From positions 91,289 to 155,288 of the forward strand of contig OZ241891.1 in assembly GCA_965203425.1 (NCBI GenBank): a stretch of DNA of 64,000 nucleotides, given 5' to 3'. Source of the stretch: Limisphaerales bacterium. Lineage in GTDB: Bacteria; Verrucomicrobiota; Verrucomicrobiia; Limisphaerales; AAA164-E04. Under the pieces are notes generated by a model. The model had not been told where the DNA came from, ran no database searches, and worked only from the letters and a program-made list of their open reading frames with translations. Positions 1-64,000 of the stretch are shown here, one piece after another (within the stretch, counting starts at the first letter, position 1; each line of letters starts with the position of its first letter). The translations under genes and the position numbers were made by a program.

Positions 1-572
1 ACCATCGCCGCTCTTCCCGCCCTGAAGACTTGGCCGAAGCGCGAAGCATTGAGGCCGAGTCAACGGCGTCTGGAAGTCCGTGGTTGAGGAATCGATTGAG
101 GAGTCCAAAGGGCGCCGGCACTGTGTTTGCTTTGGGGGCGGCTATGGTGATGGGAGGAAGTTGGCTTCTCGTGGATTCCGCAGAAAATTTGGCAAAGAAG
201 ATGGGAGTGTCGTCGATTGTGATTGGCTTGACGATTGTCGCCGTGGGAACTTCCCTGCCTGAATTGGTGACGGCGGTAAAGTCGGCGCGGCAAAACGTGG
301 CTGACCTTGGGGTGGGAAACATTTTGGGAGCCAACGTGGCCAACCTCACATTGGTCATCGGCGGGGCGGCTTCGTTCAAAGATTTGTCGATGGATCGGAT
401 GACGCAGGCGCTGAACTTTCCAGCCTTGATTATCGGCATGTCGCTTGTGTTTTGGATGCTCTTTTCCCGGCAAAGAATTTCCCGCCGCGAGGGGTGGATG
501 TTGATCGCTTATTATTTTGTCTATCTGGCTTTGGTAATGGGGAGTTCCGCGATGAATTCGGCGAAAACATAA
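1..572 (+). CDS. CaCA-family Ca2+/Na+ antiporter (YrbG-like), C-terminal half; 5' end lies outside the window
   Basis: The frame is open to the left edge. ORF 30..572 carries the alpha-2 repeat signatures GTSLPELVTAVKSA and GNILGANVANLTLVIGG plus several hydrophobic helices. Confidence 0.8.
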   Translation, partial: HRRSSRPEDLAEARSIEAESTASGSPWLRNRLRSPKGAGTVFALGAAMVMGGSWLLVDSAENLAKKMGVSSIVIGLTIVAVGTSLPELVTAVKSARQNVADLGVGNILGANVANLTLVIGGAASFKDLSMDRMTQALNFPALIIGMSLVFWMLFSRQRISRREGWMLIAYYFVYLALVMGSSAMNSAKT

Positions 573-1168
573 TGGCGCTCCAAGTTCACTTCAGGCGGGC
601 GACGGTAGAAGATTTGCCTAAACTGCGCGGTTTGTGGCGAACGGCCTTATTGCCCGCTCAAGACTTGGAAAAAACCTTGACAGAGTTCCAGTTGGCTGAA
701 GGTTTGGACGGGCGGTTGATGGGCGCGCTGGGCTTTCAAATTCTCAATCAAGACGCCCGAATTTACGGCGAAGCCTACACGCATTCGGAGACCGAATCTC
801 TGGTCAAGCCGCAGTTGTGGAATCGGTTGAAAGTGCTGGCGGCCAATCAAGGCGTTCACCGGATTTGGACTCAAGAAAAGTCGGCCTTTTGGCCGCAACA
901 AGGATTCGGCGGGGCAACGGTGGAAGATTGCAAACAACTTCCCAAGTCTTTTCAGCGGGCTTCGGGCTCTTGGCGAACGCTGACGCTTCGAGACGAAGCG
1001 GCGGAACAAAGAATCCAGCGGGAAGCCGGCCTGTTTGAAGCCGCCCGCGAGAAAAACCAGTCTCGCCTATCGTTGCAAGCCAAAGCGATTCGATGGATTC
1101 TCGGCTTTGTTGCCGTCGGATTCTGCGCCGCTCTATTTTACTTTGCCGTCCGCGCCTTGATCCGTTAA
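572..1168 (+). CDS. GNAT-like acetyltransferase-fold protein with a C-terminal transmembrane helix
   Basis: The ATG at 572 overlaps the upstream TAA (TAATG coupling). The N-terminus MALQVHFRRATVEDLPKL is typical of small GNAT proteins. The tail ILGFVAVGFCAALFYFAV is hydrophobic. The longer ORF from 452 is out-of-frame overlap. Confidence 0.45.
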   Translation: MALQVHFRRATVEDLPKLRGLWRTALLPAQDLEKTLTEFQLAEGLDGRLMGALGFQILNQDARIYGEAYTHSETESLVKPQLWNRLKVLAANQGVHRIWTQEKSAFWPQQGFGGATVEDCKQLPKSFQRASGSWRTLTLRDEAAEQRIQREAGLFEAAREKNQSRLSLQAKAIRWILGFVAVGFCAALFYFAVRALIR

Positions 1169-1300
1169 CAAACGCGCGGACAGAGCAACGCATTCGATTC
1201 AAAAAGAGGGCAAACACCTTCAAGCCTCTATCGAACGCCTCCCGCGCATTTTCCATAAAAGCGACAGGAAACCAACTCAATCCAAAAGCGAATTCAGAAT

Positions 1301-1552
1301 TCAGAAGGCTTGGCGTTTCTTTTGGAAATGTCGGAGAACGATTACAAAACCCAGCGCAAACAAACCAAAGACAAGAGCGTATTCTTGCGGTTCGGGAACC
1401 AAATCTGCAGGCGCGCTGGAAACTACCGCCCGCAAACCGCCCGAAGTCGGCGTCCCTTGAGTGTCGGCGGCCGCAAAATAAGGGCCGAAGATGTAGTTGT
1501 AAAAATACTCGCCGCCGGCTGTGACGGTGAATTCGTTAATGGGATAAGGCAA
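1301..1552 (-). CDS. Short ORF ending in a PEP-CTERM sorting signal; probably the 3' remnant of a larger secreted-protein gene
   Basis: The C-terminus VPEPQEYALVFGLFALGFVIVLRHFQKKR matches PEP + TM helix + basic tail. There is no signal peptide. The start is TTG, five codons after an in-frame TAG. Confidence 0.5.
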   Translation of the reverse strand: MPYPINEFTVTAGGEYFYNYIFGPYFAAADTQGTPTSGGLRAVVSSAPADLVPEPQEYALVFGLFALGFVIVLRHFQKKRQAF

Positions 1553-2932
1553 AGTGCCTTGCCTACTCTACGAGACGGCGTCGTTGATGGAATAGCTGAG
1601 CGAACTTGCCACAACTCGAATGCCCACCACGCGTCCACGCTTCCTAGTTTGATGACTTTGGTGGGCGTTGGGGTTTTCTTTTTGCGCTTCAAGACTAAGA
1701 GCATTTCGCCTTGATTGGTGTGGCCGGAGAAGAAGATTCGTTTTGGGTCGTAGGAAACGATGATGTACTGGATGTGGAAGTGTTTGGCCAGCCAGAGGCG
1801 AGTTTCTTTGCCCGGTAGCAGAGTAGCGGTGGATGCGGGCAGGACGAGTCCGGCTTTGCCGATGTTCGGGTCAATGTATTTGTGAACGAGTTCAATGAAG
1901 CCGTTGGTGTTGTGCGAACTGTTGAGTTTCAAATCTCGTTGAATGGATTTCTCTTTTGCGCAGTTTCTTTTCCACATCTATCTCATTTTCTTTTTTCTCA
2001 TCGGTTTTGTTGGGTTTGAATTGTTTAAACCGTTTGTATTCGATGGTGAACGGCGGGTTCATGATGGCGAAGTGGAAGGATGCGGGCATATGAATGGGTT
2101 CCGGTTGGCGCTCGAGGCCGTGGCCGGTGGAATGGTGGGAGAACAATTCGCCTTGGCCAAGTGGTTGGTAGAAGTACCAATCGTCTTTGTTGTCCAGCAA
2201 CATTTCCAATGAGCCGAGCCGGACTTCTTCTTTGCGTTCGGGGTGTTCGCCCAGTGGCATGGCGCGCAGTTGCGTATGCTTGAATTGGACGGAGGGCGCA
2301 ATCATGCCTAAGCCGGTTGCGGTTTGGAAGATGGCGCGGCGGTTGCAGTCGAAGCCGTAGAGCATTTTCTCGAACAAGGCGTTGGCCACTTCTTCGCGGT
2401 CTTTCTTCTTTACTTGGTCGAGGATGTAGTTGGCGCAGGCAATCAATAGCGTGCCGCTGCCGCAAGCGAAGTCGACGATGCGCAGGCTTTTGACTTTCTC
2501 CACGTCTTTCCAGTTGATGCGGGATTTATGGAACATCAGGCGGGTGAGCAGAGTAGCGGCCGGGAGAGTGGTATACATGGCGCCTTCGTGTTTGGCGGCT
2601 TCGATGGCGTTGCAGAAAGTAATGCCGACGACGTCTCTGGGCATTTCGCCTTTGGCCATTTGAATGGATTGGGCGGCTTGCGCGAGCAGTTTGACGACGT
2701 CGTTGCCGTGCTGTCCGATTTCGCCCCCGCAACTGGTCAATGCTTTGAGGATGGCGATGTTCCACGCGAGAATGTCTTTGTAATCTACCGTGAGCCATTT
2801 GTCGTAGGCGTCGATGAAGCAGGTGATGCGGTTGCCTGTGCCGTAGGGGAAGGGGACTTGAGGTGCCGCATCGATTCTCGCTTTTTGGAGGATGCGGGCG
2901 AGGTCCGCATTGAGTGAATGTTCGTCAGGCAT
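1423..2932 (-). pseudogene. N6-adenine DNA methyltransferase (gamma-class, N6_Mtase-like), frameshifted and probably 3'-truncated
   Basis: The ATG at 2932 (MPDEHS..) leads into motif I VDFACGSGTLL and motif IV MNPPF in ORF 1892..3190. The continuation (NTNGFIELVHKY, GKAGLVLPASTATLLPG, LLVLKRK) lies in another frame in ORF 1423..1977. The frames join at an A4 run on the coding strand (plus-strand T4 at 1954-1957). The last ~40 codons look out of frame and run into the PEP-CTERM remnant. Confidence 0.75.
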
Positions 2933-3065
2933 TTTTGTCTTTGGATTTATTGTCCCAATTTTCCTAGCGCAAGGAGGCAAGCTTACTCGATGGAAGGCAA
3001 AGCGCAAAATGGGAATCTGGAGGCTTGCCGTTTTTCCAGCGAAGGCGTAAAGTTTTGGGATTGTT

Positions 3066-4523
3066 ATGTTTTTCCAAAGAAAAGAACGTCGTTCGCCGTT
3101 TCGCTGGTTTGGTTTGCTTTGCGTTTTTCTAGCTTTTTGTTGGATCGCCGGCGCCGAGTCGAAGCGTTCGCCAAACATTGTCTTTATCATGGTGGATGAC
3201 TTGGGCTACGGTGATTTGGGTTGCTTTGGCGGGCAAGCGATTGAAACGCCGAACTTGGATCGCTTGGCGGCCAAGGGGATCGCCTTTTCCCAATGTTATT
3301 CCGGCTCCACGGTTTGCGCGCCCGCGCGGGCGACACTGATGACCGGCAAACACATGGGCAAGGTAGCGCTTCGCGGCAATACAGGCGGTATTCCTTTGCC
3401 GTCGGAAGAAACCACGATTCCCGAACTTTTGAAACAGGCCGGCTACGTTACCGGCGGCTTTGGCAAGTGGGGACTGGGCGACATCGGCACGGAGGGAGTG
3501 CCCGAAGCGCAGGGCTTTGACCTTTTCTACGGATATTATCACCAAATTCACGCCCATTATTTCTATCCCGATTATCTGGTGCGGAACAGCGAGAAAGTGA
3601 TGTTGCTTGGCAATGCGGGATTCTACGACGCAAAGCCGAAGGCGGGTTTTGTGGAGGCGGTTGATCCGGCAACGGGAAGGAATCGGCAGTTTGCCCACGA
3701 TCTTATTTTTGCCGAAACGCTGAACTTTATTCGCAAGCATCGGCAGTCTCCATTTTTTTGTTATGCGCCTTGGACGCCGCCGCACGGCCGCTACGAGTTT
3801 CCGGCGGACGATCCGGCGGCCTTGAAATACGCCGACCGGCCTTGGTCGATCAAAGCCAAAGTGATTGCCGCCATGGTCTCGCAAATCGACCGCCAAGTCG
3901 GCGAGTTGTTGAACTTGCTGGACGAACTGGGGATTGCTGAAAACACGATTGTCTTCTTCTGCTCGGATCACGGCGCGGCGGAACGGCTGGACGGCGAACT
4001 CAATTCCTGCGGCTCTCTCAAAGGCCGCAAGCGAAGCATGTATGAAGGCGGATTGAGAACGCCGATGCTCGTCCGCTGGCCGGGTAAAATCGCCGCCGGA
4101 CGCAAAAGCGACTTCGTCTGGTATTTTCCCGACGTTCTGCCGACTTTGCTGGATTTGGCAGGAATGGCCGGCGCAACGCCCGAAGGTTTGGACGGCGTTT
4201 CCATCCTGCCGACTTTGCTGGGACAAGGCTTGCAGCGGCAACATCCCGAACTTTACTGGGAGTGGCCGAAATACGACTGGAAAAACCGCCGATACACCAA
4301 TCTGATGCAAGCGATCCGAATGGGCGATATGAAACTCCTCCGCCACCAAAGAGGCCAACCTTGGGAACTCTACAACATCTCAACTGATCCCGGAGAAAAC
4401 GACAACTTGGCGGCAATCTACCCCGGCATCGTCGCCCGAATGAGCCTGCGCATGCAGGAAATCCGAACGCCGCATAAACCTCTCCCAGAGCCTGCTATGC
4501 CGCCGGGCCGCAGATACCGTTGA
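3066..4523 (+). CDS. Arylsulfatase A-family sulfatase, secreted
   Basis: Signal peptide present. PNIVFIMVDDLGYGDLGCFGG is followed by the formylglycine motif CAPARATLMTGK. The C-terminus is sulfatase-like (SDHG, EGGLRTP). Confidence 0.92.
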   Translation: MFFQRKERRSPFRWFGLLCVFLAFCWIAGAESKRSPNIVFIMVDDLGYGDLGCFGGQAIETPNLDRLAAKGIAFSQCYSGSTVCAPARATLMTGKHMGKVALRGNTGGIPLPSEETTIPELLKQAGYVTGGFGKWGLGDIGTEGVPEAQGFDLFYGYYHQIHAHYFYPDYLVRNSEKVMLLGNAGFYDAKPKAGFVEAVDPATGRNRQFAHDLIFAETLNFIRKHRQSPFFCYAPWTPPHGRYEFPADDPAALKYADRPWSIKAKVIAAMVSQIDRQVGELLNLLDELGIAENTIVFFCSDHGAAERLDGELNSCGSLKGRKRSMYEGGLRTPMLVRWPGKIAAGRKSDFVWYFPDVLPTLLDLAGMAGATPEGLDGVSILPTLLGQGLQRQHPELYWEWPKYDWKNRRYTNLMQAIRMGDMKLLRHQRGQPWELYNISTDPGENDNLAAIYPGIVARMSLRMQEIRTPHKPLPEPAMPPGRRYR

Positions 4524-4765
4524 CCGCACTTTGCCTTCGGCTCGCCGACAAAGCCAATCCGCCGGCAGAAACAAAATTCCGACGGGCGGAAAAAGAGACT
4601 GGACTTTTTAGACAATCGAAATATTCTGCCTTCGGCCTTGTAACGCAAATCACAGAATCAAATCCCCCGCCGACGCAAGCGAAGAGTTTGATGCGGAGAA
4701 TCGCAGTGGTGAAGGAATGGAAAGCCTCCATATTAGCCTGCTAACCATAGGACGGGCGAGGAGAG

Positions 4766-5053
4766 ATGGGCAAGAAGAATGACGAGAAGACGCTGCTCTG
4801 GCGGCTCTACGACAAGCATTATTGCAAGTATAGCCAGCGGGATCCAAACCAACCGGAGATGCAGTTTGCGCCGGCCAAACGAGACTTCGCCTTCGAACGC
4901 TGGATAGGGGATCATCCACAGTATGTGACTTACGTGCATCGGGGAGCGGGCAGCGGAGAGGGCAATTATGTCGACACGAATTTCCAGTTGCTCGTGGCGC
5001 ACGGGAACGTGGAGATGTGGGCAAAGAACTGCGTTTGTTGTGGGAAGAAATAG
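4766..5053 (+). CDS. Hypothetical protein (first of two overlapping ORFs)
   Basis: ORF only, with no recognisable motif. It overlaps the next ORF in a different frame around 5017-5053, so the two may be one gene split by a frameshift. Confidence 0.3.
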   Translation: MGKKNDEKTLLWRLYDKHYCKYSQRDPNQPEMQFAPAKRDFAFERWIGDHPQYVTYVHRGAGSGEGNYVDTNFQLLVAHGNVEMWAKNCVCCGKK

Positions 5054-5292
5054 ACGGGGACTTGGAAGACTATCCTTTGCGGCGCAAGGCTTTTTGGAAG
5101 GATTACACGAAGGAAGAATGGGAGCAACGCCTGCGCCAACTCCCCCGCGTCTATGGGGGATGCAGCTGGCAGAAGAATCACAAAGAACAATTGAAAAACA
5201 AGATAAAGCGGATGCGGGAATTAGAAGCAGAAATCCGCCGCAGGCAAGAGGCGGGAGAGAGCATTACCGAGGATGGCGAGCCGGGACCGTAG
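5017..5292 (+). CDS. Hypothetical charged coiled-coil-like protein (second overlapping ORF)
   Basis: ORF only, with a GTG start. The C-terminal half is K/E/R-rich (KEQLKNKIKRMRELEAEIRRRQEAGE). Confidence 0.3.
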   Translation: MGKELRLLWEEIDGDLEDYPLRRKAFWKDYTKEEWEQRLRQLPRVYGGCSWQKNHKEQLKNKIKRMRELEAEIRRRQEAGESITEDGEPGP

Positions 5293-5403
5293 AAAGAGTT
5301 CTGTGAACACGGCCCGATACTGGCTATTTCTCTGCCGCTTGGCTGCTTGTTTTATTACGGGATGTGGAAAATTGGGAAACATATTTGGCATGCTATTTTT
5401 AAC

Positions 5404-5431
5404 TTGACTTTTATTGGATTTTGTGTATAGT
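5404..5431 (+). promoter_or_regulatory. Sigma70-like promoter candidate upstream of the YceI-like gene
   Basis: TTGACT (5404-5409), a 16-nt spacer, then TATAGT (5426-5431), in an AT-rich intergenic stretch. A TTAATTAA palindrome follows. Confidence 0.3.
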
Positions 5432-5483
5432 TTGATTAATTAATAAACACAAAATAAGGAATGAAAAAGAATCCATTGCATTT

Positions 5484-6134
5484 ATGAAGTCCAAACAACG
5501 CAAACCGAATTCGCAAATTATGACGGGATTTTTCGCGCTGGCCGCTGTTGCTCTGGCCGGTTGCAGCGATCCCGCCGAAGGCGTGAAAGAAGCCGAAGTC
5601 GCGGCGCCCGCAGGCGAAAGCGCAGAAACAGAGGCGGTTGCCGGCGCCAAAACCTACACAATCCACCCGGACTCGAAGATAGACTTTACCGGATCCAAAA
5701 TCACCGCCAGCCACAGCGGCGGCTTCAAAACCTTCGCCGGCACAATTGCAGTCGCCGACGGAAACCTCGCGCCGCCCAGTCGCATTGAGATCGACATGAA
5801 CTCCACTTGGTCAGACAACGAGCGTTTGAGCCGGCACTTGAAAAACAAAGACTTCTTCGATGTTCCCACTTATCCCACCTCAACGTTCGTCCTCACTGCC
5901 TCAGAGCGATCCGGCGAAGAATACACAATCACCGGTGACCTTACCCTCCACGGCGTTACAAAAAGCATCCGCTTTCCCGCAAAAATCTCGATTACCGACG
6001 AGCAAGTAAGCCTGACGGCCGAATTTTCCATCATGCGCTTTGACTTTGACATCGTCTATAAAGGAAGAGCCGACGACTTGATCCGCGACAGAGTGGTCAT
6101 TCGACTGGACGTCAAAGCAATCGCCGACGCTTGA
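5484..6134 (+). CDS. YceI-like polyisoprenoid-binding lipoprotein
   Basis: Lipobox LAGCS. The YceI-domain pattern reads YTIHPDSKIDFTGSKITASHSGGFKTF ... ITGDLTLHGVTKSIRFPAKI. Confidence 0.85.
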   Translation: MKSKQRKPNSQIMTGFFALAAVALAGCSDPAEGVKEAEVAAPAGESAETEAVAGAKTYTIHPDSKIDFTGSKITASHSGGFKTFAGTIAVADGNLAPPSRIEIDMNSTWSDNERLSRHLKNKDFFDVPTYPTSTFVLTASERSGEEYTITGDLTLHGVTKSIRFPAKISITDEQVSLTAEFSIMRFDFDIVYKGRADDLIRDRVVIRLDVKAIADA

Positions 6135-6185
6135 TTCCCTAAACACAGTCAAAACCCAATTCTGCGTCGCGGCGACTCCCCGCTT

Positions 6186-9100
6186 GTGCCGGAGAAATTT
6201 CGGCGCGAGCCGATCCATTGCAGCCAAGCCGTGAACGAAAAACCCAGCAAACAGCGGCACATTCTGGACAATCAGACCGCTAAGGTTTTCCACTATCTGC
6301 AAGAAAACCTTGCCGACGCCGACTCCTTCCGCCTCGTCTCCGCCTACTTCAGCATTTACGGCTACGACTTGCTCGCCAAAGAACTGAACACCGTCCGCCA
6401 AGTTTGTTTTCTCTTCGGCGACCCCGCCTCGATAAAAGAACCTGATCCAGTCGCCAAAGAACCCAAATCCTTTGCCTTTACCGAGCGAGGACTTTCGCCG
6501 CACCGCACTTTGCAACAGAAGCAACTGGCCCGACAATGCGCCCAATGGATGCAAAAAGACGCCGTAAAAGTCCGCTCGATCAGGCATTCCAACTTTTTGC
6601 ACGGCAAAATGTACCTTGCCGAATCCGCCGGCAAAACCCCCAGTGCCGTCATCGGCAGCTCCAACTTTACCCGGCGCGGACTTGGCAGCAACGACGGCGC
6701 CAACCTCGAAATTAACATCGCGCTCTCCGACGGCCCACTCCTTGCCGAACTGCGCGCTTGGTTCGACAAACTCTGGAGCAACGACGACCTTACTTACGAC
6801 GCCAAACGAGAAGCTCTCAACGCCCTCAACCGCCTCGGCAAGGACTACGCTCCAGAGTTCATTTATTTCAAAACGCTCTACGAACTCTTCCGCAACGCTC
6901 TCAAAGACCAAGACGACTCCGATCGACACATCCGCGAAACACAACTCCAAGACACTGCCATTTGGAACGCTCCGCTCTTTGGATTCCAAAAGGATGGCGC
7001 GAAAAGCGTTATATCCAAGCTGAACCGACACAACGGCTGCATTCTCGCCGACAGCGTCGGACTCGGCAAAACCTACACCGCGCTGGCTGTCATCAAATAC
7101 TACGAACTCCGCAACGAGAACGTCCTTGTCCTCTGCCCTAAGAAACTCATGGGCAACTGGTCATTGTATCAGGCGGCGAACAACCATGTCCAGAACCCGT
7201 TTGCGGAAGACCGTTTCGGCTACACCCTGCTGGCACACACCGACCTGTCGCGCGAGCGGGGAATGTCCGGCGGGATAAACCTCGCTAATTTCAACTGGTC
7301 GGCGTTCGACATGGTCGTCATAGACGAATCGCACAACTTCCGCAACGATGGCGGCAAGCGCTACCGGAAGCTGCTTGACGACGTTATCAAGGGAGGCGCG
7401 CGGACGAAAGTCCTCATGCTGTCGGCGACGCCCGTCAACACAAGCCTAATCGACCTCCGCAACCAGATTTACCTGATGACGGAGAAGCGCGAGGACGCCT
7501 TCCGCGAGAGTTTGGGTGTGGGCGACATCCGCCAAATCATGAAAGACGCCCAGCGCGAGTTTCAGATTTGGGAAAGCGGGCTTTCGCGCGACAAGGCGGG
7601 GCTTATGAGCAGACTCGGTGCGGACTTCCTGCGCCTGCTCGACGGCGTCTCCATATCGCGCTCGCGGCGGCAGATAGAGCACTTTTACGCCGAAGACTTG
7701 AAGCGAGAGCGAGTGGGCAGCTTCCCGAAGCGCAAAGCCCCCCGTCAACCTCTACCCGCCCACCGATACGCTCGGCGAGCTTTCCTACGACGGGGTCGCC
7801 GCCGTCATAAACAGATTCGCCCTCTCCATATACCGTCCGTCCGACTATCTGCTCGCGGTCTCCAAGCCCCGCGAGAAACAGGTCGCCCGAAATCTGGTCG
7901 GGATGATTCGAACCAACTTCCTCAAACGGCTTGAAAGCTCGCCGCGCTCGCTCGCTCGCACCTTGCGCCGAGTCATCGGGAAAATGGATAAGCTGCTGGA
8001 AAAGATAAGACTGTATCGAGAAGGCTCTCCGATCGTCGCGCTCGCAAGCCCGGGCATGGGAATGTTTCCGGGAGAACTATTAGAGAGACGGTTGCCCGAC
8101 GACGCAACGGATGACGGCTACGCCACTTACGGCGATGACGAAGCCATCGAAGACGACGAAGATTTCGTCAAAGACAGCCACGACCGCCGCTACAGACTCT
8201 CCGAGATGGACTTGAGCCGCTGGCAGGCGGACATGGAAACCGACCGCGCCATGCTGGCGGACGTCCTGAAAGATGTGGATAAAGTCACGCCGGAGCGCGA
8301 CGGCAAGCTGCGGAAAATCAAAGAAATCATCCGCGAAAAGGCGACGAACCTGACAATCGACCGCGACGGCAACGCAAACCGCAAGACGCTGGTGTTCACC
8401 ACTTTCAAGGACACGGCGCGGTATTTGTACGAGAATTTGACCGATCTCGCCCGCGAACTGAATATCAAAATCGCAATGGTCTCGGGCGACGAAACGCACA
8501 CCTCGGTTGGCGACAACAATTTCAACGCCATCCTCACTAACTTTGCCCCTGTCGCGCGCAACCGCAGGGCCGTGGACGCCGCCGCGGACATTGACCTGCT
8601 AATCGCCACCGACTGCATATCCGAAGGGCAGAACCTGCAGGATTGCGATAGGGTGATCAACTACGACATCCATTGGAACCCCATCAGGATAATCCAGCGT
8701 TTCGGGCGCATAGACCGCATCGGCAGCCAAAGCAAAACCGTCCGCATGGTCAACTGCTGGCCGACGGAGGATATGGACGCCTATCTGCGTCTCGAGAACC
8801 GCGTTCGGACGCGGATGGCGCTCGCGGACGCCGCCGCCACCGGCGACGCCAACCCGCTCGACGAGGACGCCGCTCGCCGTGAAATCAAGTTCCGCGACGA
8901 CCAGCTCTTGCGCCTGCGCGAAGAAGCTGTCGCGCTGGAAGACGTCCCCACTCTGGGCGACTTCACAATGGACTACTTCCTCGCTCAACTCCGCCAATAC
9001 TTGGAGAAAAACAAAGCCGAACTCGAAGCCGCCCCCATCGGCGCCTATGCCATAACACCCTCAAAACCCGCAAACGGCGACGACTCCGGCGTAATCTTTC

Positions 9101-9514
9101 TCTTGCGCCAAACCAACACCTAAGCCCTCAATCCCTGCCAGCGCACCGCAAGCCCCGTTCATCCCTTTTCCCTTGTCTACATTAAAAACGACGGAACCAT
9201 CCGTTACGGCTGCGCCAGCATCCGCCAAGCCCTCGAATTCTTTGAAAAGATCGCCGCCGGCCAAACAGAACCCATCATGCGCCTCTGCGACTGGTTCGAC
9301 CGCGAAACCGCGCAAGGCAGGCAAATGCAACGCTATGACGAGCTGCTCAAAAAAAGTCGCCGCCCACATCCGGCAAGCGCACAACGACGCCCAATTCTCC
9401 GCCCTTAAATCCGGCGGCGGCCGCGAATTCATTCTTCCAAAAATCTCTGAATCGCCCAACAATGCAAACAATCTTGAATTAATCACATGGCTGATTATCG
9501 CTGGGAAAATCTAG
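6186..9514 (+). pseudogene. PLD(HKD)-nuclease domain fused to an SNF2-family helicase; broken by two frameshifts and one nonsense codon
   Basis: HKD motif HGKMYLAES..GSSNFTRRG. SNF2 motifs are ILADSVGLGKTYTA, VVIDESHNFRN, MLSATPVNT, LIATDCISEGQNLQ and HWNPIRIIQRFGRIDRIG. Reading frame 0 changes to frame 1 at a C6 run (7738-7743). An in-frame TAA sits at 9121-9123 with a conserved-looking continuation (HPFSLVYIKNDGTIRYG). Frame 1 changes to frame 2 at an A7 run (9349-9355). The ORF ends LELITWLIIAGKI at 9514. Confidence 0.85.
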
Positions 9515-9798
9515 AGCTCGTTGGTCGCATCGAAGTGGCTCTTGCTAGAATCAAAGGGGTTAACTTTTCTGTGGGGGTGCGGAGGCTTCTGGGGGTTATG
9601 GGGTATGAGAGCGAGCGGGTTTGGGAAGGGAGGAGCGGGGGTTTTGAGAGGGGGATTGCTTGGCTTGGGAAGCCGGAGACTTCTGGGGAGCGAGAGTTAT
9701 TGAGGCATGCTAGCTTTGTTGGTTTGGTTTTCCAATTTGCTGAGGAAGAGATGCGGGGGGGGGGGGGGGGAGCGTCTTTCCGAGGAGAGCCTTCATAG
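9487..9798 (+). other. N-terminal segment of the downstream methyltransferase, cut off by the poly-G tract
   Basis: ATG at 9487 (MADYRWENLELVG...). The frame reads through the G tract as GGGGG and stops 8 codons later. Removing one G fuses it in frame to ORF 9707..12562. Confidence 0.7.
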
Positions 9799-12562
9799 AA
9801 GTTTTCTTTTCTTGGCTGTGGCGCTCAAAAAGGCTTCTTATTCGCGTCGTCAATACGCCTTGTTCGTCCGCGTCCTTAACAGACGCTTTGGCATCCCCGC
9901 CGTCGTTCTCTTCCTTGACCAAGACGAACTCTTCACGCTGGCCTTTGTTTATCGCCGTCCCAATAAGCGCGAGCCTAAGCGCGATGTGCTTGGAAGAGTG
10001 TTTTTGATAAGAGAAATTAATCCGCGCAATCCTCACCGCGCTCCCTTGGACATTCTCGCCTCTCTTTCGTTGGACGCCCGCCTCCGCTGGATGAGCGACA
10101 ACCGCAAGCCCCGCAACTTTGACGGACTCCTTGACGCATGGCTGGCCGCGCTGGACGCTCAGGAACTCAACAAGCGCTTCTATCGCGAACTCCTTGCTTG
10201 GTTCGAGCGCGCCTGCGAGCAAGCCAGATTCCCAAAGGTCGGCGCCAGAACCTTCCGTCCGCAAGAGCATGTCATCCGGCTCATCACCCGCTTGCTCTTC
10301 ATCTGGTTCCTCAAGGAGAAGAGCCTTGTTGCTTCCGAACTCTTCGTCGAGCAGCAAGTCGCCTCGCTCCTCAAAGACTACGACCGCGACTCCGGCGACT
10401 CCTACTATCGCGCCATTCTCCAAAACCTCTTCTTCGCAAACCTCAACACTGAAATCGACAGACGCGGTTTCAGCAAGGGGAGCAACGCCACGCACCGCGA
10501 TTTCTCTCGCTATCGCTACGAGAAGGAGATCGCTACCCCCGCCCAGTTGCTCGCCCTGTTCGCGCAAACGCCGTTCATCAATGGCGGCCTGTTTGACCGC
10601 TACAAGTTCACCATCGAGGAAAACACGCCCGTCGAACAGGACGTCGCCCTAGATCCCAAACTGCTCGGCAAGGTGTTCGAGAATCTCCTCGCCGCGTACA
10701 ACCCCGAAACCCGCGACACCGCCCGCAAGCAGACCGGCTCTTATTACACCCCGCGCCCTGTGGTGGATTACATGGTGGATGAGGCATTGGTGGCAACACT
10801 GGCGCAAGCGTGTTCGCCAAGCGATGCCGACACAGGGTTTTGGCAAGATCGGTTGCGCTATTTGCTGGACTACGAGGATGCGTTCAACGACGCCCATGAA
10901 CTGTTTGAAGAGGATGAAACAGCGGGCATTGTGCGGGCGATTTCCGAGATCAAAGTGCTCGATCCGGCGGTCGGTTCCGGCGCCTTTCCTATGGCCATCC
11001 TCCACAAACTCATCTTAGCCTTGCGCCGCCTCGACCCTCACAACCACCGCTGGCAACATCTCCAACAAGAACGCGCCCGCGCCAAAGCAGACGCGGCGTT
11101 TGACACGAAAGACCCACGAGAACGCAAAGCCGAACTCAATGAGATCAGCGACACCTTCGAGCAGTATTCGGGCGACTTTGGACGCAAGCTGTATCTCATT
11201 CAAAACAGCATTTTCGGCGTGGATATTCAGCCCATCGCCACGCAGATCGCCAAGCTGCGCTTCTTCATCTCCCCCGCCATCGAACAACAACCCAACCCCA
11301 ACCCCCAAGACAACTTCGGCATCCAGCCCTTGCCCAACCTAGAAACCCGCTTTATCGCCGCCGATACACTCCTCCCGCTCCACAGCAAGATAGATCAACT
11401 TCCTACCAACGACATCCATGACCTCCGCAGAGAACTCGCATCCAACCGCGAACAACATTTCCACGCCGCCAATCCTCACAAGAAGCTGGAATATCGAACC
11501 AAAGACAAAGAACTCCGAGAAAAACTGGCCGCCGCCCTCCGCGCCGCCGACTTTTCCTCTGAGGCCGCCCGCAAAATCGCCCACTGGAATCCCTACGACC
11601 AAAACGCCCAAGCCCCCTGGTTCAACCCCCATTACATGTTCGGCATCCCCCAAGGCTTCCACATCCTCATCAGCAACCCCCCTTACATCCCACTCCAAAA
11701 AAACCAAGGCCAACTCGCCCAACTCTACCAAAGCGCCAACTACCAAACCTTCGCCCGAACCGGCGACCTCTACCAACTCTTCTACGAACGCGCCTGCCAA
11801 CTGCTTCTGCCAAAGCGCGGCCTGCTCGCTTATATCACCTCCAACAGTTGGCTGAAGGCGCAATACGGCAAATCCACGCGCCGCTATTTCGCCGAGCAAC
11901 ACACGCCCCTGCAACTGGTGGAAATGGGCAAAGATGTTTTTGAAAACGCCAGCGTTGACACCAACATTCTGATAGCGCGTCGCGGCAAAAGCGATGCGAT
12001 CTGCAAGGCGGTGGACATGGATCGCCTGCCCGATAAAGACTTCCCGCCCAACGAAAAACATTGGTCGCCTTTTACTCCGCAACTCGCAAAACGCCAAGAC
12101 CAAGGCCAAACTCCCTACAACCTCCGCCCCTGCGCCTACCACCAAGACTTTGAAAAAGAAAAGCTAGTGTGGACGGATATATCAAGAGAAGGTCGTTTTT
12201 CCTACGATGACGGAGGAATATACTGCGAAGCCACTGCATTTATGATGACTGGGAACAGCATCAAATACCTATGCGCTTTGCTTAACGCAAAACTAACTCA
12301 CTGGTTTCTTCGGCAAAATTCGCCGCAACTGGGTACGGAGGCATTGCGCTGGAAAAAGGTTTATGTAGAAAACATCCCCATCCCCAAAATCTCCGCCGCC
12401 GAACAACTCCCCTTCCTCCGCCTAGTCGATTGCATCCTGGCCTCCAAAGCCTCTAACCCCGCCGCCGACACCGACAAGTTAGAAAAAGAAATCAACCACC
12501 TCGTCTATTCCCTTTACGGTTTAACGGCAGATGAAATCGTAGCAGTGGAAAATCGAACTTGA
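9707..12562 (+). CDS. Eco57I/PglX/DrmMI-type N6-adenine DNA methyltransferase with a TaqI-like C-terminal specificity domain (longest ORF in the current G16 state)
   Basis: GSYYTPRPVVDYMVDEAL, motif I VLDPAVGSGAFPMAILHKL, motif IV ILISNPPYIPLQ. The C-terminal TRD-like region reads KLVWTDISREGRFSYDD..LNAKLTHWFL..VENIPIP..LYGLTADEI. Confidence 0.88.
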   Translation: MLALLVWFSNLLRKRCGGGGGERLSEESLHRSFLFLAVALKKASYSRRQYALFVRVLNRRFGIPAVVLFLDQDELFTLAFVYRRPNKREPKRDVLGRVFLIREINPRNPHRAPLDILASLSLDARLRWMSDNRKPRNFDGLLDAWLAALDAQELNKRFYRELLAWFERACEQARFPKVGARTFRPQEHVIRLITRLLFIWFLKEKSLVASELFVEQQVASLLKDYDRDSGDSYYRAILQNLFFANLNTEIDRRGFSKGSNATHRDFSRYRYEKEIATPAQLLALFAQTPFINGGLFDRYKFTIEENTPVEQDVALDPKLLGKVFENLLAAYNPETRDTARKQTGSYYTPRPVVDYMVDEALVATLAQACSPSDADTGFWQDRLRYLLDYEDAFNDAHELFEEDETAGIVRAISEIKVLDPAVGSGAFPMAILHKLILALRRLDPHNHRWQHLQQERARAKADAAFDTKDPRERKAELNEISDTFEQYSGDFGRKLYLIQNSIFGVDIQPIATQIAKLRFFISPAIEQQPNPNPQDNFGIQPLPNLETRFIAADTLLPLHSKIDQLPTNDIHDLRRELASNREQHFHAANPHKKLEYRTKDKELREKLAAALRAADFSSEAARKIAHWNPYDQNAQAPWFNPHYMFGIPQGFHILISNPPYIPLQKNQGQLAQLYQSANYQTFARTGDLYQLFYERACQLLLPKRGLLAYITSNSWLKAQYGKSTRRYFAEQHTPLQLVEMGKDVFENASVDTNILIARRGKSDAICKAVDMDRLPDKDFPPNEKHWSPFTPQLAKRQDQGQTPYNLRPCAYHQDFEKEKLVWTDISREGRFSYDDGGIYCEATAFMMTGNSIKYLCALLNAKLTHWFLRQNSPQLGTEALRWKKVYVENIPIPKISAAEQLPFLRLVDCILASKASNPAADTDKLEKEINHLVYSLYGLTADEIVAVENRT
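9755..9770. repeat. Homopolymeric G16 tract inside a methyltransferase coding region (candidate contingency/phase-variation tract)
   Basis: Direct count gives 16 consecutive G at 9755-9770. It is the longest homopolymer I noticed in the window. Confidence 0.95.
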
Positions 12563-12610
12563 CGGCTTTGGCTGGTCTGTTTTACGGTTTTCTCAAAAAG
12601 AAAATTGAGA

Positions 12611-13474
12611 ATGAACGAAATCGACAGAACGAAGGAAACTTTGCCCAATTTCGGCGGATATTGGACGCGTAAAAAATTGGATATACTTGAACGATATCTT
12701 GATGCTTACACCACCGCATTGAAACGCAAGTCTTTCAGTTTGATGTACATAGACGCGTTTGCCGGCACAGGAGACATCGGACGACGTCAGCAAGAAGATG
12801 AAGATGCAAAGATGCTCATTGAGGGTTCCGCGAGCAGAGCATTAAAAATTGACGACAAACTTTTTGATCGGTTGATCTTTGTTGAAAAAGACCGTGATCG
12901 ATACTGTCAACTAAGAAATCTATGTCAGAAAAATTCGGGCAGAGACATTCGAATTGAAAATGCCGATGCAAACTCTTTTCTGGCCAATAAATTGCAGGAA
13001 GATTGGAAGAAGTGGCGCGGCGTTCTTTTTTTGGATCCGTTTGCAACCGAAGTCGAGTGGAAAACCGTTCGACATATAGCGAGATTTAAGTTGGACGTCT
13101 GGATTCTTTTTCCAACTTCTGCAGTGATTCGTATGTTGCCTAAATCAAGAAAACCAGATCAAAAACTGGCTGGGACTTTGACTCATGTTTTTGGCGACGA
13201 GAGCTGGCGATGTCTCTATTCCGTCAATCCGCAACAGTCTTTGTTTGGCGACAAAATGCATCAAAGAGATAGAGGCAGTTTTGACATCATCAAACTATAC
13301 AAGGACAAATTGCACGAACTGTTCGGCAATAGATTTATGGAAAAATCTAAGACGCTCAAAAACTCTAAAAACGCTCCTCTCTTTGAGTTTATGTTTTGCG
13401 TTGGCAGCTCGAGTCCAAAAGCAATAGATCTTGCCAAAGGAATAGCTAAACATATCATAAACATGGTCGATTGA
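12611..13474 (+). CDS. TcmP-like (three-Cys-motif partner) protein, predicted methyltransferase fold
   Basis: GGYWTRKKLDILERYLDAYTTAL, a motif-I-like YIDAFAGTGD and a motif-IV-like LFLDPFATE. It lies directly upstream of a DUF5131 gene with a 3-nt gap, which is the known TcmP pairing. It is visibly more AT-rich than its neighbours. Confidence 0.6.
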   Translation: MNEIDRTKETLPNFGGYWTRKKLDILERYLDAYTTALKRKSFSLMYIDAFAGTGDIGRRQQEDEDAKMLIEGSASRALKIDDKLFDRLIFVEKDRDRYCQLRNLCQKNSGRDIRIENADANSFLANKLQEDWKKWRGVLFLDPFATEVEWKTVRHIARFKLDVWILFPTSAVIRMLPKSRKPDQKLAGTLTHVFGDESWRCLYSVNPQQSLFGDKMHQRDRGSFDIIKLYKDKLHELFGNRFMEKSKTLKNSKNAPLFEFMFCVGSSSPKAIDLAKGIAKHIINMVD

Positions 13475-13477
13475 TGC

Positions 13478-14185
13478 ATGGCTTTACAAACGCAGATTGA
13501 ATGGACTGGAGTGACTTGGAATCCGGTGACGGGTTGTTCGAAGGTGAGCGAGGGGTGTCGGCATTGTTATGCGCATCGGCTGGCGTTGCGGCTTCGGGCG
13601 ATGGGCAATCGGCGATATGCCAATGGGTTTCGGGTAACTTTGCACAAGGATTTAGTGGATGCGCCGTTTCGATGGCGTTCGCCTCGCGTGGTGTTTGTGA
13701 ACTCGATGAGTGATTTGTTTCATCACAAAGTGCCGGTTTATTTTCTTCGGCAAGTGTTTGAGACGATGAACAAATGCCGGCAACACACTTTCCAAATACT
13801 CACGAAGCGAAGCGAGCGGCTGCGACGGTTGGCCGGCAAGTTGGAGTGGACGAAAAATATCTGGATGGGAGTTAGCATTGAAAACGAGAGCGTATATCAT
13901 CGCATTGAGGATTTGCGACAAGTTCGATCCCATGTGCGTTTTTTGTCGTGCGAGCCTTTGATTGGCCCGATAGAGGAGTTGCCTCTGGACGGCGTTCATT
14001 GGGTGATTGTCGGCGGCGAATCAGGACCGGGGGCTAGGCCAATGAAAACCGAGTGGGTGCGCTCGATTCTGGAGCAGTGCAGGAAGTCTGGGGTGCCGTT
14101 CTTTTTTAAACAATGGGGCGGGGTTTGCAAGCGTCAAAACGGCCGCATGTTGGACAATCGCACTTACGATGAAATGCCGGTGTAA
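13478..14185 (+). CDS. DUF5131 / phage Gp37-Gp68 family protein (three-Cys motif)
   Basis: The N-terminus TQIEWTGVTWNPVTGCSKVSEGCRHCYAHRLA is the family hallmark. Later comes HWVIVGGESGPGARPM..PFFFKQWGG. Confidence 0.85.
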   Translation: MALQTQIEWTGVTWNPVTGCSKVSEGCRHCYAHRLALRLRAMGNRRYANGFRVTLHKDLVDAPFRWRSPRVVFVNSMSDLFHHKVPVYFLRQVFETMNKCRQHTFQILTKRSERLRRLAGKLEWTKNIWMGVSIENESVYHRIEDLRQVRSHVRFLSCEPLIGPIEELPLDGVHWVIVGGESGPGARPMKTEWVRSILEQCRKSGVPFFFKQWGGVCKRQNGRMLDNRTYDEMPV

Positions 14186-14269
14186 AGCGTAAATAATATG
14201 ATATAGTTTTCTTGACCGAGTGGATGAATGAATAAGGTAAAGATTGAATGGAGGAAGGGGGCGGGTTTT

Positions 14270-15232
14270 CTAGAGGAGTTGTTGGAGCCAGTGTTGGATT
14301 TTTTGGGAGACTTCGACGGCGGAGTTGTTGAGGAGGCAGTGGGGTTTGGAAAAGCGGCAGTAGTCAAAGCAGGGTTTGTGGGGGCAGGGTTTGCCTTCGA
14401 TGTAGGCGGCTTGGGGATGGTTGGGGAGGAACCATTGAGGGCGTTGGGGTCCGAAGATGGTGAAGGTGGGGATGCCTAGGGCGGCGGCGAGATGACCGGG
14501 GCCAGAGTCGTTGCCGATGAAGGCAGTTGCGTTTTTCAAATGGCGGATGAGTTCGGCGAGGTTTGCGGGGCAATGGGCAAGGTGGCCGATGGATTTCCAT
14601 TCTTGTTTTTGGTTGGGGTCGCAGAGGATTTGGGTTGACCAGCCTGCGCGTTGGAGGCTATCGGCGAGTTGGGCGTAGCGGGGGATTGGCCAGACGCGGA
14701 CTGCTTGGGCGGCGCCGGAGTGAATGAGGGCAAGGCGTTGGGAAGATTGGCCGAGTGGGGAATGCGAAGGACAGTGGATGGAAAGTCCGAGGGCGTGGCC
14801 GAGGATTTTCCATTGGGCGGCGCGGGATGCGTCGGGATGGATTTTGGGGAGTGGTTCGGTGAGAAGGAGTTGGCTGCCTAAGCGGGGAAAGCCGATGCGG
14901 CGGGGCGCGCCGGAAAGCCGAAGGATGAGGTGATCGCGGGGATCGCGACGGGCGGAGGCGGCGATGTGCGGTTTTTGTTGGCGGATTTGCCGCAAGATTG
15001 TTTGGAGTGTTTGCCAAGGCCAGTGGTGAAGTTGGTATTTGCCGGTGAATTGTGTCCAAGGGGCGATGAAGGGAAGGACGGTGATTTGGGGCCAAAGTTC
15101 TTTGGCGAGTTCGGCGGCGTGGGGTTTGGCGAGCAGGATGACGCGAAAACGGCGGCTGGCAGTTTGGAGGAAGGCGGAGCCGATGGCCAGATCGCCGATG
15201 CCCCAAAATTCGGTGATGAGCAGGGTTTTCAC
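14270..15232 (-). CDS. Glycosyltransferase family 9 (LPS heptosyltransferase-like)
   Basis: MKTLLITEFWGIGDLAIG and FIGNDSGPGHLAAALGIPTFTIFGP. A 4-nt overlap links it to the upstream gene. Confidence 0.85.
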   Translation of the reverse strand: MKTLLITEFWGIGDLAIGSAFLQTASRRFRVILLAKPHAAELAKELWPQITVLPFIAPWTQFTGKYQLHHWPWQTLQTILRQIRQQKPHIAASARRDPRDHLILRLSGAPRRIGFPRLGSQLLLTEPLPKIHPDASRAAQWKILGHALGLSIHCPSHSPLGQSSQRLALIHSGAAQAVRVWPIPRYAQLADSLQRAGWSTQILCDPNQKQEWKSIGHLAHCPANLAELIRHLKNATAFIGNDSGPGHLAAALGIPTFTIFGPQRPQWFLPNHPQAAYIEGKPCPHKPCFDYCRFSKPHCLLNNSAVEVSQKIQHWLQQLL

Positions 15233-15888
15233 GGGGCGGGTTTTTGGGCGATTAGATAGGCGGACCAGCCGATCCAGTGGATTTTGGCGGTGAATTTTTG
15301 GCGGCTGGCGGGCAGGAAGCGATAGAAGAGATGAGCGAGGGCAAAGAGCCAGTTTCTGGAGGTGCCGGAGCGGAGGATTTTGAGGCGGTTTTTTCGAGCG
15401 AGTTGCGCGAGGGCACCTGTGCTGACGAGTTTGGTGTGGGTCAAGTCATCAAAGAAGTTTAGGGTAAAGGCGCCGGCGCTGAGGTCAGCAAGGCTGGGAA
15501 GGGTGAGTGTTTTGGGATGGGGCGTTTCGAAGTAGACTTTTCCGCCGGGTTTGAGGAGGCGGGCGATTTCGGAGATCAGGATTGTCAGGTTGTCTAGATG
15601 TTCGACCAAGTGCATGCAGGTGATGGCGTCCATGGATTGGTTTTGCCAAGGGAGGGTTTCGGTGTTGAGGTTGGCTTGGCGGTATTGGCATCCAGGCGGG
15701 TAGTGGTTTGGTTGGCCGGCGATGTCGGCGGCGTTGAAGTGGAGGTCGGGGCGTAGTTCGTAGAAGTGGCGGAGGGTTTCGCCATCGGAAGAGCCGAGGT
15801 CTAAAATATGGCCTTTTTGGGGCGTTGCGGCTAAAAAGCGCGAACGGGTATCCAGCCAAGGAAAGACGCGGAGAAGTTTCCAGTTCAT
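15229..15888 (-). CDS. Class I SAM-dependent methyltransferase
   Basis: ILDLGSSDGETL (motif I), MDAITCMHLVEHL, LLKPGGKVYFETP. The 4-nt overlaps on both sides indicate an operon. Confidence 0.8.
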   Translation of the reverse strand: MNWKLLRVFPWLDTRSRFLAATPQKGHILDLGSSDGETLRHFYELRPDLHFNAADIAGQPNHYPPGCQYRQANLNTETLPWQNQSMDAITCMHLVEHLDNLTILISEIARLLKPGGKVYFETPHPKTLTLPSLADLSAGAFTLNFFDDLTHTKLVSTGALAQLARKNRLKILRSGTSRNWLFALAHLFYRFLPASRQKFTAKIHWIGWSAYLIAQKPAP

Positions 15889-17102
15889 GCGCTGTCGGGT
15901 TTTTGATGTTTGTTTTGGGTGGAGAAAGCGCTTGAGGAAGAATCGGAGCGGCTTTCCGGGCGTTTTTGAGAGGGCAAAGACAGCTCTCGATAGACTTTTT
16001 GGTAGGCTTGAAAAACCTGCGAGGCGCAGCGATGCCGAACGGAGTCGCGAATATTTGCGGGCGGTTGGAATTCATCTGGCGCAAGAATCGATTTTTCGAG
16101 GCATTGTTTTAGGGATTGGGGGTCGTTCGGCTGAAAGAGCAGTCCGCAACCCTGTTTTACGATGTCTGGGCAGCCGCCGCTGTTGGAAACAATGGCGGGC
16201 AGTCCCAGCGCTAAGGCTTCCATCAAGGCGACCGAACAAGGTTCGTTGGAGGAAGGGAGCGCGAACAAGTCGCTTTGCAGGAGTTCGGCGGCGACGTCGG
16301 CGGACGGACCGCAAAGGCGCAATTGGGATTCTAGTCTGCATTGGCGAATCTTCTGGCGAAGTTTGGCAGCGAAGGCGCGGGATTCTGGGAGTTGGAGCGT
16401 TGGCCCCCAGATGTTGCATTGGATTTTCTTTTGCAAGGATTGGGGCAACAGATGGATGGCTTCGGCCAAGATGTCCCATTTTTTCCAGCCGATGAGGCTA
16501 CCAACTCCGATAATTCGGATGGAGCGGTTTTGGGAGCAAAGACCGGGTCGTTCGGCCAAGGGAAGTTGCAAGAATTGGTCTCCATAACAGGCGGAGATGG
16601 TGCGAATTCGACCGTTTTGGTTTTGGGCGTTGAGTCCGTAGTGTTTTGCCATGTTGGGGGTGAGGATTGTTGTGTGCAGTCGTTTGCGCTTGGCGGCCCA
16701 GCGGTACAGGCCGGTTTGGCGGGCGTAGTTGTGGTTGGTAAAAAGCGCCGGCCGCTTTGTCCATTGGGAAAAGAGCATGGCGACCGGCAAGGCGCCTCTG
16801 GAGTGGGCGTGAACCACGTCGTAATGTTCGGCGCCAAGCAGTGCCAGCAGTTCGCGGGTTGCGGGGATTGCTTGCCAAAGCAGGCGAAGGCGGTTTTTGG
16901 ATTCTGCCTGCGCGGCGCGGCTATAGCGGTATTCGAGCGCGGGTTGGCGGGTTTCTTTGTAGGCTTGGTTAACCCATACGGCGTGCTTCCAGCCGTCTGC
17001 GGCGCTGGCGTTTTGCAAGTTGCGGATGACGGAAAGGACGCCGCCGGCATCTTCTCGCTCGCCCGTCAAGTGCAGAATCTTCAAGGGATGTTTGTTCGCC
17101 AT
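15885..17102 (-). CDS. Glycosyltransferase family 4/1 (GT-B)
   Basis: Start chosen at MANKHPLKILHLTGE (ATG at 17102). It has a typical GT4 N-terminus, and the C-terminus reads FALPSSNEPCSVALMEALALGLPAIVSNSGG. The longer ORF back to 17426 is R/L-rich and unlikely to be translated. Confidence 0.85.
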   Translation of the reverse strand: MANKHPLKILHLTGEREDAGGVLSVIRNLQNASAADGWKHAVWVNQAYKETRQPALEYRYSRAAQAESKNRLRLLWQAIPATRELLALLGAEHYDVVHAHSRGALPVAMLFSQWTKRPALFTNHNYARQTGLYRWAAKRKRLHTTILTPNMAKHYGLNAQNQNGRIRTISACYGDQFLQLPLAERPGLCSQNRSIRIIGVGSLIGWKKWDILAEAIHLLPQSLQKKIQCNIWGPTLQLPESRAFAAKLRQKIRQCRLESQLRLCGPSADVAAELLQSDLFALPSSNEPCSVALMEALALGLPAIVSNSGGCPDIVKQGCGLLFQPNDPQSLKQCLEKSILAPDEFQPPANIRDSVRHRCASQVFQAYQKVYRELSLPSQKRPESRSDSSSSAFSTQNKHQKPDSA

Positions 17103-17264
17103 AAGCGGCTTAGTTTTTCCGCAACCTTTTGCAAAACATAGTAAACCGCTGACTTCGTTTTCGGCAAGCTGCTCCTTTAGCCGAAGTTTTTTTCGTTGGC
17201 AAAACTTGTTGCCGCCGATAGAAAAGGAGGAGGCAATTTCAAATCTAATTTTATCGACGAACCG

Positions 17265-17465
17265 ATGGCCACTTATACTTACGAAACCATCCCGCAAAAA
17301 AAAGGGCAAAAGCCCCGGCGTTTTGAAGTGCAGCAGAAGATGACGGATCCGCCATTGAAGAAGCATCCGAAAACCGGCCAGCCGGTCAAGCGCGTGATCA
17401 CCGGGGGGAGCGGTTGGGTGACGCACGGCCCCAGCATCATGTCAATGAACACCAAGAAAAGCTAG
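17265..17465 (+). CDS. FmdB-family-like small protein lacking the zinc-ribbon cysteines
   Basis: MATYTYETIP...RFEVQQKMTDPPLKKHPKTGQPVKRVITGG follows the FmdB pattern (M-x-T-Y-x-Y ... FE..Q.M.D.PL..CP.CG..V.R.I), but both CxxC pairs are replaced. Confidence 0.5.
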   Translation: MATYTYETIPQKKGQKPRRFEVQQKMTDPPLKKHPKTGQPVKRVITGGSGWVTHGPSIMSMNTKKS

Positions 17466-17662
17466 CTGATTTGGAGGCGCCAACCTTCCTTCGCCTCTTC
17501 CAAAGTCAAACAAATCCGCAAGAGAGGAGACCGCGAAAAAAAGGGAATTCAGAGGAATGGTCGACAATGCTTTTGCGCAAAAACGACGGGAAACAGCCTC
17601 TATCTTTTGTTGCCGCATCTTCCAATAGAAAAACGCCGCGACTTTGCCCAAACAGATAAAAA

Positions 17663-19708
17663 GTGAAACCTACCCGAATCCAACGATTTTTCCCGGCGCT
17701 CTTCGCGCTTTTGCTCCCGTTCTCTATGAATGGCTTGGCGCGTTCTTGGCGCGTTAGCCAAGTGCCGAACGGAACAAGCTTCAGTTGCACGCTTTGCCAC
17801 GTTCGTCCCAACGGCGCGGGACCAAAGAACGCTTTTGGCGACGCCGTCGGCGGCGTTGTCGGCCGGGGCAGCAGGGCGGAGTTTTGGTCGGCCGCCTTGG
17901 CTCAACTAGACTCTGACGGCGACGGATTTACCAATGGCCAAGAGCTGGGCGATCCTGACGGCGACAGCGAGCCGATTCCCGAAGCGCAAGTCACGCATCC
18001 CGGCGATCCCGCCAGCAAGCCGGAGACTCCTTTTGAAATTCCCAGCGCCGAAACAGTTGGCTTGAAGCGGATCGTCCCCGACAAAATTCTCTTCGAAACG
18101 GCTTGGGATAATTGGGAAAACTGGGCGCCGGACACCGCAGTGGTTGGAACGCACACTTTCCTGATCGGCGCCAACACCTTCGCCGAACCGGCGGCGGAAA
18201 ACGGAAGTCGACAACATTCCCTTGCCCTCCAACCGGCCGACGGCGGAGAAGCCAAGAAAACAGCGGGATTTTACAGCGACGATGGCACTCCCTACAACGG
18301 TCGGATAAACGCCTTAGGCCAAAGGGGAAATCCGCTCCAAATCACCGGCGATCAAAGGCCGGGAGCCGGAGGATACGCCGTGGGAATAGAAGCTTCGCCC
18401 CATGTTTTCCCGGGGTTTCAATCCGACAACCGTTGGAACTTCGGATTTCACCGTCCTGCAGACGGCATTTACGCAACCGCGCAAATGTTTTCTCTTGATT
18501 TGCCAACACGCGCTCCCGTGCCGACTTCGTTGGCCGTGGACGCCGTCAACGGCCGGCTGACCAGCGGTTCGCCCGCCGGCAATCCCATCGGACAATTTGG
18601 CGGAGACTTAGCGATCCTCGACAATGGAAACGTCGTTCTCGTCGCTCAAGATCGCTCCGGCCTCCGAGAATCTTCCCCAGTTGTAGCCGCCGTCATCCTT
18701 GCCCGCGACGGCTCGGTTGTACGGGAAAGTTGGGTCGTGGACCCGCGCGATGTTTCTGCAGGCGTTTCCTCCTACAAAGGAGGATTCTGCATCCACGCGC
18801 TAGACCGGCTCTACTTCCACAACAACGACGGAGAACGGCGCGGGCAAATTCGCCAAGCCGATCTGCCGGAAACCCTGCGCTTGGACGCGCAACCAGGCGC
18901 CTCAGCGCAAATCGCCTCGCACATCAACCATCCTCTAGTCTTCTTGGCGGGAACGGCCGATTTATTTAACCAACAAGGCGAGCGGCTAAAAGACACCTCC
19001 GGGCAATTCCGAAAAAGCGTTCAAATCGCTGTCTTTGACGCAACGACGCCAAAGTTCCTCTCTCGCCGAATTGTCAGCGAAGTATCCGCTGGCAACAGCG
19101 GTTCGGACGCCTTTGACCTGCCCGGCGCCTTTGGCGGCCGCGTTGATCTAGCCGCAGACGCGCTGGCACGCGCGGTCGTTGCCTTTGAAGCAAAGCTGGA
19201 AGAAATCGAAAACCCGCAAACGCTCCTTCGCGTGCTCGCCTACGACTCAACGACCGACAAATGGATCGCTCTTACCCCCAGCTTCTTCGCCTTTCCCAAT
19301 CCCGACCGCCCGGAAAGCCGCTCCATTTTTCCCTCCATCAGCATGACCACTCAGGAAATTCTAGTAGCCGCAACAGGAGAAATGCATCGGGCCAACCATC
19401 CCGGAGTGGACGCTTCGCGGCAAACCATTTTCTATACCATGTTCTCTCATCCGGATCCTCAAGATGATCCCACTATGGGAATCCTTCCCACGGCGCCTAT
19501 TGTTATTGAAAACGCTTCCATAGCCGAAGGGAATACTATCTCCATAACTTGGTCGGGAGGCGTCGGTCCTTTTCTGCTAGAGCGCAAAACATCCATAGAC
19601 GATCCTACATGGCAAAGGCTGGTGGAATCCGCAGAACGAACCGTCAATGCTCCGATCAGCGGCCCGATGAGTCTGTTCCGCATTGTAGATCTCGGCGCCG
19701 GTCCATAA
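17663..19708 (+). CDS. Secreted protein with an N-terminal CxxCH motif and a TSP3/calcium-binding-like D-rich repeat
   Basis: Signal peptide present. Then SCTLCH (CxxCH) and LDSDGDGFTNGQELGDPDGD. The remaining ~550 aa are unrecognised. Confidence 0.6.
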   Translation: MKPTRIQRFFPALFALLLPFSMNGLARSWRVSQVPNGTSFSCTLCHVRPNGAGPKNAFGDAVGGVVGRGSRAEFWSAALAQLDSDGDGFTNGQELGDPDGDSEPIPEAQVTHPGDPASKPETPFEIPSAETVGLKRIVPDKILFETAWDNWENWAPDTAVVGTHTFLIGANTFAEPAAENGSRQHSLALQPADGGEAKKTAGFYSDDGTPYNGRINALGQRGNPLQITGDQRPGAGGYAVGIEASPHVFPGFQSDNRWNFGFHRPADGIYATAQMFSLDLPTRAPVPTSLAVDAVNGRLTSGSPAGNPIGQFGGDLAILDNGNVVLVAQDRSGLRESSPVVAAVILARDGSVVRESWVVDPRDVSAGVSSYKGGFCIHALDRLYFHNNDGERRGQIRQADLPETLRLDAQPGASAQIASHINHPLVFLAGTADLFNQQGERLKDTSGQFRKSVQIAVFDATTPKFLSRRIVSEVSAGNSGSDAFDLPGAFGGRVDLAADALARAVVAFEAKLEEIENPQTLLRVLAYDSTTDKWIALTPSFFAFPNPDRPESRSIFPSISMTTQEILVAATGEMHRANHPGVDASRQTIFYTMFSHPDPQDDPTMGILPTAPIVIENASIAEGNTISITWSGGVGPFLLERKTSIDDPTWQRLVESAERTVNAPISGPMSLFRIVDLGAGP

Positions 19709-19943
19709 CGCAGTTCCCGTTCTATTCCATCATATATGAAAGCATTTTCTATAAAAGGTATAAGTCTTATAGTAGAAAAGCGCCAACCTAACGCCGCTGA
19801 AATAAATTCCATCGCTGGAATCATAAGACGGATTTTTTGCGTATGCTGCCAATGTGTTGAGCGTCCGGCGCATGGTTTGAATTCCTTTGCGGGCCGATTT
19901 AGATTTTCGGCGGAACGGATTTCATCAATGGCGGGGAAGTAAT

Positions 19944-21206
19944 ATGTCCAAACTGCCTATAGAATTATTGTTTGCGCTTCGTTATCTGAAGCCGAAGCGA
20001 ACTTTCGTTTCCGTCATCACAATGATTTCGATTGTCGGCGTGATGTTGGGCGTGGCTGTTTTGATTGTCGTGATTGCCGTAATGAGCGGTTTTGACCAAC
20101 AATTGCGGGAGAAGATTTTCGGGTTTAACCCTCATCTGCGCGTGCAGGAAAGGGACGCGAGCATGGCGGCTTACCGCGAGGTGTTGCTGAAGGTGCTTGA
20201 GGCAAAGGCCGTTCGGGAAGCGGCTCCCTACATTGCCGGGCCGATTGTCGTGGAAACGCAGACGGCAACTCCTAGAATAGCGATGCCCTCCTTGATAGGC
20301 GTGGATTCAGAGCGCGAGAGCAGTATTCTGCCCGAAAGCGTGATCAACGGCGCGTTTGACGTGGAGGGGCAGGGCGTCGTCATCGGCCATCGCCTGGCGC
20401 GCGCATTAGGATTGAGAACGGGAGACCCACTTGCCGTGTATTCTCATAGCGGACTGCGGCAAATCCACCGCTTGACGCAAAGCGGAGGAGAACCGTTGCC
20501 GCTACCAGACGACTACGTTGTGCGAGGGATTTTCGACACGGGCTATTACGAGTATGACTCCAATGTAATCGTTTGCTCCGTCTTCGACGCGCAGGAGCTA
20601 TTCCTCGACGGAGCGGACGCCGTGCACGGCCTTCACGTAGTTCTCCACGATCCCTACGACGCAACCGCGGTGCAGACGGCGCTTCAAAAAAAACTGGGAG
20701 ACGGCTTTACGATCCACAGCTGGCTGGAAGAGCACTCCAGCCTACTCAGTGCTTTGGTCGTAGAAAAAAACATGATCCGATTTCTCCTCTTCTTTATCGT
20801 TTTGGTAGCGGCCTTTGGAATTACGAGTTCGCAAATTACCTTCGTCGTGCAAAAAACAAAGGAGATAGGAATGTTAAAAGCCTTGGGCGCCACCGCTCGG
20901 CAGATTCTGCTCATCTTTCTCTGCCAAAGTTTTATTGTCGGCATTGCCGGGGTGATCGCCGGATTCGGACTGGGACTTCTGGCCGTTGAATATCGCAACG
21001 AATTCCTCTTGTGGATGAATCGGGCGGCCGGCTTTGATCTCTTCCCCGCGAGCGTCTATGGCTTTGCGCTTTTGCCGGCAGTGCTGGATGCGGCAGACTT
21101 GGCAACCATTTGCGGAGGATCGCTCCTGATCTGCTCGTTGGCGGGCGTCTTGCCGGCCATTAACGCCAGTCGTCTGCGTCCAGTGGAATCCTTGCGCCAT
21201 GAGTAA
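19944..21206 (+). CDS. Lipoprotein-releasing ABC transporter permease (LolC/LolE family)
   Basis: MSKLPIELLFALRYLKPKRTFVSVITMISIVGVMLGVAVLI, and an FtsX-type C-terminus ending LRPVESLRHE. Confidence 0.88.
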   Translation: MSKLPIELLFALRYLKPKRTFVSVITMISIVGVMLGVAVLIVVIAVMSGFDQQLREKIFGFNPHLRVQERDASMAAYREVLLKVLEAKAVREAAPYIAGPIVVETQTATPRIAMPSLIGVDSERESSILPESVINGAFDVEGQGVVIGHRLARALGLRTGDPLAVYSHSGLRQIHRLTQSGGEPLPLPDDYVVRGIFDTGYYEYDSNVIVCSVFDAQELFLDGADAVHGLHVVLHDPYDATAVQTALQKKLGDGFTIHSWLEEHSSLLSALVVEKNMIRFLLFFIVLVAAFGITSSQITFVVQKTKEIGMLKALGATARQILLIFLCQSFIVGIAGVIAGFGLGLLAVEYRNEFLLWMNRAAGFDLFPASVYGFALLPAVLDAADLATICGGSLLICSLAGVLPAINASRLRPVESLRHE

Positions 21207-21912
21207 GATCCGGCCAACGATGCTTTCCGAAACGGTTGCCTCCAATCCCATGCTGACTACGACCAACGTCGCAAAAAGCTATCGAATCGGCAAAAAAACC
21301 GTTCCCGTCCTGCGCGGCGTGAACCTCAAACTGAACGCGAGAGATTTTCTAGCGATTCACGGCGCATCCGGTGCCGGCAAAAGCACGTTGCTTCATCTAT
21401 TGGGAGGATTGGACACTGCGGATTCCGGCGAAATTTGCTTCCAAGGGAAAAATTTTCAAAAATGGAAAAGAACCGAACTGTCGCGCTTCCGAAATTGGGA
21501 AATCGGCTTCGTCTTTCAAGCCTACCATCTGTTTCCCGAATTCAGCGCTTTAGAGAACGTCTGTCTTCCCGGCAAAATCTCGCGGCGTCCAACGGCGACA
21601 CTTGCTCAAAAAGCCGCGGCGCTACTCGAACAAATAGGCTTAAAAGACCGCATGAACCACCGCCCTTATGAACTCTCCGGCGGCGAACAACGGCGGGTAG
21701 CCATCGCCCGATCGCTCGTCAACGATCCCTCCCTGTTGCTGGCCGACGAGCCAACCGGAAACTTAGACTCCGTCGCCGGCCGACAAATTATCGACTTGTT
21801 AGAAACACTGCGCAGCGAGCGCCAAATTGCCCTAGTACTAGCCACTCACGACTTGGAGATTGGAAACCGCGCCCAGCAAGTCGCCCACCTCGTCGACGGC
21901 CGCCTGGAATAA
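21199..21912 (+). CDS. lolD: Lipoprotein-releasing ABC transporter ATP-binding protein
   Basis: Walker A GASGAGKST, signature LSGGEQRRVAIARSL, Walker B LLLADEPTGNLD. It overlaps the permease gene by 8 nt. Confidence 0.88.
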   Translation: MSKIRPTMLSETVASNPMLTTTNVAKSYRIGKKTVPVLRGVNLKLNARDFLAIHGASGAGKSTLLHLLGGLDTADSGEICFQGKNFQKWKRTELSRFRNWEIGFVFQAYHLFPEFSALENVCLPGKISRRPTATLAQKAAALLEQIGLKDRMNHRPYELSGGEQRRVAIARSLVNDPSLLLADEPTGNLDSVAGRQIIDLLETLRSERQIALVLATHDLEIGNRAQQVAHLVDGRLE

Positions 21913-22056
21913 AAACATTGGAGAGCAAACATAGTAGATTGTGACATTCTAATTGTTCATAAGCGCGCGGGCGACGAATTCTCTCTGCGTTGGCCTGCCT
22001 TCCCTATCCCTCAGCCGAATGCTTGAGAAGCCTTGATTATGTTGAGCAATCAGCCG

Positions 22057-23580
22057 TTAGGCTAGATCCGATTGGATGGTCGTTCCGATGTTGACGAGAG
22101 GTTTTCCGTTTAGGGGGTTGACCATGATTGGCAGTTTGGGGTAGACGCCGTCTTTGCCTTTGAAACGGTCTGTAATTGGCCAGTGTTGCATTCTGCGGAA
22201 CGAACGAGTTCCGTTCGGCATTTTGAAAGTTCCCAGCGAGAGAGCCTTTTGTTCGAATCCCTTTGTCCATTCCTTGTCGTCCATCGTGATGAAAATGCCC
22301 GCCGCCACTTTGGGGTTGGATTTGATGACTTCCGCAAACGCCCGAACGCTATCCACGCTCACTCGCCCGCTTTTGACTTGGACGATGATTTCATCCTCGC
22401 CGTCTTCGGTCTTTCCGTGAAGCAGGCCTTTGCCGTCAATGCCGCCGTCGCCTCGCTTGATTTTGTTGGAGAGAATACCGATGTCGCCAAAGTTCAGTGT
22501 CTCGGCCGCCCACGCTTCAAAAGCGAATGGGTCTTGTTTGGCCAACAGTCGCGCGCCGGTGATATTGGTTGGGATGCCGTAAACGGGAATGTCGATTCCG
22601 CATTTGGATTTAATGCGTTTATGCGTGACCGAATGGATAGAGAAAACCGAGATGTCAATGCCGATAAAGCGGCGGTTGTTATTGATTGCGGAATGGATGG
22701 AAGTTCCACAGCCGCAGAAAGGGTCAAAGACGATGTCGCCTTCGTTGGTGGATGCCTTGATAATGCGATCCAGCAAAGCCAGCGGTTTTTGAGTGGGGTA
22801 GCCTTCGTATTCGTTGCCCCGAACAAATGGAATTTCCCACCAGTCTTCCCGAACGACGCCCTCTGACTTCAAATAGATATTGGAATAAGTGCCGTCTTTG
22901 TTGAGAACTCTGGCATATTTTTTGCCCTCTTTATCAGTCTTGTTGTATCTACCCACATGCTCTTCGGCAACCGGACGGCTTGCTCCAATCCGATTGAAGA
23001 AGTATTTGTCGGATTTTGAGTAAAAGAGAATGGAGTCGTGTTTTTTTTGAAACCATCTTTTCGCCATTTCTCTTCCGCCATAACACCAAACAATTTCATT
23101 CCTGTAATTTTGGGGGCTGAAGATGGCGTCCATGAGTAGGCGGAGGTAATAGTTCGCAGTTGGATCGCAGTGGAGGTAGATGGATCCTGTTTCTTTGAGA
23201 AGTTGTTGGCACAGCCAGAGGCGGTCGGCCATGTAGCTGAGGTAAGCCAGCATCCCGGAATCGCGCTTTTCCAAATAGCCGCGCAAGCTGGCAAAGAGTT
23301 CGCGGGCTGGATGAGCGGGAGTTTTGAGGATGACCTCGACTCGCTCGGCGGATTGCTCGTCCCAAGTCCACATATCCGTGAACGCATCCATCGATCCGGT
23401 GTCGCTATCTTTGGATTTGGAGGTGGGTGCGCCGTAGTTGCGGTTGCTATTGAACGGCGGATCCAGATAAATCAGATCAATGATACCCTGCACGCCTTTT
23501 TCTTTCCAAGCAGTCATTATGTCGGCGCAATCCCCATAATAAGCCGCATCCGGTTGGTAATCTAGGTTTATCGTTGTCAT
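22057..23580 (-). CDS. Beta-class N4/N6 DNA methyltransferase fused to a C-terminal Mrr-like (PD-QxK) restriction-endonuclease domain
   Basis: Motif IV IDLIYLDPPFNSN lies upstream of motif I FDPFCGCGTSIHSA, with YPTQKPLALLDRII between them. The C-terminus has GDGGIDGKG ... IIVQVKSGRVSVDSVRAF, typical of Mrr_cat. Confidence 0.85.
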   Translation of the reverse strand: MTTINLDYQPDAAYYGDCADIMTAWKEKGVQGIIDLIYLDPPFNSNRNYGAPTSKSKDSDTGSMDAFTDMWTWDEQSAERVEVILKTPAHPARELFASLRGYLEKRDSGMLAYLSYMADRLWLCQQLLKETGSIYLHCDPTANYYLRLLMDAIFSPQNYRNEIVWCYGGREMAKRWFQKKHDSILFYSKSDKYFFNRIGASRPVAEEHVGRYNKTDKEGKKYARVLNKDGTYSNIYLKSEGVVREDWWEIPFVRGNEYEGYPTQKPLALLDRIIKASTNEGDIVFDPFCGCGTSIHSAINNNRRFIGIDISVFSIHSVTHKRIKSKCGIDIPVYGIPTNITGARLLAKQDPFAFEAWAAETLNFGDIGILSNKIKRGDGGIDGKGLLHGKTEDGEDEIIVQVKSGRVSVDSVRAFAEVIKSNPKVAAGIFITMDDKEWTKGFEQKALSLGTFKMPNGTRSFRRMQHWPITDRFKGKDGVYPKLPIMVNPLNGKPLVNIGTTIQSDLA

Positions 23581-23897
23581 GTTTTATCGAGATTTTGCGG
23601 AGTTTAGGTAGAGCTTGCCGGCGTTGGCCGTTTCCCGGCCTATTTTCAGATCTTCTTCGGTCATGTCTTTGCTTTTCGTTCCGCCTCCGATGGTGCAGTG
23701 CGGAGACATTCATCATGGCTTTCTTCTGATGCATTCATTCAACGAGTGTCTTTGGCCAGCGTGGCGCATAGGCAAGGCAATGGCAAGTGTGATTTTTGAT
23801 CTTCGATCTCAGGTCTCAACTAACTATTTGAGTGGATTGTCGGCAAGATTTGGGGATGGGGCTTGTCGGGCGGGGCGGATTGTGATTAGGTAAAACT

Positions 23898-25094
23898 ATG
23901 CGACGGTTTTGTATTGGGATTGTGGGATTGGATTGCGGTTGGTTTTGGCGTTTTGTTTTTGTTGTTTGTTTGGGGGCGGAAGTCTTTGGCGATGGATTGC
24001 GAGTTTTGGCGGCGGAGTATCGGGTTTTTGTAGGCACTTATACGGGCGGGGAGAGCCGGGGGATTTATTTGTTCTCTTTGGACACATCCGAAGAAAAGAT
24101 AGAGGCGTTCCGCTTGGCGGCGGAGGCGGAGAATCCTTCGTTTCTCGCCATTCATCCCAATCGTCGTTTTCTTTACGCCGTTAGAGAAGTTAGCGAGTTT
24201 GAGGGGAAGGCGTCGGGGGCGGTTGGCGCTTATCAGATTCGGTCGGACGGCTCGTTGTTGTTACTCAATCAGGCGGCGACTGGGGGCGGGGCGCCTTGTC
24301 ATTTGTTTGTGGAGGCGGCTGGAAGTTTCTTATTGGTTGCGAATTACAGCGGCGGCAGTGTTTCGGTGTTTCGGATTGGCGGGGACGGTTTCATTGGGGA
24401 GCGCACAGAAATTGTGCAACATTTTGGCAGCAGTAGGCATCCGCGCCGGCAGAGAAGGCCTCACGCTCACTCCGTCAATTTGGACGTCGGCAATCGTTAC
24501 GTCGCGGTGGCCGATCTTGGTGTGGACAAAGTTTTTGTTTATCCGTTGGATGCGGCAATGGGCCGGCTTCTTTTGACGAAGGCCGGCGCGGTATCGCTTC
24601 CGCCCGGTTTTGGTCCGCGACACTTTGCCTTTCATCCGCTGGGGGAATTGGCCTTTGTCAACGGCGAGTTGTCTTCGTCTTTGGCTAGTTTGCGCTGGGA
24701 TTTGGAGGAAGGGAATTTGGAGTTGCTGGATGCGAAGTCCACTTTGCCCGCAGATTTTGCCGGCGGCAATTCTACTGCCGAAGTCCGATGCCATCCTAAC
24801 GGCAGGTTTGTTTATGTTTCGAATCGGGGGCACGACAGCATTGCCGTTTTTGGCGTGGATGAGGCAACGGGGCGGTTGACGGCGATTGAGCGCGAGCCGA
24901 CGCAAGGGCGGACGCCGAGGCATTTTGGGATTTCGCCTTGTGGCGGTTATCTTTTGGCGGCGAATCAGAAATCGAATTCCGTCGTTGTTTTTCGCATTGA
25001 TTTGGAGACGGGCAAACTTGAGGCGGCTGGTTTGAAAGTGGAAATGCCGACGCCGGTGTGCGTGCAGTTTCTGCAAATGGCGAAGGCAGAGTGA
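23898..25094 (+). CDS. pgl: 6-phosphogluconolactonase (YbhE-type 7-bladed beta-propeller lactonase)
   Basis: VFVGTYTGGESRGIYLF, NPSFLAIHPNRRFLYAV, APCHL, PRHFAFHP, VYVSNRGHDSIAVF, PRHFGISP. Confidence 0.85.
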   Translation: MRRFCIGIVGLDCGWFWRFVFVVCLGAEVFGDGLRVLAAEYRVFVGTYTGGESRGIYLFSLDTSEEKIEAFRLAAEAENPSFLAIHPNRRFLYAVREVSEFEGKASGAVGAYQIRSDGSLLLLNQAATGGGAPCHLFVEAAGSFLLVANYSGGSVSVFRIGGDGFIGERTEIVQHFGSSRHPRRQRRPHAHSVNLDVGNRYVAVADLGVDKVFVYPLDAAMGRLLLTKAGAVSLPPGFGPRHFAFHPLGELAFVNGELSSSLASLRWDLEEGNLELLDAKSTLPADFAGGNSTAEVRCHPNGRFVYVSNRGHDSIAVFGVDEATGRLTAIEREPTQGRTPRHFGISPCGGYLLAANQKSNSVVVFRIDLETGKLEAAGLKVEMPTPVCVQFLQMAKAE

Positions 25095-25123
25095 GTTGGT
25101 TTTGAGAGGCCGCAAAACAAGGC

Positions 25124-25873
25124 TTGTCAAGATTTTCAACTGCGGGTATTCTTTTGTGGTTTATGTGGTTTTCAAATGATTCGGAAAATTGGGCTAGGGG
25201 ACTGGCTTTTTTGCTGTTGGCGTTGGCGGCGGCCACGGCGTTTTGGTTGGCGGCGCACGCGCTGTTTCCAAAATTCAGCGATCGATCCAGCCGGCGTTGG
25301 CAAAGGCCGTGGCAGGACTTGGGACTTGGGCTGGGGATTTGCCTGCTGTTTTTTCTGTTAGTGCTTGGGGTTCGAAGTTGGGTGAACAATTCTTCGGTGG
25401 TTTTCAAAGTTCTCAGCGTCTTGGGCGTTGTTTTAGCGGGTGCGCTTTCTTTTGCGGCCCTGGCTGGCCTTGCGGGATTGGCTTTGCGAATTGGCGTCGG
25501 CATGAAGGAAGCGCGGGAAGATCGCCATTCCCGGCTGGTTTCCTTGCGAGGGAGCGTTGTTCTGGCGGCGATTTTTGGGTTTCCCGTGTTGAACGTCCTC
25601 TTCATTCTTCCGGTTCTGTTGGCCGGCGGGTTGGGGAATTCCATAATGACTTTGCTTCGACGGGATCCGCCTCGCTTGGGACGGGGGCGAAGCGTTGCTT
25701 CCCGAAGCCTTTCCCGAAGCGGACGAGGCGAGGGAGAGCATTTGGATCGTCCGTCTCGGCAGCCGCGTCGGGCAAGACTTCCCCGCCGCCGAGACGATCT
25801 AGATGCGCCGAGAACGGAGCCCCGAAGAACAACGGCAACAAAAAGGAGCGCCGGGTCTGCAGGCGACCAATAG
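25124..25873 (+). CDS. Hypothetical multi-pass membrane protein with an Arg-rich tail
   Basis: At least four hydrophobic helices and no recognisable motif. The R-rich C-terminus makes the 3' end uncertain. Confidence 0.45.
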   Translation: MSRFSTAGILLWFMWFSNDSENWARGLAFLLLALAAATAFWLAAHALFPKFSDRSSRRWQRPWQDLGLGLGICLLFFLLVLGVRSWVNNSSVVFKVLSVLGVVLAGALSFAALAGLAGLALRIGVGMKEAREDRHSRLVSLRGSVVLAAIFGFPVLNVLFILPVLLAGGLGNSIMTLLRRDPPRLGRGRSVASRSLSRSGRGEGEHLDRPSRQPRRARLPRRRDDLDAPRTEPRRTTATKRSAGSAGDQ

Positions 25874-25952
25874 CCGCTTCAGTTTGATCAAGTTCCCCGC
25901 AACTCGACACAGACGGCTGTCCCGTTCGTTTTGATCTGGCGCGTTTGGCGGC

Positions 25953-27365
25953 ATGAAAAAGCCAAAGAAGGGAAAGCGGAGAGTTGTCGCGCTGATTTTG
26001 GGCGCGGCTTTTGCCGTTGTTTGGATCGTTTTCTTGTCCTTGCCAACGCCGACTTATCAAGGGAAGACGGTCGAAGAATGGATCGGCAATCTGCATTCGC
26101 CGAAAAACTACGCAGAGGCGGCTGAAGCTGTCCAAGCCTTGCAAGCGATTGGAGCGCCGGCCGTCCAGCCTTTGCTACGCGCTTGGAGCAGTCTTTCAGA
26201 GGGTGAATTGTATGCGGCCGAAGCGCTTGAGGCTGTTGGCGAACCCGCCGTGGAGCCTTTGGTTCGTTGGCTGGAAAAGAGTGACGGCCGCTTTCGCAGA
26301 TGGACGCGGCGTTTGTGGTTTCAATTGCCTCGTTGGATGCAGCAGCGCATCCGATGCCCCGAAGACGGAAGTGACGCGGCGCAGCGGGCCTATCCTCTTC
26401 TGGCCGCGATTGGGCCGTCCAACGAGAAAGCCGTCGAGGCCTTGCTTCAAGGCTTGGAGCATGAAGATTATCGTTGTCGGACGCTGGCGATGAATTTTTT
26501 ACCGCTGATGGATCACGTTCACGCCGAGAAGATCGTCCCGGCTCTGATGCGGTTTTTGTCGGATCCAAACTCGGTGGATTGCGTGGTTGCGACCAGGATG
26601 CTGGCTCACTTTGGCGATCAATCTGCGCCCGCGACTTCGAGGTTGATTGAATTGCTTCAATACGAAGACGGATTGCCGGAAAGCCGTTTTCTGCGTATGG
26701 CGGCGGCGGATGCGTTGAGGAATATTGGCGACGGCTCAGCGCCGGTGATTGATGCTCTGGCGATTGGGTTGCAAGAGGAAAGCCTCACCTGCCGGGCTTA
26801 TTGCGCTTTGGCGTTGTGGCAACAGGGAAAGGAGCGGCAAAGCGCTTTGCGAGTTTTGGCGGAGTCTTTGAACGCCGATGGCGCCGTCGCCGATTTGACG
26901 CGCATTTTAACCCGCTTGGCGCGTTTGGAGACGGACGACAAACCGCCGCTGAAAGGCCGTTTGGAATCTCTTTTGGCTCACCGCGATTCGAGAGTTCGAA
27001 TCGACGCCGCCGGATGCTTGTGGACGATTTCTCAAAGTCCGGCGCAGGCGATGCCCATTTTGTTAGATGCTTTGAAAAATGGGAGCGATGACGAAAAGAG
27101 GCTGGCGGCGGACCGATTGGCATGGATGGGAGAGGCTGGCGGCGAAGCCGTGCCGCTGTTGATTCAAATGGTGAAGTCCCATGCGGCCGGGCGCGCCAAA
27201 TACGGCGCAATCAAAGCCTTGGGGAAAATGGGAATGGCGGCGGCAGATGCGCTTCCCGTTTTGCGAGAAGAGCTATCTCATCCGTCGGCGCAAGCGCAGA
27301 TACTAGCTTATGAGGCGATTAAACGCATTGGAGCGGCGGCAAAGGCGCCGGGTTCTTTGGATTGA
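25953..27365 (+). CDS. HEAT-repeat (PBS-lyase-like) protein with an N-terminal membrane anchor
   Basis: Repeated ~30-aa units with a A..ALG.IG..A..A.P.L pattern, for example AAEALEAVGEPAVEPL and AIKALGKMGMAAADALPVL. Confidence 0.7.
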   Translation: MKKPKKGKRRVVALILGAAFAVVWIVFLSLPTPTYQGKTVEEWIGNLHSPKNYAEAAEAVQALQAIGAPAVQPLLRAWSSLSEGELYAAEALEAVGEPAVEPLVRWLEKSDGRFRRWTRRLWFQLPRWMQQRIRCPEDGSDAAQRAYPLLAAIGPSNEKAVEALLQGLEHEDYRCRTLAMNFLPLMDHVHAEKIVPALMRFLSDPNSVDCVVATRMLAHFGDQSAPATSRLIELLQYEDGLPESRFLRMAAADALRNIGDGSAPVIDALAIGLQEESLTCRAYCALALWQQGKERQSALRVLAESLNADGAVADLTRILTRLARLETDDKPPLKGRLESLLAHRDSRVRIDAAGCLWTISQSPAQAMPILLDALKNGSDDEKRLAADRLAWMGEAGGEAVPLLIQMVKSHAAGRAKYGAIKALGKMGMAAADALPVLREELSHPSAQAQILAYEAIKRIGAAAKAPGSLD

Positions 27366-27371
27366 ACTGCC

Positions 27372-28484
27372 GTGCTTTTGCTTCGCTTGGCGGTGAAGGA
27401 GAGACGGCCAAGTTGGTTGGAGAACGCCGCCGCGTTGCCGATAGCCTTCGCGCAAGTTCGGGAGGACGCGCTTCTAGATCAAGCGGTGATTAATGATTTA
27501 GGGGGAAAAACGCGCTTGATTATGGTGGCTTCCGGCGGTTGCACGGCGGCTTTATTGGCTTCGATGTCCCAAGTTCGTTCTCTGCGCGTTGTGGATACCA
27601 ACCCTGCCCAACTTGCCTTGACCAAGTTGAAACTCCGCTTGCTTATGGAGACGTCCGTTGAGAAACGGCTTCAGTTGCTGGGGCATCTTGGCATGCCGAC
27701 AGAGGCACGGCGGCAAAAGCTGAAAGCCCTCTTTTCAGAAATTGGCTTGGCGGAAAACGTTTTGGGGCCGATTTCTTTGGTTGCTCGATTGGGTCCGGAT
27801 CATGTCGGCCGTTACGAGCGAGTGTTTGCTGCCTTGCGCCTTGCCCTTGCCTCTTCTCAAACTGAATTGGACTCGCTCTTGTCTCTGTCCAACGTTGGCG
27901 AACAAATCCGGGCGGCGGCGCCTGAGTCTTTGCTGGGAAAACGCTTGGACGAAGCGTTGGAAAAGGTGATGTCGCTGCCGAATTTGGTTCGATTGTTTGG
28001 GGCAGAAGCGACGAACAATCCGCTTGCCCCGTTTTCCCGCCACTTTGCCCGCCGAATTCGCCGCGCGCTTGCGGAAGGGACGGCCTGCGACAATCCCTAT
28101 CTTTGGCAAATGCTAAAAGGGCGTTATCCCGCAGGCTGTTTTGCGCCGTGGTTTGCCTGCGCGACGCCGCAAACTTTCCCTGAAATTGCGTTCGTCAATA
28201 CTTCAATGGAACAAGCACTGGAATCGGCCAAAGAACCTTGCGACTTTATCCACCTCTCGAACATTCTGGACTGGCTTTCCCCAAAAGCGGCGGCTCGGAC
28301 GCTCCAACTTGCCGGGCGAGCATTGAAGCCGGGAGGTCGAATTTTCATCCGCCAACTCAACTCCGCTTTGGACGTTCGGCAAGCAGGGAGGATCTTTGAA
28401 TGGCTGGACGAAGAATCCGAAGTGTTGCATAAGAAGGATCGGAGCTTTTTCTACCGCGCCCTTCACTTGGGCAGAAAGAAATGA
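27372..28484 (+). CDS. DUF3419 / BtaA-like protein (SAM:diacylglycerol 3-amino-3-carboxypropyltransferase family)
   Basis: FAQVREDALLD, MVASGGCTAALLAS, FIHLSNILDWLSP, ALKPGGRIFIRQLNS. GTG start. Confidence 0.65.
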   Translation: MLLLRLAVKERRPSWLENAAALPIAFAQVREDALLDQAVINDLGGKTRLIMVASGGCTAALLASMSQVRSLRVVDTNPAQLALTKLKLRLLMETSVEKRLQLLGHLGMPTEARRQKLKALFSEIGLAENVLGPISLVARLGPDHVGRYERVFAALRLALASSQTELDSLLSLSNVGEQIRAAAPESLLGKRLDEALEKVMSLPNLVRLFGAEATNNPLAPFSRHFARRIRRALAEGTACDNPYLWQMLKGRYPAGCFAPWFACATPQTFPEIAFVNTSMEQALESAKEPCDFIHLSNILDWLSPKAAARTLQLAGRALKPGGRIFIRQLNSALDVRQAGRIFEWLDEESEVLHKKDRSFFYRALHLGRKK

Positions 28485-29461
28485 AAATTCACCTTCTCAC
28501 TGAAAAGCCGCCGCCCATGATGGCGCAAGCGCTGGCGCAATTCGAGCGGCAGTTTCGCTACCCCTTAGTAGATGAACGCTTTTTCAGAATCCATCACGGC
28601 GAGGATTATTCCCGTTTCTTTCGAGCTATGGGCAAAGGCGCCAGCTTTGTCGCAGAGCGAGGCGGGAACATCCTAGGCACAATCGGAGTCGCCCGCCGCC
28701 CATTGATTCTTCCCAATGGAAACATGAAAGACGTAGTTTATATCGGCGACGCTAAAATGGCGCCTGAAAATCGCGGCGGCAAAGTATTGTGGCGACTCCT
28801 TCAAGCGGTTCGAACTTGGACTCTTCGATGCGCAAACGCCGCCTACTCCGCAGTAATGAAGGGAACGCCAATTGTCCCTACCCGCTACACGGGAAGGCTT
28901 GGCATCGAACCGTTTGCCAAGCTGGCCGAAGTCCTCATCCTAAGAATCCCGGTCAAGAAGGCTTTTGTTCCCTTCCAAAGAGATTGGAAAATCGACGCGG
29001 CGACCGGATGGAATCTCTACCGGAAATTGACGCAAGGATCCGCTCGATGTATCGGAAGCAAACCCGACATGCGTTCCCTTTCGCCACCGCAATGGTTGGC
29101 GGCGCCAAATTGCCAAGCCGTCGGCCTGCTGGAAGACACTCGGCAAGCCAAACGGTTGCTGGAATCGCCCCGGCTTTTCTCCGGCAATTCCAACGACAGC
29201 AAGAGTTTGGAAATGCGTGTCTCGCATCTTTCTCATTGCGCAGGGTTGGAAGGAGACGATGGAATCGCTTTGTTGCAACAAGCGCTTTCGCTCTCGACAA
29301 AACGCGGCTTTGATGCCATGTTCACCGCGGCGTCTTTTGCAACGGCAGAAACCATCGTAGCCCGGATTGGTGACGAAGGGATCCTTCGGGCTTGCGCCGA
29401 CATCTACGGCGCTGGACTAGACGCTGGAATGGTTTGGAACCTCAACACATCAGAGATTTGA
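28481..29461 (+). CDS. Hypothetical protein, GNAT/acyl-CoA N-acyltransferase-like N-terminal half
   Basis: A 4-nt overlap with the upstream gene. The FVAERGGNILGTIGVA ... VVYIGDAKMAPENRGG pattern resembles a GNAT core. This is a weak call. Confidence 0.4.
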   Translation: MKIHLLTEKPPPMMAQALAQFERQFRYPLVDERFFRIHHGEDYSRFFRAMGKGASFVAERGGNILGTIGVARRPLILPNGNMKDVVYIGDAKMAPENRGGKVLWRLLQAVRTWTLRCANAAYSAVMKGTPIVPTRYTGRLGIEPFAKLAEVLILRIPVKKAFVPFQRDWKIDAATGWNLYRKLTQGSARCIGSKPDMRSLSPPQWLAAPNCQAVGLLEDTRQAKRLLESPRLFSGNSNDSKSLEMRVSHLSHCAGLEGDDGIALLQQALSLSTKRGFDAMFTAASFATAETIVARIGDEGILRACADIYGAGLDAGMVWNLNTSEI

Positions 29462-29463
29462 CT

Positions 29464-30174
29464 ATGGACGAAGAAAATTGCGCACCCAACGTTGTTGCGC
29501 ACGCGGATCGTGTATTGCAACGAATCGACATCCTCAACAACAACTACTTGACCGCTTTGAAAGACGGCTCCATGTCTTTGGACCGCTTCCGAAAAACCCA
29601 AGAACAATTCTTCTTTGCCGTTACCTTTTTCCCTCGGCCAATGGCCGCCCTAGTGGGGCGCATCCCCAACCCAACTCAACGTTTAGACATTCTTCGCAAC
29701 CTAGTGGAAGAACACGGCGAGTTTGACGAAAAAGCTTTTCATCACTCTACCTTCCAGCAATTTCTTCGCTCCGTCGGAAGTGATCCAGAAACACTTGACG
29801 AGCTCTTTGTCTCGCCGGCCGTCCGGGCCTTCAACAGCGTATTGATTGCCTCCTGCGTTCTGGACGAAATCGAAGTGGGCATCGCCTGTTTGGGAATCAT
29901 CGAATACGCCTTTGCAGGCATTTCGGCTGTCATTGGAAAGGCCGTAGTCGATCGCGGCTGGGTGCGTTCGGAAAACCTCGCGCACTATAAACTGCATGCC
30001 GAAATCGATAAACGCCATGCGGCGGAATTTTTTGCAGTTATCGAGCCCCTCTGGCCGGAAAAACAGAAGCGTTACTATATCCAACAAGGACTCGACCTAG
30101 GAGGCTATATCTTTGACCGCCTCTACCGAGATATGCTCGACGCGGCCGAGAAAGCAAACAAGCCCCGACGGTAA
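29464..30174 (+). CDS. Heme-oxygenase-like fold / iron-containing redox enzyme family protein
   Basis: Start at MDEENC (ATG 29464, 2 nt after the upstream stop). All-helical, with LVEEHGE..H and KLHAEIDKRHA pairs typical of TenA/PqqC/HO-like di-iron folds. Confidence 0.5.
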   Translation: MDEENCAPNVVAHADRVLQRIDILNNNYLTALKDGSMSLDRFRKTQEQFFFAVTFFPRPMAALVGRIPNPTQRLDILRNLVEEHGEFDEKAFHHSTFQQFLRSVGSDPETLDELFVSPAVRAFNSVLIASCVLDEIEVGIACLGIIEYAFAGISAVIGKAVVDRGWVRSENLAHYKLHAEIDKRHAAEFFAVIEPLWPEKQKRYYIQQGLDLGGYIFDRLYRDMLDAAEKANKPRR

Positions 30175-30417
30175 AAAGAATAGTAATCAGAAAAATATCA
30201 CCATGCGCTTTCTATCCTCGCACAATGAAAAACTCCGCAAGGCAAGACGCAAAACGATCATATAATATATTTTCATCAATCTTTTCATAAATAGAATTAT
30301 AGATAACTAAATAATAGGGAAGAAAAGTAGAAAGTTTATCAGGCATTTCTGAGGAATAGAAATGGAAACCTGCAAAGAAATCCCTTGTATAAAGCGCTTT
30401 TAAAAACCTATAAAAAT

Positions 30418-31686
30418 TTAGATCTCCGCTACCGGCGCGGCGTTTTCGCATATAACTAGAGACATGCGTTCCACTTCGGCTTGAGGCATTTCAAGGTAAA
30501 ACGGCAGAAAAACAATTTCCTCCAGCAAGCGTTGCGCCCGCGCGGGTTCCAAGTCGGGACGGCCTTGCGGCGCCTTCACGGTCGTCATGCTGCCGTGTGT
30601 GCAGGCGTCAAAACCGCAACGACGCAACGACGCAAGCGTGCGCTTCGGATTGCCCACGCGTATGGGAAACAGATCAAAAGCATGCCTCTCGGCATCCTTG
30701 CCGGCTGTCGGAAACTTTGCGCCTAGCCGCGCCGCCAATTCTAGGCCTCGCTTCCGTTGGTCGTTCGCCCGGTCAGGGGAAAATCGACGCAACCGACGCG
30801 CCAGCAAATCCGTCAACGGAGCGCAAGGAATCTGCCGCAGTTGGCGAAGAAACTGCGATTCTTCAAAGCCGCGCACTTGCTTTTTAAGCCAAGCGTCATA
30901 ATCGATGCCCGCCCAAGTTAATGCATGCGCCAATGCCGAGAAGGGCAAGCGGCCTCCAAGCGCCTTCAATGCGGAATACTTGACCAGACGAAGCAGATAA
31001 CGTCGGCGAGGCTGTTTCGCGTAACGGCTCTGGATAACCCGCATTCGCTCCGCCAAATCGGCATCGCGCACGGTCAACACCGCCCCGCCCAGCGCCGTCG
31101 CCATTTTGATTGCGCCAAAGCTGTGCATAGCGACGTCGCATTGCGGCGGCATGGCGAAGGGGACGCCGTCGAAGGCTTGGGCGCGGTCTTCTACAACCAA
31201 CAATCCACGTTGGCGGGCCAGCGCGTTCAGTTCGGCAAGGTTTAGGCGGGCGCCAAAAAGATGCGCCGTTACCAAAACGCAAGTCTGCGGCGTGATGGCT
31301 TGGCGAACGGCTTCAATTGTCGGACACAAGCCGTCTCCGTCCACGTCCAAAGGCACGGGTTTTAAGCCGTTTTCTTCCACAACCCGCATCATGCCCGGCA
31401 CGTTAAGTGCGCTCATCAGCACTTCGCTTCCCTTGGGAAGACGGAGCGCCTGCAACAACAGATCAAAACCAGTGCGAACAGAAAGACACATGATCGCATG
31501 CCCGTCGATTGTCCACAATGACTCGATGCGTTTTGAACGACCTCCGCCCGGCCAAAAACAGCGGAAACCTCCATAGCAGAAGTCGCTCCAAGAAATGTCC
31601 AGCCGTTTGCGCGGCCACAAGAGCTTCCGTCTTCGGCCGCCATTGCTTTCTTGCGGGAGTTGCCGCGTTGGAGATGGTTTTGGCAT
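30418..31686 (-). CDS. DegT/DnrJ/EryC1/StrS-family PLP-dependent aminotransferase
   Basis: GSEVLMSALNVPGMMRVV, LVTAHLFGARLNL, LLVVEDRAQAFDG, and HSFGAIKMATALGG (candidate PLP lysine). Confidence 0.75.
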   Translation of the reverse strand: MPKPSPTRQLPQESNGGRRRKLLWPRKRLDISWSDFCYGGFRCFWPGGGRSKRIESLWTIDGHAIMCLSVRTGFDLLLQALRLPKGSEVLMSALNVPGMMRVVEENGLKPVPLDVDGDGLCPTIEAVRQAITPQTCVLVTAHLFGARLNLAELNALARQRGLLVVEDRAQAFDGVPFAMPPQCDVAMHSFGAIKMATALGGAVLTVRDADLAERMRVIQSRYAKQPRRRYLLRLVKYSALKALGGRLPFSALAHALTWAGIDYDAWLKKQVRGFEESQFLRQLRQIPCAPLTDLLARRLRRFSPDRANDQRKRGLELAARLGAKFPTAGKDAERHAFDLFPIRVGNPKRTLASLRRCGFDACTHGSMTTVKAPQGRPDLEPARAQRLLEEIVFLPFYLEMPQAEVERMSLVICENAAPVAEI

Positions 31687-31818
31687 AGCGCGTTGTTTCC
31701 GCTTGAGAAAGGATAAACTATTTTACACGGTGCGGCAACCATTTCTAGTTTTTCAACAGCGACGGCGCCGGACAAGAAAAACTGGCAAGTTGTATTCGAT
31801 TCTATTATTTTACTTGCA

Positions 31819-33897
31819 ATGCATCCGATGGTAGAGAAGGAAAAGTTTTACCGGGAGAGAATTAAGAGCATCCCCGATAGCGAGAGGCAAAGAGCGGGCG
31901 CGCTGTTGCGTTGCGTGCCGGATCGGACGGAGTGGGAAGAGTTGCAACAAATGCTGAAGAATTCTCCGTGGGCTATGGAACCCATGGCGCAGCTGGGCAA
32001 TCCCTTTCCATATCTTTTGCTGGTGCTATATGCGGGAGTGGCGTTTCACGAGTATAAAGACGCCACCTTTTGGACGCAGTTTTGCAGGGTAGTGGGATTG
32101 AGTTCTCTCTCCCCAAATCGTAAGCAGAAACTAAATGATAATTTTGATCGGGCGGCGAAGGCTTCCAAGCTTCATGATATTATCAAAACTGCCGGCGGTT
32201 GTTCTTTTGTCGGCACGGCGGTGTTTTTCATCGGCGTTCCCGTTTCTCTTTGGGATGAATTTTTGATCGTCTGCGAGTGGGCTTTATATTGTAAAGATTG
32301 GAAGAATTTATCCGACGATCAATGGCGAGAGGAACTGGAAAAGCACTTTGGCCGATGGAAGCGTTTGTTGAAATTTTTAAAAGAGAATCGAAAGGCGGCC
32401 GCAGGATTCATCCAAGAAATGCTGGACGCCCGCAAGATGCTGTCGGAGGACGACCAACTGAAGCTGTCGGACATCCGCCAAGCCAGTATTTTGCGCCCTG
32501 AATATTTTGAAGAAGTGCCGGAAACAGCGGAGTTTCTCCGTCCAAACGATCCAGAATCCCTACTGCATCACCGACCGAGATTGCATTGGCTCGACAATCG
32601 GATTGCCATTCACTTGCCTCCTGTTTTCGAAGATGGCGCCTCTTGGCATTTTGGCGAGGAAACACAACCGGCAAGCAATGTCGCAACGGAATTTCCCATC
32701 CACCGCAAAGCCTTTCAAGAGCAGTTGACCATCCAACTTCAATCTAGTCAAACCACAAAGTCCTTCCGCATTCCGGGGCTGCATCCCTTCGGGTTGTGGG
32801 ATGAAGAATCCAATCGCTTTGTGAACCCAAATCGCGCCCGCCTGCCGGTGCGCTCTTATATGTTGGTCTCGCTGAAAGAGTTGAAAATTGATGGGAAGGG
32901 CTGGGCCAAAGACGATGAAGAAGAAACGGAAAATGCGCCGCTTTTGCTGAAAGACAATGCTCAAGTGTTTGTGACCAGCCTTTTCCCGGTAGTTGATCGC
33001 CCGAAGTTGAAAGTCGAAGGACACAAAATTGAGTTTTGGCGGCGGGAGAGCGTAAAACTTCGGCTTTACTCCGGCAGTGAAAACTCTTATGCGTGCCGCT
33101 TTTTACTTCGGGAAAATTTGCCTATCCAAATCGAGGGGAGTCCTTATTTAGTTCTTGAAATCCCCGAAGGGTTTGTTGAAGATGACGACGATCTTCGCAA
33201 TCGAGAATTTAAGGTTTTAGTGGACGGAAAACCTGCTCTGGGAAAGTGGCGGTTTTTTCACGACTACGATGGCAAAGAAACAAAATGGGAATATTACGAA
33301 TATCGTATGGATTTGTCGAAAAGTTCATCTGCGTCCATACCACTCGGCGAGCATACTATTCAAGTTCACTCTCGGCGTGCCGGCGTCATTCCGCTGGGCA
33401 AAGAAAAAGAGTTTCGTGTGAACATCATAGAACCGTTAGAAGAAGACTGTTGGCCAAAACCTTGGCGAATGGAAAAATACTTGTTATGGGTCGTCCTCTC
33501 GCAAATTCAAAACGAAGCCACTTGGGAAAACTTCTGGATTGCTCGCCAATCTGTGGTCGGACTCGCACATGTGGATTTTAACCAAAATGATTTTAGGAAA
33601 CTCGAAGAACACGATTACATCTCCCGTTGCCACGGTCGATTTGAAATTTTAAAAAGTTGCATGGTTTTTAAGCCAATACAAAAGAATCAATTTACGGCTT
33701 ATTACTGCGGTTTAGTCAATCGCCTGCACGCAATAGTGCGCAAGTTTCCACCAATAAAGATGATTGAGGCCAAGCAAGAACGCGGCTTTCCCGCGCATTT
33801 GGAAATTCAATGGCCGCGAAACTACCGGTCGTCTATTCGTAACATTTGTCAGAGAGAAAACATTAAAATTAAACAACACAGCTTATGGAACCATTGA
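31819..33897 (+). CDS. Hypothetical 692-aa protein, partner of the giant helicase (no recognisable domain)
   Basis: Long intact ORF overlapping the downstream helicase gene by 13 nt. No catalytic motif that I can name. More AT-rich than the flanking genes. Confidence 0.8.
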   Translation: MHPMVEKEKFYRERIKSIPDSERQRAGALLRCVPDRTEWEELQQMLKNSPWAMEPMAQLGNPFPYLLLVLYAGVAFHEYKDATFWTQFCRVVGLSSLSPNRKQKLNDNFDRAAKASKLHDIIKTAGGCSFVGTAVFFIGVPVSLWDEFLIVCEWALYCKDWKNLSDDQWREELEKHFGRWKRLLKFLKENRKAAAGFIQEMLDARKMLSEDDQLKLSDIRQASILRPEYFEEVPETAEFLRPNDPESLLHHRPRLHWLDNRIAIHLPPVFEDGASWHFGEETQPASNVATEFPIHRKAFQEQLTIQLQSSQTTKSFRIPGLHPFGLWDEESNRFVNPNRARLPVRSYMLVSLKELKIDGKGWAKDDEEETENAPLLLKDNAQVFVTSLFPVVDRPKLKVEGHKIEFWRRESVKLRLYSGSENSYACRFLLRENLPIQIEGSPYLVLEIPEGFVEDDDDLRNREFKVLVDGKPALGKWRFFHDYDGKETKWEYYEYRMDLSKSSSASIPLGEHTIQVHSRRAGVIPLGKEKEFRVNIIEPLEEDCWPKPWRMEKYLLWVVLSQIQNEATWENFWIARQSVVGLAHVDFNQNDFRKLEEHDYISRCHGRFEILKSCMVFKPIQKNQFTAYYCGLVNRLHAIVRKFPPIKMIEAKQERGFPAHLEIQWPRNYRSSIRNICQRENIKIKQHSLWNH

Positions 33898-36800
33898 CAA
33901 GCCGTTTTACAAAAGAGGTTTTCAATCCCTACTTGGAATTGCTGAAATCTAATTATCGCTTTCATAGAAAGTTCGAGCACGCCCGCCGATCTTGGAAAGA
34001 CAAACTCACCAAACAGGAACTGGTGCGCGGCCCCTACCTAGAAAAGTCGCAAAGCTATAAGAAAGGTGAGCCGCTGGAAAATCTGGGGCTTCACCCCCAA
34101 ACCGCCGCAACTATTCAGTCTCGCCTTGGCAAAGGCAGTCTTTACCAACACCAAACCGAGGCGGTTCGCCTTGTCCTTGACGGGCAAAACGCTCTCATTT
34201 CCACAGGCACCAGCAGCGGCAAAACCCTTTGCTACCAAATTCCAATTCTGGACGACTTGATTCGCGATCCATCGCCCGGACTTCGCGCTGTGATTATTTA
34301 TCCGCGCAACGCGCTGGTGAACGACCAACTCTGGGAATGGAAAGAGATTCTGCAAAAACATCGCGACATTACTTTTGCCCGTTTCACCGGACAAACGCCG
34401 ACCTCACAGGAAAAATACGAAGAACGGTTGCGAGAACAAATTAGGCAAGAGTTGGAAGAGCGAGATCCGGGACTGAAAGAGTCTGAACTCCAGAGCAAGA
34501 TGGAGAACGAGTTGGCGGACCGTTTGGAGAAGGATCCAAAAAATCGCCTCAATCATCGCGACGATATTCGTCAAAAACCGCCGCACATTTTGATTACAAA
34601 TTTTTCCATGTTGGAATATTTGCTGGAGCGACCGGTAGACGCGCCCATCTTTGAAAATGCCCAACTTCGCTTTTTGGTGCTGGACGAAATCCATGCATAC
34701 CGCGGCATTCAATCGACGGAAATTGCGTTCCTCATCCGCCGTTTAAAAGAACGTTTGGGGCCAAAGCAACTTGCCTGCATCAGCACTTCGGCCACCATTG
34801 GCAACAAAACAAAGGAAAGCGGCAACAAAGCGCGAAAGTTCGCCGCTGATATTTTTGGCGAGCCGTTTGTTGAGCCTAATCCAATTCGCGGCACACCCGC
34901 AGAATTAAAGTTGCACTCGCCATCGCATTGCCCAAGCCCCACGCAGTATTGCGAAGCGGCCAATGCATTGCGCGCCGGCAAATCGACGCAAGAAGTTTTG
35001 AAGAATCTGGGACTTTGCGGAGAAGGGGACGATTTGGCCGATGCTTTTGAGCGCGACAAAAACTTGCACCGACTGCGAGCCGAGATTCTCACAAAACCAA
35101 CCTTGCTGACGGATGCGGCGGAGAAACTTTTCCCAAAACCAGAAAAAGAAAAAGCCTCAACATCTTTGCAATCTATGTTGGAACTTGTGGCTAACAGTGG
35201 AGAAGACAACCAAAACCTTCTGCCGACGCGCCTGCACTACTTTGTGCGGGCGCAAGGGGGTTTGCATCTCTGCCTGCGAAGCGATTGTTCGGGACGCAAG
35301 GGAAACGACCCCGCATTTTTTGTGTCGCGGCAGAACCGCCAAACTTCGAGCGGCGAGGAAACTTCGAATTGTCCCGAAGGGCATTGCCCGGATTGCTATG
35401 AAAGCGGGCAAGAATCCCGGTTGGTGGAAACCGTTTCATGCCGCAAGTGCGGCTATCTTTACGGCGCTTTGCAAGACCTTGGCCCGCGTAGGGCGCAAAA
35501 TCCCGGCAATCTGTCGGACGAAATCGAACCGTCCTTTGATTCGTTCAGCACGGAACTCGGTTGGGCGGCGGATTCGTTTTGGTCATATTTCAGCGTGGAG
35601 AACGACTTGCCTTTTCCAAAAACCAACAGCATCGACGAGGAAGATGTAGACTCCGCAAAGCTGTTGGAATCACCGGCAAAAATTGAGTGGTGCGCTTGCT
35701 GCGGCAAGAAGAAGGCTTCCGCCGGCGATTATTGCCGCTGCGAGACGCCGCATTTTCGCCAAATTCAAGTTTTCCACCGCCAATGCGACGAAAAAGAAAC
35801 GGTCAATCTTTACATGCAGACAAAGAAACCCTTGCTTTATTGTCCGAATTGCGGCGCGCGCAGCAACGCATCGGGCATTGAGCCGGTTCAGCGTTTTCAA
35901 GAATCGGAGGACGAAACCGGTTTGGCGATGGCGATTCCATTGGCGCACTTCCAAGTTTCGCCAAAGGCGAATGAAAACAAAAGACCGCCTCGGAAGTTGC
36001 TCTGCTTCACGGATCATCGCCAGCGGGCGGCCGCTTTTCCGTCTCTGCTGGAAGAAGAGACGTTCACGCATGATCTCGGACGCAAAATCGTTCGCATTGC
36101 GCGCAAGTTTAGCGGCAAAGATTTGAAAGTGGCGGATTTGGGACTTCGGCTGTTTGATGCATCTCGCCGCGATATTCATGGCGTCGGCAACCCGGATTAC
36201 GATCCTGATTTCTTTTTGCCGGTTTCGCGTTTTCCCGATGGTTATGATGCCAATGCGCGGGATAGTTTGCAGAAACAAGAAAATCTTTGGATCGGTGAAT
36301 CCTTGAGTTATTTCGGCATTCCGGATTCTGCCCGTGAGTCAGCGGAAGACTTGGGCTTAGTTGCAGTGGAATATGGAATTGAGGAAAAGGAACTGGCCGC
36401 GTTCCACAATCTCTTCAAAGGCTTTGGCTTGGACAGAAACGCCGCTGCTGCCGCTTTGCAAATCTTGCTGGGTTATCTTCGTCAAAGAAAGGCGTTCACT
36501 TTGCCGCCGGAGCGCGTTTCTCCCTATGACGCGGCTTTTGGCAGAGTTGGCGGCATTATCGCGTATGATCTGAAGACCGCCGGCAAATCTGTCCAAGGAT
36601 GGTTGTTGACCCAGAAAGGCAAACTTCGCAACAACTTCATCACCAGTTTTTTGCAGAGGCTCACAGGATTAAAAGACGAATCTTTGCGCCAATGCGGCGA
36701 GAAAGTTTGGCAGTTCCTGACTGGCGAAGGATTGCTCCAGAGAATTATCAATCCTCGCGCGTGGCAACTGGATTACGAGCGCATCATCGTCAAGCCGGCA

Positions 36801-38852
36801 ACGGATCGATTTGAATGTCCCCGTTGCGGCATCGTTACGGCGTATTCCGCAAGGGGTGTTTGCCCGCGCAAAGAATGCGATGGAACGCTGGAAGTGGTGT
36901 CGTTTGAGAAATCGCGGTTGGCGAAAAATCTCATTGCTCAATGGGTAGCCGGGCAGAGCAAGCCAAAATTTACCACTTTGAAATCAGAGGAACACACCGC
37001 CCAAATCAACAAGGAATTGGCCAAGCGTATTGAGGATCGTTTTCGAGAGGACGGCGTGAACTTGTTGAGTAGCACGACCACTTTTGAACTGGGCGTCAAC
37101 ATCGGCGATTTGCAAAAGGCACTACTCCGCAACGCGCCGCCCGCCAGCGCAAACTATGTGCAACGGGTTGGCCGAACAGGGCGAGGCAAAGACAAAAACT
37201 CCGTCTGCGTCACCATTTGCCGCCGCACAAAATACGACGCGGATATGTGGAAGGAACCAGAGCGGTTGATGAGCGGATCGATTCGTCCGCCCACTGTATT
37301 TTTGGAAAATCGGGAAATTGCCCGGCGACACTTCAACGCCGTCGCCTTTGCCCGTTTCCTGCGAGACGAGTACGAATCAGCGCTGGGAAGAGCGCCGGCG
37401 CAAAAAATTCCTTTGGAACCTTTTCTGCCGAGTGAATCTAGAGGAAAGATTCGCGAAGGACACCGGGAGCACAAACCGGAACAGTTTCTTGGCTTTTCTG
37501 ATTGGGCGCGAAAGCAGACTGAGAATGACTTGTTTGTAACGGAAAACTGCGTCGATTTGCTGAAGGCAGTCAAAGGTTTTTCTGCCGGCGTTAATCAATG
37601 TCAAGAAAGTTATGATAAGGCTTTCGCAGAGATCGCCGATGAACTGAACGCGCTGGCCAAAGAAAGAGAGCGGTTGAGCGACAAAGGCTACGATGACTCG
37701 GCGAAACTTCTTGGCGACTCTATCAAGAAACTGCTTGCGACGGACGTCATCGACGAGTTGGCTAAGCGCGGGTTTCTGCCGCGCTATGCCTTTCCGCTGG
37801 ATGTGGCCACTTTGGAGACGGGTTTTACGCGTTGGTCGTGGGATTCCGACGTTGAACTAAGCCGTGATCGAGGCATCGCCATTTCGGAGTTTGCTCCCGG
37901 CGCCCAAGTCGTTGCCCGCAAACAAGTTTTTACCAGCGAAGGACTTTATGTGGTCGGCCATGACGACAAACCTGAACGTCGCTGGTATGCGAGATGCAGG
38001 CAGTGCGACCAAATTGAAACCGCTGTGACTCAGAAAAAGTTGGGCAGCCAATGCCCCGTTTGCAAAAGCGCGGGGAGAACGACTACAGGATTTGTTGAAC
38101 CTTCGGCGTTTAGCATTCGCGTGGACAAAGGCAAGCGACCCCACTTTCGCCGGGCGACGTTGCTTCGGCAACGGCAACCCTTGACGCATTTCACCGACCG
38201 CATCGAAGAGGAAAAGTTTGAGGATTGCGGCTTGTTCCGCCTTGCTTTGAAGCCGGACGGGAAGTTGTTCCGTTACAACTTGGGGCCAGAAAACAAAGGC
38301 TTTGTCTTGTGTCCCGCTTGCGGTTATAGCGCGTCTCGCCGGAATTTCAAAAAGAGCAAACACAAAAAGTTGCGATGGCTCAAAGGACAAGACAAGAACT
38401 ACGAGAATAAAAATCTGTGGGGCGCGGCAGGCATGAACGGTCTTGCCTACGGCCACGAGTTTCAGAGTCATTGTTTGGTTGTTCGGCCTCAACGGGAATG
38501 CGATTCATCGGAGTCGTTAATGTTTGCGTTGCGAAAGGGAATGTGCAGCGTGCTAGAACTGGAGGCTTCGGACGTCGGTGTGACTCGGCGTTGGTTGAGC
38601 CATAAGAATGTCGATGGCGCCCAAGTGGAGTTTATTCTTTACGACCAAACGCCGGGCGGGGCCGGCTTCGTTAAGGATGGCAAAGACCGTTGGCCGGAAG
38701 TGGTGAAGCAGGCGGAGGAAGTTTGTCAAAAGACGGAGAATCATGTTTGCGATAAGGCTTGTTATGATTGTTTGAAGGATTTTGGCAATCAATCCTATCA
38801 TGAGGATTTAGACAGGAATTCGGTGTTGAGATTCTTCGACATTGTGGAGTGA
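33885..38852 (+). CDS. 1655-aa DEAD/DEAH-box SF2 helicase with internal Zn-ribbon insertions and a C-terminal DUF1998 (MrfA-type Zn-binding) domain; DruE/DrmA-DrmB-like
   Basis: LYQHQTEAV, motif I STGTSSGKT, Ia IYPRNALVNDQ, II VLDEIHAYRG, III STSATIG, VI YVQRVGRTGRG. Multiple CxxC pairs at aa ~463-523, 603-656 and 978-999. The C-terminus ILYDQTPGGAGFV ... CDKACYDCLKDFGNQSYHEDLDR is characteristic of DUF1998. Confidence 0.9.
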   Translation: MEPLTSRFTKEVFNPYLELLKSNYRFHRKFEHARRSWKDKLTKQELVRGPYLEKSQSYKKGEPLENLGLHPQTAATIQSRLGKGSLYQHQTEAVRLVLDGQNALISTGTSSGKTLCYQIPILDDLIRDPSPGLRAVIIYPRNALVNDQLWEWKEILQKHRDITFARFTGQTPTSQEKYEERLREQIRQELEERDPGLKESELQSKMENELADRLEKDPKNRLNHRDDIRQKPPHILITNFSMLEYLLERPVDAPIFENAQLRFLVLDEIHAYRGIQSTEIAFLIRRLKERLGPKQLACISTSATIGNKTKESGNKARKFAADIFGEPFVEPNPIRGTPAELKLHSPSHCPSPTQYCEAANALRAGKSTQEVLKNLGLCGEGDDLADAFERDKNLHRLRAEILTKPTLLTDAAEKLFPKPEKEKASTSLQSMLELVANSGEDNQNLLPTRLHYFVRAQGGLHLCLRSDCSGRKGNDPAFFVSRQNRQTSSGEETSNCPEGHCPDCYESGQESRLVETVSCRKCGYLYGALQDLGPRRAQNPGNLSDEIEPSFDSFSTELGWAADSFWSYFSVENDLPFPKTNSIDEEDVDSAKLLESPAKIEWCACCGKKKASAGDYCRCETPHFRQIQVFHRQCDEKETVNLYMQTKKPLLYCPNCGARSNASGIEPVQRFQESEDETGLAMAIPLAHFQVSPKANENKRPPRKLLCFTDHRQRAAAFPSLLEEETFTHDLGRKIVRIARKFSGKDLKVADLGLRLFDASRRDIHGVGNPDYDPDFFLPVSRFPDGYDANARDSLQKQENLWIGESLSYFGIPDSARESAEDLGLVAVEYGIEEKELAAFHNLFKGFGLDRNAAAAALQILLGYLRQRKAFTLPPERVSPYDAAFGRVGGIIAYDLKTAGKSVQGWLLTQKGKLRNNFITSFLQRLTGLKDESLRQCGEKVWQFLTGEGLLQRIINPRAWQLDYERIIVKPATDRFECPRCGIVTAYSARGVCPRKECDGTLEVVSFEKSRLAKNLIAQWVAGQSKPKFTTLKSEEHTAQINKELAKRIEDRFREDGVNLLSSTTTFELGVNIGDLQKALLRNAPPASANYVQRVGRTGRGKDKNSVCVTICRRTKYDADMWKEPERLMSGSIRPPTVFLENREIARRHFNAVAFARFLRDEYESALGRAPAQKIPLEPFLPSESRGKIREGHREHKPEQFLGFSDWARKQTENDLFVTENCVDLLKAVKGFSAGVNQCQESYDKAFAEIADELNALAKERERLSDKGYDDSAKLLGDSIKKLLATDVIDELAKRGFLPRYAFPLDVATLETGFTRWSWDSDVELSRDRGIAISEFAPGAQVVARKQVFTSEGLYVVGHDDKPERRWYARCRQCDQIETAVTQKKLGSQCPVCKSAGRTTTGFVEPSAFSIRVDKGKRPHFRRATLLRQRQPLTHFTDRIEEEKFEDCGLFRLALKPDGKLFRYNLGPENKGFVLCPACGYSASRRNFKKSKHKKLRWLKGQDKNYENKNLWGAAGMNGLAYGHEFQSHCLVVRPQRECDSSESLMFALRKGMCSVLELEASDVGVTRRWLSHKNVDGAQVEFILYDQTPGGAGFVKDGKDRWPEVVKQAEEVCQKTENHVCDKACYDCLKDFGNQSYHEDLDRNSVLRFFDIVE

Positions 38853-39442
38853 GGCCGTTTGCGCGGGCGTTTTGCGATTGCGCTTGAGTCGCGGCGTATT
38901 TTGGCGGTTTGGCGGGCGGTTTAGAGGGAGAGTTTTTGGAATTTTTCTTCGATGAAGGTGGTTGGGCGATGCTGATTCGATGTTTTTCGCCGATGCTGAG
39001 TTGGACGCCGTGTTCGCCAAAGCAAACAGGAAAGTGAATTCGACTCTCTCAACGCAATTTCATATTCAAACTATGATATTTTCAGCAGGGAGACCCGATA
39101 GACGAATCTTCTCCGATGAACATGGTCAAGAGCGAGAAAATCAAAAGGCAATGGGAAGTGCGCAAGCTTTTTGCGTTTCCAACGATCTTTTTAGGTTTCA
39201 ACATTTTTATGTTTTTGCGGACTTGACTGGTTGAAAAGAGAGGTATTTGAGGGAGGAGAGGGAGGGAAAAAGACGGCAATTTTTCAGCCTGATTTCAGGA
39301 TAGCGGATTTTTATTGATTTTCCTTGTCAAAACTAGAAATGCTTTTGGTTTTATATGTTTTGTTGCCGGCCTGAAAAATTTCGGTTGCGACGGATTTGAT
39401 TTTTGGCGAGCCAATCAAAAGGCATTAAAAAGGCATTAACTT

Positions 39443-41116
39443 ATGCGCTGTTTTGTTTCAAAGATTCTGAGTTGGGTCATCCTTGTCGGGCTTGCCTCCG
39501 CAAACGCCGAGCCGCCGTCGGAAAATCAGCCGACAGCTGAAACCGAGAGCAATCCACAAGCGGAGTTCGGCTGGCACTTTGCGGGAATTAGCGCTGTGGA
39601 ATCTGCGGAGAATGCTTTCACGTTGCAGGATGTTTGGCGATTGCCGGAAAGCCGGCGCCTGGGGCGGCTCTTGACGGAGAGGCTTGCCCGGACGCCGGAA
39701 CGCCAAATGTTTGGCCGTCAAGCGGTTGCGAACGCTGAGCGCGCGCGAATCGCTCAATCTTTGGCGGCGTTGCTTTTGGCTTTTGAGAGCTTTGGTGAAG
39801 TCAATGGGCTAGCCGGCGAACGGCCGCATCTTTCGTTGGCGGTGAAGTTGGCGCCGCCAAAAGCGGCCGAATGGAAGCAGAAACTTCGCCTTTACTTTGC
39901 CTCGTTGGGTTGGCGGGAAATTGCAGACTCCGCCGAGGAAAATCTTCGTTGGCTGGCGTCGAAAGAGGATTCGGAGGCTCGTTTGGCAGAAGAAGGAGAG
40001 TGGTTGCTGTTTGGCGCCGGCCACGGTAATTTTTCGCGCTTGGCGGAGTGGAAAGCGTCGATTGCCGGCGGTTGTTTGCCTTCGTCTTTGGCGGCGGGTG
40101 ATTTGCTATTGTTACGCGGCCACGCCGGCAGACTGGCCGAATGGTTGGCCGGCGTTTCTCTTCCCTCATTTTCGGATTTTGAAGTTCGCTTCCAACCCGA
40201 AGAAAACAGCGTGCGAACGACGGCGACAATCCGCTTGCGCGAGGCCGTAGAATTTCCTCTCCCAGACTGGGAAGTGCCTGCCAAGTTCATCCGAGATCCC
40301 ATTGTCAGCTTCAGTGCCGCACGGGGTCTGCGTTCCGTCATTGCCAAATTGCCGGCGGCCAAAACGCTGGCTGAACGAGGCATCCCGGAACAATTCTTCT
40401 TGTGGTCGCGACGATTTGTTCCATCTTCAAAAAGCATGCCCATCTATCCGTTCCCTGCCTATCTCGCCTGGCCTATTCCGCTTGAAGAAGTGAGAGTCGA
40501 GCGTCTCCACCAACACCTTTCCGACCTCGTTGGCGCGGACGTTCTTGCAAGCGGTCGCGCCCGTCTGGTTTCTCTTCCCAAACTCAACAAAACAATGCTT
40601 CAGCTGCGGGCGCCGTTGGTGGAGCCTTTCGTCCGCGGCTTCACAAACCAAACCCAAGGCGTCCGAATCGCCGGCCTTTTTCCTTTGATCAATGAGCCGA
40701 GACCGATTCCGGACGCCTTGTTGGCGCAACTGGACGGCGCCGAGAATTTGGTCTACTATCACTGGGAAATTACCCAGAACCGACTAGACTTCTCCAAAAA
40801 TCTATTTCAACTCCTAGCATTCTTGACCGGCCAATCGCAGATGAAGGCAGACGGCTACGGACTCCCTTGGCTGAACGCCGTCGCCCCTAAAATGGGCAAC
40901 GCCGTTACCATTGTGACCGCTCCCGCGCCTCAAACCCTTCAGCTGGTAAGAAAATCCTACTTCGGCTTCACCGGTTTGGAACTGGCCGCCTTTGCCCGCT
41001 GGCTTGAATCCGAGTCTTGCCCTTGGATCGACGCCGAATTCCTCTCCGCTTGGAAAACGAAACCCGCCGCCAACCCGCTAAAATCTCCCGCTACCGATGC
41101 TCAAACTGGGCGTTAA
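39443..41116 (+). CDS. Hypothetical secreted protein
   Basis: Signal peptide ILSWVILVGLASANA. No recognisable domain. Its 3' end overlaps pdxJ by 20 nt. Confidence 0.6.
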   Translation: MRCFVSKILSWVILVGLASANAEPPSENQPTAETESNPQAEFGWHFAGISAVESAENAFTLQDVWRLPESRRLGRLLTERLARTPERQMFGRQAVANAERARIAQSLAALLLAFESFGEVNGLAGERPHLSLAVKLAPPKAAEWKQKLRLYFASLGWREIADSAEENLRWLASKEDSEARLAEEGEWLLFGAGHGNFSRLAEWKASIAGGCLPSSLAAGDLLLLRGHAGRLAEWLAGVSLPSFSDFEVRFQPEENSVRTTATIRLREAVEFPLPDWEVPAKFIRDPIVSFSAARGLRSVIAKLPAAKTLAERGIPEQFFLWSRRFVPSSKSMPIYPFPAYLAWPIPLEEVRVERLHQHLSDLVGADVLASGRARLVSLPKLNKTMLQLRAPLVEPFVRGFTNQTQGVRIAGLFPLINEPRPIPDALLAQLDGAENLVYYHWEITQNRLDFSKNLFQLLAFLTGQSQMKADGYGLPWLNAVAPKMGNAVTIVTAPAPQTLQLVRKSYFGFTGLELAAFARWLESESCPWIDAEFLSAWKTKPAANPLKSPATDAQTGR

Positions 41117-41858
41117 CATTGACCACGTCGCCGCCATTCGTCAGGCCCGCTATCGCGCTGCCGAAGCCAAGGGCGAGCCTGATCCCATCCAAGCCGCCAT
41201 CGCCTGTGAAGCCGCCGGTTGTCACGGCATCACCGTTCATTTGCGCGAGGATCGACGGCACATACAAGACGGCGACGTTTGGCGGCTCAAACAAACGCTC
41301 CAAATCCCCTTGAACCTCGAAATGGCGAACACGCCGGAGATGGTCGAAATCGCCGCCCAACTTCGTCCCGCCTCCGTCTGCATTGTCCCCGAAAAACGCG
41401 AAGAACTGACCACCGAAGGCGGCCTTGCTGTCGCCGGCGCCCTTCCCTCCCTTGCCCAAACCGTCGACCGTCTGCAATCCCTCGGCGTTGAGGTCAGCCT
41501 CTTCATCGATCCCAATCCCGCCCAAGTTGCCGCCGCTGCTAAAACTAAAGCCCGCGCCGTCGAACTCCACACCGGTGACTTTGCCGAAGCCTTCAAAACC
41601 AATCCATCGGACGCCGAACGAGAAATCCGCCGTATCAGCACCGCCGCCTCGCAGGGAAATCAACTCAGTCTCAAAGTCAACGCCGGCCACGGCCTCAACT
41701 ATCAAAACATCGCTCACATCCGCAAAGTGCCGCACTTGGCCGAACTGAACATCGGCCACAGCATTGTTAGCCGCTCCATCGTTGTCGGACTTGGCGCCGC
41801 TGTTCGAGAAATGCTCCGCCTCCTCCAACCGGAAAATAGAAGGAAAGATTGTGACTAA
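41097..41858 (+). CDS. pdxJ: Pyridoxine 5'-phosphate synthase
   Basis: MLKLGVNIDHVAAIRQAR, GITVHLREDRRHIQDGDV, LNLEMA, VCIVPEKREELTTEGGL, ELHTG, VNAGHGLNY, ELNIGHSIV. Confidence 0.93.
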   Translation: MLKLGVNIDHVAAIRQARYRAAEAKGEPDPIQAAIACEAAGCHGITVHLREDRRHIQDGDVWRLKQTLQIPLNLEMANTPEMVEIAAQLRPASVCIVPEKREELTTEGGLAVAGALPSLAQTVDRLQSLGVEVSLFIDPNPAQVAAAAKTKARAVELHTGDFAEAFKTNPSDAEREIRRISTAASQGNQLSLKVNAGHGLNYQNIAHIRKVPHLAELNIGHSIVSRSIVVGLGAAVREMLRLLQPENRRKDCD

Positions 41859-42396
41859 ACTTTTTGTATTTCACAACGAAGAGACCGGCGTCTCCTTATA
41901 TCACGTGGATTGCGTTTCCTTTATGGAAGAGATTGCTACGAAACATCCTCCGGGCTTGTTTGTTTGATATGATATTTGCCGATCCGCCCTATCTTCTTTT
42001 TTCCAACAGCTGCACAACCTGCCATGCGGGAAAGAGGGTAAAAGTGGACAAGGGCAGATGGGATAAATCACGAGGCAGCTTAGAATTCAACCACGAATAC
42101 AATTTATTATGGTTGAGTTTATGTCAAAAGTTGTGAAAATAAAATCGAACTATTTGGGTTTCCAGAAGGCAGCATGTAATTTATTCGATCGGGTTCGGCA
42201 TGCAACAATTAGAAATGAAAATTCTCAACGATGTAACATGAGGAAAAACCCAATCTTCCTCCCAACTTGCCGTGCAGATGCTTCACGCATTCTGCGGAAA
42301 CCATTCTCTGGGCGGCAAAAAACAAAAAGTCCAAGCACACATTTTTGGAGACTGGACTTTATCCAGCTATCCATTCAGAGATTAGAAAACTCTTAA
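41851..42396 (+). pseudogene. Remnant of a beta-class (PF01555-type) DNA methyltransferase, multiple frameshifts and stops
   Basis: LYHVDCVSFMEEI, then DMIFADPPYLL (motif IV) in another frame, then fragments resembling the region before motif I. At least three frames are needed. AT-rich. Confidence 0.7.
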
Positions 42397-42419
42397 GCAG
42401 AGAGAACCAGTTTCAATTT

Positions 42420-42872
42420 TCAGAGATTGTCGAATGATAAGAGGAGGAAAGGGCGGAAGCGGTACAAGAACCGGCTTGTTTTTGGAGTGCGAAGTTAATT
42501 TTCTATCGCTTCTAAAATAAATCTAGGGATATGAAGTTAAAAAGCAAATCAAAGAGCCGGCCATGAAATTTATTATCAAGGCAATCTAGTTGCCAGATGT
42601 TTCAAAAAGCACCAGTTCTACATGTTTTTGAAGGAACATGATATTGATTGGAGAAACATAATTTCTAAAAACTGTTGCCCGATGGATCTTTTATCATTCA
42701 AAACACTTTGTTTATTACCGAAGTCAAATACCAACAAGGGGAAGGTTCCGTAAATGAAAAATTGCAAACTTATGATTTGAAGCAGAAACAATATCTTAAA
42801 TTAGTTGTGCCGTTGGAGTTAAAGGTGGAATACGTCTATGTCTTGGGCGATTGGTTCAAAAACCCAAAATAA
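42420..42872 (+). pseudogene. Remnant of a PD-(D/E)xK type II restriction endonuclease paired with the methylase remnant
   Basis: Fragments GGKGGSGTRTGLFLE, FYMFLKEHDIDWRNIISK and an intact tail DGSFIIQNTLFITEVKYQQGEGSVNEKLQTYDLKQKQYLKL..VEYVYVLGDWFKNPK (D...E-V-K core). These are interrupted by stops and frameshifts. Confidence 0.55.
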
Positions 42873-42900
42873 AAGAAACTTCCTGCTTCAGTTTAGACAA

Positions 42901-43716
42901 TTAGATGTTTACCGTATTGGTGTTGGTTTCTTCCTTCCCGCAAAGGCCGAGTTGTTTTCGGAGTTCGCTAATTTCGGCGGTGATTCCTTGTTGGAAGAAG
43001 ATGGCGTCCGCTTTGTGAATGAGCAGATTAGCGCCCATTTCCACGAATCGCCTTTGTTCTTCTATGGAAAACCATGCGTGAATGCCGGCGCCGATTTTTT
43101 GGTTTCGCGCTTTTTTGAAGATGGTTTCGGCGGCTTTTAGAAATGCCGGGTGTTGATATTGTTCCGGGATGCCGAGGCTGGCGGTGAGATCGTGCGGGCC
43201 GATCAACACGGCGTCGATTCCATCGACGTCGAGAATTTCCTCCAGCGCGTCCATTGCCGGAACGCTTTCGATGTTGAGGATGAGGAGACCGCCGGCCGGG
43301 TTGTCTTCGACGTAGCGGGCAAGCGACGATTGCAGTGGACGGCCGGCGAGGGTTTCGGCAAGCCGTCGGCCTTTGAGCGGCCGGAGTTTGGCGGCGCCTT
43401 TGAGCGTGCGCGCGGTTTTGGCGCATTCGACGTAAGGAGCGATGACGCCGACGGCGCCGTCATCCAGGGCGACGGTTGCTTGGTTGGGGTTATGGTCGGG
43501 GATGCGCACAAGCGGAGGCAATCCCATAGCGGCGTAGGCGCGGCACATCCAGGATAGACGCTCGCGGTCAATGGCGATGTGTTCGGTGTCGATGAAGACG
43601 AAGTCCAGGCCGCAGTCACGGAGGATCTTTGGCCAAAAAGGAGAGGAGGAGGCGACGAGCGTGCCAAGCACGGTGTTGCCTGTTTTGAGGGCGGTTTGCA
43701 GTTTTTTGGCAGTCAT
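42901..43716 (-). CDS. HpcH/HpaI-family aldolase
   Basis: Start at MTAKKLQ (ATG 43716). GLDFVFIDTEHIAIDRE, PLVRIPDHNP, GAVGVIAPYVE, GIDAVLIGPHDLTASLG. Confidence 0.85.
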   Translation of the reverse strand: MTAKKLQTALKTGNTVLGTLVASSSPFWPKILRDCGLDFVFIDTEHIAIDRERLSWMCRAYAAMGLPPLVRIPDHNPNQATVALDDGAVGVIAPYVECAKTARTLKGAAKLRPLKGRRLAETLAGRPLQSSLARYVEDNPAGGLLILNIESVPAMDALEEILDVDGIDAVLIGPHDLTASLGIPEQYQHPAFLKAAETIFKKARNQKIGAGIHAWFSIEEQRRFVEMGANLLIHKADAIFFQQGITAEISELRKQLGLCGKEETNTNTVNI

Positions 43717-43887
43717 GTTTTTAGATTGTCCACGGAAATTAGGCGGACGGGCTGGCGACGGTAACAACGATGTGTTGCAGGCGGAAAAACCACAAGCCCG
43801 GAAAAGCGGCAAGGCCTCTCAAATCGTGCAGATGAATGACGGGAAATCCAAATATCTTAAATCGCAACATAAGAGAGGAATGGGCGG

Positions 43888-45264
43888 TTAGACGGAGACG
43901 GTTTCGCCCGGGCCGGGTTGCAGGACTTTGACTTTGGGGTAGCGGGTTTTGATTTGCTGATCGAACCACGCGCGGGAATCGTCTTCGCCGTGAGCCAAGA
44001 TAACGGTATGAGGGGAGACTCGCCCGACGAATTCGAGGAGTTCCTCGCGATTGGCGTGGGCGGTGAGGTCGAATTCTTGCATGTCGCAGCGGCGGGTCAA
44101 CTCGCCGGCGGTTTGGCTGAAGGGAAAAGTTTCTCCGTAGGCAGTGGCGCGAAGCCTTCCGGCTGGCGTTTCCGGCGCGGCGTAGCCGACAAAGAAAACG
44201 GCTTGCTTTTCGTCTTCGATCATTCGCACCGCCAGCTCGTGGGAAGGAGTATGCTCGGTCATCATCCCCGCTGTGAGGACGAAGAGCCGGCCGCCTTTTA
44301 GTTTCACGGCGTCTTGCCTCTGCGGATCCAGGACGATGAGCTGGAGGTTTTCGTGGAGGATAAGATTGCTGTGATTTCGCGGAGTTCGATGGGCTTCAAG
44401 ATCGTAAATTTCAGTAAAGACGCGCCCCAGTCCGCCGATGTAGACGGGTTGTTTCCGCAATTTTCCAGCGCGCATCTTCAGCGCGAGCAGGGCGAGGATT
44501 TCTTGCGTTCGGCCAAGGGCGAAGGAGGGAATGAGAACGCTGCCTCGGCGTTTTAGGACGGTTTTGATGGCGGAGGTCAGCCGCGCAATTTCGGATTGAC
44601 GGCTAAATCCGGGCGGGATGACGCGATTGCCTCGGGTGGTTTCGAGGATGAGCACGTCCGCCTTCAATCCTTCAAATCGGGCGCCTCGGAGAATGGTTTG
44701 ATCGCCGAAAGAAACATCGCCGGTGTAGAAGATTGTTTCTCGTTCCCCCCGAACCATGAGGCCGGCCGAGCCGAGTGCGTGGCCGGCGTCGCAGAATTCC
44801 AAAGTGGGGGTAGCTTTGCGGCTTTTTGGTTTTGTAGGCGTCGCCCATTGAATTTCCCGATTGTATTTGCATCCTTGAAAGATGCAGGCGATTTCGTCGA
44901 GCTCGTGATGGCTGTAAAAAGGATACTCCGCGATGCCGAGTTCGTCTCGTTGGCGTTTCATAACGTTGACGGAGTTATGCAACACGCGTTCGACAATGAA
45001 GTAACTGAGTTCGGACATCAGCACGCGGGATTCGGGAAAATAGCGGACGGCAACTGGAAGCGAACCAACGTGGTCGTGATGGCAGTGAGTGATGGCAATG
45101 GCGTCGACTTGCTTGCCGCGGATGATTTCAAAAAGCGGGAGGCTTTCGTTGCCCGTGAGTTTGGGATGAACGCCGGCGTCCATCAGCAGTCCGCAACCGT
45201 CCAATTCGACGAACCAAGCGCTGGCGCCAATGTCTTCTTGGGGATTTAGATTTGTAATTTGCAT
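43888..45264 (-). CDS. MBL-fold beta-CASP family RNA-metabolising nuclease
   Basis: DAIAITHCHHDHVGSLP, FCDAGHALGSAG, beta-CASP-like TTRG..SFALGRTQE, LTAHAN. Start taken at MQITNL; the ORF extends back to 45333. Confidence 0.8.
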   Translation of the reverse strand: MQITNLNPQEDIGASAWFVELDGCGLLMDAGVHPKLTGNESLPLFEIIRGKQVDAIAITHCHHDHVGSLPVAVRYFPESRVLMSELSYFIVERVLHNSVNVMKRQRDELGIAEYPFYSHHELDEIACIFQGCKYNREIQWATPTKPKSRKATPTLEFCDAGHALGSAGLMVRGERETIFYTGDVSFGDQTILRGARFEGLKADVLILETTRGNRVIPPGFSRQSEIARLTSAIKTVLKRRGSVLIPSFALGRTQEILALLALKMRAGKLRKQPVYIGGLGRVFTEIYDLEAHRTPRNHSNLILHENLQLIVLDPQRQDAVKLKGGRLFVLTAGMMTEHTPSHELAVRMIEDEKQAVFFVGYAAPETPAGRLRATAYGETFPFSQTAGELTRRCDMQEFDLTAHANREELLEFVGRVSPHTVILAHGEDDSRAWFDQQIKTRYPKVKVLQPGPGETVSV

Positions 45265-45697
45265 GCCATGTATCCGACCGTCCGGCTGTTGAAAATCTGA
45301 AGAGTTCTCCCACTTGCCCAACCGTGTTTCCAATCGGCTTGGGAAAATCTAATCCCAATCGCCTTTGCAAAGCCAGAATTATTGCGGGCGAGGCGGCATT
45401 TTTTTCAGGGAAGAAATGTAAGCCTTCGTCAAAAAGGATTCTTCGCATCAAGTTTTTTGAACGAAAGCAAAGCGATCGCTCTCTCAATTATTGTAGTTTT
45501 TGTGTTCTCATTTTGGGAATCGCAGTGCATTCGGCGTGATTGACGCCTCTGTCCTTGCGTAAGTTGTTGTCAAGGCAGGCATCGGGGAATCCGGTGCCTG
45601 CTTCCCGCCCGCCATTCTCTTGTGGAATTGCGGATGTTTCTGGGAAAAAGCGTCCTCAAAAATTATTTCATTGCTTTGAAAATTCGGATTCGAGACA

Positions 45698-46879
45698 ATG
45701 ATTAGCCTGAATTGCATGTTGGCTTCGTATAGAAAGAATTGGTCGGTAGAAAGAGGTTTTGCGCTCTTGTCCGCCGTTATCGGGTTGCAGTTCGTTGCTT
45801 GGGCCGAATTCGGCACGGCGACAAAGAATTCATGGCCTATGTTTCGCGGGAGTTCGTCGCTTTGCGGAGTGACGCCGGCGCGTTTTCCAGAAAATCCATC
45901 GTTGAAATGGACTTTCGCAACAGGAACGCCGGTCAAATCTTCCGCCGCCATCCACGGCGGGATGGTCTTCGTCGGCGCAGACAACGGAATCTTATACGCT
46001 CTCGACCTCCAAACCGGCCAGGCAAAGTGGCAACGAAAGACCGAAGGCCTCCTCGAATCTTCGCCGCTCGTTTGGAAAGATTCCGTATTCATCGGCTCCG
46101 GCGACGGATATCTCTACGCATTCTCAAAATCTTCCGGGGAACTAAAATGGAAGTATGAAACCGAAGACCAAATTCTGGGCGCGCCCAACTGGGTCAAGTC
46201 GCCGGATGGCTCGGCAGTTTGGATTCTGGCGGGAAGCTACGACTTCTTCCTTCACTGCGTGGACTCTGCAACCGGGAAGTTAATTTGGAAATACGAAAGC
46301 GGCAATTACATCAACGGCACTCCGGCCGTGTCCCAAGACGGCAAAACGGTCTTCGGCGGATGCGACGCCCTCTTGCACGTCGTTTCCCTAGCGGATGGAA
46401 CAAAAGTCAAAGAAATTGAAGCGGGCGCCTACATCGCAGGTTCAGCGGCAATGGCCGGAAATTCTGTCTTCGTCGGCCACTACGAAAGCGAATTTCTCTG
46501 CGTCGATCTGGAAGAATCCCGGGTGAAGTGGCGATTCAGAGACCGCCAGTTTCCCTACTATTCCTCCCCCGCAGTGACCTCAAAATGGGTCGTCTTCGGA
46601 GGGCGCGACAAACAACTTCACTGCCTAAACCGCGAGACCGGCGAGCCGCATTGGAAGTTTGCAACCCGGGGAAAAATCGACAGCTCCGCCATCGTTTCCT
46701 CAGACGGCAAAGTGGCCGTAGGATCGGATGACGGCCGTCTTTACATCCTCTCTTTGGACAAAGGAACAGAGCTTTGGTCATACGAAATTGGCGCTCCCGT
46801 TACCGCGTCGCCGGCGGCTATCGAACACTGGATCGTAGTAGGTTCCGAAGACGGTTCCATATATGCATTCGGAAACTAA
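45698..46879 (+). CDS. PQQ-like beta-propeller repeat protein (BamB-like fold)
   Basis: Repeated units with G.LYALD..TG...W and S.P......V.VGS.DG.LYAF patterns. Confidence 0.75.
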   Translation: MISLNCMLASYRKNWSVERGFALLSAVIGLQFVAWAEFGTATKNSWPMFRGSSSLCGVTPARFPENPSLKWTFATGTPVKSSAAIHGGMVFVGADNGILYALDLQTGQAKWQRKTEGLLESSPLVWKDSVFIGSGDGYLYAFSKSSGELKWKYETEDQILGAPNWVKSPDGSAVWILAGSYDFFLHCVDSATGKLIWKYESGNYINGTPAVSQDGKTVFGGCDALLHVVSLADGTKVKEIEAGAYIAGSAAMAGNSVFVGHYESEFLCVDLEESRVKWRFRDRQFPYYSSPAVTSKWVVFGGRDKQLHCLNRETGEPHWKFATRGKIDSSAIVSSDGKVAVGSDDGRLYILSLDKGTELWSYEIGAPVTASPAAIEHWIVVGSEDGSIYAFGN

Positions 46880-46885
46880 TTAGAA

Positions 46886-48241
46886 ATGGATATGAAAGGC
46901 AAAACAGACACTAATATCAACGACCCCAAGCCCCCGCCCCAACAAAAGGACACCACGGTCGGCAACTACTTTATATCCAACTACCCCCCCTTTTCCTTTT
47001 GGAAAAAGGAAAACATTGCTGACTTTCAAAGCGCGTTGACCCGCCCGTCCAGCCCTCAAACTCCTTTGGGACTATACCTACATATTCCATTCTGCCGCAA
47101 ACGTTGCCATTTTTGTTACTTCCGCGTCTATACGGACAAGAATGCGACGGCGATACACGGCTACATTCAAGCGGCGATCAAGGAATTAGAATTATATCGC
47201 CAACATCCCTTTATCGGGAATCGCCAAGTGGATTTTGTCTACTTCGGAGGAGGCACACCTTCTTATCTGTCCGTGGACCAACTAACACAATTGACTTCCG
47301 CAATGAAGCGCGTCTTGCCGTGGGACGCCTCCCGGGAAGTCACATTCGAATGTGAACCGGGGACGCTGACGCCGCATAAATTGAAAGCCATCCGAGAGAT
47401 TGGTGTGACGCGACTCAGCTTGGGTATAGAAAACTTTGACGACCATATTTTGGAGATCAACGGACGAGCGCACCGCAGCCGGGAAATCGAACGCGCCTAC
47501 AATTGCGCCCGCGAATTAGAATTCCCCCAAATCAACATCGACCTAATTGCAGGCATGGTAGAAGAAACGGAAGACAATTGGAAGCGATGCGTCCAAAAGA
47601 CTCTCGAACTTTCTCCCGACAGCGTCACCATTTACCAAATGGAAATTCCCTACAATACCACCATTTATAAGGAAATGAAGGCGCAAGGCAAGTTGACGGC
47701 GCCGGTAGCGGACTGGGAAACCAAACAACGCTGGGTGCAAGAAGCATTCGAATCTCTGGAAGCCGCCCGTTATACAATCGGTAGCGCCTATACAGCCGTA
47801 AAAGACAAATCAAAAACACGTTTCATTTACCGAGATCAATTATGGGCCGGAGCAGATTTGTTAGCCCTCGGCGTTGCCTCCTTTGGACACATCGGAGGCA
47901 CCCACTACCAAAATCAGCACGACTTTGAGCCTTATATGAACGACCTCCGCAATGAGCGTTTGCCGGCATGCCGCGCGTTAACACCCAACGCTGACGAGCG
48001 ATTGATTCGCGAGCTTGTTTTGCAGTTAAAATTAGGCAGCGTCAGCCGTTGCTATTTTAGCGAAAAGTTTAAGGTTGATATTCTGAATCAATTTGCCAAG
48101 CCGCTGCGACAAATTCAGGAGTGGGGTTTTCTTTCCGTGGAAGGCGACAAAATCCAACTGAACCGGGCGGGCTTGCTGCAGGTAGACCGTCTCCTGCCTG
48201 AGTTTTTTCTGCCGGAACATAGAAACGCCCGATATGCTTAG
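46886..48241 (+). CDS. HemN-like radical SAM protein (coproporphyrinogen III oxidase family)
   Basis: LYLHIPFCRKRCHFCYF (CxxxCxxC), GGGTPS, RLSLGIENFDD, and a HemN_C-like tail. Confidence 0.85.
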   Translation: MDMKGKTDTNINDPKPPPQQKDTTVGNYFISNYPPFSFWKKENIADFQSALTRPSSPQTPLGLYLHIPFCRKRCHFCYFRVYTDKNATAIHGYIQAAIKELELYRQHPFIGNRQVDFVYFGGGTPSYLSVDQLTQLTSAMKRVLPWDASREVTFECEPGTLTPHKLKAIREIGVTRLSLGIENFDDHILEINGRAHRSREIERAYNCARELEFPQINIDLIAGMVEETEDNWKRCVQKTLELSPDSVTIYQMEIPYNTTIYKEMKAQGKLTAPVADWETKQRWVQEAFESLEAARYTIGSAYTAVKDKSKTRFIYRDQLWAGADLLALGVASFGHIGGTHYQNQHDFEPYMNDLRNERLPACRALTPNADERLIRELVLQLKLGSVSRCYFSEKFKVDILNQFAKPLRQIQEWGFLSVEGDKIQLNRAGLLQVDRLLPEFFLPEHRNARYA

Positions 48242-48803
48242 AGAGCCCGCCACTTGCAAAACCACTGCCGTCGGTTCTCTCAAACAGCTGTTGGCCAATG
48301 CGTTTGATCGCCAAAGGGCGCGCCATCCCCAACTCCGCCCATTGTCCGCGGCCGCCATTCCCCAACCCTACCGAAGCCTATTGGTCCATAATTCGGATAT
48401 GACCTCCACATTGAAACATTACCATCAAGACGATCTCTCACTTCGTGTCCTTCATCTTGAAGTTTCTCCGTCAGAACTGCGTCGGGAGGTGTTATTATGC
48501 CGCTGCGCAGATGGAAAACCTGTGGAATACGGCGTCATTCGCGTTTTGTTGCTGGCCTTTGCGCCTCCTGCTCGCGAGGCGATACTGAAGGGGCTTGTTC
48601 CTTTAGGCCAGATACTAGATACTTTTGGCATCCTGTATTTGAGCCAACCGAACGAATACTTTAGGATTAACGACAACGAATACCTCCGGCGGCGGTTGGA
48701 TGACCGAAGCACTGCTGAACGATTTGGACGCGTCAATACTTTGAGCCGTCCCGCAGGCGGCAAGTTAGCGGAAGTAGTGGAAATTCTTCCTACAATAAAA
48801 TAA
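48234..48803 (+). CDS. Hypothetical protein (possibly chorismate-lyase/UTRA-like fold)
   Basis: Translationally coupled by an 8-nt overlap. The weak resemblance to DUF98/UbiC-like proteins is a guess from overall pattern only. Confidence 0.35.
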   Translation: MLREPATCKTTAVGSLKQLLANAFDRQRARHPQLRPLSAAAIPQPYRSLLVHNSDMTSTLKHYHQDDLSLRVLHLEVSPSELRREVLLCRCADGKPVEYGVIRVLLLAFAPPAREAILKGLVPLGQILDTFGILYLSQPNEYFRINDNEYLRRRLDDRSTAERFGRVNTLSRPAGGKLAEVVEILPTIK

Positions 48804-48835
48804 GTCTTTGCGGTCGCATCAGGCGGGGTTGCAAC

Positions 48836-50176
48836 ATGAAGAACTATAACGAATACGACGTAGTGATTATAGGAGGCGGTCCGGCGGGTTGCAGCGCGGC
48901 AGCGATACTCGCAGAGGCGGGGCGGAAGGTTCTTGTGTTGGAGCGAGAAAAGTTTCCTCGCTACAAAGTGGGAGAGTCGTTGATTCCTTTTACCTATCAT
49001 CCTCTCAAACGGCTGGGGCTGATCGACTGCATGCGGGATTCACATTTTGTGAAAAAGTATAGCGTGCAGTTTGTTTCCCCATCCGGCAAAGCCTCGCAGC
49101 CGTTTTACTTTTCTTCGCGCTATGATGAAAACGTGGCGCAGACTTGGCAGGTGTTGCGTTCTGAGTTTGACCAAATTCTCATGGAAAACGCGCGGGAAAA
49201 GGGCGCTATAATTTGGGAGGAAACCCGTGTTTGCGGGCTAATCAGCGAGGGAAACACAACGCGAGGAGTGCGAGTCCAACGCGCGTCCGGTAGCGAGACG
49301 GCGTTAACCGCTTCCATGACTCTGGATGGCTCCGGCAAAGAGGCCTTTGTCGCAACGAAAAAACGGTGGCGCAAGCGCGATCCCCGCCTGAACAAAGTAG
49401 CTGTATGGACCTACTACCGCGGAGCGATGCGGGATAAAGGCATAGACGCCGGCGCTACTACGGTGGCTTTTGTTCCTGAAAAAGGTTGGTTTTGGTACAT
49501 CCCGCAACACCAAGACATGGTAAGTGTCGGCGTGGTGGCCGAAGGAAGCTATTTGACCCGCGGCGGACTCAAAGACCCCGCTGCTATTTTCAAACGGGAG
49601 ATCGGCCAAAACCTTTGGATAAAGGAACATCTGGCGCCCGGAAAACAAATCGGAAAGCACTATGTTACCAGCGAGTATACTTTTCGTTCCGAGTATTGCG
49701 CCGCAGAGGGGCTTCTTTTGCTTGGCGACGCCTTCGGTTTTTTAGACCCCGTGTTTTCATCGGGATTGTTGCTGGCGCTCAAGAGCGGCGTTCTAGCTGC
49801 AGAGGCGGTGGATCGCGCGTTGCGGCAGGGAAATTTAGATCCGTCCCAGTTCCAATCGTATTCTTCCGCAATGAGGCAGAGTATTGAAAACATGAGAAAA
49901 TTGGTGTATGCTTTTTACGATCCCAATTTTAGTTTCCGGCGACTGACCGAAAAATATCCACATCTGGCCGGCGACGTCACCGATTGTTTATCCGGCGACG
50001 TGAATAAGGATTTTTCCCGCTTGTGGAAAGCAATCGGCGAGTTCGCCTCTCTTCCTGAGGAACTGCCCTACGGAACTCCAATGCCGGACGCCGAAAGTTC
50101 CGGCTTGCCGCCCTCGTCTTTTCTTTCCGGCCGCAGGCAGACTCTGCCGATCTCAACAGAAGTCCAGCGTTTCTGA
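48836..50176 (+). CDS. FAD-dependent oxidoreductase (geranylgeranyl-reductase / flavin-halogenase-like)
   Basis: YDVVIIGGGPAGCSAAAILAEAGRKVLVLEREKFPRYKVGESL (a GxGxxG Rossmann motif followed by the K-x-GES motif), later LLLGDAFGFLDPVFSSG. Confidence 0.8.
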   Translation: MKNYNEYDVVIIGGGPAGCSAAAILAEAGRKVLVLEREKFPRYKVGESLIPFTYHPLKRLGLIDCMRDSHFVKKYSVQFVSPSGKASQPFYFSSRYDENVAQTWQVLRSEFDQILMENAREKGAIIWEETRVCGLISEGNTTRGVRVQRASGSETALTASMTLDGSGKEAFVATKKRWRKRDPRLNKVAVWTYYRGAMRDKGIDAGATTVAFVPEKGWFWYIPQHQDMVSVGVVAEGSYLTRGGLKDPAAIFKREIGQNLWIKEHLAPGKQIGKHYVTSEYTFRSEYCAAEGLLLLGDAFGFLDPVFSSGLLLALKSGVLAAEAVDRALRQGNLDPSQFQSYSSAMRQSIENMRKLVYAFYDPNFSFRRLTEKYPHLAGDVTDCLSGDVNKDFSRLWKAIGEFASLPEELPYGTPMPDAESSGLPPSSFLSGRRQTLPISTEVQRF

Positions 50177-51489
50177 TGAACATTCTGCAGGTCACGCCCG
50201 GCGCCGGAGGCATGTATTGCGGCGCTTGCTTCCGAGACAACGCCCTCGTGGGCGCATTTCGGCAGATAGGACACTCGGTCGTTTTGCTGCCGCTTTATTT
50301 GCCTCTCACTTTGGATGAACCGGATCAAAGCCGTGGCGCTCCCATTTTCTTTGGCGGAATCAACGTTTACCTGCAAGAAAACTCAACGATCTTTCGCCGG
50401 TTGCCGCGCGTTTTGACCCGATGGCTGGATTTCCCCCAACTCTTGAAATGGTCCGGCCGATTCGCCAGCCGAACGAGGCCCGAAGACGTGGGAAGCCTCA
50501 CCGTTTCGATGCTCAAAGGAGAAAACGGCAATCAGGCTAAGGAAATAGAATTCTTGCTAAATTGGCTGCGGCAACAGCCAAAACCGGACGTAATCAACCT
50601 CTCGAACGTCCTCTTGATTGGTTTGGCGCGGCGTTTGCGCCGGGAATTGCAGGTTCCCGTCATCGCCACTTTGCAAGGCGAAGACGCTTTCTTGGACGCC
50701 CTGCCAGAAAAAAACCGCGCCGAAGCCTGGCAAGCTCTCCGCGAACGGGCGGCGGAAATCGACCAATTCATCGCGCCGAGCCGCTACTTCGGCGAGTTGA
50801 TGCAAAACCGCATAGGTTTTGACCAAAGCAAACTCCGCATCGCGCCGAACGGAATTCGACTGGATGGATACGGCCCCACCGACGCGCCAAGCAACCCGCC
50901 AGTCTTGGGTTTCTTCGCCCGAATGTGCAAAGACAAAGGACTAGACACACTGGTGCAAAGCTTCCTGATATTGAAACGACAGAAAAAAACCAAACACTTG
51001 AGGCTGAAAATCGGCGGCGGACTGAGCCCGACGGACAAACCTTTCGTTCGACAATTGAAAACTCAATTGAAACAGCATGGTTGCGCTGACTCCGCCGAGT
51101 TTCATCCCAACCTTTCCCGCGAGGAAAAGATCGCCTTCCTGAAACAGTTGACCGTTTTCTCGACGCCGGCGCTTTACGGAGAAAGTTTCGGGCTTTATGT
51201 CCTGGAAGCATTAGCCGCCGCCGTTCCCGTCGTCCAACCTCGCCACGCCGCCTTCCCAGAAATCCTCGATGCCACCCAAGGCGGAATCCTTTGCGAACCG
51301 GGCGATCCTCAAGCCCTGGCCGACGGGATCGAATCCCTGTTGCTGAATCCGAAAAAAGCGCGGGAAATGGGCAAACGAGGCCGACAAGCCGTTTGTCGAA
51401 ACTACAGCGTCCACGCTATGGCCCAACGCATCGCCGCCATCTACAAAACCATGCCCTCACGGCAGATTTCCCCTCGCCCCTCAACCTAA
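50176..51489 (+). CDS. Glycosyltransferase family 4 (GT-B)
   Basis: ATGA overlap with the upstream stop. MNILQVTPGAGGMYCG, then STPALYGESFGLYVLEALAAAVPVVQP with a GT4 E-x7-E-like region. Confidence 0.8.
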   Translation: MNILQVTPGAGGMYCGACFRDNALVGAFRQIGHSVVLLPLYLPLTLDEPDQSRGAPIFFGGINVYLQENSTIFRRLPRVLTRWLDFPQLLKWSGRFASRTRPEDVGSLTVSMLKGENGNQAKEIEFLLNWLRQQPKPDVINLSNVLLIGLARRLRRELQVPVIATLQGEDAFLDALPEKNRAEAWQALRERAAEIDQFIAPSRYFGELMQNRIGFDQSKLRIAPNGIRLDGYGPTDAPSNPPVLGFFARMCKDKGLDTLVQSFLILKRQKKTKHLRLKIGGGLSPTDKPFVRQLKTQLKQHGCADSAEFHPNLSREEKIAFLKQLTVFSTPALYGESFGLYVLEALAAAVPVVQPRHAAFPEILDATQGGILCEPGDPQALADGIESLLLNPKKAREMGKRGRQAVCRNYSVHAMAQRIAAIYKTMPSRQISPRPST

Positions 51490-52110
51490 ACCACCTCGGC
51501 GCCTGCCAAAATCGCATTTTTCAAATTGGCTCCTCCTCAAAACTCAATTGCGACAAGTCGACATTGCGCAAAAATAGACAAAAATCATCCGACCTTCACT
51601 TCTTTCATTGCCTTTGAAACACAAAATCATCCTCATTGCTTATTTGAATAGCAAAACGGAATTTTAGTTCCCGATTCCAATTCATACAACACTCTGTCCG
51701 CGAACAAAATCGACAACGAAAACGCGATCCTTATTAACGAAACAACTAAAACCTGTCCGCACAAGCTGAATTGACTTTCCACACTCACAAAATTCACAAA
51801 AAAACACCCAATCACCCAACCCTTCCTCTTAAAAAAGCCACAACAACCCCTACCTCCTTCGAAAAAAATCCCAAAGCAAAGTTAAAAACCCAATCCCCTT
51901 TGCAAATAATAGCCACTAGCCCAACTACAAATCACATCACAAAAACCTCGCTTCCCAACTTGCGAAAACAAGGATTGAGAAAAAAGCACAATTGCCATCG
52001 TCGTTGTCGGTTGCCAATCCCAGTTTTTCCTTCCACACAAACCACTACGCCCCGACCCCCAAATCTCTCAGTAATCTTGCTTTCTCCTTTTCGTATCTTT
52101 TGGAAGTGGC

Positions 52111-52136
52111 GGCGAACAACCACAAAACCCAACGCA
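52111..52136. repeat. Copy 1 of a 26-nt motif GGCGAACAACCACAAAA(C/G)CCAACGCA inside the coding desert
   Basis: Read directly. Preceded by AAGTGGCGGC, which also recurs at 52458-52467. Confidence 0.8.
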
Positions 52137-52495
52137 CCCAACTGCACAACAGCGTCTGCGAACCATAAATCACAAACATTGTGCGCAGATCACTAGCCAA
52201 CAATCCTGAAATCCCCTCCACTAATTCGCTAATCACCAACCACAAACATCAAAGCACAAAGCACCGGCCGCTAGTTTGCCCGCACAACAACTAGCCGGCT
52301 ATAAATCGCTAACCGTGCCTCCTCGCCAATCGCTAACTGTTGGAGACGAGCAAAGCTATAAATCACAAGATACCAGCTACAAAACTGTGGGCAGTTTGTC
52401 ATTTTTGTCGCTCGCTACATACACCAAAAAATCCCCAACACCAAACCAAGTCTACAAAGTGGCGGCTTGGGCTTGCCGTTTCTTATGAAAGAGGT

Positions 52496-52521
52496 GGCGA
52501 ACAACCACAAAAGCCAACGCA
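52496..52521. repeat. Copy 2 of the 26-nt motif (1 mismatch to copy 1)
   Basis: Read directly. Same orientation, 385 nt downstream of copy 1. Confidence 0.8.
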
Positions 52522-54545
52522 AACAAATCAAACGCAATGCGTATTCTTTGGGTTTGAGAATGATTCTGCTGTGGACGATAACCCGCACCAAGCCATTAGT
52601 GTTGCCGCTAAGAAGGGGACGTAAGCCTCTGCTCTTTGATTAGGAGAAACCTAATAGGTCCACAGAATTATTGTCGCTTTGCGCATGGAAGTCGCTAATG
52701 AGCTTGTTGATCCAACCCGCTCTTGCCTAAGAAGAAGGCAGATTGGTAGAATAGAACAAACGGCTGAAGAAGCGAATTCCCAAGGGCATCGTATGGATTA
52801 TCCTAGTCCACCCAAAAATGCTCAATCGTTCTGCCGTTAGCGCTGACAATGGCAATCATCGGCGCGTTGAGACACGAGCGGCAAAGTCAATGTTGGCGTT
52901 GGTTCTGCCTTTGCCCGAAATTCTCTTTCTTGCCGAATCGATGTCTTCGATATTAGAGCTCGCCAATCAGAAAGAATGGAGAAAGTTCGCATCCTTAGAC
53001 TTGCTGGCGTTGTCAATGTGTCTGCCGTTATCTGAGAAGTAAATTTCTCAACTGTCTTGATTGCGAACATTTCTCTCCCCGCTAGATCTTATCGAGTTGC
53101 CGGCTTGTGTTATAGAGGGCTTGGAGAAAAACCAGAGGGGTCTGGTTGGCCTTGTTTTGGCTATGGTAGAGACAATATACGACTGCGCTCAGCTTTGCTT
53201 TACAGAAACCAAAGAAGAAAGCGCCGACACGAGCAACGCCGCTAAAAGAGACTTCCGGCTGATGCTGGTTGCTTTCGTTTTGACGCAAACACAAGGGGAT
53301 TCTCTTCCTCATGTCTCCTCTGAACTAGTTTCAAAATCTAAGAGACTGCGGATGCGAACCAATCCACGATGGAATCCACAAAGGCGATTTATGTTTTGGA
53401 GGAACGCTTCTTCGCCGGCGTCCAGCGATGCTTGGGAATGCGTTCTGGCTGGTTCGCTGTCTCTGGCCGGATGCCTTGTCCATTCTCAAAATGCGAAAAG
53501 GGAAGAAAAGAGGAAAGGAAGTTTGTTAGAAACGACCAAGAGCGCCAAGAAGCGCGTCATCCCATCTTGCCGTTGTGGGGAGGAAGTTTTGTTGGATTGA
53601 TGTTTCTGGGAGGTTTGGTGTTGGGGGATTCGTTGTTGGAGTGACTAGTGGTGAGAGGGTGTTTTTATGTAAGCTTTATAGTCAACGGTTGAGGTTGCTT
53701 TTGAGTTATTGGATGGTTGAGGGTATTCTGCGGGGATTGCTATGTTGTGAAAGGAATGATGCGGTGAAGGGATTTCTGTTGCTGGCGGTTGTCTATGCAA
53801 AAGAAGGAAAAGAGGAAGAAAGGTTAGGGTGGATTGGGGTTGGTCGGGGGAGAAAGGTAGGCTTTTATATGGGGAAGTATTTTATGGATTGCATTGGGTT
53901 TGTTTTTGCATGATGCATGCGTGTGGTTAGGGTTTTCAAAGTTTGGGGATTGTAAAGGAGGGAGGGAGATGGTCTTTGTGGTTGGTGGATTGGGAGAGTA
54001 GGGGGGCTTGCAGGGGATTTTTTAGTTTTGGCGTCCGTTGGGGATTGATTTTGCTGATTGGGAATGCTTGGCTAGGAACGTGCTGGTTTCTGGTTGTTGA
54101 GAAGTGATGGAGTTTGTTGGTTTCGGTATTGGCGTTTTTTGGATGCGGATGAGGGGGCAAAAGGAGAAGTAGTCGAGAGGATGTGTGAAAGGGCAAATCA
54201 CTGGGCGATGACTTTGCAAAAAAGGGGAAGACTTTGCTGTTTTTGCATTGTAAACTGCTGAATGCTAATTATGGATTGTATGGTGGTTGGCTAGGTGGGA
54301 GTCTGTAGAGAGAGTGGTTGGTTTTGTAAATCTGTTGGTTGAGTTGTCTTTGCTAAGGGGATAGGTTTTTCGATGTTTGTTGGTTTGTTGGGTGGGGAGG
54401 ATGGTTTTGGCGGTAGAGGGGATTTTGTGCGGGTTTTTCTCTTTTTGTTTGGGATGGGTTGTTGGGATTTGTTTTGGTTTTCTATGGGGATTGGTTCTCG
54501 TTTTTGGTGTCTCTCTGTTTGTGGAAACGTGCGCCGGTTGGGCGT

Positions 54546-55766
54546 TTAGCGAAGCAAGTGGCAGAACATGCCGTCCCGCAGTTTGGGTTCAAACCAAGTG
54601 CTTTTTGGAGGCAGGACGCTGTCATGGTCGGCGACGGCTATCAAGTCGGTGATGCGGAGGGGATGCAGAGAAAAGGCGACGCTGTTTGGGGTTTTGTCCG
54701 CTAGTTTTTCCAGTTCTTTGGTTCCTCGAATGCCGCCAATGAAGGAGATGCGTTGGCTTTTTCGAGGATTTTTGACGGCCAGCAAGGGTTGTAGTATTTG
54801 GTGTTGGAGGATTGCGGCGTCGAGAAGGTCGGCGGGATTTTGGGTTAGCGAAGTTTCCGGGCGGAATTCGATCTGGTGCCAGCGTCCGGCGAGATACATT
54901 CCGAATTGATGTTTGGTTTTGGGTTCGACGGGAGTGGTGGATTCGGCAACGGAGGCGGTTTGCTGAATTTTTCTTAGGAATGCTGTTGGTTCCCAACCGT
55001 TGAGGTCGTGGACGAATCGGTTGTAGGGGAGGATTTGGACTTGGTTGTGAGGGAATAGGACGGTGAGGAAGAAGTTGCTGTGGTTGGCGTTGCCTCGCCG
55101 TCGGGCTACTGCAGCGGCGGCGGCGCTTCGGTGGTGTCCGTCTGCAATGTAAGTGTTTGGCATGTTAGCGAATTGTGTTTCGATGAATTGAGCGTCTTTG
55201 GGGTTTTGGATGATCCAAGCGCTATGGCGAACGCCGTCGTTGCTTGGGAAGTCGATTGCGGGAGTGGATTGGGCAATTTTTTGGAAGAGCACGTCCAGTT
55301 CAGCGTGGGCGGAGTAGACTAAAAATACCGGACCGGTTTGGGCGTCAAGGGCTTCTATGTGTTGGACTCGGTCTTCCTCTTTTTCCGGGCGGGTCAGTTC
55401 GTGTTTTTTGATGAGGCCGGAATCATATTCGGCGCAACTGGACACGGCGACGAGGCCGGTTTGTTTGTGCCGTCCCATAATTTGCCGGTACAGAAAGTAG
55501 CGGGCGTCTTTGTCTTGAATCAAAAGGCCATCGCGGATGAGGCGGTCGAAGTTTTCCCGGCTTTTGGCGTAGACGGCTGCATCGCTGGGCGGGGTTTTGG
55601 CCGGCAGGTCAATTTCTGGTTTGCTAACGCGAAAGAAACTGCGAGGGCGGCTGATTGCGGCCTGCCTCGCTTCTTCGGTTGACAGCGCGTCGTAGGGAAG
55701 TTCGCAAATTTGCGCCGCTAAGCCGGGCTTGGGACGCAACGCTCGGAATGGTTTTACGGTGGCCAT
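54546..55766 (-). CDS. DUF1015 family protein
   Basis: MATVKPFRALRPKPGLAAQICELPYDALSTEEAR is the family N-terminal hallmark. Later IADGHHRSAAA. Confidence 0.85.
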   Translation of the reverse strand: MATVKPFRALRPKPGLAAQICELPYDALSTEEARQAAISRPRSFFRVSKPEIDLPAKTPPSDAAVYAKSRENFDRLIRDGLLIQDKDARYFLYRQIMGRHKQTGLVAVSSCAEYDSGLIKKHELTRPEKEEDRVQHIEALDAQTGPVFLVYSAHAELDVLFQKIAQSTPAIDFPSNDGVRHSAWIIQNPKDAQFIETQFANMPNTYIADGHHRSAAAAAVARRRGNANHSNFFLTVLFPHNQVQILPYNRFVHDLNGWEPTAFLRKIQQTASVAESTTPVEPKTKHQFGMYLAGRWHQIEFRPETSLTQNPADLLDAAILQHQILQPLLAVKNPRKSQRISFIGGIRGTKELEKLADKTPNSVAFSLHPLRITDLIAVADHDSVLPPKSTWFEPKLRDGMFCHLLR

Positions 55767-55990
55767 GAAGTCAATCTTGCCTACCGGAATCAAAACACAA
55801 GGCTGTTCCTTGGGTCAAAGAATTATTGCGCGAAAATCCCGACGCGAAAAATTCACAAAAAGTTCTTGCTTTGTTTCAAAAATTTCGGCTAAGTGTAACA
55901 GATTGATTTTGTTCAAACATGACAAACGCACACCGCAGAGGCGCGTAAAATGGCCCGATTGACGCGCTTAATTCAGCCCATGGGAGTTTC

Positions 55991-57058
55991 TTGAACCGTC
56001 CTCACTTTTCTCGCAGCCGTCGTTTTCACGGTCCTCGAATTCGGATTAATGAAAGGATTCGCGCTCGGGAAGTCCGAGTGATTGATTCCGCCGGCAAGCA
56101 GCTCGGAGTCTTCAGCCGACACGAGGCCATTGGCATGGCCCGCGCCCGCCAAGTCGACCTTGTCGAAATTGCCGAAAACGCCAACCCGCCTGTCTGCCGC
56201 TTGGTAGACTTCGGCAAATATCAATACGAACAATCGAAGAAAAAGAAGGAAAATAAAAAAAACCAGCACGCCAACAAAACCAAAGAAGTTCAACTAAGCG
56301 TCAAAATTGATCCGCACGACCTGCAGACGAAGCAGAATCACGCAATCGACTTTCTCTGCGAAGACATGAAAGTCAAAGTGACGCTCCGTTTCCGAGGCCG
56401 GGAAAACGCCCACAAAGAAGTTGGTTTTGAAGTCGTCGAACAATTTGTGAATGATTTGGGCGCTTGGGGACATCCCGACGCTCCCACAAGGAAAATCGGC
56501 AGAGGCCTGATCGTAATGATCATTCCCCTCCCCAGAAACCAACGAGCCCCCCATCCCGGACACGAGAAAACCGCCGTTCTTGACGAGATCGCCGCCGACT
56601 CGGAGAAACCGCCGCCATTGCCCGACAAAGAACCGCAACCAAAAACTCTCCCTGTTTCGGAAAAGCCTTCTCTACAGGAATCCGAAGAATCACTTGCGGA
56701 GACTGCAACCGCGCCGGAAACCGAACAGAAAACCGTCGAGCCTTTTTGGGAAACGCCGTTGATCCCAACCGAAGAAATCGAACCACAAGCGCCGCCGGCC
56801 ATTACGGAAGAAACAGCGGCGATGCCTTTCCCCCAAGCCCCCGCGCAACAGGAGACTCTCCCCGTTTTTGAAGAAACGCCGCAGTTACCAAGCGAAGAGC
56901 CGCCGCTGGAAACCGCAAAGCCTGCCTTTCCCCAAGAAACCGAACCATCGATTGCTAAGGATCCATTGACAGTGCCAGAACCTGAGGAACCGATTGCCAA
57001 AGCGGCAACAACAGAGCCGGAAAACGAAGAAAATAACGCGGAGCAAAGCCAGAAGTGA
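55991..57058 (+). CDS. infC: Translation initiation factor IF-3 with a ~175-aa Pro/Glu/Thr-rich C-terminal extension
   Basis: RINERIRAREVRVIDSAGKQLGV, DLVEIAENANPPVCRLVDFGKYQYE, KEVQLSVKIDPHDLQTK, VKVTLRFRGRENAH. Non-ATG (TTG) start in the ORF track. The tail from aa ~180 is low-complexity (PEPQ, ETP repeats). Confidence 0.88.
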   Translation: MNRPHFSRSRRFHGPRIRINERIRAREVRVIDSAGKQLGVFSRHEAIGMARARQVDLVEIAENANPPVCRLVDFGKYQYEQSKKKKENKKNQHANKTKEVQLSVKIDPHDLQTKQNHAIDFLCEDMKVKVTLRFRGRENAHKEVGFEVVEQFVNDLGAWGHPDAPTRKIGRGLIVMIIPLPRNQRAPHPGHEKTAVLDEIAADSEKPPPLPDKEPQPKTLPVSEKPSLQESEESLAETATAPETEQKTVEPFWETPLIPTEEIEPQAPPAITEETAAMPFPQAPAQQETLPVFEETPQLPSEEPPLETAKPAFPQETEPSIAKDPLTVPEPEEPIAKAATTEPENEENNAEQSQK

Positions 57059-57088
57059 GCGAGAAAAACGACATACTCAGGGGCCGCT

Positions 57089-58041
57089 TTGAAAGAATAT
57101 CCGGACGACGTCTTCCTTTATTACGGTAAGATTTCCAGAGAAGGATACGGACTTCTTTCATCGGCAATCGAATCTCGAATTGCGAAAAAGGAAAAAGCCC
57201 AAAAGCCTGTCTCATTCTCATCACGCCCGGCGGCGATGCCGACGCCGCTTTTCGCATCGCCCGCGCTTTGCGCCATCACTATTCTTTTCTTGAGGTTCTT
57301 ATCCCCGACGTTTGCAAGTCTGCCGGAACGTTAATTTGCATTGCCGCCGACCACTTGATCTTTGGCGATCGAGGCGAGATAGGCCTGCTAGACGTTCAAA
57401 TCCCCAAACCGGGCGAGTTTTTCGAGAGAATGTCTGGACTGAACCTGATTCAAGCGTTGGATGATCTTCGGGATCGAATGTTGGAATCTTTCCGGGAAAG
57501 TTTTATGGACATTTGCGGCGGCGCCCGCCTTCGAACAAAGCAAACCGCCGAGTTCGCCAAAGAATTAGCCAAAGCATTCATCTCGCCGATTGTCACCCAG
57601 ATTGATCCCGTGACTTTGGGAGAACATCAAAGAGCTTTACAAATCACCCGTAATTATGGCGAGCGATTGAACAAAATGAGTAAGGCTCTGGAATCTGGCG
57701 CTCTTGGAATGCTTGTCGAAGGCTATCCGGACCATGAATTTGTGATCGACAGAAAAGAAGCTCGGAAACTTTTCAAATGTGTCCAGAAACCGGATGAAGT
57801 CGATTCTTTCTTTGATTCTCTTTATCAATGGACACGTAAATTTATCTCGAGATATACAGAGACAGAGGAAGAGGAGAGAAACTTACTTTTAGTGGTTGAC
57901 TTTAAAAGAGAATTGACGGAAAATCTAACGCAGAAAGACATTGGTCAAGAAAAATCCGCAGCAACATCCTTGGACGCAGGGCGAAGAGAACATACTCCTC
58001 CGCCAGATGAGAATCATTGCGGAAAAGAAGCGAAAGACTAG
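57089..58041 (+). CDS. SDH-family Clp-fold serine protease (SppA/ClpP-like), split by one frameshift in this assembly
   Basis: LILITPGGDADAAFRIARAL..LIPDVCKSAGTLICIAADHLIF spans ORFs 57089..57334 and 57268..58041. The frame change maps to the A-rich stretch 57185-57205. Confidence 0.6.
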
Positions 58042-58244
58042 GGAAGGAGTCCGGGAACATCGGCGAAGGCGGGGGTTGTCTCCCATTCATCACTTGGACA
58101 AAACCGATTTTTGATCTTCAAAAAAGCCGCAAAAACAGCGGAAGGAATTCTCCGTGACGAATTCCAAATTTCCCGTGGCAAAACGCAACCGCGCCAATCC
58201 TCAATTCCCAATTCCCTAATCCTTAATTCGTAATTTAAAATCTT

Positions 58245-59674
58245 ATGCCTAAAAAATCATCCCAACGCGGCGGAGACAAAGAAGCAAAATCGGCGGCGGA
58301 AGAAGAACAATGGAAAGCGCAGGGTGGATTGAGTTGCCGGATGAGGCGGACTTTTGGCGGCCGCCGGCAAGGTTCGGCTCTATCCCGGTGGAGAAAGAGC
58401 TGATGGGCGGGATAGTCGGCTCGGCTTCCGCAAACTCTTTCCGCGCATTTCGTTGCCGTTTCAAGTGGTGGAGCGCGTGCGGTTCGAGCATCCTGAATTG
58501 AATCCCTACCGCCTCTTTTGCGGAGACAATCTGCAAATCATGTGCTCTTTGCCGGCGGAGAGCATAGATTTGATATACGCCGTCCGCCGTTCTTTTCGCA
58601 GCGCGAATATAGCGTTATTTGGGACGACAATGGCGAGCGGCGCAGTTTCAGCGATATTTGGAAGGACGGCTTGAACGGCTATTTGGCTTGGCTGGCGCCG
58701 CGCTTGGCCGAGAGCAAAACGTCTTCTCAAAAAGACCGACTCGCTCTACCTGCACTGCGATTGGCACGCCGGCCACTACATCAAAGTGGAACTCGACAAA
58801 ATCTTCGGCTACCACAACTTCCGCAACGAAATCATCTGGGCTTACCGAACCGGCGGCACTTCAAAAAGATGATTCGCCCGCAAACACGACACCATCTTCT
58901 GCTACGGAAAAAGCGCGCAATCGATGCAACACTTCAAAGACAAACGCCGCAAAACCAAATTCAATCAGCCAATGGTGAAATCCTACCTCGATGATACAAA
59001 ATGGAAAGAGTATCACAAAGGCGCAGACGAACTCGGCTTCAAAAGAGACGAAAAAGGAATGTATCGAATGGTCGGCTGTCGAGATGTTTGGGATGACTTG
59101 CCATTTCTGCATCCAAAATCGTCAGAGAGAATCGGCTACAAGACGCAGAAGCCGGAGGCGTTATTGGAAAGGATAATCTTAGCGAGTTCGGATGAGCGGG
59201 ATGTGTTTGGGGATTTCTTTTGCGGCGGCGGCACCACTCCGGCAGTCGATCAGCGTCTAAACCGCCGATGGATCGCCTGCGACCAGTCTCGTGACGCGGG
59301 ATCGTTTGATTGAGCAGACGCAAATGAAAGAGAAATCGAGCAAAGCCGTTACCGTGCCGGACTTTACGGTAGAGAATTGGGGCGTCTATGAAGCGAAGGC
59401 TTTGTCGAAGATGCCGCAGGAGACGTTTCAGGCTTTTGTTTGCAAATGCTTTGGCGCGAAAGGGAAGACAGAGGAAGCTGGCATTCACGGTTGGAAGGGG
59501 CCGGTTCCCGTTTGGGCTGGCTCGGCCCAAGCCAAGAGAGAGCTGGTCAGCGCGGCGGATGTGAAGGCTTTTGCCAACGCCGTTTATAAGGTGTGGGGCA
59601 TCGTCTGGAAAACGCCGCTTCATTTGCGGTTGGTTTGCCTCGATGATTGGCGTTTTTCCGACTTTGGCGACTGA
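58245..59674 (+). pseudogene. Degraded beta-class DNA methyltransferase (same family as 22057..23580), several frameshifts plus a TGG->TGA nonsense
   Basis: The fragments lie in different frames: IDLIYA/DPPFFSQREY, SLYLHCDWHAGHYIK, NEIIWAYRTGGTSKR*FARKHDTIFCYGK, YKTQKPEALLERII and FGDFFCGGGTT. The stop at 58870-58872 aligns with the Trp in AKRWFQKKHD of the intact paralog. Confidence 0.8.
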
Positions 59675-59788
59675 ATTTTCTTTGAGTTTTTGCTTTTTGC
59701 TGACAAACGGGCTGTTGAGGACTGTTGAAAAACGTAATTTTTCTTGTCAAATGCTGCTGCGGACGGTTAAATCATCGCTCTTGCTAAC

Positions 59789-59864
<76 letters not shown>

Positions 59865-59942
59865 TTCTTTGTTTGTTTTTTGTCCGTTGCGTTACCTTGC
59901 GAAAGATGCAGATGACGCTCCGGGAAAAAGGAAAGCGGCGCG

Positions 59943-60293
59943 TCAACTGCGAGACTCAAAGGATCGTCCGCAACCGCAGGTTTGGGCGGCGTTGGGATTT
60001 CGAATTTTGAAGCCGCCGCCGGTCAAGTTGTCTGAAAAGTCCACCACTGTTCCCCTTAGGTAATCCAGGCTGAAACCGTCGATGACCACTTTCACGCCTT
60101 CTTGCTCGACAACGGCGTCTCCGTCGCGCACTTCGTCAAACACCATGCTGTATTGCATGCCGGAGCATCCGCCTCGTTCAATAAAAACTCGGAGCGGTTT
60201 GCCGGCGTCTTCCGGTTTGTTGGACTGCATGGACTTGACTTCGGCCGCTGCCGCCGAAGTTAGCGTTATGGCTGGTTGCGCTTCTGTCGACAT
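59943..60293 (-). CDS. Iron-sulfur cluster insertion/assembly protein (HesB/IscA/ErpA family)
   Basis: LRVFIERGGCSGMQYSMVFD and a C-terminal NPNAAQTCGCGRSF. Confidence 0.92.
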   Translation of the reverse strand: MSTEAQPAITLTSAAAAEVKSMQSNKPEDAGKPLRVFIERGGCSGMQYSMVFDEVRDGDAVVEQEGVKVVIDGFSLDYLRGTVVDFSDNLTGGGFKIRNPNAAQTCGCGRSFESRS

Positions 60294-60336
60294 CTCCCGT
60301 TAAACTAGCTGCATTTCGCCATTGTGTCAAACGGCG

Positions 60337-61308
60337 TCACATCAGCTTCATTTTGGGCAGGTCTTGGGAATCCACCAACCCCACCGGTTCCTCTTTGGCG
60401 TTCACCACGATCAGATCGTCAATGGGTTTTTGGTCAAACAGCCGCAACGCTTCTGCTGCAAGCGCCGATTTTTCAATTCGAATCGGGTTTCGGGTCATCA
60501 CTTCTCGGAGGCGGCGGTTTAAACAATCTTCTCTTCCGGCCAACAAGCGGCGCAAGTCTCCGTCCGTGAACACGCCGACCAAGCGTCCGCGCCTGTCCGT
60601 GACGCTCACGCATCCGGATTTGGCCTTGCTCATCACAAACAACGCATCCTTGACCGTCGCCGTCTGCCGCGCGGTTGGATTTCGCTCGCCGGTTCTCATC
60701 ACTTCCTCCACCCGCAGCAACAGGGAGCGGCCAATGGCGCCTGAGGGATGGTATCGGGCAAAGTCTTTCTTTTTGAAGCCGCGGGCTTTTAGCATTGCCA
60801 TCGCCAAAGCGTCTCCCAAGGCCAAAGTTGCCGTGGTGCTGGCGGTGGGAGCCAAATTGAAAGGGCAGGCCTCAGATGGCACGGCTGTGTTTAGCACGAC
60901 GTCGCTTGCCTTTCCTATGGTGGAGCGTGGTTCTCCGGTCAACGAGATTATTTTGACGTCAAAACGTTTGATTGCCGGCAACAACGGCAGCAGTTCTTCA
61001 GACTCTCCCGAATAACTTAACAAAAGGATCAGATCGCCGTCGTTTAGAATGCCAAGGTCGCCATGCAAGGCGTCGACACCGTCCAAAAGCACGCTGGGCG
61101 AGCCGGTGCTGGTCAATGTGGCGGCAATCTTCCGCCCAACGTTGCCCGACTTGCCCACTCCGGCCACGACCACTTTTCCCCGAGACTCCGCAGTGGCTAC
61201 TAGCAAGTCCACCGCTCGATTGAACGAGGCGTCCAAGCGAGAACGAAGCGCCTGCAATCCGGCGATTTCCACGTCGATTACCCGGCGGGCTTCCCGCAAA
61301 TAGCTCAT
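60337..61308 (-). CDS. KpsF/GutQ-family arabinose-5-phosphate isomerase (SIS + tandem CBS)
   Basis: GKVVVAGVGKSGNVGRKIAATLTSTGSPS, LSYSGESEE, then two CBS-like repeats. Start taken at MSYLREA (61308). Confidence 0.88.
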   Translation of the reverse strand: MSYLREARRVIDVEIAGLQALRSRLDASFNRAVDLLVATAESRGKVVVAGVGKSGNVGRKIAATLTSTGSPSVLLDGVDALHGDLGILNDGDLILLLSYSGESEELLPLLPAIKRFDVKIISLTGEPRSTIGKASDVVLNTAVPSEACPFNLAPTASTTATLALGDALAMAMLKARGFKKKDFARYHPSGAIGRSLLLRVEEVMRTGERNPTARQTATVKDALFVMSKAKSGCVSVTDRRGRLVGVFTDGDLRRLLAGREDCLNRRLREVMTRNPIRIEKSALAAEALRLFDQKPIDDLIVVNAKEEPVGLVDSQDLPKMKLM

Positions 61309-61905
61309 CCCGCAAACTTTGCCATTTTTGCCTTTCCTAGACAATGCAAAGCGGCCGGGCTTCTAATCATATCTAGTCTGCTGTTTTCCCTCGGTTCGAT
61401 GCAGACGAGGCTGTCTGATTAAGGAGTGTTCTCACGAACAAACGCTTTGAAGAGAGAATGCGCGCGGCATTCCCTCCCCATCGGCAAAACCGAGACTAAG
61501 CCGTTACTAAGCCGATACTAAGCCATCTCAGACCGCTTTTGGAGCCGCCAAAATCCCCAAAACCACAGAATCCGCCCACCGACAAACCACCCCAAAACCC
61601 AGAATTTGCCTGCGGCCACCCTTCCCGCAAAAAACTCAAAAAAGTTAAGATTTCTCGAAAAAAAAGCTTGCGCTCCCGATTGATTTCTGTTTTTCTTGTT
61701 TTTGCCAATTGAAACGCAGAAGATTCGATTGTCGGGTCTCCTGCTGAATATCACAGTTTGATTGTGGATTTTGTCGGGAAAGACGTCCGGTTTCTTTCCT
61801 GTTTGCTTCGGCGAACGGGCGGGGAATGTTCGCGTTTTGCCTGCGTTTTAATTGGCTTTGGCCTGAATTACTTAGATAGAATCACTATTTGAAAGAACGC
61901 AGTTT

Positions 61906-62604
61906 ATGAGATCATTATTCGCGCTTATTGCGGTTGGGTTGGACGCCGCCGCAACGCGCTTTTTGTCCAAAATTGAAAAGACGGCGGCCGCTGTTGTCGC
62001 CGGTGTTGTTGGGATCGGTTTGCTTTTAGGATCGATCTCGTTGTTTGCTGAGCCTGTCCAAACTGGGCCGTTCCCTGGTCAGGTTAAGAATGTTTGCGCT
62101 CCTGTGGTTTCTTCGATCACGGTTACCGATGACGGTTCGGCGGGCTTTCGAGTCTCGGTGAGTCTTGCTTCGGATGGCTGGGATATGTTCAGATGGGTAC
62201 CTAATGCTACCGGTGGTTGGGATGCTTATGGTTACCTTTTTTGGGCTTACAATGCTGTTTGTCATAATCTGCTTGAGCGGCGGAGTTTTTCCGCTCCCGG
62301 ATTGAGGACTAGGGACTATGTATCTCGGCATCCTGTTCATTTTGATTATTTTGCTCGTGGCGGCACTGGCGGCAAATACTTTGAGATGAGGATTAAACCT
62401 AAATTTTACGGTTTGGTTCCTGTTCGCGCTGAACATTATTATACGGGGGATCATTGGGTGGATCTTACTTTGTACGTTACGGATCGGGATTCTAAGGGCA
62501 AGCGTCTGCCTGCTGGAAAATACAACATGCATTGTTGGGTTTCGGACACTGATGGGAATGGCTATTATGTCACTGTCTATTTCGGTGACGAGGCTTTCTT
62601 TTAA
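61906..62604 (+). CDS. Hypothetical membrane-anchored/secreted protein
   Basis: ORF with N-terminal hydrophobic segments. A 3-nt gap separates it from the downstream prepilin-like gene. Confidence 0.5.
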   Translation: MRSLFALIAVGLDAAATRFLSKIEKTAAAVVAGVVGIGLLLGSISLFAEPVQTGPFPGQVKNVCAPVVSSITVTDDGSAGFRVSVSLASDGWDMFRWVPNATGGWDAYGYLFWAYNAVCHNLLERRSFSAPGLRTRDYVSRHPVHFDYFARGGTGGKYFEMRIKPKFYGLVPVRAEHYYTGDHWVDLTLYVTDRDSKGKRLPAGKYNMHCWVSDTDGNGYYVTVYFGDEAFF

Positions 62605-62607
62605 GGA

Positions 62608-63456
62608 ATGTTTGGATTGAAGAATCGGGCTTTTACGTTGATCGAATTGCTGGTGGTTATCGCTATCATCGGCATCTTGGCGGGGCTTTTACTGCCTGCT
62701 CTTTCGCGGGCTAAGGCGTCGGCGCATAAAGTGGCTTGCCTTAATAATCAACGGCAAATTGGGCTGGCTCGTCAACTTTACGCAAATGACAATGGCGGTT
62801 ATTTGATTGCTGGCGTTAATTTTTGGCAACGGCTTAGTTTCTTCTATTTGGATGGGCAAACGAATTTGTTCAATTGTCCGGCGGAGAAGCGGGTTTTGAA
62901 AGCGATTCAAGCTGTGGATAGTCCTCCTCCTCCTCCGTGGGGTCGATTACCGGGAGTTACGTTGCCGTGGGGACCGCATTTTACTCCTTGGGGTTATTTG
63001 CAAAATGATTTGGGATTAAATCCGACTTCTTACGGCAAGGGACCGTACTGGGGAATTTCTGGTTCTCCTTTACGGCCTGGGGGTTGGACTCGAGGGATTC
63101 GGGATTTTCAAGTGGTTTCGCCTTCGCGCATGATTGCGCAAGCCGATGGTTCTCGGTTTGGTAGTTCTTCTTCTGGCTATTTTCATTTGGATCCGTTCTC
63201 TAAGGGTTTCTATGGCATTGATTCTTCTTCTGGTTATGGACGTTTATCGGTTGCCCGTCGGCATTCTGGTCAAGTGAACGTTTTGTTTGCGGATGGGCAT
63301 GTTGGCTCGGAGTCTTTGTATGAAATGCTTTATCCTTCGGTGGAGAATTGGACACGGTTTAATTATGACAATCGGCAGCATTGGGATGACGGTGACATGC
63401 CTTCTTCTTCCGGTTGGCAACCTCCTACGCCTTGGGATGAATTAGTGGATTTTTGA
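62608..63456 (+). CDS. Prepilin-type N-terminal cleavage/methylation domain protein with an H-X9-DG motif
   Basis: [31 protein letters not shown], then [14 protein letters not shown] near the C-terminus. Confidence 0.9.
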
Positions 63457-63669
63457 CTTTGGCGATGTTAAAGTAAAAGATTGCGTAGCCGGCAATGGCG
63501 GGAAGGGAAGAAAGGAAACGAGCCTTGTCCCACTGATTTGCGGATCTTGGGGATTTCGTAATTTCCCGCCTCACTTCGCTTTCATCTTTTTGGAAGCGGA
63601 GTTTTTTTGTTCCGTTTTGAATGACAAATGCGGATTGTGGAAACACGTCATAGGCGGCGGCAATTTTTC

Positions 63670-63766
63670 GGAGAGTCAAGAGTGGCTGGTGTCCTCCGCG
63701 GTCTTCAAAACCGTTGTCGGTCTGTTCCGCAGGCCGAGGTGGGTTCGATTCCCACCCTCTCCGCCA
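63670..63766 (+). tRNA. tRNA-Sec(UCA)?: 97-nt class-II-like tRNA with a UCA anticodon (tRNA-Sec candidate or opal-decoding tRNA), CCA encoded
   Basis: Hand fold: anticodon arm GCGGT-CTTCAAA-ACCGT, an 8-bp variable arm TCGGTCTG/CAGGCCGA, T arm G(G)TGGG-TTCGATT-CCCAC(C), acceptor GGAGAG/CTCTCC + G + CCA. I could not fold the D arm into the canonical 6-bp bacterial Sec stem. Confidence 0.6.
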
Positions 63767-64000
63767 ATTCATCGGGCAAGGATTCGGGAAAATGCGCAGA
63801 GGCGCCAAAATGGGATAAAATTCGGCTTCTTCGCCGATGCAGGGCTTCCGCAAAACTTGATTGTTTCGCTTCTGTTCCGTTTCGAATCTTCAACAAAAAC
63901 TAGGCTCGCGTTTCGACTTTTGACGTGTTTGCTTGACGAAGCGGGAGGATTTTGCGATACAGAGGAGAATTTCTATGAAATCTCAAAATACTTTTCTTTT

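Follow-up and report, generated by a model that had tools for sequence, protein, structure and literature searches.

A decayed restriction-modification-like gene pair with a candidate poly-G switch beside an intact PDC-M41 cassette: probably two unrelated modules in a Limisphaerales bacterium

Introduction

Type-2 BREX-related (BR) systems, which are centred on DUF499 and related to 'Hma', combine an HKD-endoDNase and Swi2/Snf2 effector with an N6-methyltransferase, and a restriction-modification (RM)-like action has been proposed for them (PMC12839542). In class 1 DISARM, the SNF2 helicase has an Eco57I-type adenine methylase as its neighbour, together with a PLD nuclease function. Type ISP (LlaGI/LlaBIII) and type III enzymes follow a related logic, in which a methylase with its TRD provides the specificity and an SF2 motor-nuclease carries out ATP-dependent cleavage. 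Repeat-tract phase variation is also classically found in type III mod genes, whose res partners have often decayed, and many of these mod genes are phase-variable orphans once res has been inactivated. PDC systems, on the other side of the locus described here, are candidates that were identified via 'guilt-by-embedding' (bioRxiv 10.1101/2024.01.29.577857), and DUF5131, one of the proteins concerned, forms a radical SAM subgroup at RadicalSAM.org (PMC9477430).

We analysed a locus in a 64 kb stretch of DNA (hereafter the window, meaning the whole stretch) from a Limisphaerales bacterium, for which the original prediction had proposed one composite defence block of four genes. The probable explanation is a different one: two unrelated modules lie side by side, namely a decayed RM-like pair with a G16 tract as candidate switch (module 1) and an intact PDC-M41 cassette (module 2).

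Results

The features of the locus and its surroundings are as follows.

5484-6134: YceI gene, flank
6186-9514, plus strand: HKD(PLD)-SNF2 nuclease-helicase, a pseudogene that is homologous over its full length and disrupted
7738-7743, plus strand: C6 run with a +1 frameshift (frame 0 to frame 1), located by homologue alignment
9121-9123, plus strand: TAA, in-frame premature stop outside any homopolymer
9349-9355, plus strand: A7 run with a frameshift (frame 1 to frame 2), located by homologue alignment
9487-12562, plus strand: gamma-class N6-adenine DNA methyltransferase with a TaqI-like TRD, frame broken, two internal deletions
9755-9770, plus strand: G16 homopolymer in the methylase coding sequence at about codon 90, candidate slipped-strand ON/OFF switch
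12611-13474, plus strand: TcmP, three-Cys-motif partner protein, intact (TIGR04474; PADLOC PDC-M41A)
13478-14185, plus strand: DUF5131 (Gp37/Gp68 family), radical-SAM superfamily subgroup, intact (PF07505; PADLOC PDC-M41B)
14270-15232, minus strand: GT9 heptosyltransferase, flank
33885-38852, 20 kb from the locus: DUF1998/MZB protein, DruE (PADLOC DruE 1e-168 versus DrmA 2e-10)

All four features between 6186 and 14185 lie on the plus strand. The nuclease-helicase gene and the methylase overlap by 28 nt (9487-9514), 48 nt (12563-12610) separate the methylase from TcmP, provided that TcmP starts with the ATG at 12611, and 3 nt (13475-13477) separate TcmP from DUF5131. The co-directional, operon-like arrangement described by the original prediction holds in coordinates, strand and spacing, and the locus does contain defence-type genes. 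Its domain calls (PLDc_2, SNF2 and Helicase_C; Eco57I and TaqI_C; TIGR04474 for TcmP; PF07505 for DUF5131) were likewise confirmed, as were the flanks, with YceI on one side and the GT9 heptosyltransferase on the minus strand on the other. No boundary repeats were found around the island. Promoter and terminator scans stayed at background level and gave no convincing terminator between the four genes. Long ORFs densely fill the remainder of the window.

The count of four genes did not stand. The supposed nuclease-helicase gene consists of three ORFs (6186-7934, 7903-9123 and 9173-9514) in three frames, and the methylase region of two overlapping ORFs. In the former, Pfam recognises PLDc_2 (residues 109-197) followed by SNF2-rel_dom, ResIII and Helicase_C, and the top PADLOC match of the pieces is PDLC01075 'HKD+Snf2' (2.8e-58 and 1.8e-41). 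Its lesions were located with intact homologues of 1071-1133 aa as the alignment reference. At the C6 run, 'FPKRKAP' goes on with 'VNLYPPTD' in frame 1, whereas the homologues are uninterrupted ('FPEREKPVNLHPPTD'). Beyond the TAA codon the homologues run for ~130 residues more, and their conserved 'ASPVHPF..VY' block is found downstream in the same frame. At the A7 run, 'YDELLKK' followed by 'VAAHIRQ' fits the 'Y..LL.A..AHIRQ' of the homologues only once the frame is switched. The conceptually repaired protein of 1108 aa shares 60-64% identity with intact homologues of 1074-1121 aa over 97-99% of its length and retains the columns that are invariant among the aligned intact homologues.

The methylase is represented by the overlapping ORFs 9487-9798 and 9707-12562, which are split at the G16 tract. 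It matches Eco57I (1e-30) and TaqI_C in Pfam, REase_MTase_IIG (8e-111) is its best PADLOC model, and the FxGxG and NPPY motifs are retained. Since homologues of 1090-1302 aa align starting from residue 1-15, the true start of the methylase lies upstream of the G tract. Alignment columns 396-441 (~46 residues, 5' of the catalytic domain) and ~943-1073 (~130 residues, the TRD core) are missing, and both segments contain residues that do not vary among 38 homologues. In a relative the methylase carries a different, larger deletion and the catalytic motifs are gone. For the full-length methylase AlphaFold gave a poor model (pLDDT 57), with which a search of PDB folds was uninformative. The N-terminal domain was modelled with a mean pLDDT of 82.9; among PDB folds it had no match at E ≤ 0.001, with scattered weak nuclease-like matches only, and in a PDB sequence search the matches of the methylase were confined to the methylase/TRD part.

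Module 1 is a relic in this organism: the HKD-SNF2 gene carries two frameshifts and a nonsense codon, and the methylase is out of frame and deleted. It has to be considered, however, that three of the four frame breaks are located in homopolymers (C6, A7 and G16) and that the sequence is otherwise well conserved. In addition, the two assemblies of the window organism disagree over 10.7 kb in one indel, a single nucleotide in DUF5131. Some of the frameshifts may be errors, because C6 and A7 are short homopolymers and because of this one indel in 10.7 kb. A working RM-like system in the living organism, in which the frameshifts and the length of G16 would stem from homopolymer errors of long reads, is nevertheless very improbable. 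The TAA stop at 9121 results from a substitution and lies in no homopolymer, and the 46-aa and ~130-aa deletions take out invariant methylase residues. The second assembly, the sequence of which breaks off inside the methylase, shows the same lesions. Frameshifts are also not scattered over other ORFs; apart from module 1, only a split N6-methylase (1423-3190, minus strand) was found to be disrupted in the window. Exact-sequence look-ups of DUF5131, of TcmP with a TTG start and of the 951-aa methylase ORF found none on record. The decay of module 1 is apparently recent, judged from a dN/dS of 0.32 for the methylase C-terminus against a relative, a value like that of neighbouring intact genes although it covers 161 codons only, and from the different deletion in a relative. 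The original prediction had overlooked the disruption of both genes as well as the G16 tract.

The G16 tract is the sole homopolymer longer than 8 nt in the window, and runs of at least 12 G occur at one site compared with a shuffle expectation of 0.02. A full-length methylase frame of 1024 aa needs a tract length divisible by 3, e.g. G15 or G18, so that, as in contingency genes, a long simple-sequence tract within the coding region sets the frame by its length. Two distant homologous loci with an intact nuclease partner have tracts in the same methylase loop within unrelated flanking sequence (G12 in L034, G10 in L035), and L035 has a second G10 deeper in the methylase gene. In the model of the N-terminal domain the G-tract loop has low pLDDT. 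The length of G16 is the same in both consensus assemblies; none of the four poly-G tracts seen is in frame, and miscalled long-read homopolymer lengths would look alike. The independent occurrence of poly-G tracts in one disordered methylase loop suggests phase-variable switching, for which these tracts are candidates. The literature searched gave no specific record of phase variation in sponge symbionts.

The tract, located in the 5' coding region, could also belong to a methylase that was kept as a phase-variable orphan or regulatory (phasevarion-like) methyltransferase after its nuclease partner was lost. The nuclease-helicase is dead, the catalytic motifs of the methylase are intact, and host-adapted bacteria offer well-established cases of phase-variable methyltransferases whose restriction partner is inactive (e.g. 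PMC6902483, PMC4209511). Residual methylase function is possible because the 951-aa ORF is still open and the C-terminus is under purifying selection. We regard an orphan methylase as unlikely, however, since the loss of the TRD core and of the 46-aa segment with its invariant residues should abolish sequence recognition, the purifying selection is estimated from few codons, and the larger deletion in the relative, which removes the catalytic motifs, points to decay and not to retention.

In contrast to the broken genes of module 1, TcmP and DUF5131 are intact. TcmP matches TIGR04474 (9.9e-48; 163 bits versus a cut-off of 53) and PDC-M41A (2.2e-73) and has 1392 homologues; DUF5131 matches PF07505 (1.9e-98, full length) and PDC-M41B (6.4e-117). 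The pair is already catalogued as the PADLOC candidate PDC-M41, both proteins matching the models over their full length, and this catalogue entry had escaped the original prediction. PDB sequence searches with TcmP and DUF5131 gave no match, TcmP and the methylase family gave no match to each other when their profiles were compared, and Pfam scans of 25 TcmP homologues gave sub-threshold methyltransferase-like hints only (Cons_hypoth95 and Methyltransf_4, E ~0.07). Nothing specific on PDC-M41 was found in the literature. Because such pairs are embedded in or beside DNA-modification defence systems, a putative role of module 2 on nucleic acid or in defence is presumed.

The HKD-SNF2/methylase family comprises more than 8000 homologues at E ≤ 1e-20 and at least 579 loci in species-representative genomes. 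Across 80 HKD-SNF2 loci conservation is limited to two gene clusters. In 77 loci, most of which are apparently from sponge-symbiont MAGs, the methylase lies downstream of the HKD-SNF2 gene, with a gap of at most 150 nt in 43 of these, and the two genes usually overlap or nearly abut. All 77 methylase-paired loci have an HKD-SNF2 ORF of at least 1000 aa. HKD-SNF2 and the gamma-class methylase thus form a genuine, conserved unit, which resembles DISARM DrmD-DrmMI and a split type ISP enzyme, as the original prediction had stated. TcmP/DUF5131 is a separate module, which the original prediction had likewise taken as a second one: DUF5131 adjoins TcmP in 72 of 84 TcmP loci, and the cassette is free-standing on Acetobacter and Leisingera plasmids.

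What failed was the union of the two pairs into one composite block. Neither TcmP nor DUF5131 occurs within 10 kb of HKD-SNF2 in any of the 80 loci, and a module-1 methylase or helicase is present in none of the 84 TcmP loci, one of which has a weak match to an unrelated helicase. The original prediction had itself proposed neighbourhood statistics on how often TcmP/DUF5131 follows SNF2/methylase pairs, and with 0 of 80 and 0 of 84 it fails on its own terms. Beyond this organism, all four genes stand side by side only in two close relatives (~86% nucleotide identity), which fits shared ancestry rather than functional coupling. A single co-transcribed defence system, in which TcmP/DUF5131 adds a second modification or sensing step to RM, would agree with the common strand, the tight spacing and the lack of a convincing terminator, with the order methylase, TcmP, DUF5131 kept in two related lineages, and with the typical embedding of PDC-type cassettes in or beside modification-based systems. 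It is extremely improbable all the same and largely refuted by the neighbourhood statistics. Each pair is conserved by itself, and the GC content differs sharply, with a trough of 0.42-0.47 in the TcmP gene compared with 0.54-0.59 in module 1. Moreover, two genes are intact and the other two broken, which shows that the four are not maintained as a unit.

Discussion

For the two modules lying side by side, a working scheme can be proposed from domain content and family knowledge. Module 1 would be an ATP-dependent, RM-like pair, in which the methylase recognises a DNA sequence via its TaqI-like TRD, marks self DNA by adenine methylation with its NPPY motif and directs its partner to unmodified DNA. 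This partner, in which a single-HKD (PLD-type) nuclease precedes a Swi2/Snf2 translocase, would cut the unmodified DNA. The G tract in the disordered loop of the methylase N-terminal domain would most likely serve as a slipped-strand contingency switch, and as it would toggle the specificity/modification subunit, both restriction and modification would be turned on or off. Module 2 is an autonomous cassette of TcmP and the radical-SAM-like DUF5131.

Beyond this locus, we tentatively raise the possibility that HKD-SNF2/methylase represents a distinct minimal two-gene RM type, spread horizontally across at least 10 phyla of apparent marine-sponge symbionts, with a methylase that repeatedly gained poly-G tracts in one disordered loop. 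If true, this would point for the first time to phase-variable defence in sponge microbiomes, and the window would represent a lineage with the switch OFF and the system decaying. Poly-G tracts that recur in the same loop suggest a contingency-locus strategy in uncultured symbionts like that of host-adapted pathogens. Decay here and independent deletions in relatives exemplify how defence genes come and go in a lineage of symbionts. In annotations, the locus is best entered as a pseudogenised RM-like pair and an intact PDC-M41 cassette and not as a new four-gene system.

The pair of module 2 shows no structural difference from PDC-M41; the order here is TcmP followed by DUF5131, whereas it is reversed in two of the plasmid examples looked at. 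Module 1 differs from each of the known systems compared below. Type ISP enzymes are one polypeptide, whereas module 1 is made of two genes in 77 of 77 loci. The nucleases of type ISP and type III are of the Mrr or PD-(D/E)XK kind, in contrast to the HKD/PLD nuclease with a Swi2/Snf2 motor in module 1, and type III Mod is a beta-class enzyme, in contrast to the gamma-class methylase with a TaqI-like TRD. Type IIG enzymes carry an endonuclease domain on the same polypeptide as methylase and TRD; REase_MTase_IIG is the best PADLOC model of the window methylase, and the N-terminal domain of the latter lacks a PDB fold match at the threshold given above.

Class 1 DISARM shares the SNF2 helicase, the Eco57I-type methylase and the PLD function with module 1, but the HMM matches are weak (DrmD 7.9e-26; DrmMI 5e-13 in PADLOC versus 8e-111 for the type IIG model), and the NCBIfam scores of 112.9 bits for DISARM_DrmD and 66 for DrmD_b lie far below the cut-offs of 610 and 950, respectively. 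DISARM has a separate DrmC, whereas in module 1 PLD and SNF2 are parts of one protein. The DrmA helicase and DrmB (DUF1998) are absent at the locus and in the 80 homologous loci. DISARM was rejected on these grounds, the DUF1998 protein 20 kb away being DruE.

With Type-2 BR systems, module 1 shares the HKD-Swi2/Snf2 effector, with HKD fused N-terminally to SNF2, beside an N6-methyltransferase. BR systems are defined by the DUF499 ATPase, and Type-2 also by DUF3780, but neither is conserved beside the HKD-SNF2/methylase family, in which no third gene is conserved across the 80 loci, and neither was found among the scanned ORFs of the window. About 12 ORFs of at least 1000 aa in the 80 loci are neither SNF2 nor methylase. 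Scans of nine of them showed unrelated proteins only, among them DUF4175, Cas9, an ABC transporter and a TonB receptor. The window methylase also scores best against PADLOC type IIG models and not against PglX or HmaB. Having only two genes of the BREX-related/DISARM toolkit, the family offers a simple model for the coupling of an SNF2-HKD effector to a methylase. Module 1 is a two-gene RM-like relative of Type-2 BREX-related systems and class 1 DISARM without their other core genes.

Organization of the gene block

The original prediction described four co-directional genes at 6186-14185 as one composite defence island. Co-directional coding sequence over this span was borne out by the ORF listing and by translation, with the junctions as predicted, namely a 28-nt overlap at 9487-9514, a 48-nt gap before the ATG at 12611 and a 3-nt gap before 13478, and domain-model searches gave the same domain assignments for all four features. 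While span, strand, spacing and domains hold, the integrity of the first two genes does not: both the HKD-SNF2 gene and the methylase gene (together module 1) are broken.

Features of the block and its flanks
3066-4523, sulfatase, flank
5484-6134, YceI, flank
6186-9514, plus strand, HKD-SNF2 (PLDc_2, SNF2-rel_dom/ResIII and Helicase_C)
9487-12562, plus strand, methylase (Eco57I and TaqI_C, also N6_Mtase)
12611-13474, plus strand, TcmP (TIGR04474)
13478-14185, plus strand, DUF5131 (PF07505)
14270-17426, strand opposite to the block, GT9, methyltransferase and GT4 genes, flank

Further genes were noted elsewhere in the window. A 1655-aa DEAD/Helicase_C/MZB (DUF1998) protein at 33885-38852 (plus strand) matches PADLOC DruE (DruE3, 1e-168), and a 692-aa ORF without family match lies ahead of it and overlaps it by 13 nt; the pair (31819-38852, plus strand) may be Druantia type III-like. 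The 507-aa fusion of an N6_N4 DNA methylase (2.5e-43) with an Mrr_cat restriction endonuclease domain at 22057-23580 (minus strand) is an additional RM-type gene. Near the window end lie an ordinary tRNA (59789-59861, plus strand) and a selenocysteine tRNA (63670-63762, plus strand, 59.8 bits).

Lesions in module 1

The HKD-SNF2 region 6186-9514 consists of three ORFs, each in a different frame. The frames were joined conceptually, and the joined protein used as homology query retrieved hundreds of intact proteins of ~1050-1130 aa with 56-64% identity and 95-99% query coverage. Alignment with these homologues placed one frameshift within the C6 run 7738-7743 and another within the A7 run 9349-9355; between them lies an in-frame TAA (9121-9123), beyond which conserved sequence resumes in an unchanged frame. 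As the catalytic HxK...GSSN and the helicase motifs are still present, the damage is recent.

The methylase is encoded by two overlapping ORFs, 9487-9798 and 9707-12562, divided by a G16 tract at 9755-9770. Because alignments with homologues begin at residue 1-15 of the upstream ORF, the true start is ATG 9487 and the tract is coding at approximately codon 90; the 1024-aa frame is obtained solely with tract lengths divisible by 3. Two stretches present in the homologues, which have 1090-1302 aa, are missing from the protein: 46 residues between “FINGGLFD” and “RYKFT”, and ~130 from the core of the TRD. Each of them includes positions that do not vary among 38 homologues.

For this organism a second assembly exists (ERZ26167651, contig_8). 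It matches window 1903-10213 at 100% identity, every lesion in that span included, and terminates within the methylase gene; it is weak as independent support because it may share source reads. The two assemblies are one indel apart in 10.7 kb, so that the single-base frameshifts in homopolymers are not certain. The TAA and the methylase deletions are not of this type. The remainder of the window is densely packed with long ORFs in the ORF map, and the sole other disrupted gene found, also a methylase gene, is a split N6-adenine methylase (1423-3190, minus strand) of two overlapping ORFs, 1892-3190 (FACGSG and NPPF motifs) and 1423-1977, with the frame change within an A-rich stretch.

Against L167, a contig of a related organism, dN/dS was 0.32 for the last 161 methylase codons only, similar to the values of TcmP (0.33) and GT4 (0.30). 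The L167 methylase carries a different, larger deletion, and its catalytic motifs are gone. Module 1 probably still worked in the common ancestor and is being lost independently; its decay is recent and lineage-specific. Contigs break in or just after the methylase gene in the second assembly and in four contigs from related organisms (window 10213-12413; ends of L167-L170), which suggests repeated paralogues or strain heterogeneity there.

Two independent modules

Scanning the SNF2 alignment against species-representative genomes gave at least 579 loci, of which the best 80 were analysed. Nearly all of these 80 are MAGs, and their taxon names point to marine sponge microbiomes as their origin: 21 Candidatus Poribacteria, many Dehalococcoidia, Caldilineaceae and Latescibacterota, and Binatia, Ca. 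Spongiisociaceae, Synechococcus, Pedosphaera and others. In 77/80 loci the SNF2 gene is followed by a methylase homologue, at a distance of up to 150 nt in 43 and of 150-1000 nt in 17; in the other 17, inserted genes take up more than 1 kb. The SNF2 ORF has at least 1000 aa in all 77. When all flanking ORFs of the 80 loci were clustered, SNF2 and methylase were the sole conserved families, the next cluster occurring in 11 loci. TcmP and DUF5131 were found in none of the 80.

From the other side, 80 metagenome loci and 4 phage or plasmid loci of TcmP were sampled. DUF5131 adjoins TcmP in 72 of these 84, the exceptions being mostly contig ends, while the methylase and the HKD-SNF2 gene of module 1 occur in none (one weak match is an unrelated helicase). 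The neighbourhood counts from both sides therefore indicate two independent two-gene modules, and the reading as one composite four-gene system, for which the original prediction had itself named such statistics as the refutation, is not supported. The order methylase, TcmP, DUF5131, LPS genes is repeated in two related lineages at ~86% nucleotide identity, most simply explained by common ancestry. A GC trough at TcmP (0.42-0.47 versus 0.54-0.59) fits a separate origin.

Individual loci show additional features. In L030, L041, L043 and L051, the SNF2 gene and the full methylase are separated by sequence resembling methylase residues ~14-257 (the N-terminal domain); in L034 a 267-aa ORF (13257-14060) occupies that place. 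An inverted copy of the methylase C-terminal TRD is found on the opposite strand in 13/80 loci (L004, L009, L014, L019, L031, L036, L037, L041, L043, L048, L049, L053 and L060), mostly directly after the methylase gene, a layout resembling the TRD-shuffling (inversion) switches of type I and IIG systems. In L033, from a Synechococcus MAG, a Cas9-like protein (RuvC_III, HNH_4, Cas9_a; 6404-9646, minus strand) is encoded directly upstream of the pair, which fits a defence-island setting.

The poly-G tract

No homopolymer in the window other than the G16 tract exceeds 8 nt, and runs of at least 12 G are expected there 0.02 times. Of 78 homologous methylase genes, two have long G tracts at this site, in unrelated sequence context: G12 in L034 (OZ251578, Ca. 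Spongiisociaceae) and G10 in L035 (OZ220467, Thermodesulfobacteriota), the latter with a second G10 deeper in the gene. Both loci keep an intact SNF2 partner, and their methylase is broken precisely at the G tracts; L080 has C8 at a frame change in the methylase gene. A confident model of the N-terminal domain (pLDDT 82.9) puts the tract in a low-confidence loop connecting two strands, where a variable Gly run could be tolerable.

Judged by its sequence, the tract bears the signature of a contingency locus and is a candidate phase-variable switch; an out-of-frame consensus would also be expected from miscalled homopolymer lengths. Should the tract be real, it would be safe to switch the methylase and not the nuclease only if the nuclease depends on the methylase for targeting, from which we infer a type III/ISP-like dependence. 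The recurrent poly-G tract is the single feature deserving follow-up. Five long G/C homopolymers were also noted in flanks of homologous loci:

L002, 17292-17307, G16
L007, 16884-16895, C12
L014, 22097-22119, C23
L022, 9363-9375, G13
L025, 18189-18205, C17

By a rough base-composition estimate, runs of at least 16 are expected less than 0.01 times in 1.8 Mb; further contingency tracts may therefore exist in these defence neighbourhoods.

Comparison with known systems

TcmP/DUF5131 corresponds to PADLOC PDC-M41, one of 145 candidates, which were drawn from genes found inside BREX, DISARM or type I RM loci. DUF5131 is a subgroup of the radical-SAM superfamily, and TcmP gave methyltransferase-like hints, all sub-threshold. 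The pair is an intact, already catalogued candidate cassette adjoining the decayed module 1.

Module 1 shares SNF2, an Eco57I-type methylase and PLD with class 1 DISARM but lacks DrmA and DrmB, and its scores are far under threshold. The best PADLOC match of HKD-SNF2 is the catalogued “HKD+Snf2” model PDLC01075, and type IIG models give the top scores for the methylase, which might have a nuclease of its own. Among described systems, the Type-2 BREX-related system comes closest. It is composed of a DUF499 ATPase, an N6-MTase, an HKD-Swi2/Snf2 helicase and DUF3780, was proposed to have an RM-like function (PMC12839542) and is related to Hma (PMC11232893). Effector and methylase are common to both, whereas the ATPase is absent from the module 1 family: of about 12 neighbouring ORFs of at least 1000 aa in the 80 loci, the nine scanned encode unrelated proteins, and none is a DUF499 ATPase. 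By that definition the family is therefore not a Type-2 BREX-related member, and the module described here is best read as a decayed representative of a two-gene RM-like family that is widespread and little studied.

Follow-up and report, generated by a model that had tools for sequence, protein, structure and literature searches.

The window, by which we mean the whole 64-kb stretch of DNA that was analyzed, carries a large adenine methylase gene with a gene for an HKD(PLD)-nuclease/SNF2-helicase (PLDc_2, SNF2-rel_dom and Helicase_C domains; hereafter HKD-SNF2) immediately 5' of it. The other neighbors of the methylase locus are a YceI gene, a PDC-M41A/B pair and glycosyltransferase genes. 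The features on which the analysis turns are listed below.

6186 to 9514, + strand: decayed HKD(PLD)-SNF2 helicase-nuclease gene, its homology spread over three frames.
7738 to 7743, + strand: C6 run at which the helicase homology first changes frame (from 3 to 1), located from the homology frames.
9121 to 9123, + strand: in-frame TAA stop within conserved helicase sequence (between LRQTNT and ALNP), located from the homology frames.
9349 to 9355, + strand: A7 run at which the helicase homology changes frame again (from 1 to 2), located from the homology frames.
9481 to 12086, + strand: segment duplicated in contig_57 of ENA sample ERZ26167651 (locus L082, 9995 to 13404), with 1 mismatch outside a 190-nt divergent patch (10611 to 10800).
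9487 to 9798, + strand: stub ORF of 103 codons, comprising 89 native methylase N-terminal codons, GGGGG plus 9 out-of-frame codons, and a stop.
9487 to 9850, + strand: island of G/T-ending codons around the tract, with a GC skew of +0.5; GGG makes up 9 of the 12 Gly codons, all 6 Ala codons are GCT, and Arg is encoded by AGG or CGG.
9707 to 12562, + strand: long ORF of 951 codons, the remainder of the methylase, with an Eco57I-type N6-adenine core (DPAVGSGAFPM, NPPY) and a truncated TaqI_C; its first 16 codons are out-of-frame sequence 5' of the tract.
9755 to 9770, + strand: G16 homopolymer that begins with the second base of methylase codon 90 and throws the 935 codons 3' of it out of frame.
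10590 to 10605, + strand: junction of an in-frame deletion of 44–46 codons (FINGGLFD/RYKFT; lost CLDS...PNRLFF...L), from the alignment with 120 relatives.
12080 to 12095, + strand: site where about 115 codons of the target-recognition domain are deleted in frame, between two 'PQL' motifs, with loss of PW..GTPL..W..GxxTGxNxAF; identity with the second copy stops here on its 3' side.

The sixteen consecutive G are flanked by C (9754) and A (9771), and no other homopolymer of the window exceeds 8 nt. Window G/C runs have lengths of 1–7 and then 16, with nothing between, and the number of runs of at least 16 nt expected is 6e-5 (independent bases) or 4e-5 (first-order Markov). When the tract length was varied in silico, G15 and G18 restored the frame from 9487 to 12562 (1024 and 1025 codons, respectively), and G14, G16 and G17 gave a truncated ORF. 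A change in length hence toggles between a full-length and a truncated ORF, as in phase-variable methylases driven by simple-sequence repeats, and the tract exceeds the homopolymer length of about 8 nt within an ORF or promoter that is used to recognize them. An earlier, sequence-only reading of this DNA had placed sixteen G 89 codons into the methylase frame, had the ATG at 9487 read through GGGGG to a stop ending at 9798, and had predicted a single ORF of ~1024 codons over 9487–12562 with G15 or G18. The run count and the N-terminal profile score (below) bear out the first point, and the 103-aa product and the ORFs of 1024 and 1025 codons bear out the others. Its statement that tracts this long are an established slippage switch in restriction-modification genes is likewise supported. 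It had also proposed that starting at the ATG at 9707 costs 74 N-terminal residues. The long ORF from 9707 to 12562 is indeed present, but the product begins with 16 out-of-frame residues, and therefore all 89 native N-terminal residues are lost, not 74.

Relatives were collected by a database search with the frame-restored protein, and the best 120 of thousands (1080–1391 aa, 53–65% identical) were used throughout. Against a profile of their N-termini, the 89 native residues of the stub scored 51 bits (E = 3.5e-15), compared with 5.6 bits for the best of 500 shuffles, and the relatives' N-termini align with the residues before the tract (..LGYeSeR.., ..FQ.t..EI..). The 89 codons 5' of the tract are, on this homology, the genuine methylase N-terminus. 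The tract itself falls in the most variable linker of the N-terminal domain, between 'FQ.t..EI' and 'SFLF.AVEL'. Because the N-termini align and the linker has a normal length, the tract is not an assembly chimera; a poly-G read artefact at this position was ruled out in the same way, both sides being collinear with the family alignment.

The methylase matches Eco57I (1.3e-30), N6_Mtase (2e-9) and TaqI_C in Pfam. In PADLOC, it matches REase_MTase_IIG at 1e-110, and PglX (1.5e-18) and DrmMI (7e-13) partially. These profiles and the intact catalytic motifs I (DPAVGSGAFPM) and IV (NPPY) identify a gamma-class N6-adenine methylase core of the Type IIG/Eco57I family, to which the PDB sequence matches were restricted. 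The gene is predicted to encode an Eco57I/Type IIG-like N6-adenine methylase that is no close relative of PglX/DrmMI. The sequence-only reading had considered it a PglX/DrmMI-type methylase; this assignment had to be given up, as the Type IIG models score far better and the BREX/DISARM core genes are absent. We found no Pfam match to a nuclease domain in the N-terminal ~450 residues of the methylase polypeptide, and the HKD-SNF2 partner seems to provide the nuclease.

The window methylase lacks two segments in addition to its frameshift. The 44–46 residues after FINGGLFD, 13 of them near-invariant, are kept in 120 of the 120 best relatives, and a gap like the ~115-residue loss from the recognition domain was seen in just one other sequence (P0062). 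The TaqI_C-type recognition domain is incomplete, its match spanning profile positions 35–118 of 118 with the GxxTGxNxAF block deleted. Of 282 near-invariant columns, defined as those shared by 119 or more of 121 sequences, the window methylase deviates at 28, whereas every relative deviates at no more than 8; the substitutions include T318N, E391K, L596P, R663P, Q735P and G951E. Judged by sequence conservation, the in-frame product does not have the make-up of a functional methylase, and a frame-restored enzyme with so shortened a recognition domain would be unlikely to be active. We noted that the 951-codon ORF has no further stops and that both large deletions are in frame, which is compatible with very recent decay and also with residual constraint. 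The dN/dS of the methylase versus its nearest relatives is 0.05–0.2; most of the divergence therefore arose under selection, and the decay is recent.

The partner gene fares no better. Helicase homology runs through 6189–7757 in frame 3, 7741–9357 in frame 1 and 9278–9505 in frame 2, and from these interruptions the helicase-nuclease gene is predicted to be dead in the window. PADLOC DrmD models match it weakly. Among 80 related loci, an HKD-SNF2 gene lies directly upstream of the methylase in 59, and in 58 of these 59 it is uninterrupted in a single frame, mostly about 1080–1130 aa long, and ends at the methylase start. By contrast with these two genes, at least eight other genes of the window match their Pfam profiles over the full length (sulfatase, lactonase, DUF5131, DUF1015, ABC transporter, YceI, N6_N4 methylase and glycosyltransferases), which makes the damage a local matter and not an assembly-wide one.

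Nearly all of the 80 related loci come from genome bins of sponge symbionts, namely Poribacteria, Latescibacterota, Caldilineaceae, Dehalococcoidia, Binatia, Longimicrobiales and Spongiihabitans. Their flanks beyond the two genes vary from locus to locus (AMP-ligase, menaquinone genes, CBASS, IS21). There was no Pfam match to DUF499 or DUF3780 among the window neighbors or the ten flanking ORFs of four relatives, and no BREX (brxC, pglZ) or DISARM (drmA, drmB, drmC) core gene in the window locus. Since the flanks differ and these partners are missing, the conserved unit is a two-gene operon, putatively an ATP-dependent restriction-modification-like one. Membership in BREX, DISARM or the Type-2 BREX-related (BR) systems was ruled out by the missing core genes. 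Broken members occur elsewhere in the family: transposase-carrying insertions split the methylase in L031 (10871–14422) and the helicase in L017 (4884–6441). Homopolymers as a general route of decay in this family were also ruled out, as the other broken copies show non-homopolymer frameshifts or insertion sequences. At L067 (6211–7995), a duplicated fragment of the methylase N-terminus is followed by a sigma-factor-like gene.

Several further observations concern the surroundings of the operon. Directly 3' of the methylase (12605–14185) lie apparently intact homologues of PDC-M41A (2e-73) and PDC-M41B/DUF5131 (6e-117), a PADLOC candidate defense pair; the codon usage of the DUF5131 gene is G3-rich, unlike that of the adjoining operon. 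The gene at 22057–23580 on the - strand is intact and encodes a 507-aa protein in which an N6_N4_Mtase is joined to an Mrr_cat nuclease domain, and a 432-aa ORF at 1892–3190 (- strand) has a weak N6_Mtase match. Sulfatase genes flank the region (window 3066–4523; L081 1–1512), and L082 encodes N_methyl (prepilin-type) proteins; both would suit, but do not establish, a Poribacteria or another PVC-like sponge symbiont as the source. An Rfam scan of the window returned a tRNA and a tRNA-Sec alone, with nothing near the tract; the tRNA-Sec gene (59.8 bits) and the ordinary tRNA lie at 63670–63762 and 59789–59861, respectively, and the organism presumably uses selenocysteine.

The methylase gene is a recombination mosaic: residues 300–600 are 94–98% identical to one group of relatives and residues 150–300 are 84–88% identical to another, and residues 1–100 reach at most 46% identity to anything. 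Its base composition also changes along its length. The G/T island around the tract contrasts with the rest of the gene, which has a GC skew of -0.2 and C-ending codons, and with the relatives' N-termini (mean skew -0.06, maximum +0.26), among which no comparable island was found. Genes of the window and L082 fall into two classes by third codon position. The C-ending class (C3 0.40–0.61) comprises YceI, the helicase, the methylase, GT9 and GT4 glycosyltransferases and DUF1015; the G/T-ending class (G3 0.35–0.50), which the island resembles, comprises DUF5131, lactonase, a HEAT-repeat gene, prfA and an OEP gene. As the classes partly follow the strand, they suggest a strong strand-specific mutation bias together with recent gene import or inversion. 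The island might be another mosaic segment or older resident DNA. An origin of the island by hypermutation or as an artefact of two-color chemistry was found to be unsupported, given the two codon classes of this genome, the resemblance of the island to the G3/T3 class and the mosaic structure of the gene. Elsewhere, ~1 kb of non-coding DNA at 53560–54530 consists of 18% A, 8% C, 38% G and 37% T, with a GC skew of up to +0.75. It lies between an ORF at 53061–53600 (+ strand) and the DUF1015 gene at 54546–55793 (- strand), contains no long ORF and no Rfam match, and shares no sequence similarity with the island beyond composition.

Other copies of the locus were sought in public assemblies. The stub protein and its YceI neighbor are recorded in contigs of ENA sample ERZ26167651 alone, all with G16. 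Contig_8 of this sample equals window 1–10213 at 100% identity, the G16 included, and ends 440 nt past the tract, breaking inside the repeat that is shared with contig_57. The contig_57 copy again has G16 and the same 45-codon deletion; it has no helicase upstream and adjoins rpmE/prfA, and its identity with the window begins 6 nt ahead of the ATG. Its divergent patch carries 1-nt and 13-nt deletions, and its recognition domain is complete but of another type (like P0057 and P0062). This second copy is even more broken than that of the window. Although the two copies, being nearly identical, must have separated recently, G16 in both is mildly unexpected for a freely slipping neutral tract. All recoverable copies (window, contig_8, contig_57) read G16 and might represent one data set, the G16 contigs possibly having been assembled from the same reads as the window. 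Being too similar, and possibly from the same reads, the copies are uninformative on the stability of the tract. An in-frame allele was found neither in the protein collection nor in the three contigs. Exact-protein look-ups with DUF5131 and PDC-M41A returned no other assembly, a DNA pattern allowing 8–30 bases between the tract flanks had no match in the metagenome collection, and a protein-based metagenome scan revealed no relative above 47% identity.

The sequence-only reading had suggested looking for G tracts at the same position in orthologs, and none was seen among the relatives. Tracts do occur at other positions: the 80 sponge-symbiont loci (1.46 Mb) contain 5 G/C tracts of at least 16 nt against 0.01 expected. 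These and one shorter tract are as follows.

L053 (CBDATE010000018.1, Pseudomonadales bin), 7967 to 7982: C16 in the methylase N-terminal domain, ~30 codons further upstream than the window G16; apart from the tract, which leaves it 1 nt out of frame, the gene is intact.
L069 (OY730414.1, Longimicrobiales bin), 10689 to 10709: in-frame C21 (PPPPPPP) at a conserved FPP site of an intact methylase.
L009, 11612 to 11627: G16, 15 nt past the methylase stop.
L080, 11725 to 11749: C25 upstream of a lipoprotein gene.
L011, 6107 to 6123: C17 in a promoter-like spacer.
L070, 916 to 926: C11 in frame in a Fic-domain gene.

The methylase of L053 would be in frame with C14 or C17. Across the related loci, the operon holds no excess of tracts compared with its flanks: 4 of 8 fall within it, and it makes up about 42% of the sequence. 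More distant relatives, represented by 80 loci of other metagenomes (0.54 Mb), showed neither a G/C run reaching 9 nt nor an A/T run reaching 10 nt, which may reflect biology or sequencing technology. Long G/C homopolymers could be a recurrent contingency mechanism for the two-gene HKD-SNF2/methylase operon and for neighboring island genes in uncultivated sponge symbionts of several phyla, the window copy being a switch that was left off and then decayed. We regard this broader proposal as tentative and, on balance, doubtful.

For the window itself, we consider it reasonably probable that the G16 is a genuine, slippage-prone homopolymer in the methylase of a recently decayed two-gene operon, that both genes are now pseudogenes, and that the tract no longer toggles a working methylase or a restriction phenotype. 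With several further inactivating lesions in both the methylase and its partner, the tract is no more than the remnant of an ON/OFF switch. To judge from the known properties of such tracts, slippage would still alter its length, with no phenotypic output. The tract might have begun as a contingency switch or as the first disabling hit, after which the operon would have stayed off, escaped selection and gathered further lesions. It is, in short, an ordinary and probably relic tract within a restriction-modification operon that decayed recently.

Three other explanations were weighed against this reading. The tract might never have been a switch: the 5' 360 nt of the gene could have drifted to, or been imported with, a G/T-rich composition, within which a GGG-rich linker expanded by slippage free of selection. 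The skew and the Gly codons of the island point this way, as do the non-coding DNA at 53.56–54.53 kb, which is equally G/T-rich and C-poor (C 8%), the absence of a tract at the G16 site in relatives, and the lack of enrichment of tracts in the operon. However, that 1-kb G/T-rich region tops out at a G run of 7, so composition alone does not give G16. The stub, moreover, keeps significant homology and is stop-free over its 89 codons, and long tracts normally shrink in the absence of selection. We consider a purely neutral by-product unlikely.

Another explanation is that the tract is real but its reported length is off by 1–2 bases, in which case the ORF would be continuous and there would be no biological frameshift. 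The modal length could in truth be 15 or 17–18. Long homopolymers are the weakest point of long-read consensus, and the names 'contig_8' and 'contig_57', together with the related bins, suggest long-read metagenome assemblies. Furthermore, all three frameshifts of the operon sit in homopolymers (C6, A7 and G16), and the end of contig_8 440 nt after the tract betrays difficulty in assembly. On the other hand, G16 recurs at two different loci, runs of 6–7 bases are normally resolved well, and neither the TAA stop nor the two large deletions are homopolymer errors; the remaining window genes are intact, and an in-frame tract would still leave the gene unrepaired. A consensus artefact is, in our view, quite unlikely. 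An active ON/OFF switch of a functional methylase, in which G15/G18 versus G16/G17 would change the methylome and possibly expression in subpopulations, is highly improbable: the length of the tract and its position in the ORF fit the mechanism, G15 or G18 yields a 1024/1025-codon ORF, motifs I and IV are intact, the 951 codons contain no extra stops, and the otherwise intact relatives L053 (C16) and L069 (C21) bear tracts, but two methylase segments are missing, 28 of 282 near-invariant sites deviate, the nuclease-helicase partner appears dead, and the in-frame allele is absent from the protein collection and the three contigs.

The proposal of the sequence-only reading that the tract is a candidate working phase-variable (phasevarion-type) switch is not supported, then, for a methylase without its 45- and ~115-residue segments and with a partner gene broken three times. 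The window tract, a hypermutable repeat in a dead restriction-modification operon, is itself of little consequence, poly-G methylase switching being textbook knowledge. Its lesson is that a frame-restoring homopolymer ought not to be taken for a switch before the integrity of the gene and its partners has been checked. The wider findings are a compact HKD-SNF2/methylase operon that is common to sponge symbionts of many phyla, heavily recombined and without DUF499, BREX or DISARM partners, and the recurrence of long G/C tracts in these loci. L053 and L069, whose genes are intact, are the real candidates for switching. If true, length heterogeneity in such intact relatives would extend repeat-driven defense switching from pathogens to uncultivated animal symbionts; a full-text literature search returned no paper combining sponge symbionts, restriction-modification and phase variation.

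Among known systems, the Type III mod phasevarions of Haemophilus, Neisseria and Helicobacter likewise turn a methylase ORF ON and OFF through a simple-sequence repeat inside it. They differ in methylase family and architecture (mod/res) and have a shown regulon, whereas here there is no functional methylase to drive one. The window operon may also resemble the Type ISP enzymes (LlaGI, LlaBIII), restriction-modification units in which a nuclease and an ATP-dependent, helicase-like motor work together with a gamma N6-adenine methylase and its recognition domain. Those enzymes, however, are single polypeptides with an Mrr-type nuclease, whereas the window operon specifies two polypeptides with an HKD/PLD nuclease.

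Closer in gene content are the Type-2 BR systems and class 1 DISARM (DrmD/DrmMI), in which an N-terminal HKD endonuclease fused to a Swi2/Snf2 helicase is paired with a large N6-adenine methylase, as found in the window. BR systems, however, need a DUF499 ATPase, those of Type-2, with their HKD-SNF2 and methylase effectors, need DUF3780 as well (PMC12839542), and DISARM needs DrmA, DrmB and DrmC; none of these is present in the window or conserved beside the relatives.

The sequence-only reading was not aware of a description of the mechanism for a PglX/DrmMI-type methylase in a PVC-type bacterium. Poly-G switching is nevertheless known for pglX itself: a G tract drives Pgl phase variation in Streptomyces coelicolor, according to the account of Sumby and Smith (2003) cited in PMC4365076. 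The resemblance to pglX (Pgl, BREX type 2) extends to a large phage-defense N6-adenine methylase, to expansion and contraction of a G tract in coding sequence, and to a non-pathogen host. By contrast, the window protein is only distantly similar to PglX, pglZ, brxC and pglW are absent here, and Pgl switching frequencies have been measured.

The second precedent is cj0031, a Type IIG gene of Campylobacter jejuni that is phase-variable through poly-G (Anjum et al., 2016, as relayed in PMC8355987); restriction-modification genes belonging to the cj0031 group are phase-variable in only a few strains (PMC8355987). Both cj0031 and the window gene specify a gamma N6-adenine methylase of the Eco57I/Type IIG-like class whose recognition domain lies at the C-terminus, and in both an intragenic poly-G sets the frame. 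Yet cj0031, as that source relays it, functions as one polypeptide, and its effects on methylation, phage resistance and expression have been shown, whereas in the window the nuclease is a separate HKD-SNF2 protein and both genes are decayed.

Follow-up and report, generated by a model that had tools for sequence, protein, structure and literature searches.

Does the pair of overlapping genes on this Limisphaerales contig encode a new anti-phage system, or a reduced form of a known one? The pair lies in a 64,000-nucleotide stretch of contig OZ241891.1 (the window), and an earlier note, made from the sequence alone, had put it forward as a candidate novel defence system, perhaps a variation, minimal or new, on the theme of helicase plus DUF1998. 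The description as a minimal or new variant is supported by the follow-up reported here. The label of a novel system overstates the case, because the protein encoded upstream of the helicase (the partner) shares the domain plan of DruH and probably its N-terminal fold. With a helicase like known DruE proteins and a diverged, DruH-like partner that the available models miss, a compact variant of Druantia III is therefore the most likely explanation, and the pair is probably a horizontally mobile, Druantia type III-like module of two genes with a presumed anti-phage activity.

Both genes are intact. The coordinates, ATG starts and lengths of the two ORFs, and the 13 nt that they share, are borne out by the ORF map (Table 1); at 2.1 and 5.0 kb the frames are far above chance length, and each has many full-length homologues. 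The pair is also, as had been remarked, more AT-rich than its neighbours, with a GC content of 47.2% in the partner gene and 51.7% in the helicase gene vs 55-59% in the flanking genes. These flanking genes are metabolic (DegT aminotransferase, pdxJ and a secreted 557-aa protein among them), and the locus further holds a haem-oxygenase-like gene, DUF3419 and HEAT-repeat genes. Within 8 kb on either side of the pair there is neither a methylase nor a PLD gene, and no other nuclease gene is encoded at the locus, in agreement with the earlier reading. The operon promoter is presumed from position only to lie in the divergent intergenic region, because a sigma-70 consensus scan of that region gave nothing above shuffle expectation. 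A terminator consensus scan was likewise not above shuffled expectation, and Rfam returned two distant tRNAs and nothing else.

Table 1. Positions of the two genes, their predicted domains and the bordering regions in the window.
Feature	Position	Strand	Basis or remark
Divergent intergenic region, 132 nt	31687..31818		Separates the minus-strand DegT-type aminotransferase gene from the partner gene; promoter presumed here
Partner gene	31819..33897	+	692 aa, ATG start; intact ORF
Partner N-terminal all-helical domain, aa 1-250	31819..32568	+	DSSP of the model; best-conserved part
Partner central beta-rich region, aa ~251-545, with about three tandem Ig-like domains	32569..33453	+	Foldseek, strand pattern
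Partner C-terminal alpha/beta domain, aa 546-692, basic	33454..33897	+	DSSP
DruE-type helicase gene	33885..38852	+	1655 aa, ATG start; predicted YprA/MrfA-family SF2 helicase without a nuclease domain
RecA1 core segment, Walker A GTSSGKT	34146..34412	+	Pfam DEAD, aa 88-176; DEIH and SAT lie further downstream
RecA2/Helicase_C segment, motif VI QRVGRTGR	36975..37187	+	Pfam Helicase_C, aa 1031-1101
MZB (DUF1998) four-cysteine zinc-binding domain	38523..38774	+	PF09369, aa 1547-1630, 1.4e-9; CYDC at aa 1626
Right boundary, 590-bp spacer	38853..39442		No credible ORF; outside the system

The identity of the larger protein is the firmer half of the answer. The full SF2 motif set is in place (GTSSGKT at aa 108, DEIH at aa 267, SAT at aa 302 and QRVGRTGR at aa 1093), together with nine CxxC motifs, and the C-terminal sequence ...ILYDQTPGGAGF...CDKACYDCL falls inside the Pfam MZB/DUF1998 match, so that the motifs and DUF1998 end originally read by eye hold. 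The protein stops 25 aa past the MZB domain and therefore carries neither a PLD nor a Vsr nuclease. Its proposed likeness to the DruE fusion of helicase, zinc ribbon and DUF1998 is upheld by PADLOC, in which DruE3 is the best model (1.1e-168), followed by DruE1 (8e-156), with DruE2 and DruE4 matching too; the DruE3 score, 562 bits, is about a quarter of that of a true member (2185 bits for E. coli DruE). Among PDB entries the best match is E. coli DruE (9tu7, 1.3e-80), and YprA/MrfA follows at 6e-28 (6znp). BLASTP aligns the protein to E. coli DruE at 24-31% identity up to residue 1715 of 2104, so that E. coli DruE runs about 390 aa beyond its end. From its sequence, then, the protein is a predicted nuclease-less, DruE-type helicase of the YprA/MrfA SF2 family with multiple CxxC zinc modules. 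It thus has the features of DruE, a YprA-family SF2 helicase with DUF1998/MZB, which is the signature gene of Druantia of any type.

The partner is a harder case. It had been described as standing in the position of DruH while being too short and not recognisable as such, and sequence models agree: no match was found in Pfam, NCBIfam or PADLOC at E<=10, more than ten DruH models and DrmE included, while E. coli DruH, as a positive control, matched 10 of the PADLOC DruH models. The PADLOC check that had been proposed thus identified the helicase as DruE but left the partner unmatched. A DruH of the STY4851/ECs_5259 (YjiT) family, which marks type III by PADLOC DruH3, NCBIfam or Pfam, was not recognised in the partner, and the NCBIfam STY4851/ECs_5259 model itself did not match. 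The local copy of Pfam was without the PF27205 and PF27201 models; in precomputed annotation these two families occur in 0 of 88 partner homologues, and full-length DruH homologues all have both. A partner profile searched against PDB sequences, DruH (9tud) included, gave no family assignment, and when 1.84 billion representatives were searched with a partner HMM, the DruH proteins of about 1100 aa were never reached. The 88 homologues, at 28-95% identity, are all annotated as 'hypothetical'.

The AlphaFold2 model of the partner is confident (pLDDT 87, pTM 0.84) and divides the protein into the three parts listed in Table 1. Mean pairwise identity is 44% in the helical N-domain vs 33-34% elsewhere, and conservation is lowest at aa 476-550. 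The structural comparison suggested in the earlier note yielded a model with Ig-like domains, but only generic multi-Ig fragments as matches in Foldseek against PDB and BFVD (best E 2e-5), among them Dscam Ig1-3, myomesin, titin, KIT D1-3, IL-23R and FLT3. The DruH entry 9tud is not in that library, since a DruH model likewise misses it, and the missing DruH match is uninformative. The C-terminal domain has a pI of 9.7 vs about 6 for the other domains, and its predicted pattern of three helices plus a hairpin suggests a winged-helix-like DNA-binding module. In some relatives (L066, L037 and P0081) a CarD_TRCF_RID domain stands in its place.

Compared with DruH, the partner has the same plan in a shorter form: a helical N-domain, about three Ig-like domains where DruH has six, and a small basic C-domain, with a total length about 430 aa below that of DruH. 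The beta region begins at aa 254 in the partner vs 260 in DruH. Comparison of the N-domains with hhalign gave a weak sequence match that aligns partner aa 35-234 with DruH 37-231 over 182 co-linear columns (score 32.3, P 6.6e-4, probability 27%). None of 100 column-shuffled controls reached this score, which climbed from 26 to 32 as diversity was added. Motifs invariant in each family coincide in this alignment, namely LYA, W85/W88, GxP at 139-141/137-139 and PxY..P/PxW..P, and secondary structure agrees at 82% of positions vs 46-67% in shifted registers. The two N-terminal domains are therefore candidate homologues, and the partner is proposed to be a short DruH-like protein acting as a sensor or adaptor.

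The likeness does not extend over the whole length. Full-length profile comparison of the partner with DruH was not significant (P 0.1 for alignment A1 and P 0.02 for the 57-sequence alignment A3), and hhalign found no signal between the partner Ig and C-terminal regions and DruH. DruH's C-terminal domain is large and all-alpha, a different fold class from the alpha/beta domain of the partner; the DruH residues implicated in the binding of ssDNA and ATP sit in Ig5 and in this all-alpha domain, which has no counterpart in the partner. In the N-domain, Glu75 of E. coli DruH, invariant among DruH proteins, pairs with a hydrophobic residue in the partner; the published catalytic residues of PaDruH are R22, K28, E64 and E220. 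A domain permutation, hinted at by a short 'IPxSxW..C' match between the partner N-domain and the DruH C-terminal domain, was rejected as a weaker, 44-column alternative, although its score comes close (25.3 vs 32.3 for the co-linear match). The global hhalign score was dropped as a measure when scores of a rotated-template control overlapped the observed score.

These results also bear on a second explanation, in which the locus is a DruE-centred defence system of its own type and the partner, unrelated to DruH, belongs to a novel family of sensors or effectors whose string of Ig domains arose by convergence. Tandem Ig domains are frequent and such convergence is easy; every DruH sequence model misses the partner, and its C-terminal domain is of another fold class. 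Furthermore, compact DruE-like helicases elsewhere have upstream partners missed by DruH models (1069 aa in Clostridium butyricum, 470 aa in Ralstonia), so that exchange of the partner appears to be frequent with helicases of this kind. We nevertheless consider an unrelated partner rather unlikely, as it would leave to chance the co-linear N-domain alignment at an equal offset from the N-terminus, the coinciding invariant motifs, the secondary-structure agreement, the nearly identical start of the beta region, and a gene order and overlap with the helicase gene as found in DruH-DruE pairs.

Among known systems, the closest is Druantia III-B or 'type III-like' (M. smegmatis MSMEG_1253/1254; Bell et al. 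2025, GIH50614.1). A nuclease-less branch of DruE under this name has already been recognised (10.1101/2025.09.15.676423), and the M. smegmatis pair, whose nuclease-less DruE has 1667 aa and whose ORFs overlap by 17 bp in place of the 13 nt seen here, is active (PMC13316683). Both pairs place the partner first; both helicases have insertions rich in Zn modules and end at DUF1998/MZB without a nuclease, at about 1650-1670 aa in III-B, and neither partner has an annotated catalytic domain. Size and nuclease absence are hence consistent with a place for the window helicase in the III-B clade. The partners differ: DruH of III-B has about 1100-1130 aa, six Ig domains and a large all-alpha C-domain, whereas the window partner, with its 692 aa, about three Ig domains and small basic alpha/beta C-domain, is missed by every DruH HMM. 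Druantia III-A of E. coli and P. aeruginosa (9tu7 DruE, 9tud DruH) has the gene order and helicase family in common with the window, and there too divergence is greater in the partner than in the helicase. However, DruE of III-A is a protein of about 2100 aa with tandem C-terminal PLD-like nuclease domains (a region of about 390 aa) that the window helicase lacks, at an identity of only 24-31%, and the Ig5/C-terminal ssDNA/ATP pocket region of III-A DruH is missing from the window partner.

More distant systems share the helicase only. DISARM has a YprA-family helicase core and a DUF1998 zinc domain, but in separate proteins (DrmA and DrmB) that are fused in one here, and its methyltransferase (DrmMI/MII), DrmC PLD and DrmD/DrmE have no equivalent at this locus; PADLOC DrmA matches to the helicase are marginal (1e-10, covering 65-115 aa of the helicase core only), and the locus is not a DISARM system. 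Nor does it belong to ARMADA, whose ArmC represents a related YprA-like helicase lineage with BrxA-like, Zn-barrel and MarR-like insertions: the window helicase has no Vsr nuclease domain, and no BrxHII-like helicase, PglX-like methyltransferase or GajB-like helicase adjoins the pair.

Whether the two genes form a unit can be judged from their distribution. Partner homologues occur in 52 of 185,579 species genomes, patchily across about ten phyla and in uncultured MAGs throughout. The co-occurrence check proposed earlier confirmed the pair as a conserved unit: the helicase gene lies directly downstream on the same strand at 48 of the 52 genome loci, and the remaining four are contig ends or fragments. 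The pair is also adjacent at 12/12 metagenome loci, six reached through the partner and six through the helicase; the latter six are the sampled helicases of the clade, each with the partner upstream. No third conserved gene was found across the genome loci compared. Within the family the helicase is about 56% identical and the partner, which evolves faster, about 32%; DruH is likewise reported to be faster-evolving than DruE (PMC13192584). Flanks are unrelated, and defence genes often adjoin the pair, e.g., Hachiman with an OLD-like gene; Eco57I; PDDEXK with HEPN/MNT; NB-ARC/SLFN/GmrSD; RT with dynamin and SIR2; and KAP with MTase-HNH and an IS element. The window and its two nearest relatives (Limisphaerales/Pedosphaera) carry the pair at the same chromosomal site in housekeeping synteny, with no defence island, and in the closest relative the helicase is truncated. 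Lower GC than the flanks, patchy spread and this helicase decay point to an accessory element that appears to have spread horizontally. Among PLSDB plasmids there was no partner homologue, and helicase relatives there were at most about 33% identical (24-29% among the matches listed).

The same distribution weighs on a third explanation, that of an MrfA/YprA-like helicase for DNA repair or replication restart with an accessory DNA-binding subunit, inherited vertically in a verrucomicrobial lineage. The YprA family does include the repair helicase MrfA, with an SF2 helicase, MZB and probably 3'-to-5' polarity as in the window helicase and its match to 6znp; the shared site among metabolic genes in the three related genomes would fit, as would the lack of a nuclease, methylase or toxin. 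Yet large Zn-module insertions and a length of about 1650 aa belong to the defence branch and not to MrfA (10.1101/2025.09.15.676423), which has about 750 aa and no such insertions, and the exonuclease MrfB is unlike the partner, which evolves fast and has no Pfam match. MrfAB has a housekeeping distribution, whereas the pair is rare, spread over many phyla between unrelated flanks and frequent defence neighbours, lower in GC than its surroundings, and truncated in the nearest relative, as would not be expected of a housekeeping function. The pair is not an MrfAB module, and a repair role is very unlikely. It is scarcely credible that the pair is a decaying remnant, with intact ORFs that ceased to function once the nuclease of DruE and one half of DruH were gone: a deletion scar in the right flank, the truncated helicase of the nearest relative and the partner's shortfall against DruH would fit, but M. 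smegmatis has an active DruE without a nuclease (PMC13316683), and the compact architecture is kept at full length in dozens of lineages at 28-60% identity with invariant residues throughout, which argues for long-term purifying selection on the short form.

If the pair is a compact Druantia III-like module, a mechanism may be borrowed from experimentally studied DruH-DruE systems. The second gene would encode a DruE-type helicase in which the C-terminal PLD/Vsr nuclease was lost or was never present, and the first a 'mini-DruH' in which a DruH-like N-domain precedes about three Ig-like domains and a C-domain that is small, basic and unlike that of DruH. Through its Ig-like and C-terminal modules the fast-evolving partner could sense an infection cue (a phage protein, or exposed ssDNA or DNA ends) and then engage or license the helicase. 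On replicating phage DNA the latter would load at forks or single-stranded stretches and translocate 3'-to-5' using its Zn modules and an OB-CON-MZB canopy, with a block to phage DNA replication or circularisation as the outcome. DNA cutting, if any, would have to fall to the partner N-domain or to host nucleases such as RecBCD; one group reports DNA cutting by the N-domain of DruH.

A bolder proposal, which we regard as doubtful, is that the partner family is a modular 'adaptor' platform that gives immunity without a nuclease. A conserved core, the helical N-domain and first Ig domains, would dock the nuclease-free DruE, and an exchangeable C-module would set the target; most members have a basic, winged-helix-like module here, and the relatives named above a CarD/TRCF RNA-polymerase-interacting one. 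The helicase would then strip or stall phage replication or transcription complexes, a mechanism unlike the current helicase-nuclease model of Druantia III.

The mechanism of Druantia III is at present being studied intensely. Published models disagree on DruH, which is taken to be an ssDNA binder inhibited by ATP, a 3'-5' exonuclease or a protein sensor, and the need for the DruE PLD nuclease is also disputed among them. A naturally minimised form could help to settle these disputes by showing which parts are truly essential, as it has no PLD domains, only half of the Ig string and nothing of the DruH C-domain that forms the ssDNA/ATP pocket, and appears to have been selected in many phyla. 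The pair also exposes a blind spot in PADLOC-type annotation: such loci are called orphan DruE at best, because the partner family has no model. Moreover, Druantia-like immunity would be extended to uncultured Verrucomicrobiota, Acidobacteriota, Nitrospirota, anammox Planctomycetota and other phyla.

Finally, the right flank of the pair preserves traces of an apparent deletion. The 557-aa ORF 3' of the pair has a signal peptide and is missing from every other locus. The spacer of about 590 bp had been described as without convincing genes, which is correct in that no credible ORF is present, but it is not featureless. Two minus-strand blocks of about 55 nt (38908-39018) are 90-96% identical by blastn to sequences at the loci L010 and L011. 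In tblastn the ABC transporter of L011 matches with its last 13 aa at 38962-38924 and with its signature-motif region at 39018-38938. By this similarity the blocks are apparently the remains of a deleted ABC-exporter gene, which is still intact at the same position in two related genomes.

The two overlapping genes most likely form a compact Druantia III-like module, in which a helicase without a nuclease is paired with a mini-DruH-like protein, and its activity is a prediction. Both ORFs lie exactly where the earlier note had placed them and overlap by 13 nt. Its statement that they are more AT-rich than their neighbours also holds (GC 47.2% for the partner gene and 51.7% for the helicase gene vs. 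55–59% for flanking genes). The flanks encode ordinary metabolism, with a lactonase, HEAT-repeat genes, DUF3419, a haem-oxygenase-like gene and a divergent DegT aminotransferase upstream, and a 557-aa protein with a signal peptide and then pdxJ downstream. As had been noted, the locus lacks a methylase, PLD or other effector; no methylase or nuclease gene was found there.

Features of the partner–helicase locus (window positions for genes and relics, residue numbers for protein features)
Feature	Position	Strand	Detail
Partner ORF	31819..33897	+	692 aa
Helicase ORF	33885..38852	+	1655 aa
ABC-exporter relic	38908-38962	minus	~55 nt
ABC-exporter relic	38964-39018	minus	~55 nt
GTSSGKT	helicase aa 108		motif
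DEIH	helicase aa 267		motif
SAT	helicase aa 302		motif
QRVGRTGR	helicase aa 1093		motif
MZB (DUF1998)	helicase aa 1547-1630		Pfam; 25 residues before end
All-helical domain	partner aa ~1-250		AlphaFold2 model
Beta-rich region	partner aa ~254-540		AlphaFold2 model
Alpha/beta domain	partner aa ~546-692		AlphaFold2 model

The helicase carries the full motif set and the DUF1998 end that had been read from the sequence, together with nine CxxC motifs, and Pfam recognises DEAD, Helicase_C and the MrfA zinc-binding domain (MZB). Its top PADLOC matches are all DruE (DruE3 at 1.1e-168 and 562 bits, DruE1 at 8e-156, then DruE2 and DruE4), and among solved structures its best relatives are E. coli DruE (9tu7, 1.3e-80), another large helicase (9wae) and YprA/MrfA from B. 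subtilis (6znp). The PADLOC model that gives the window helicase 562 bits gives E. coli DruE 2185, and pairwise identity between the two proteins is 24–31%; judged by these comparisons, the helicase is no close member of any modelled subtype. The alignment stops at residue 1715 of 2104 in E. coli DruE, where the window helicase ends, and the helicase thus lacks the tandem PLD region seen in type III-A DruE.

The partner occupies the DruH position and, as the earlier note had found, cannot be recognised as DruH: Pfam, NCBIfam and PADLOC gave zero matches, even with the threshold relaxed to E<=10. Ten PADLOC DruH models recognise the positive control, DruH of E. coli EDL933 (L005:12768-16127, annotated 'STY4851/ECs_5259 family'; PDB 9tud), with values down to 2e-20. 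Nothing among PDB sequences matched a profile built from 33 partner homologues (A1), and against 1.84 billion representative proteins this profile retrieved its own family only, with 193 representatives, about 40 of them full length (680–750 aa) and none of ~1100 aa. In precomputed annotation, on which this comparison rests as the Pfam set searched directly was without the two models, PF27205 and PF27201 occur on DruH homologues and neither occurs on any of 88 partner homologues. Every standard sequence test thus rules the partner out as a DruH by sequence.

Structural comparison brings the two proteins closer. The AlphaFold2 model of the partner, built with A1, is confident (pLDDT 87, pTM 0.84), and Foldseek searches of PDB and BFVD returned solely strings of three Ig-like domains (best E 2e-5), including Dscam Ig1-3, myomesin, titin, KIT D1-3, IL-23R and FLT3. 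A search with the E. coli DruH model exposed that the Foldseek library does not contain 9tud, which makes the partner's missing DruH match there uninformative; the DruH model itself retrieved the same class of multi-Ig receptors. That model has helices to aa 247, beta structure at 260-831 and a large, all-alpha C-terminal domain at 842-1119, whereas the partner's C-terminal domain is of another class, being small, alpha/beta and basic (pI 9.7); its modelled three-helix-plus-hairpin pattern suggests a winged helix. In DruH the C-terminal domain and Ig5 form an ssDNA/ATP pocket, and the partner is without this C-terminal pocket. The partner, failing all sequence-level DruH tests, probably has a DruH-like fold and architecture.

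Full-length profile–profile comparison of the partner with 31 DruH sequences (A2) gave a sole alignment, between partner aa 35-234 and DruH aa 37-231, which is co-linear over 182 columns and not significant (P 0.1). No signal came from the Ig or C-terminal regions. With the N-domains alone and 57 partner sequences (A3), the score rose from 26.1 to 32.3 (P 6.6e-4, hhalign probability 27%), and 0 of 100 column-shuffled templates reached the observed value (mean 15.4, sd 3.1, max 25.8). Family-invariant residues coincide between partner and DruH at LYA 70-72/71-73, W85/W88, G139-x-P141/G137-x-P139 and P227-x-Y229...P234/P224-x-W226...P231. Secondary structure assigned by DSSP to the two AF2 models is the same at 82% of the 182 aligned positions, compared with 46–67% in shifted registers and 58% by chance, and this test is independent because the alignment was built without structure information. 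Against these stand a competing 44-column match between the partner N-domain and the DruH C-terminal domain (score 25.3), rotated-template global scores that overlap the observed one, and Glu75, which is invariant in DruH and pairs with a hydrophobic residue of the partner. Taken together, the N-domains are likely, with fairly good confidence, to be homologous, which falls short of proof.

The pair is a conserved unit. Scanning 185,579 species genomes with A1 gave 52 loci, all in uncultured MAGs. The nearest are a Limisphaerales bacterium (80% aa identity) and Pedosphaera sp. (62%), which makes a Limisphaerales/Pedosphaeraceae verrucomicrobium the most probable source of the window; the rest belong to Acidobacteriota, Nitrospirota, Planctomycetota (Brocadia, Scalindua), Binatia, Thermodesulfobacteriota, Elusimicrobia, Ignavibacteriota, Gemmatimonadota and others. 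A DruE-like gene lies directly 3' of the partner on the same strand in 48 of the 52, bearing out the suggested co-occurrence, and the remaining four are contig ends or fragments. No third window gene recurs beside the pair among these loci. Conversely, a partner-family gene precedes all six helicases sampled from the clade of 55–60% identity. Outside close relatives, the helicase retains 49–60% identity and the partner just 29–43%, with its N-domain most conserved (44%) and its Ig and C-terminal parts least (33–34%); the same asymmetry between DruH and DruE has been taken as a sign of a sensor role (Wu et al., PMC13192584). PLSDB plasmids yielded no partner homologues, and helicase relatives among the PLSDB matches listed show 24–29% identity, one fetched Thermus locus reaching 33% on re-alignment.

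Some related arrangements were also observed. A partner variant of 518–521 aa (L066:4445-6001, L037:8001-9164, P0081) retains aa 1-399, that is, the N-domain and first Ig domains, and carries an RNA-polymerase-interacting CarD_TRCF_RID domain in place of the remainder, directly upstream of the same helicase clade; this swap suggests a conserved docking core with an exchangeable targeting module. DruE-like helicases of 1559 aa on Clostridium butyricum plasmid pNPD4_2 (L007:2768-10653) and 1968 aa on a Ralstonia solanacearum megaplasmid (L008:4508-11823) are each preceded by an overlapping unannotated gene, for proteins of 1069 and 470 aa, respectively, with no PADLOC DruH match and no similarity to the window partner. 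DruE seems to have more kinds of partner than DruA-H.

From phylum to phylum the flanks of the pair are unrelated and often defence-like: Hachiman HamA/HamB with an OLD-like ATPase (L004), an Eco57I-type gene (L002), PDDEXK with HEPN/MNT (L062), NB-ARC, two SLFN-like helicases, PIF1 and GmrSD (contig of P0064), reverse transcriptase, dynamin-like GTPase and SIR2 (L063), or KAP NTPase, an MTase-HNH gene and an IS (L064). Two loci (L001, L003) have a housekeeping context. The left flank is common to the window and two verrucomicrobial relatives, L010 and L011, in which an intact minus-strand ABC exporter (605–618 aa) abuts the druE end. The ~590 bp after the helicase, described earlier as without convincing genes, indeed hold no gene in the ORF map; they do contain two relics encoding the exporter's last 13 aa (TTFIEEKFQKLSL) and its signature-motif region. 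Read from these relics, the window exporter gene is deleted down to ~110 nt, which explains the 'gene-less' stretch. In L010, the closest relative (a Limisphaerales MAG, OZ242022, with 87% nt identity to window 25007-35735), druE is cut off at about aa 617 (locus 10070-14728). What remains is a 721-aa ORF with the DEAD domain alone, and behind it lie two unrelated ORFs of 380 and 470 aa on the minus strand, neither with a Pfam match. L010 carries a decayed copy of the system, and such truncation of the helicase is turnover expected of an accessory gene.

Among known systems, the general definition of Druantia applies, with the DruE signature helicase and the type III operon plan present. The nearest description is that of a 'Druantia type III-like' (III-B) branch set apart by Bell et al. 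(10.1101/2025.09.15.676423), in which helicases mostly lack a nuclease domain; the window helicase fits this description in size and architecture. In an experimentally active pair from M. smegmatis, DruH has 1132 aa and DruE 1667 aa, and the genes overlap by 17 bp (PMC13316683). Type III-A does not fit, given the missing PLD region and the low model score, and the defining partners of DISARM, ARMADA and MrfAB are absent from the locus. The proposal of a minimal or new variant of the helicase-DUF1998 theme stands, with 'divergent variant' a better term than 'novel system'.

By analogy with systems already studied, the helicase is predicted to engage exposed ssDNA, 3' tails or forks and to unwind in the 3'-to-5' direction (10.64898/2026.05.13.724758; 10.64898/2026.05.12.722862), and the partner would sense infection and license or target it. 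With no nuclease in the helicase and no DruH C-terminal pocket in the partner, interference would have one of three origins: unwinding, or blocked replication and circularisation, as reported for M. smegmatis DruHE (PMC13316683); a nuclease in the partner N-domain, as for DruH according to Loeff et al., the catalytic residues not being visibly conserved in the partner; or host nucleases. Although the kind is already known, the partner is unmodelled in current defence databases, and this natural minimal version could help settle disagreements over DruH/DruE function.

Elsewhere in the window, the 557-aa ORF (39443-41116) has a clear N-terminal signal peptide, no family match and a 20-nt overlap with the pdxJ start; it was not found within 8-kb flanks at any other pair-carrying locus, the two close relatives included. 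Between pdxJ and a minus-strand HpcH-type aldolase gene, positions 42001-43000 are strongly AT-rich (GC 39% vs. a window mean of 53%) and include a 95-aa ORF (42109-42396) with no Pfam match. The genes at 23898-31686, in synteny with two related verrucomicrobial genomes, encode a 7-bladed lactonase, a HEAT-repeat protein, DUF3419 (SAM-methyltransferase-like), a 326-aa unknown, a haem-oxygenase-like iron redox enzyme and a divergent DegT-type aminotransferase, and may be a small biosynthetic cluster. Two tRNA genes, tRNA-Phe (GAA) at 59789-59864 and tRNA-Sec (TCA) at 63670-63766, are also present, the latter implying selenoprotein synthesis in this organism.
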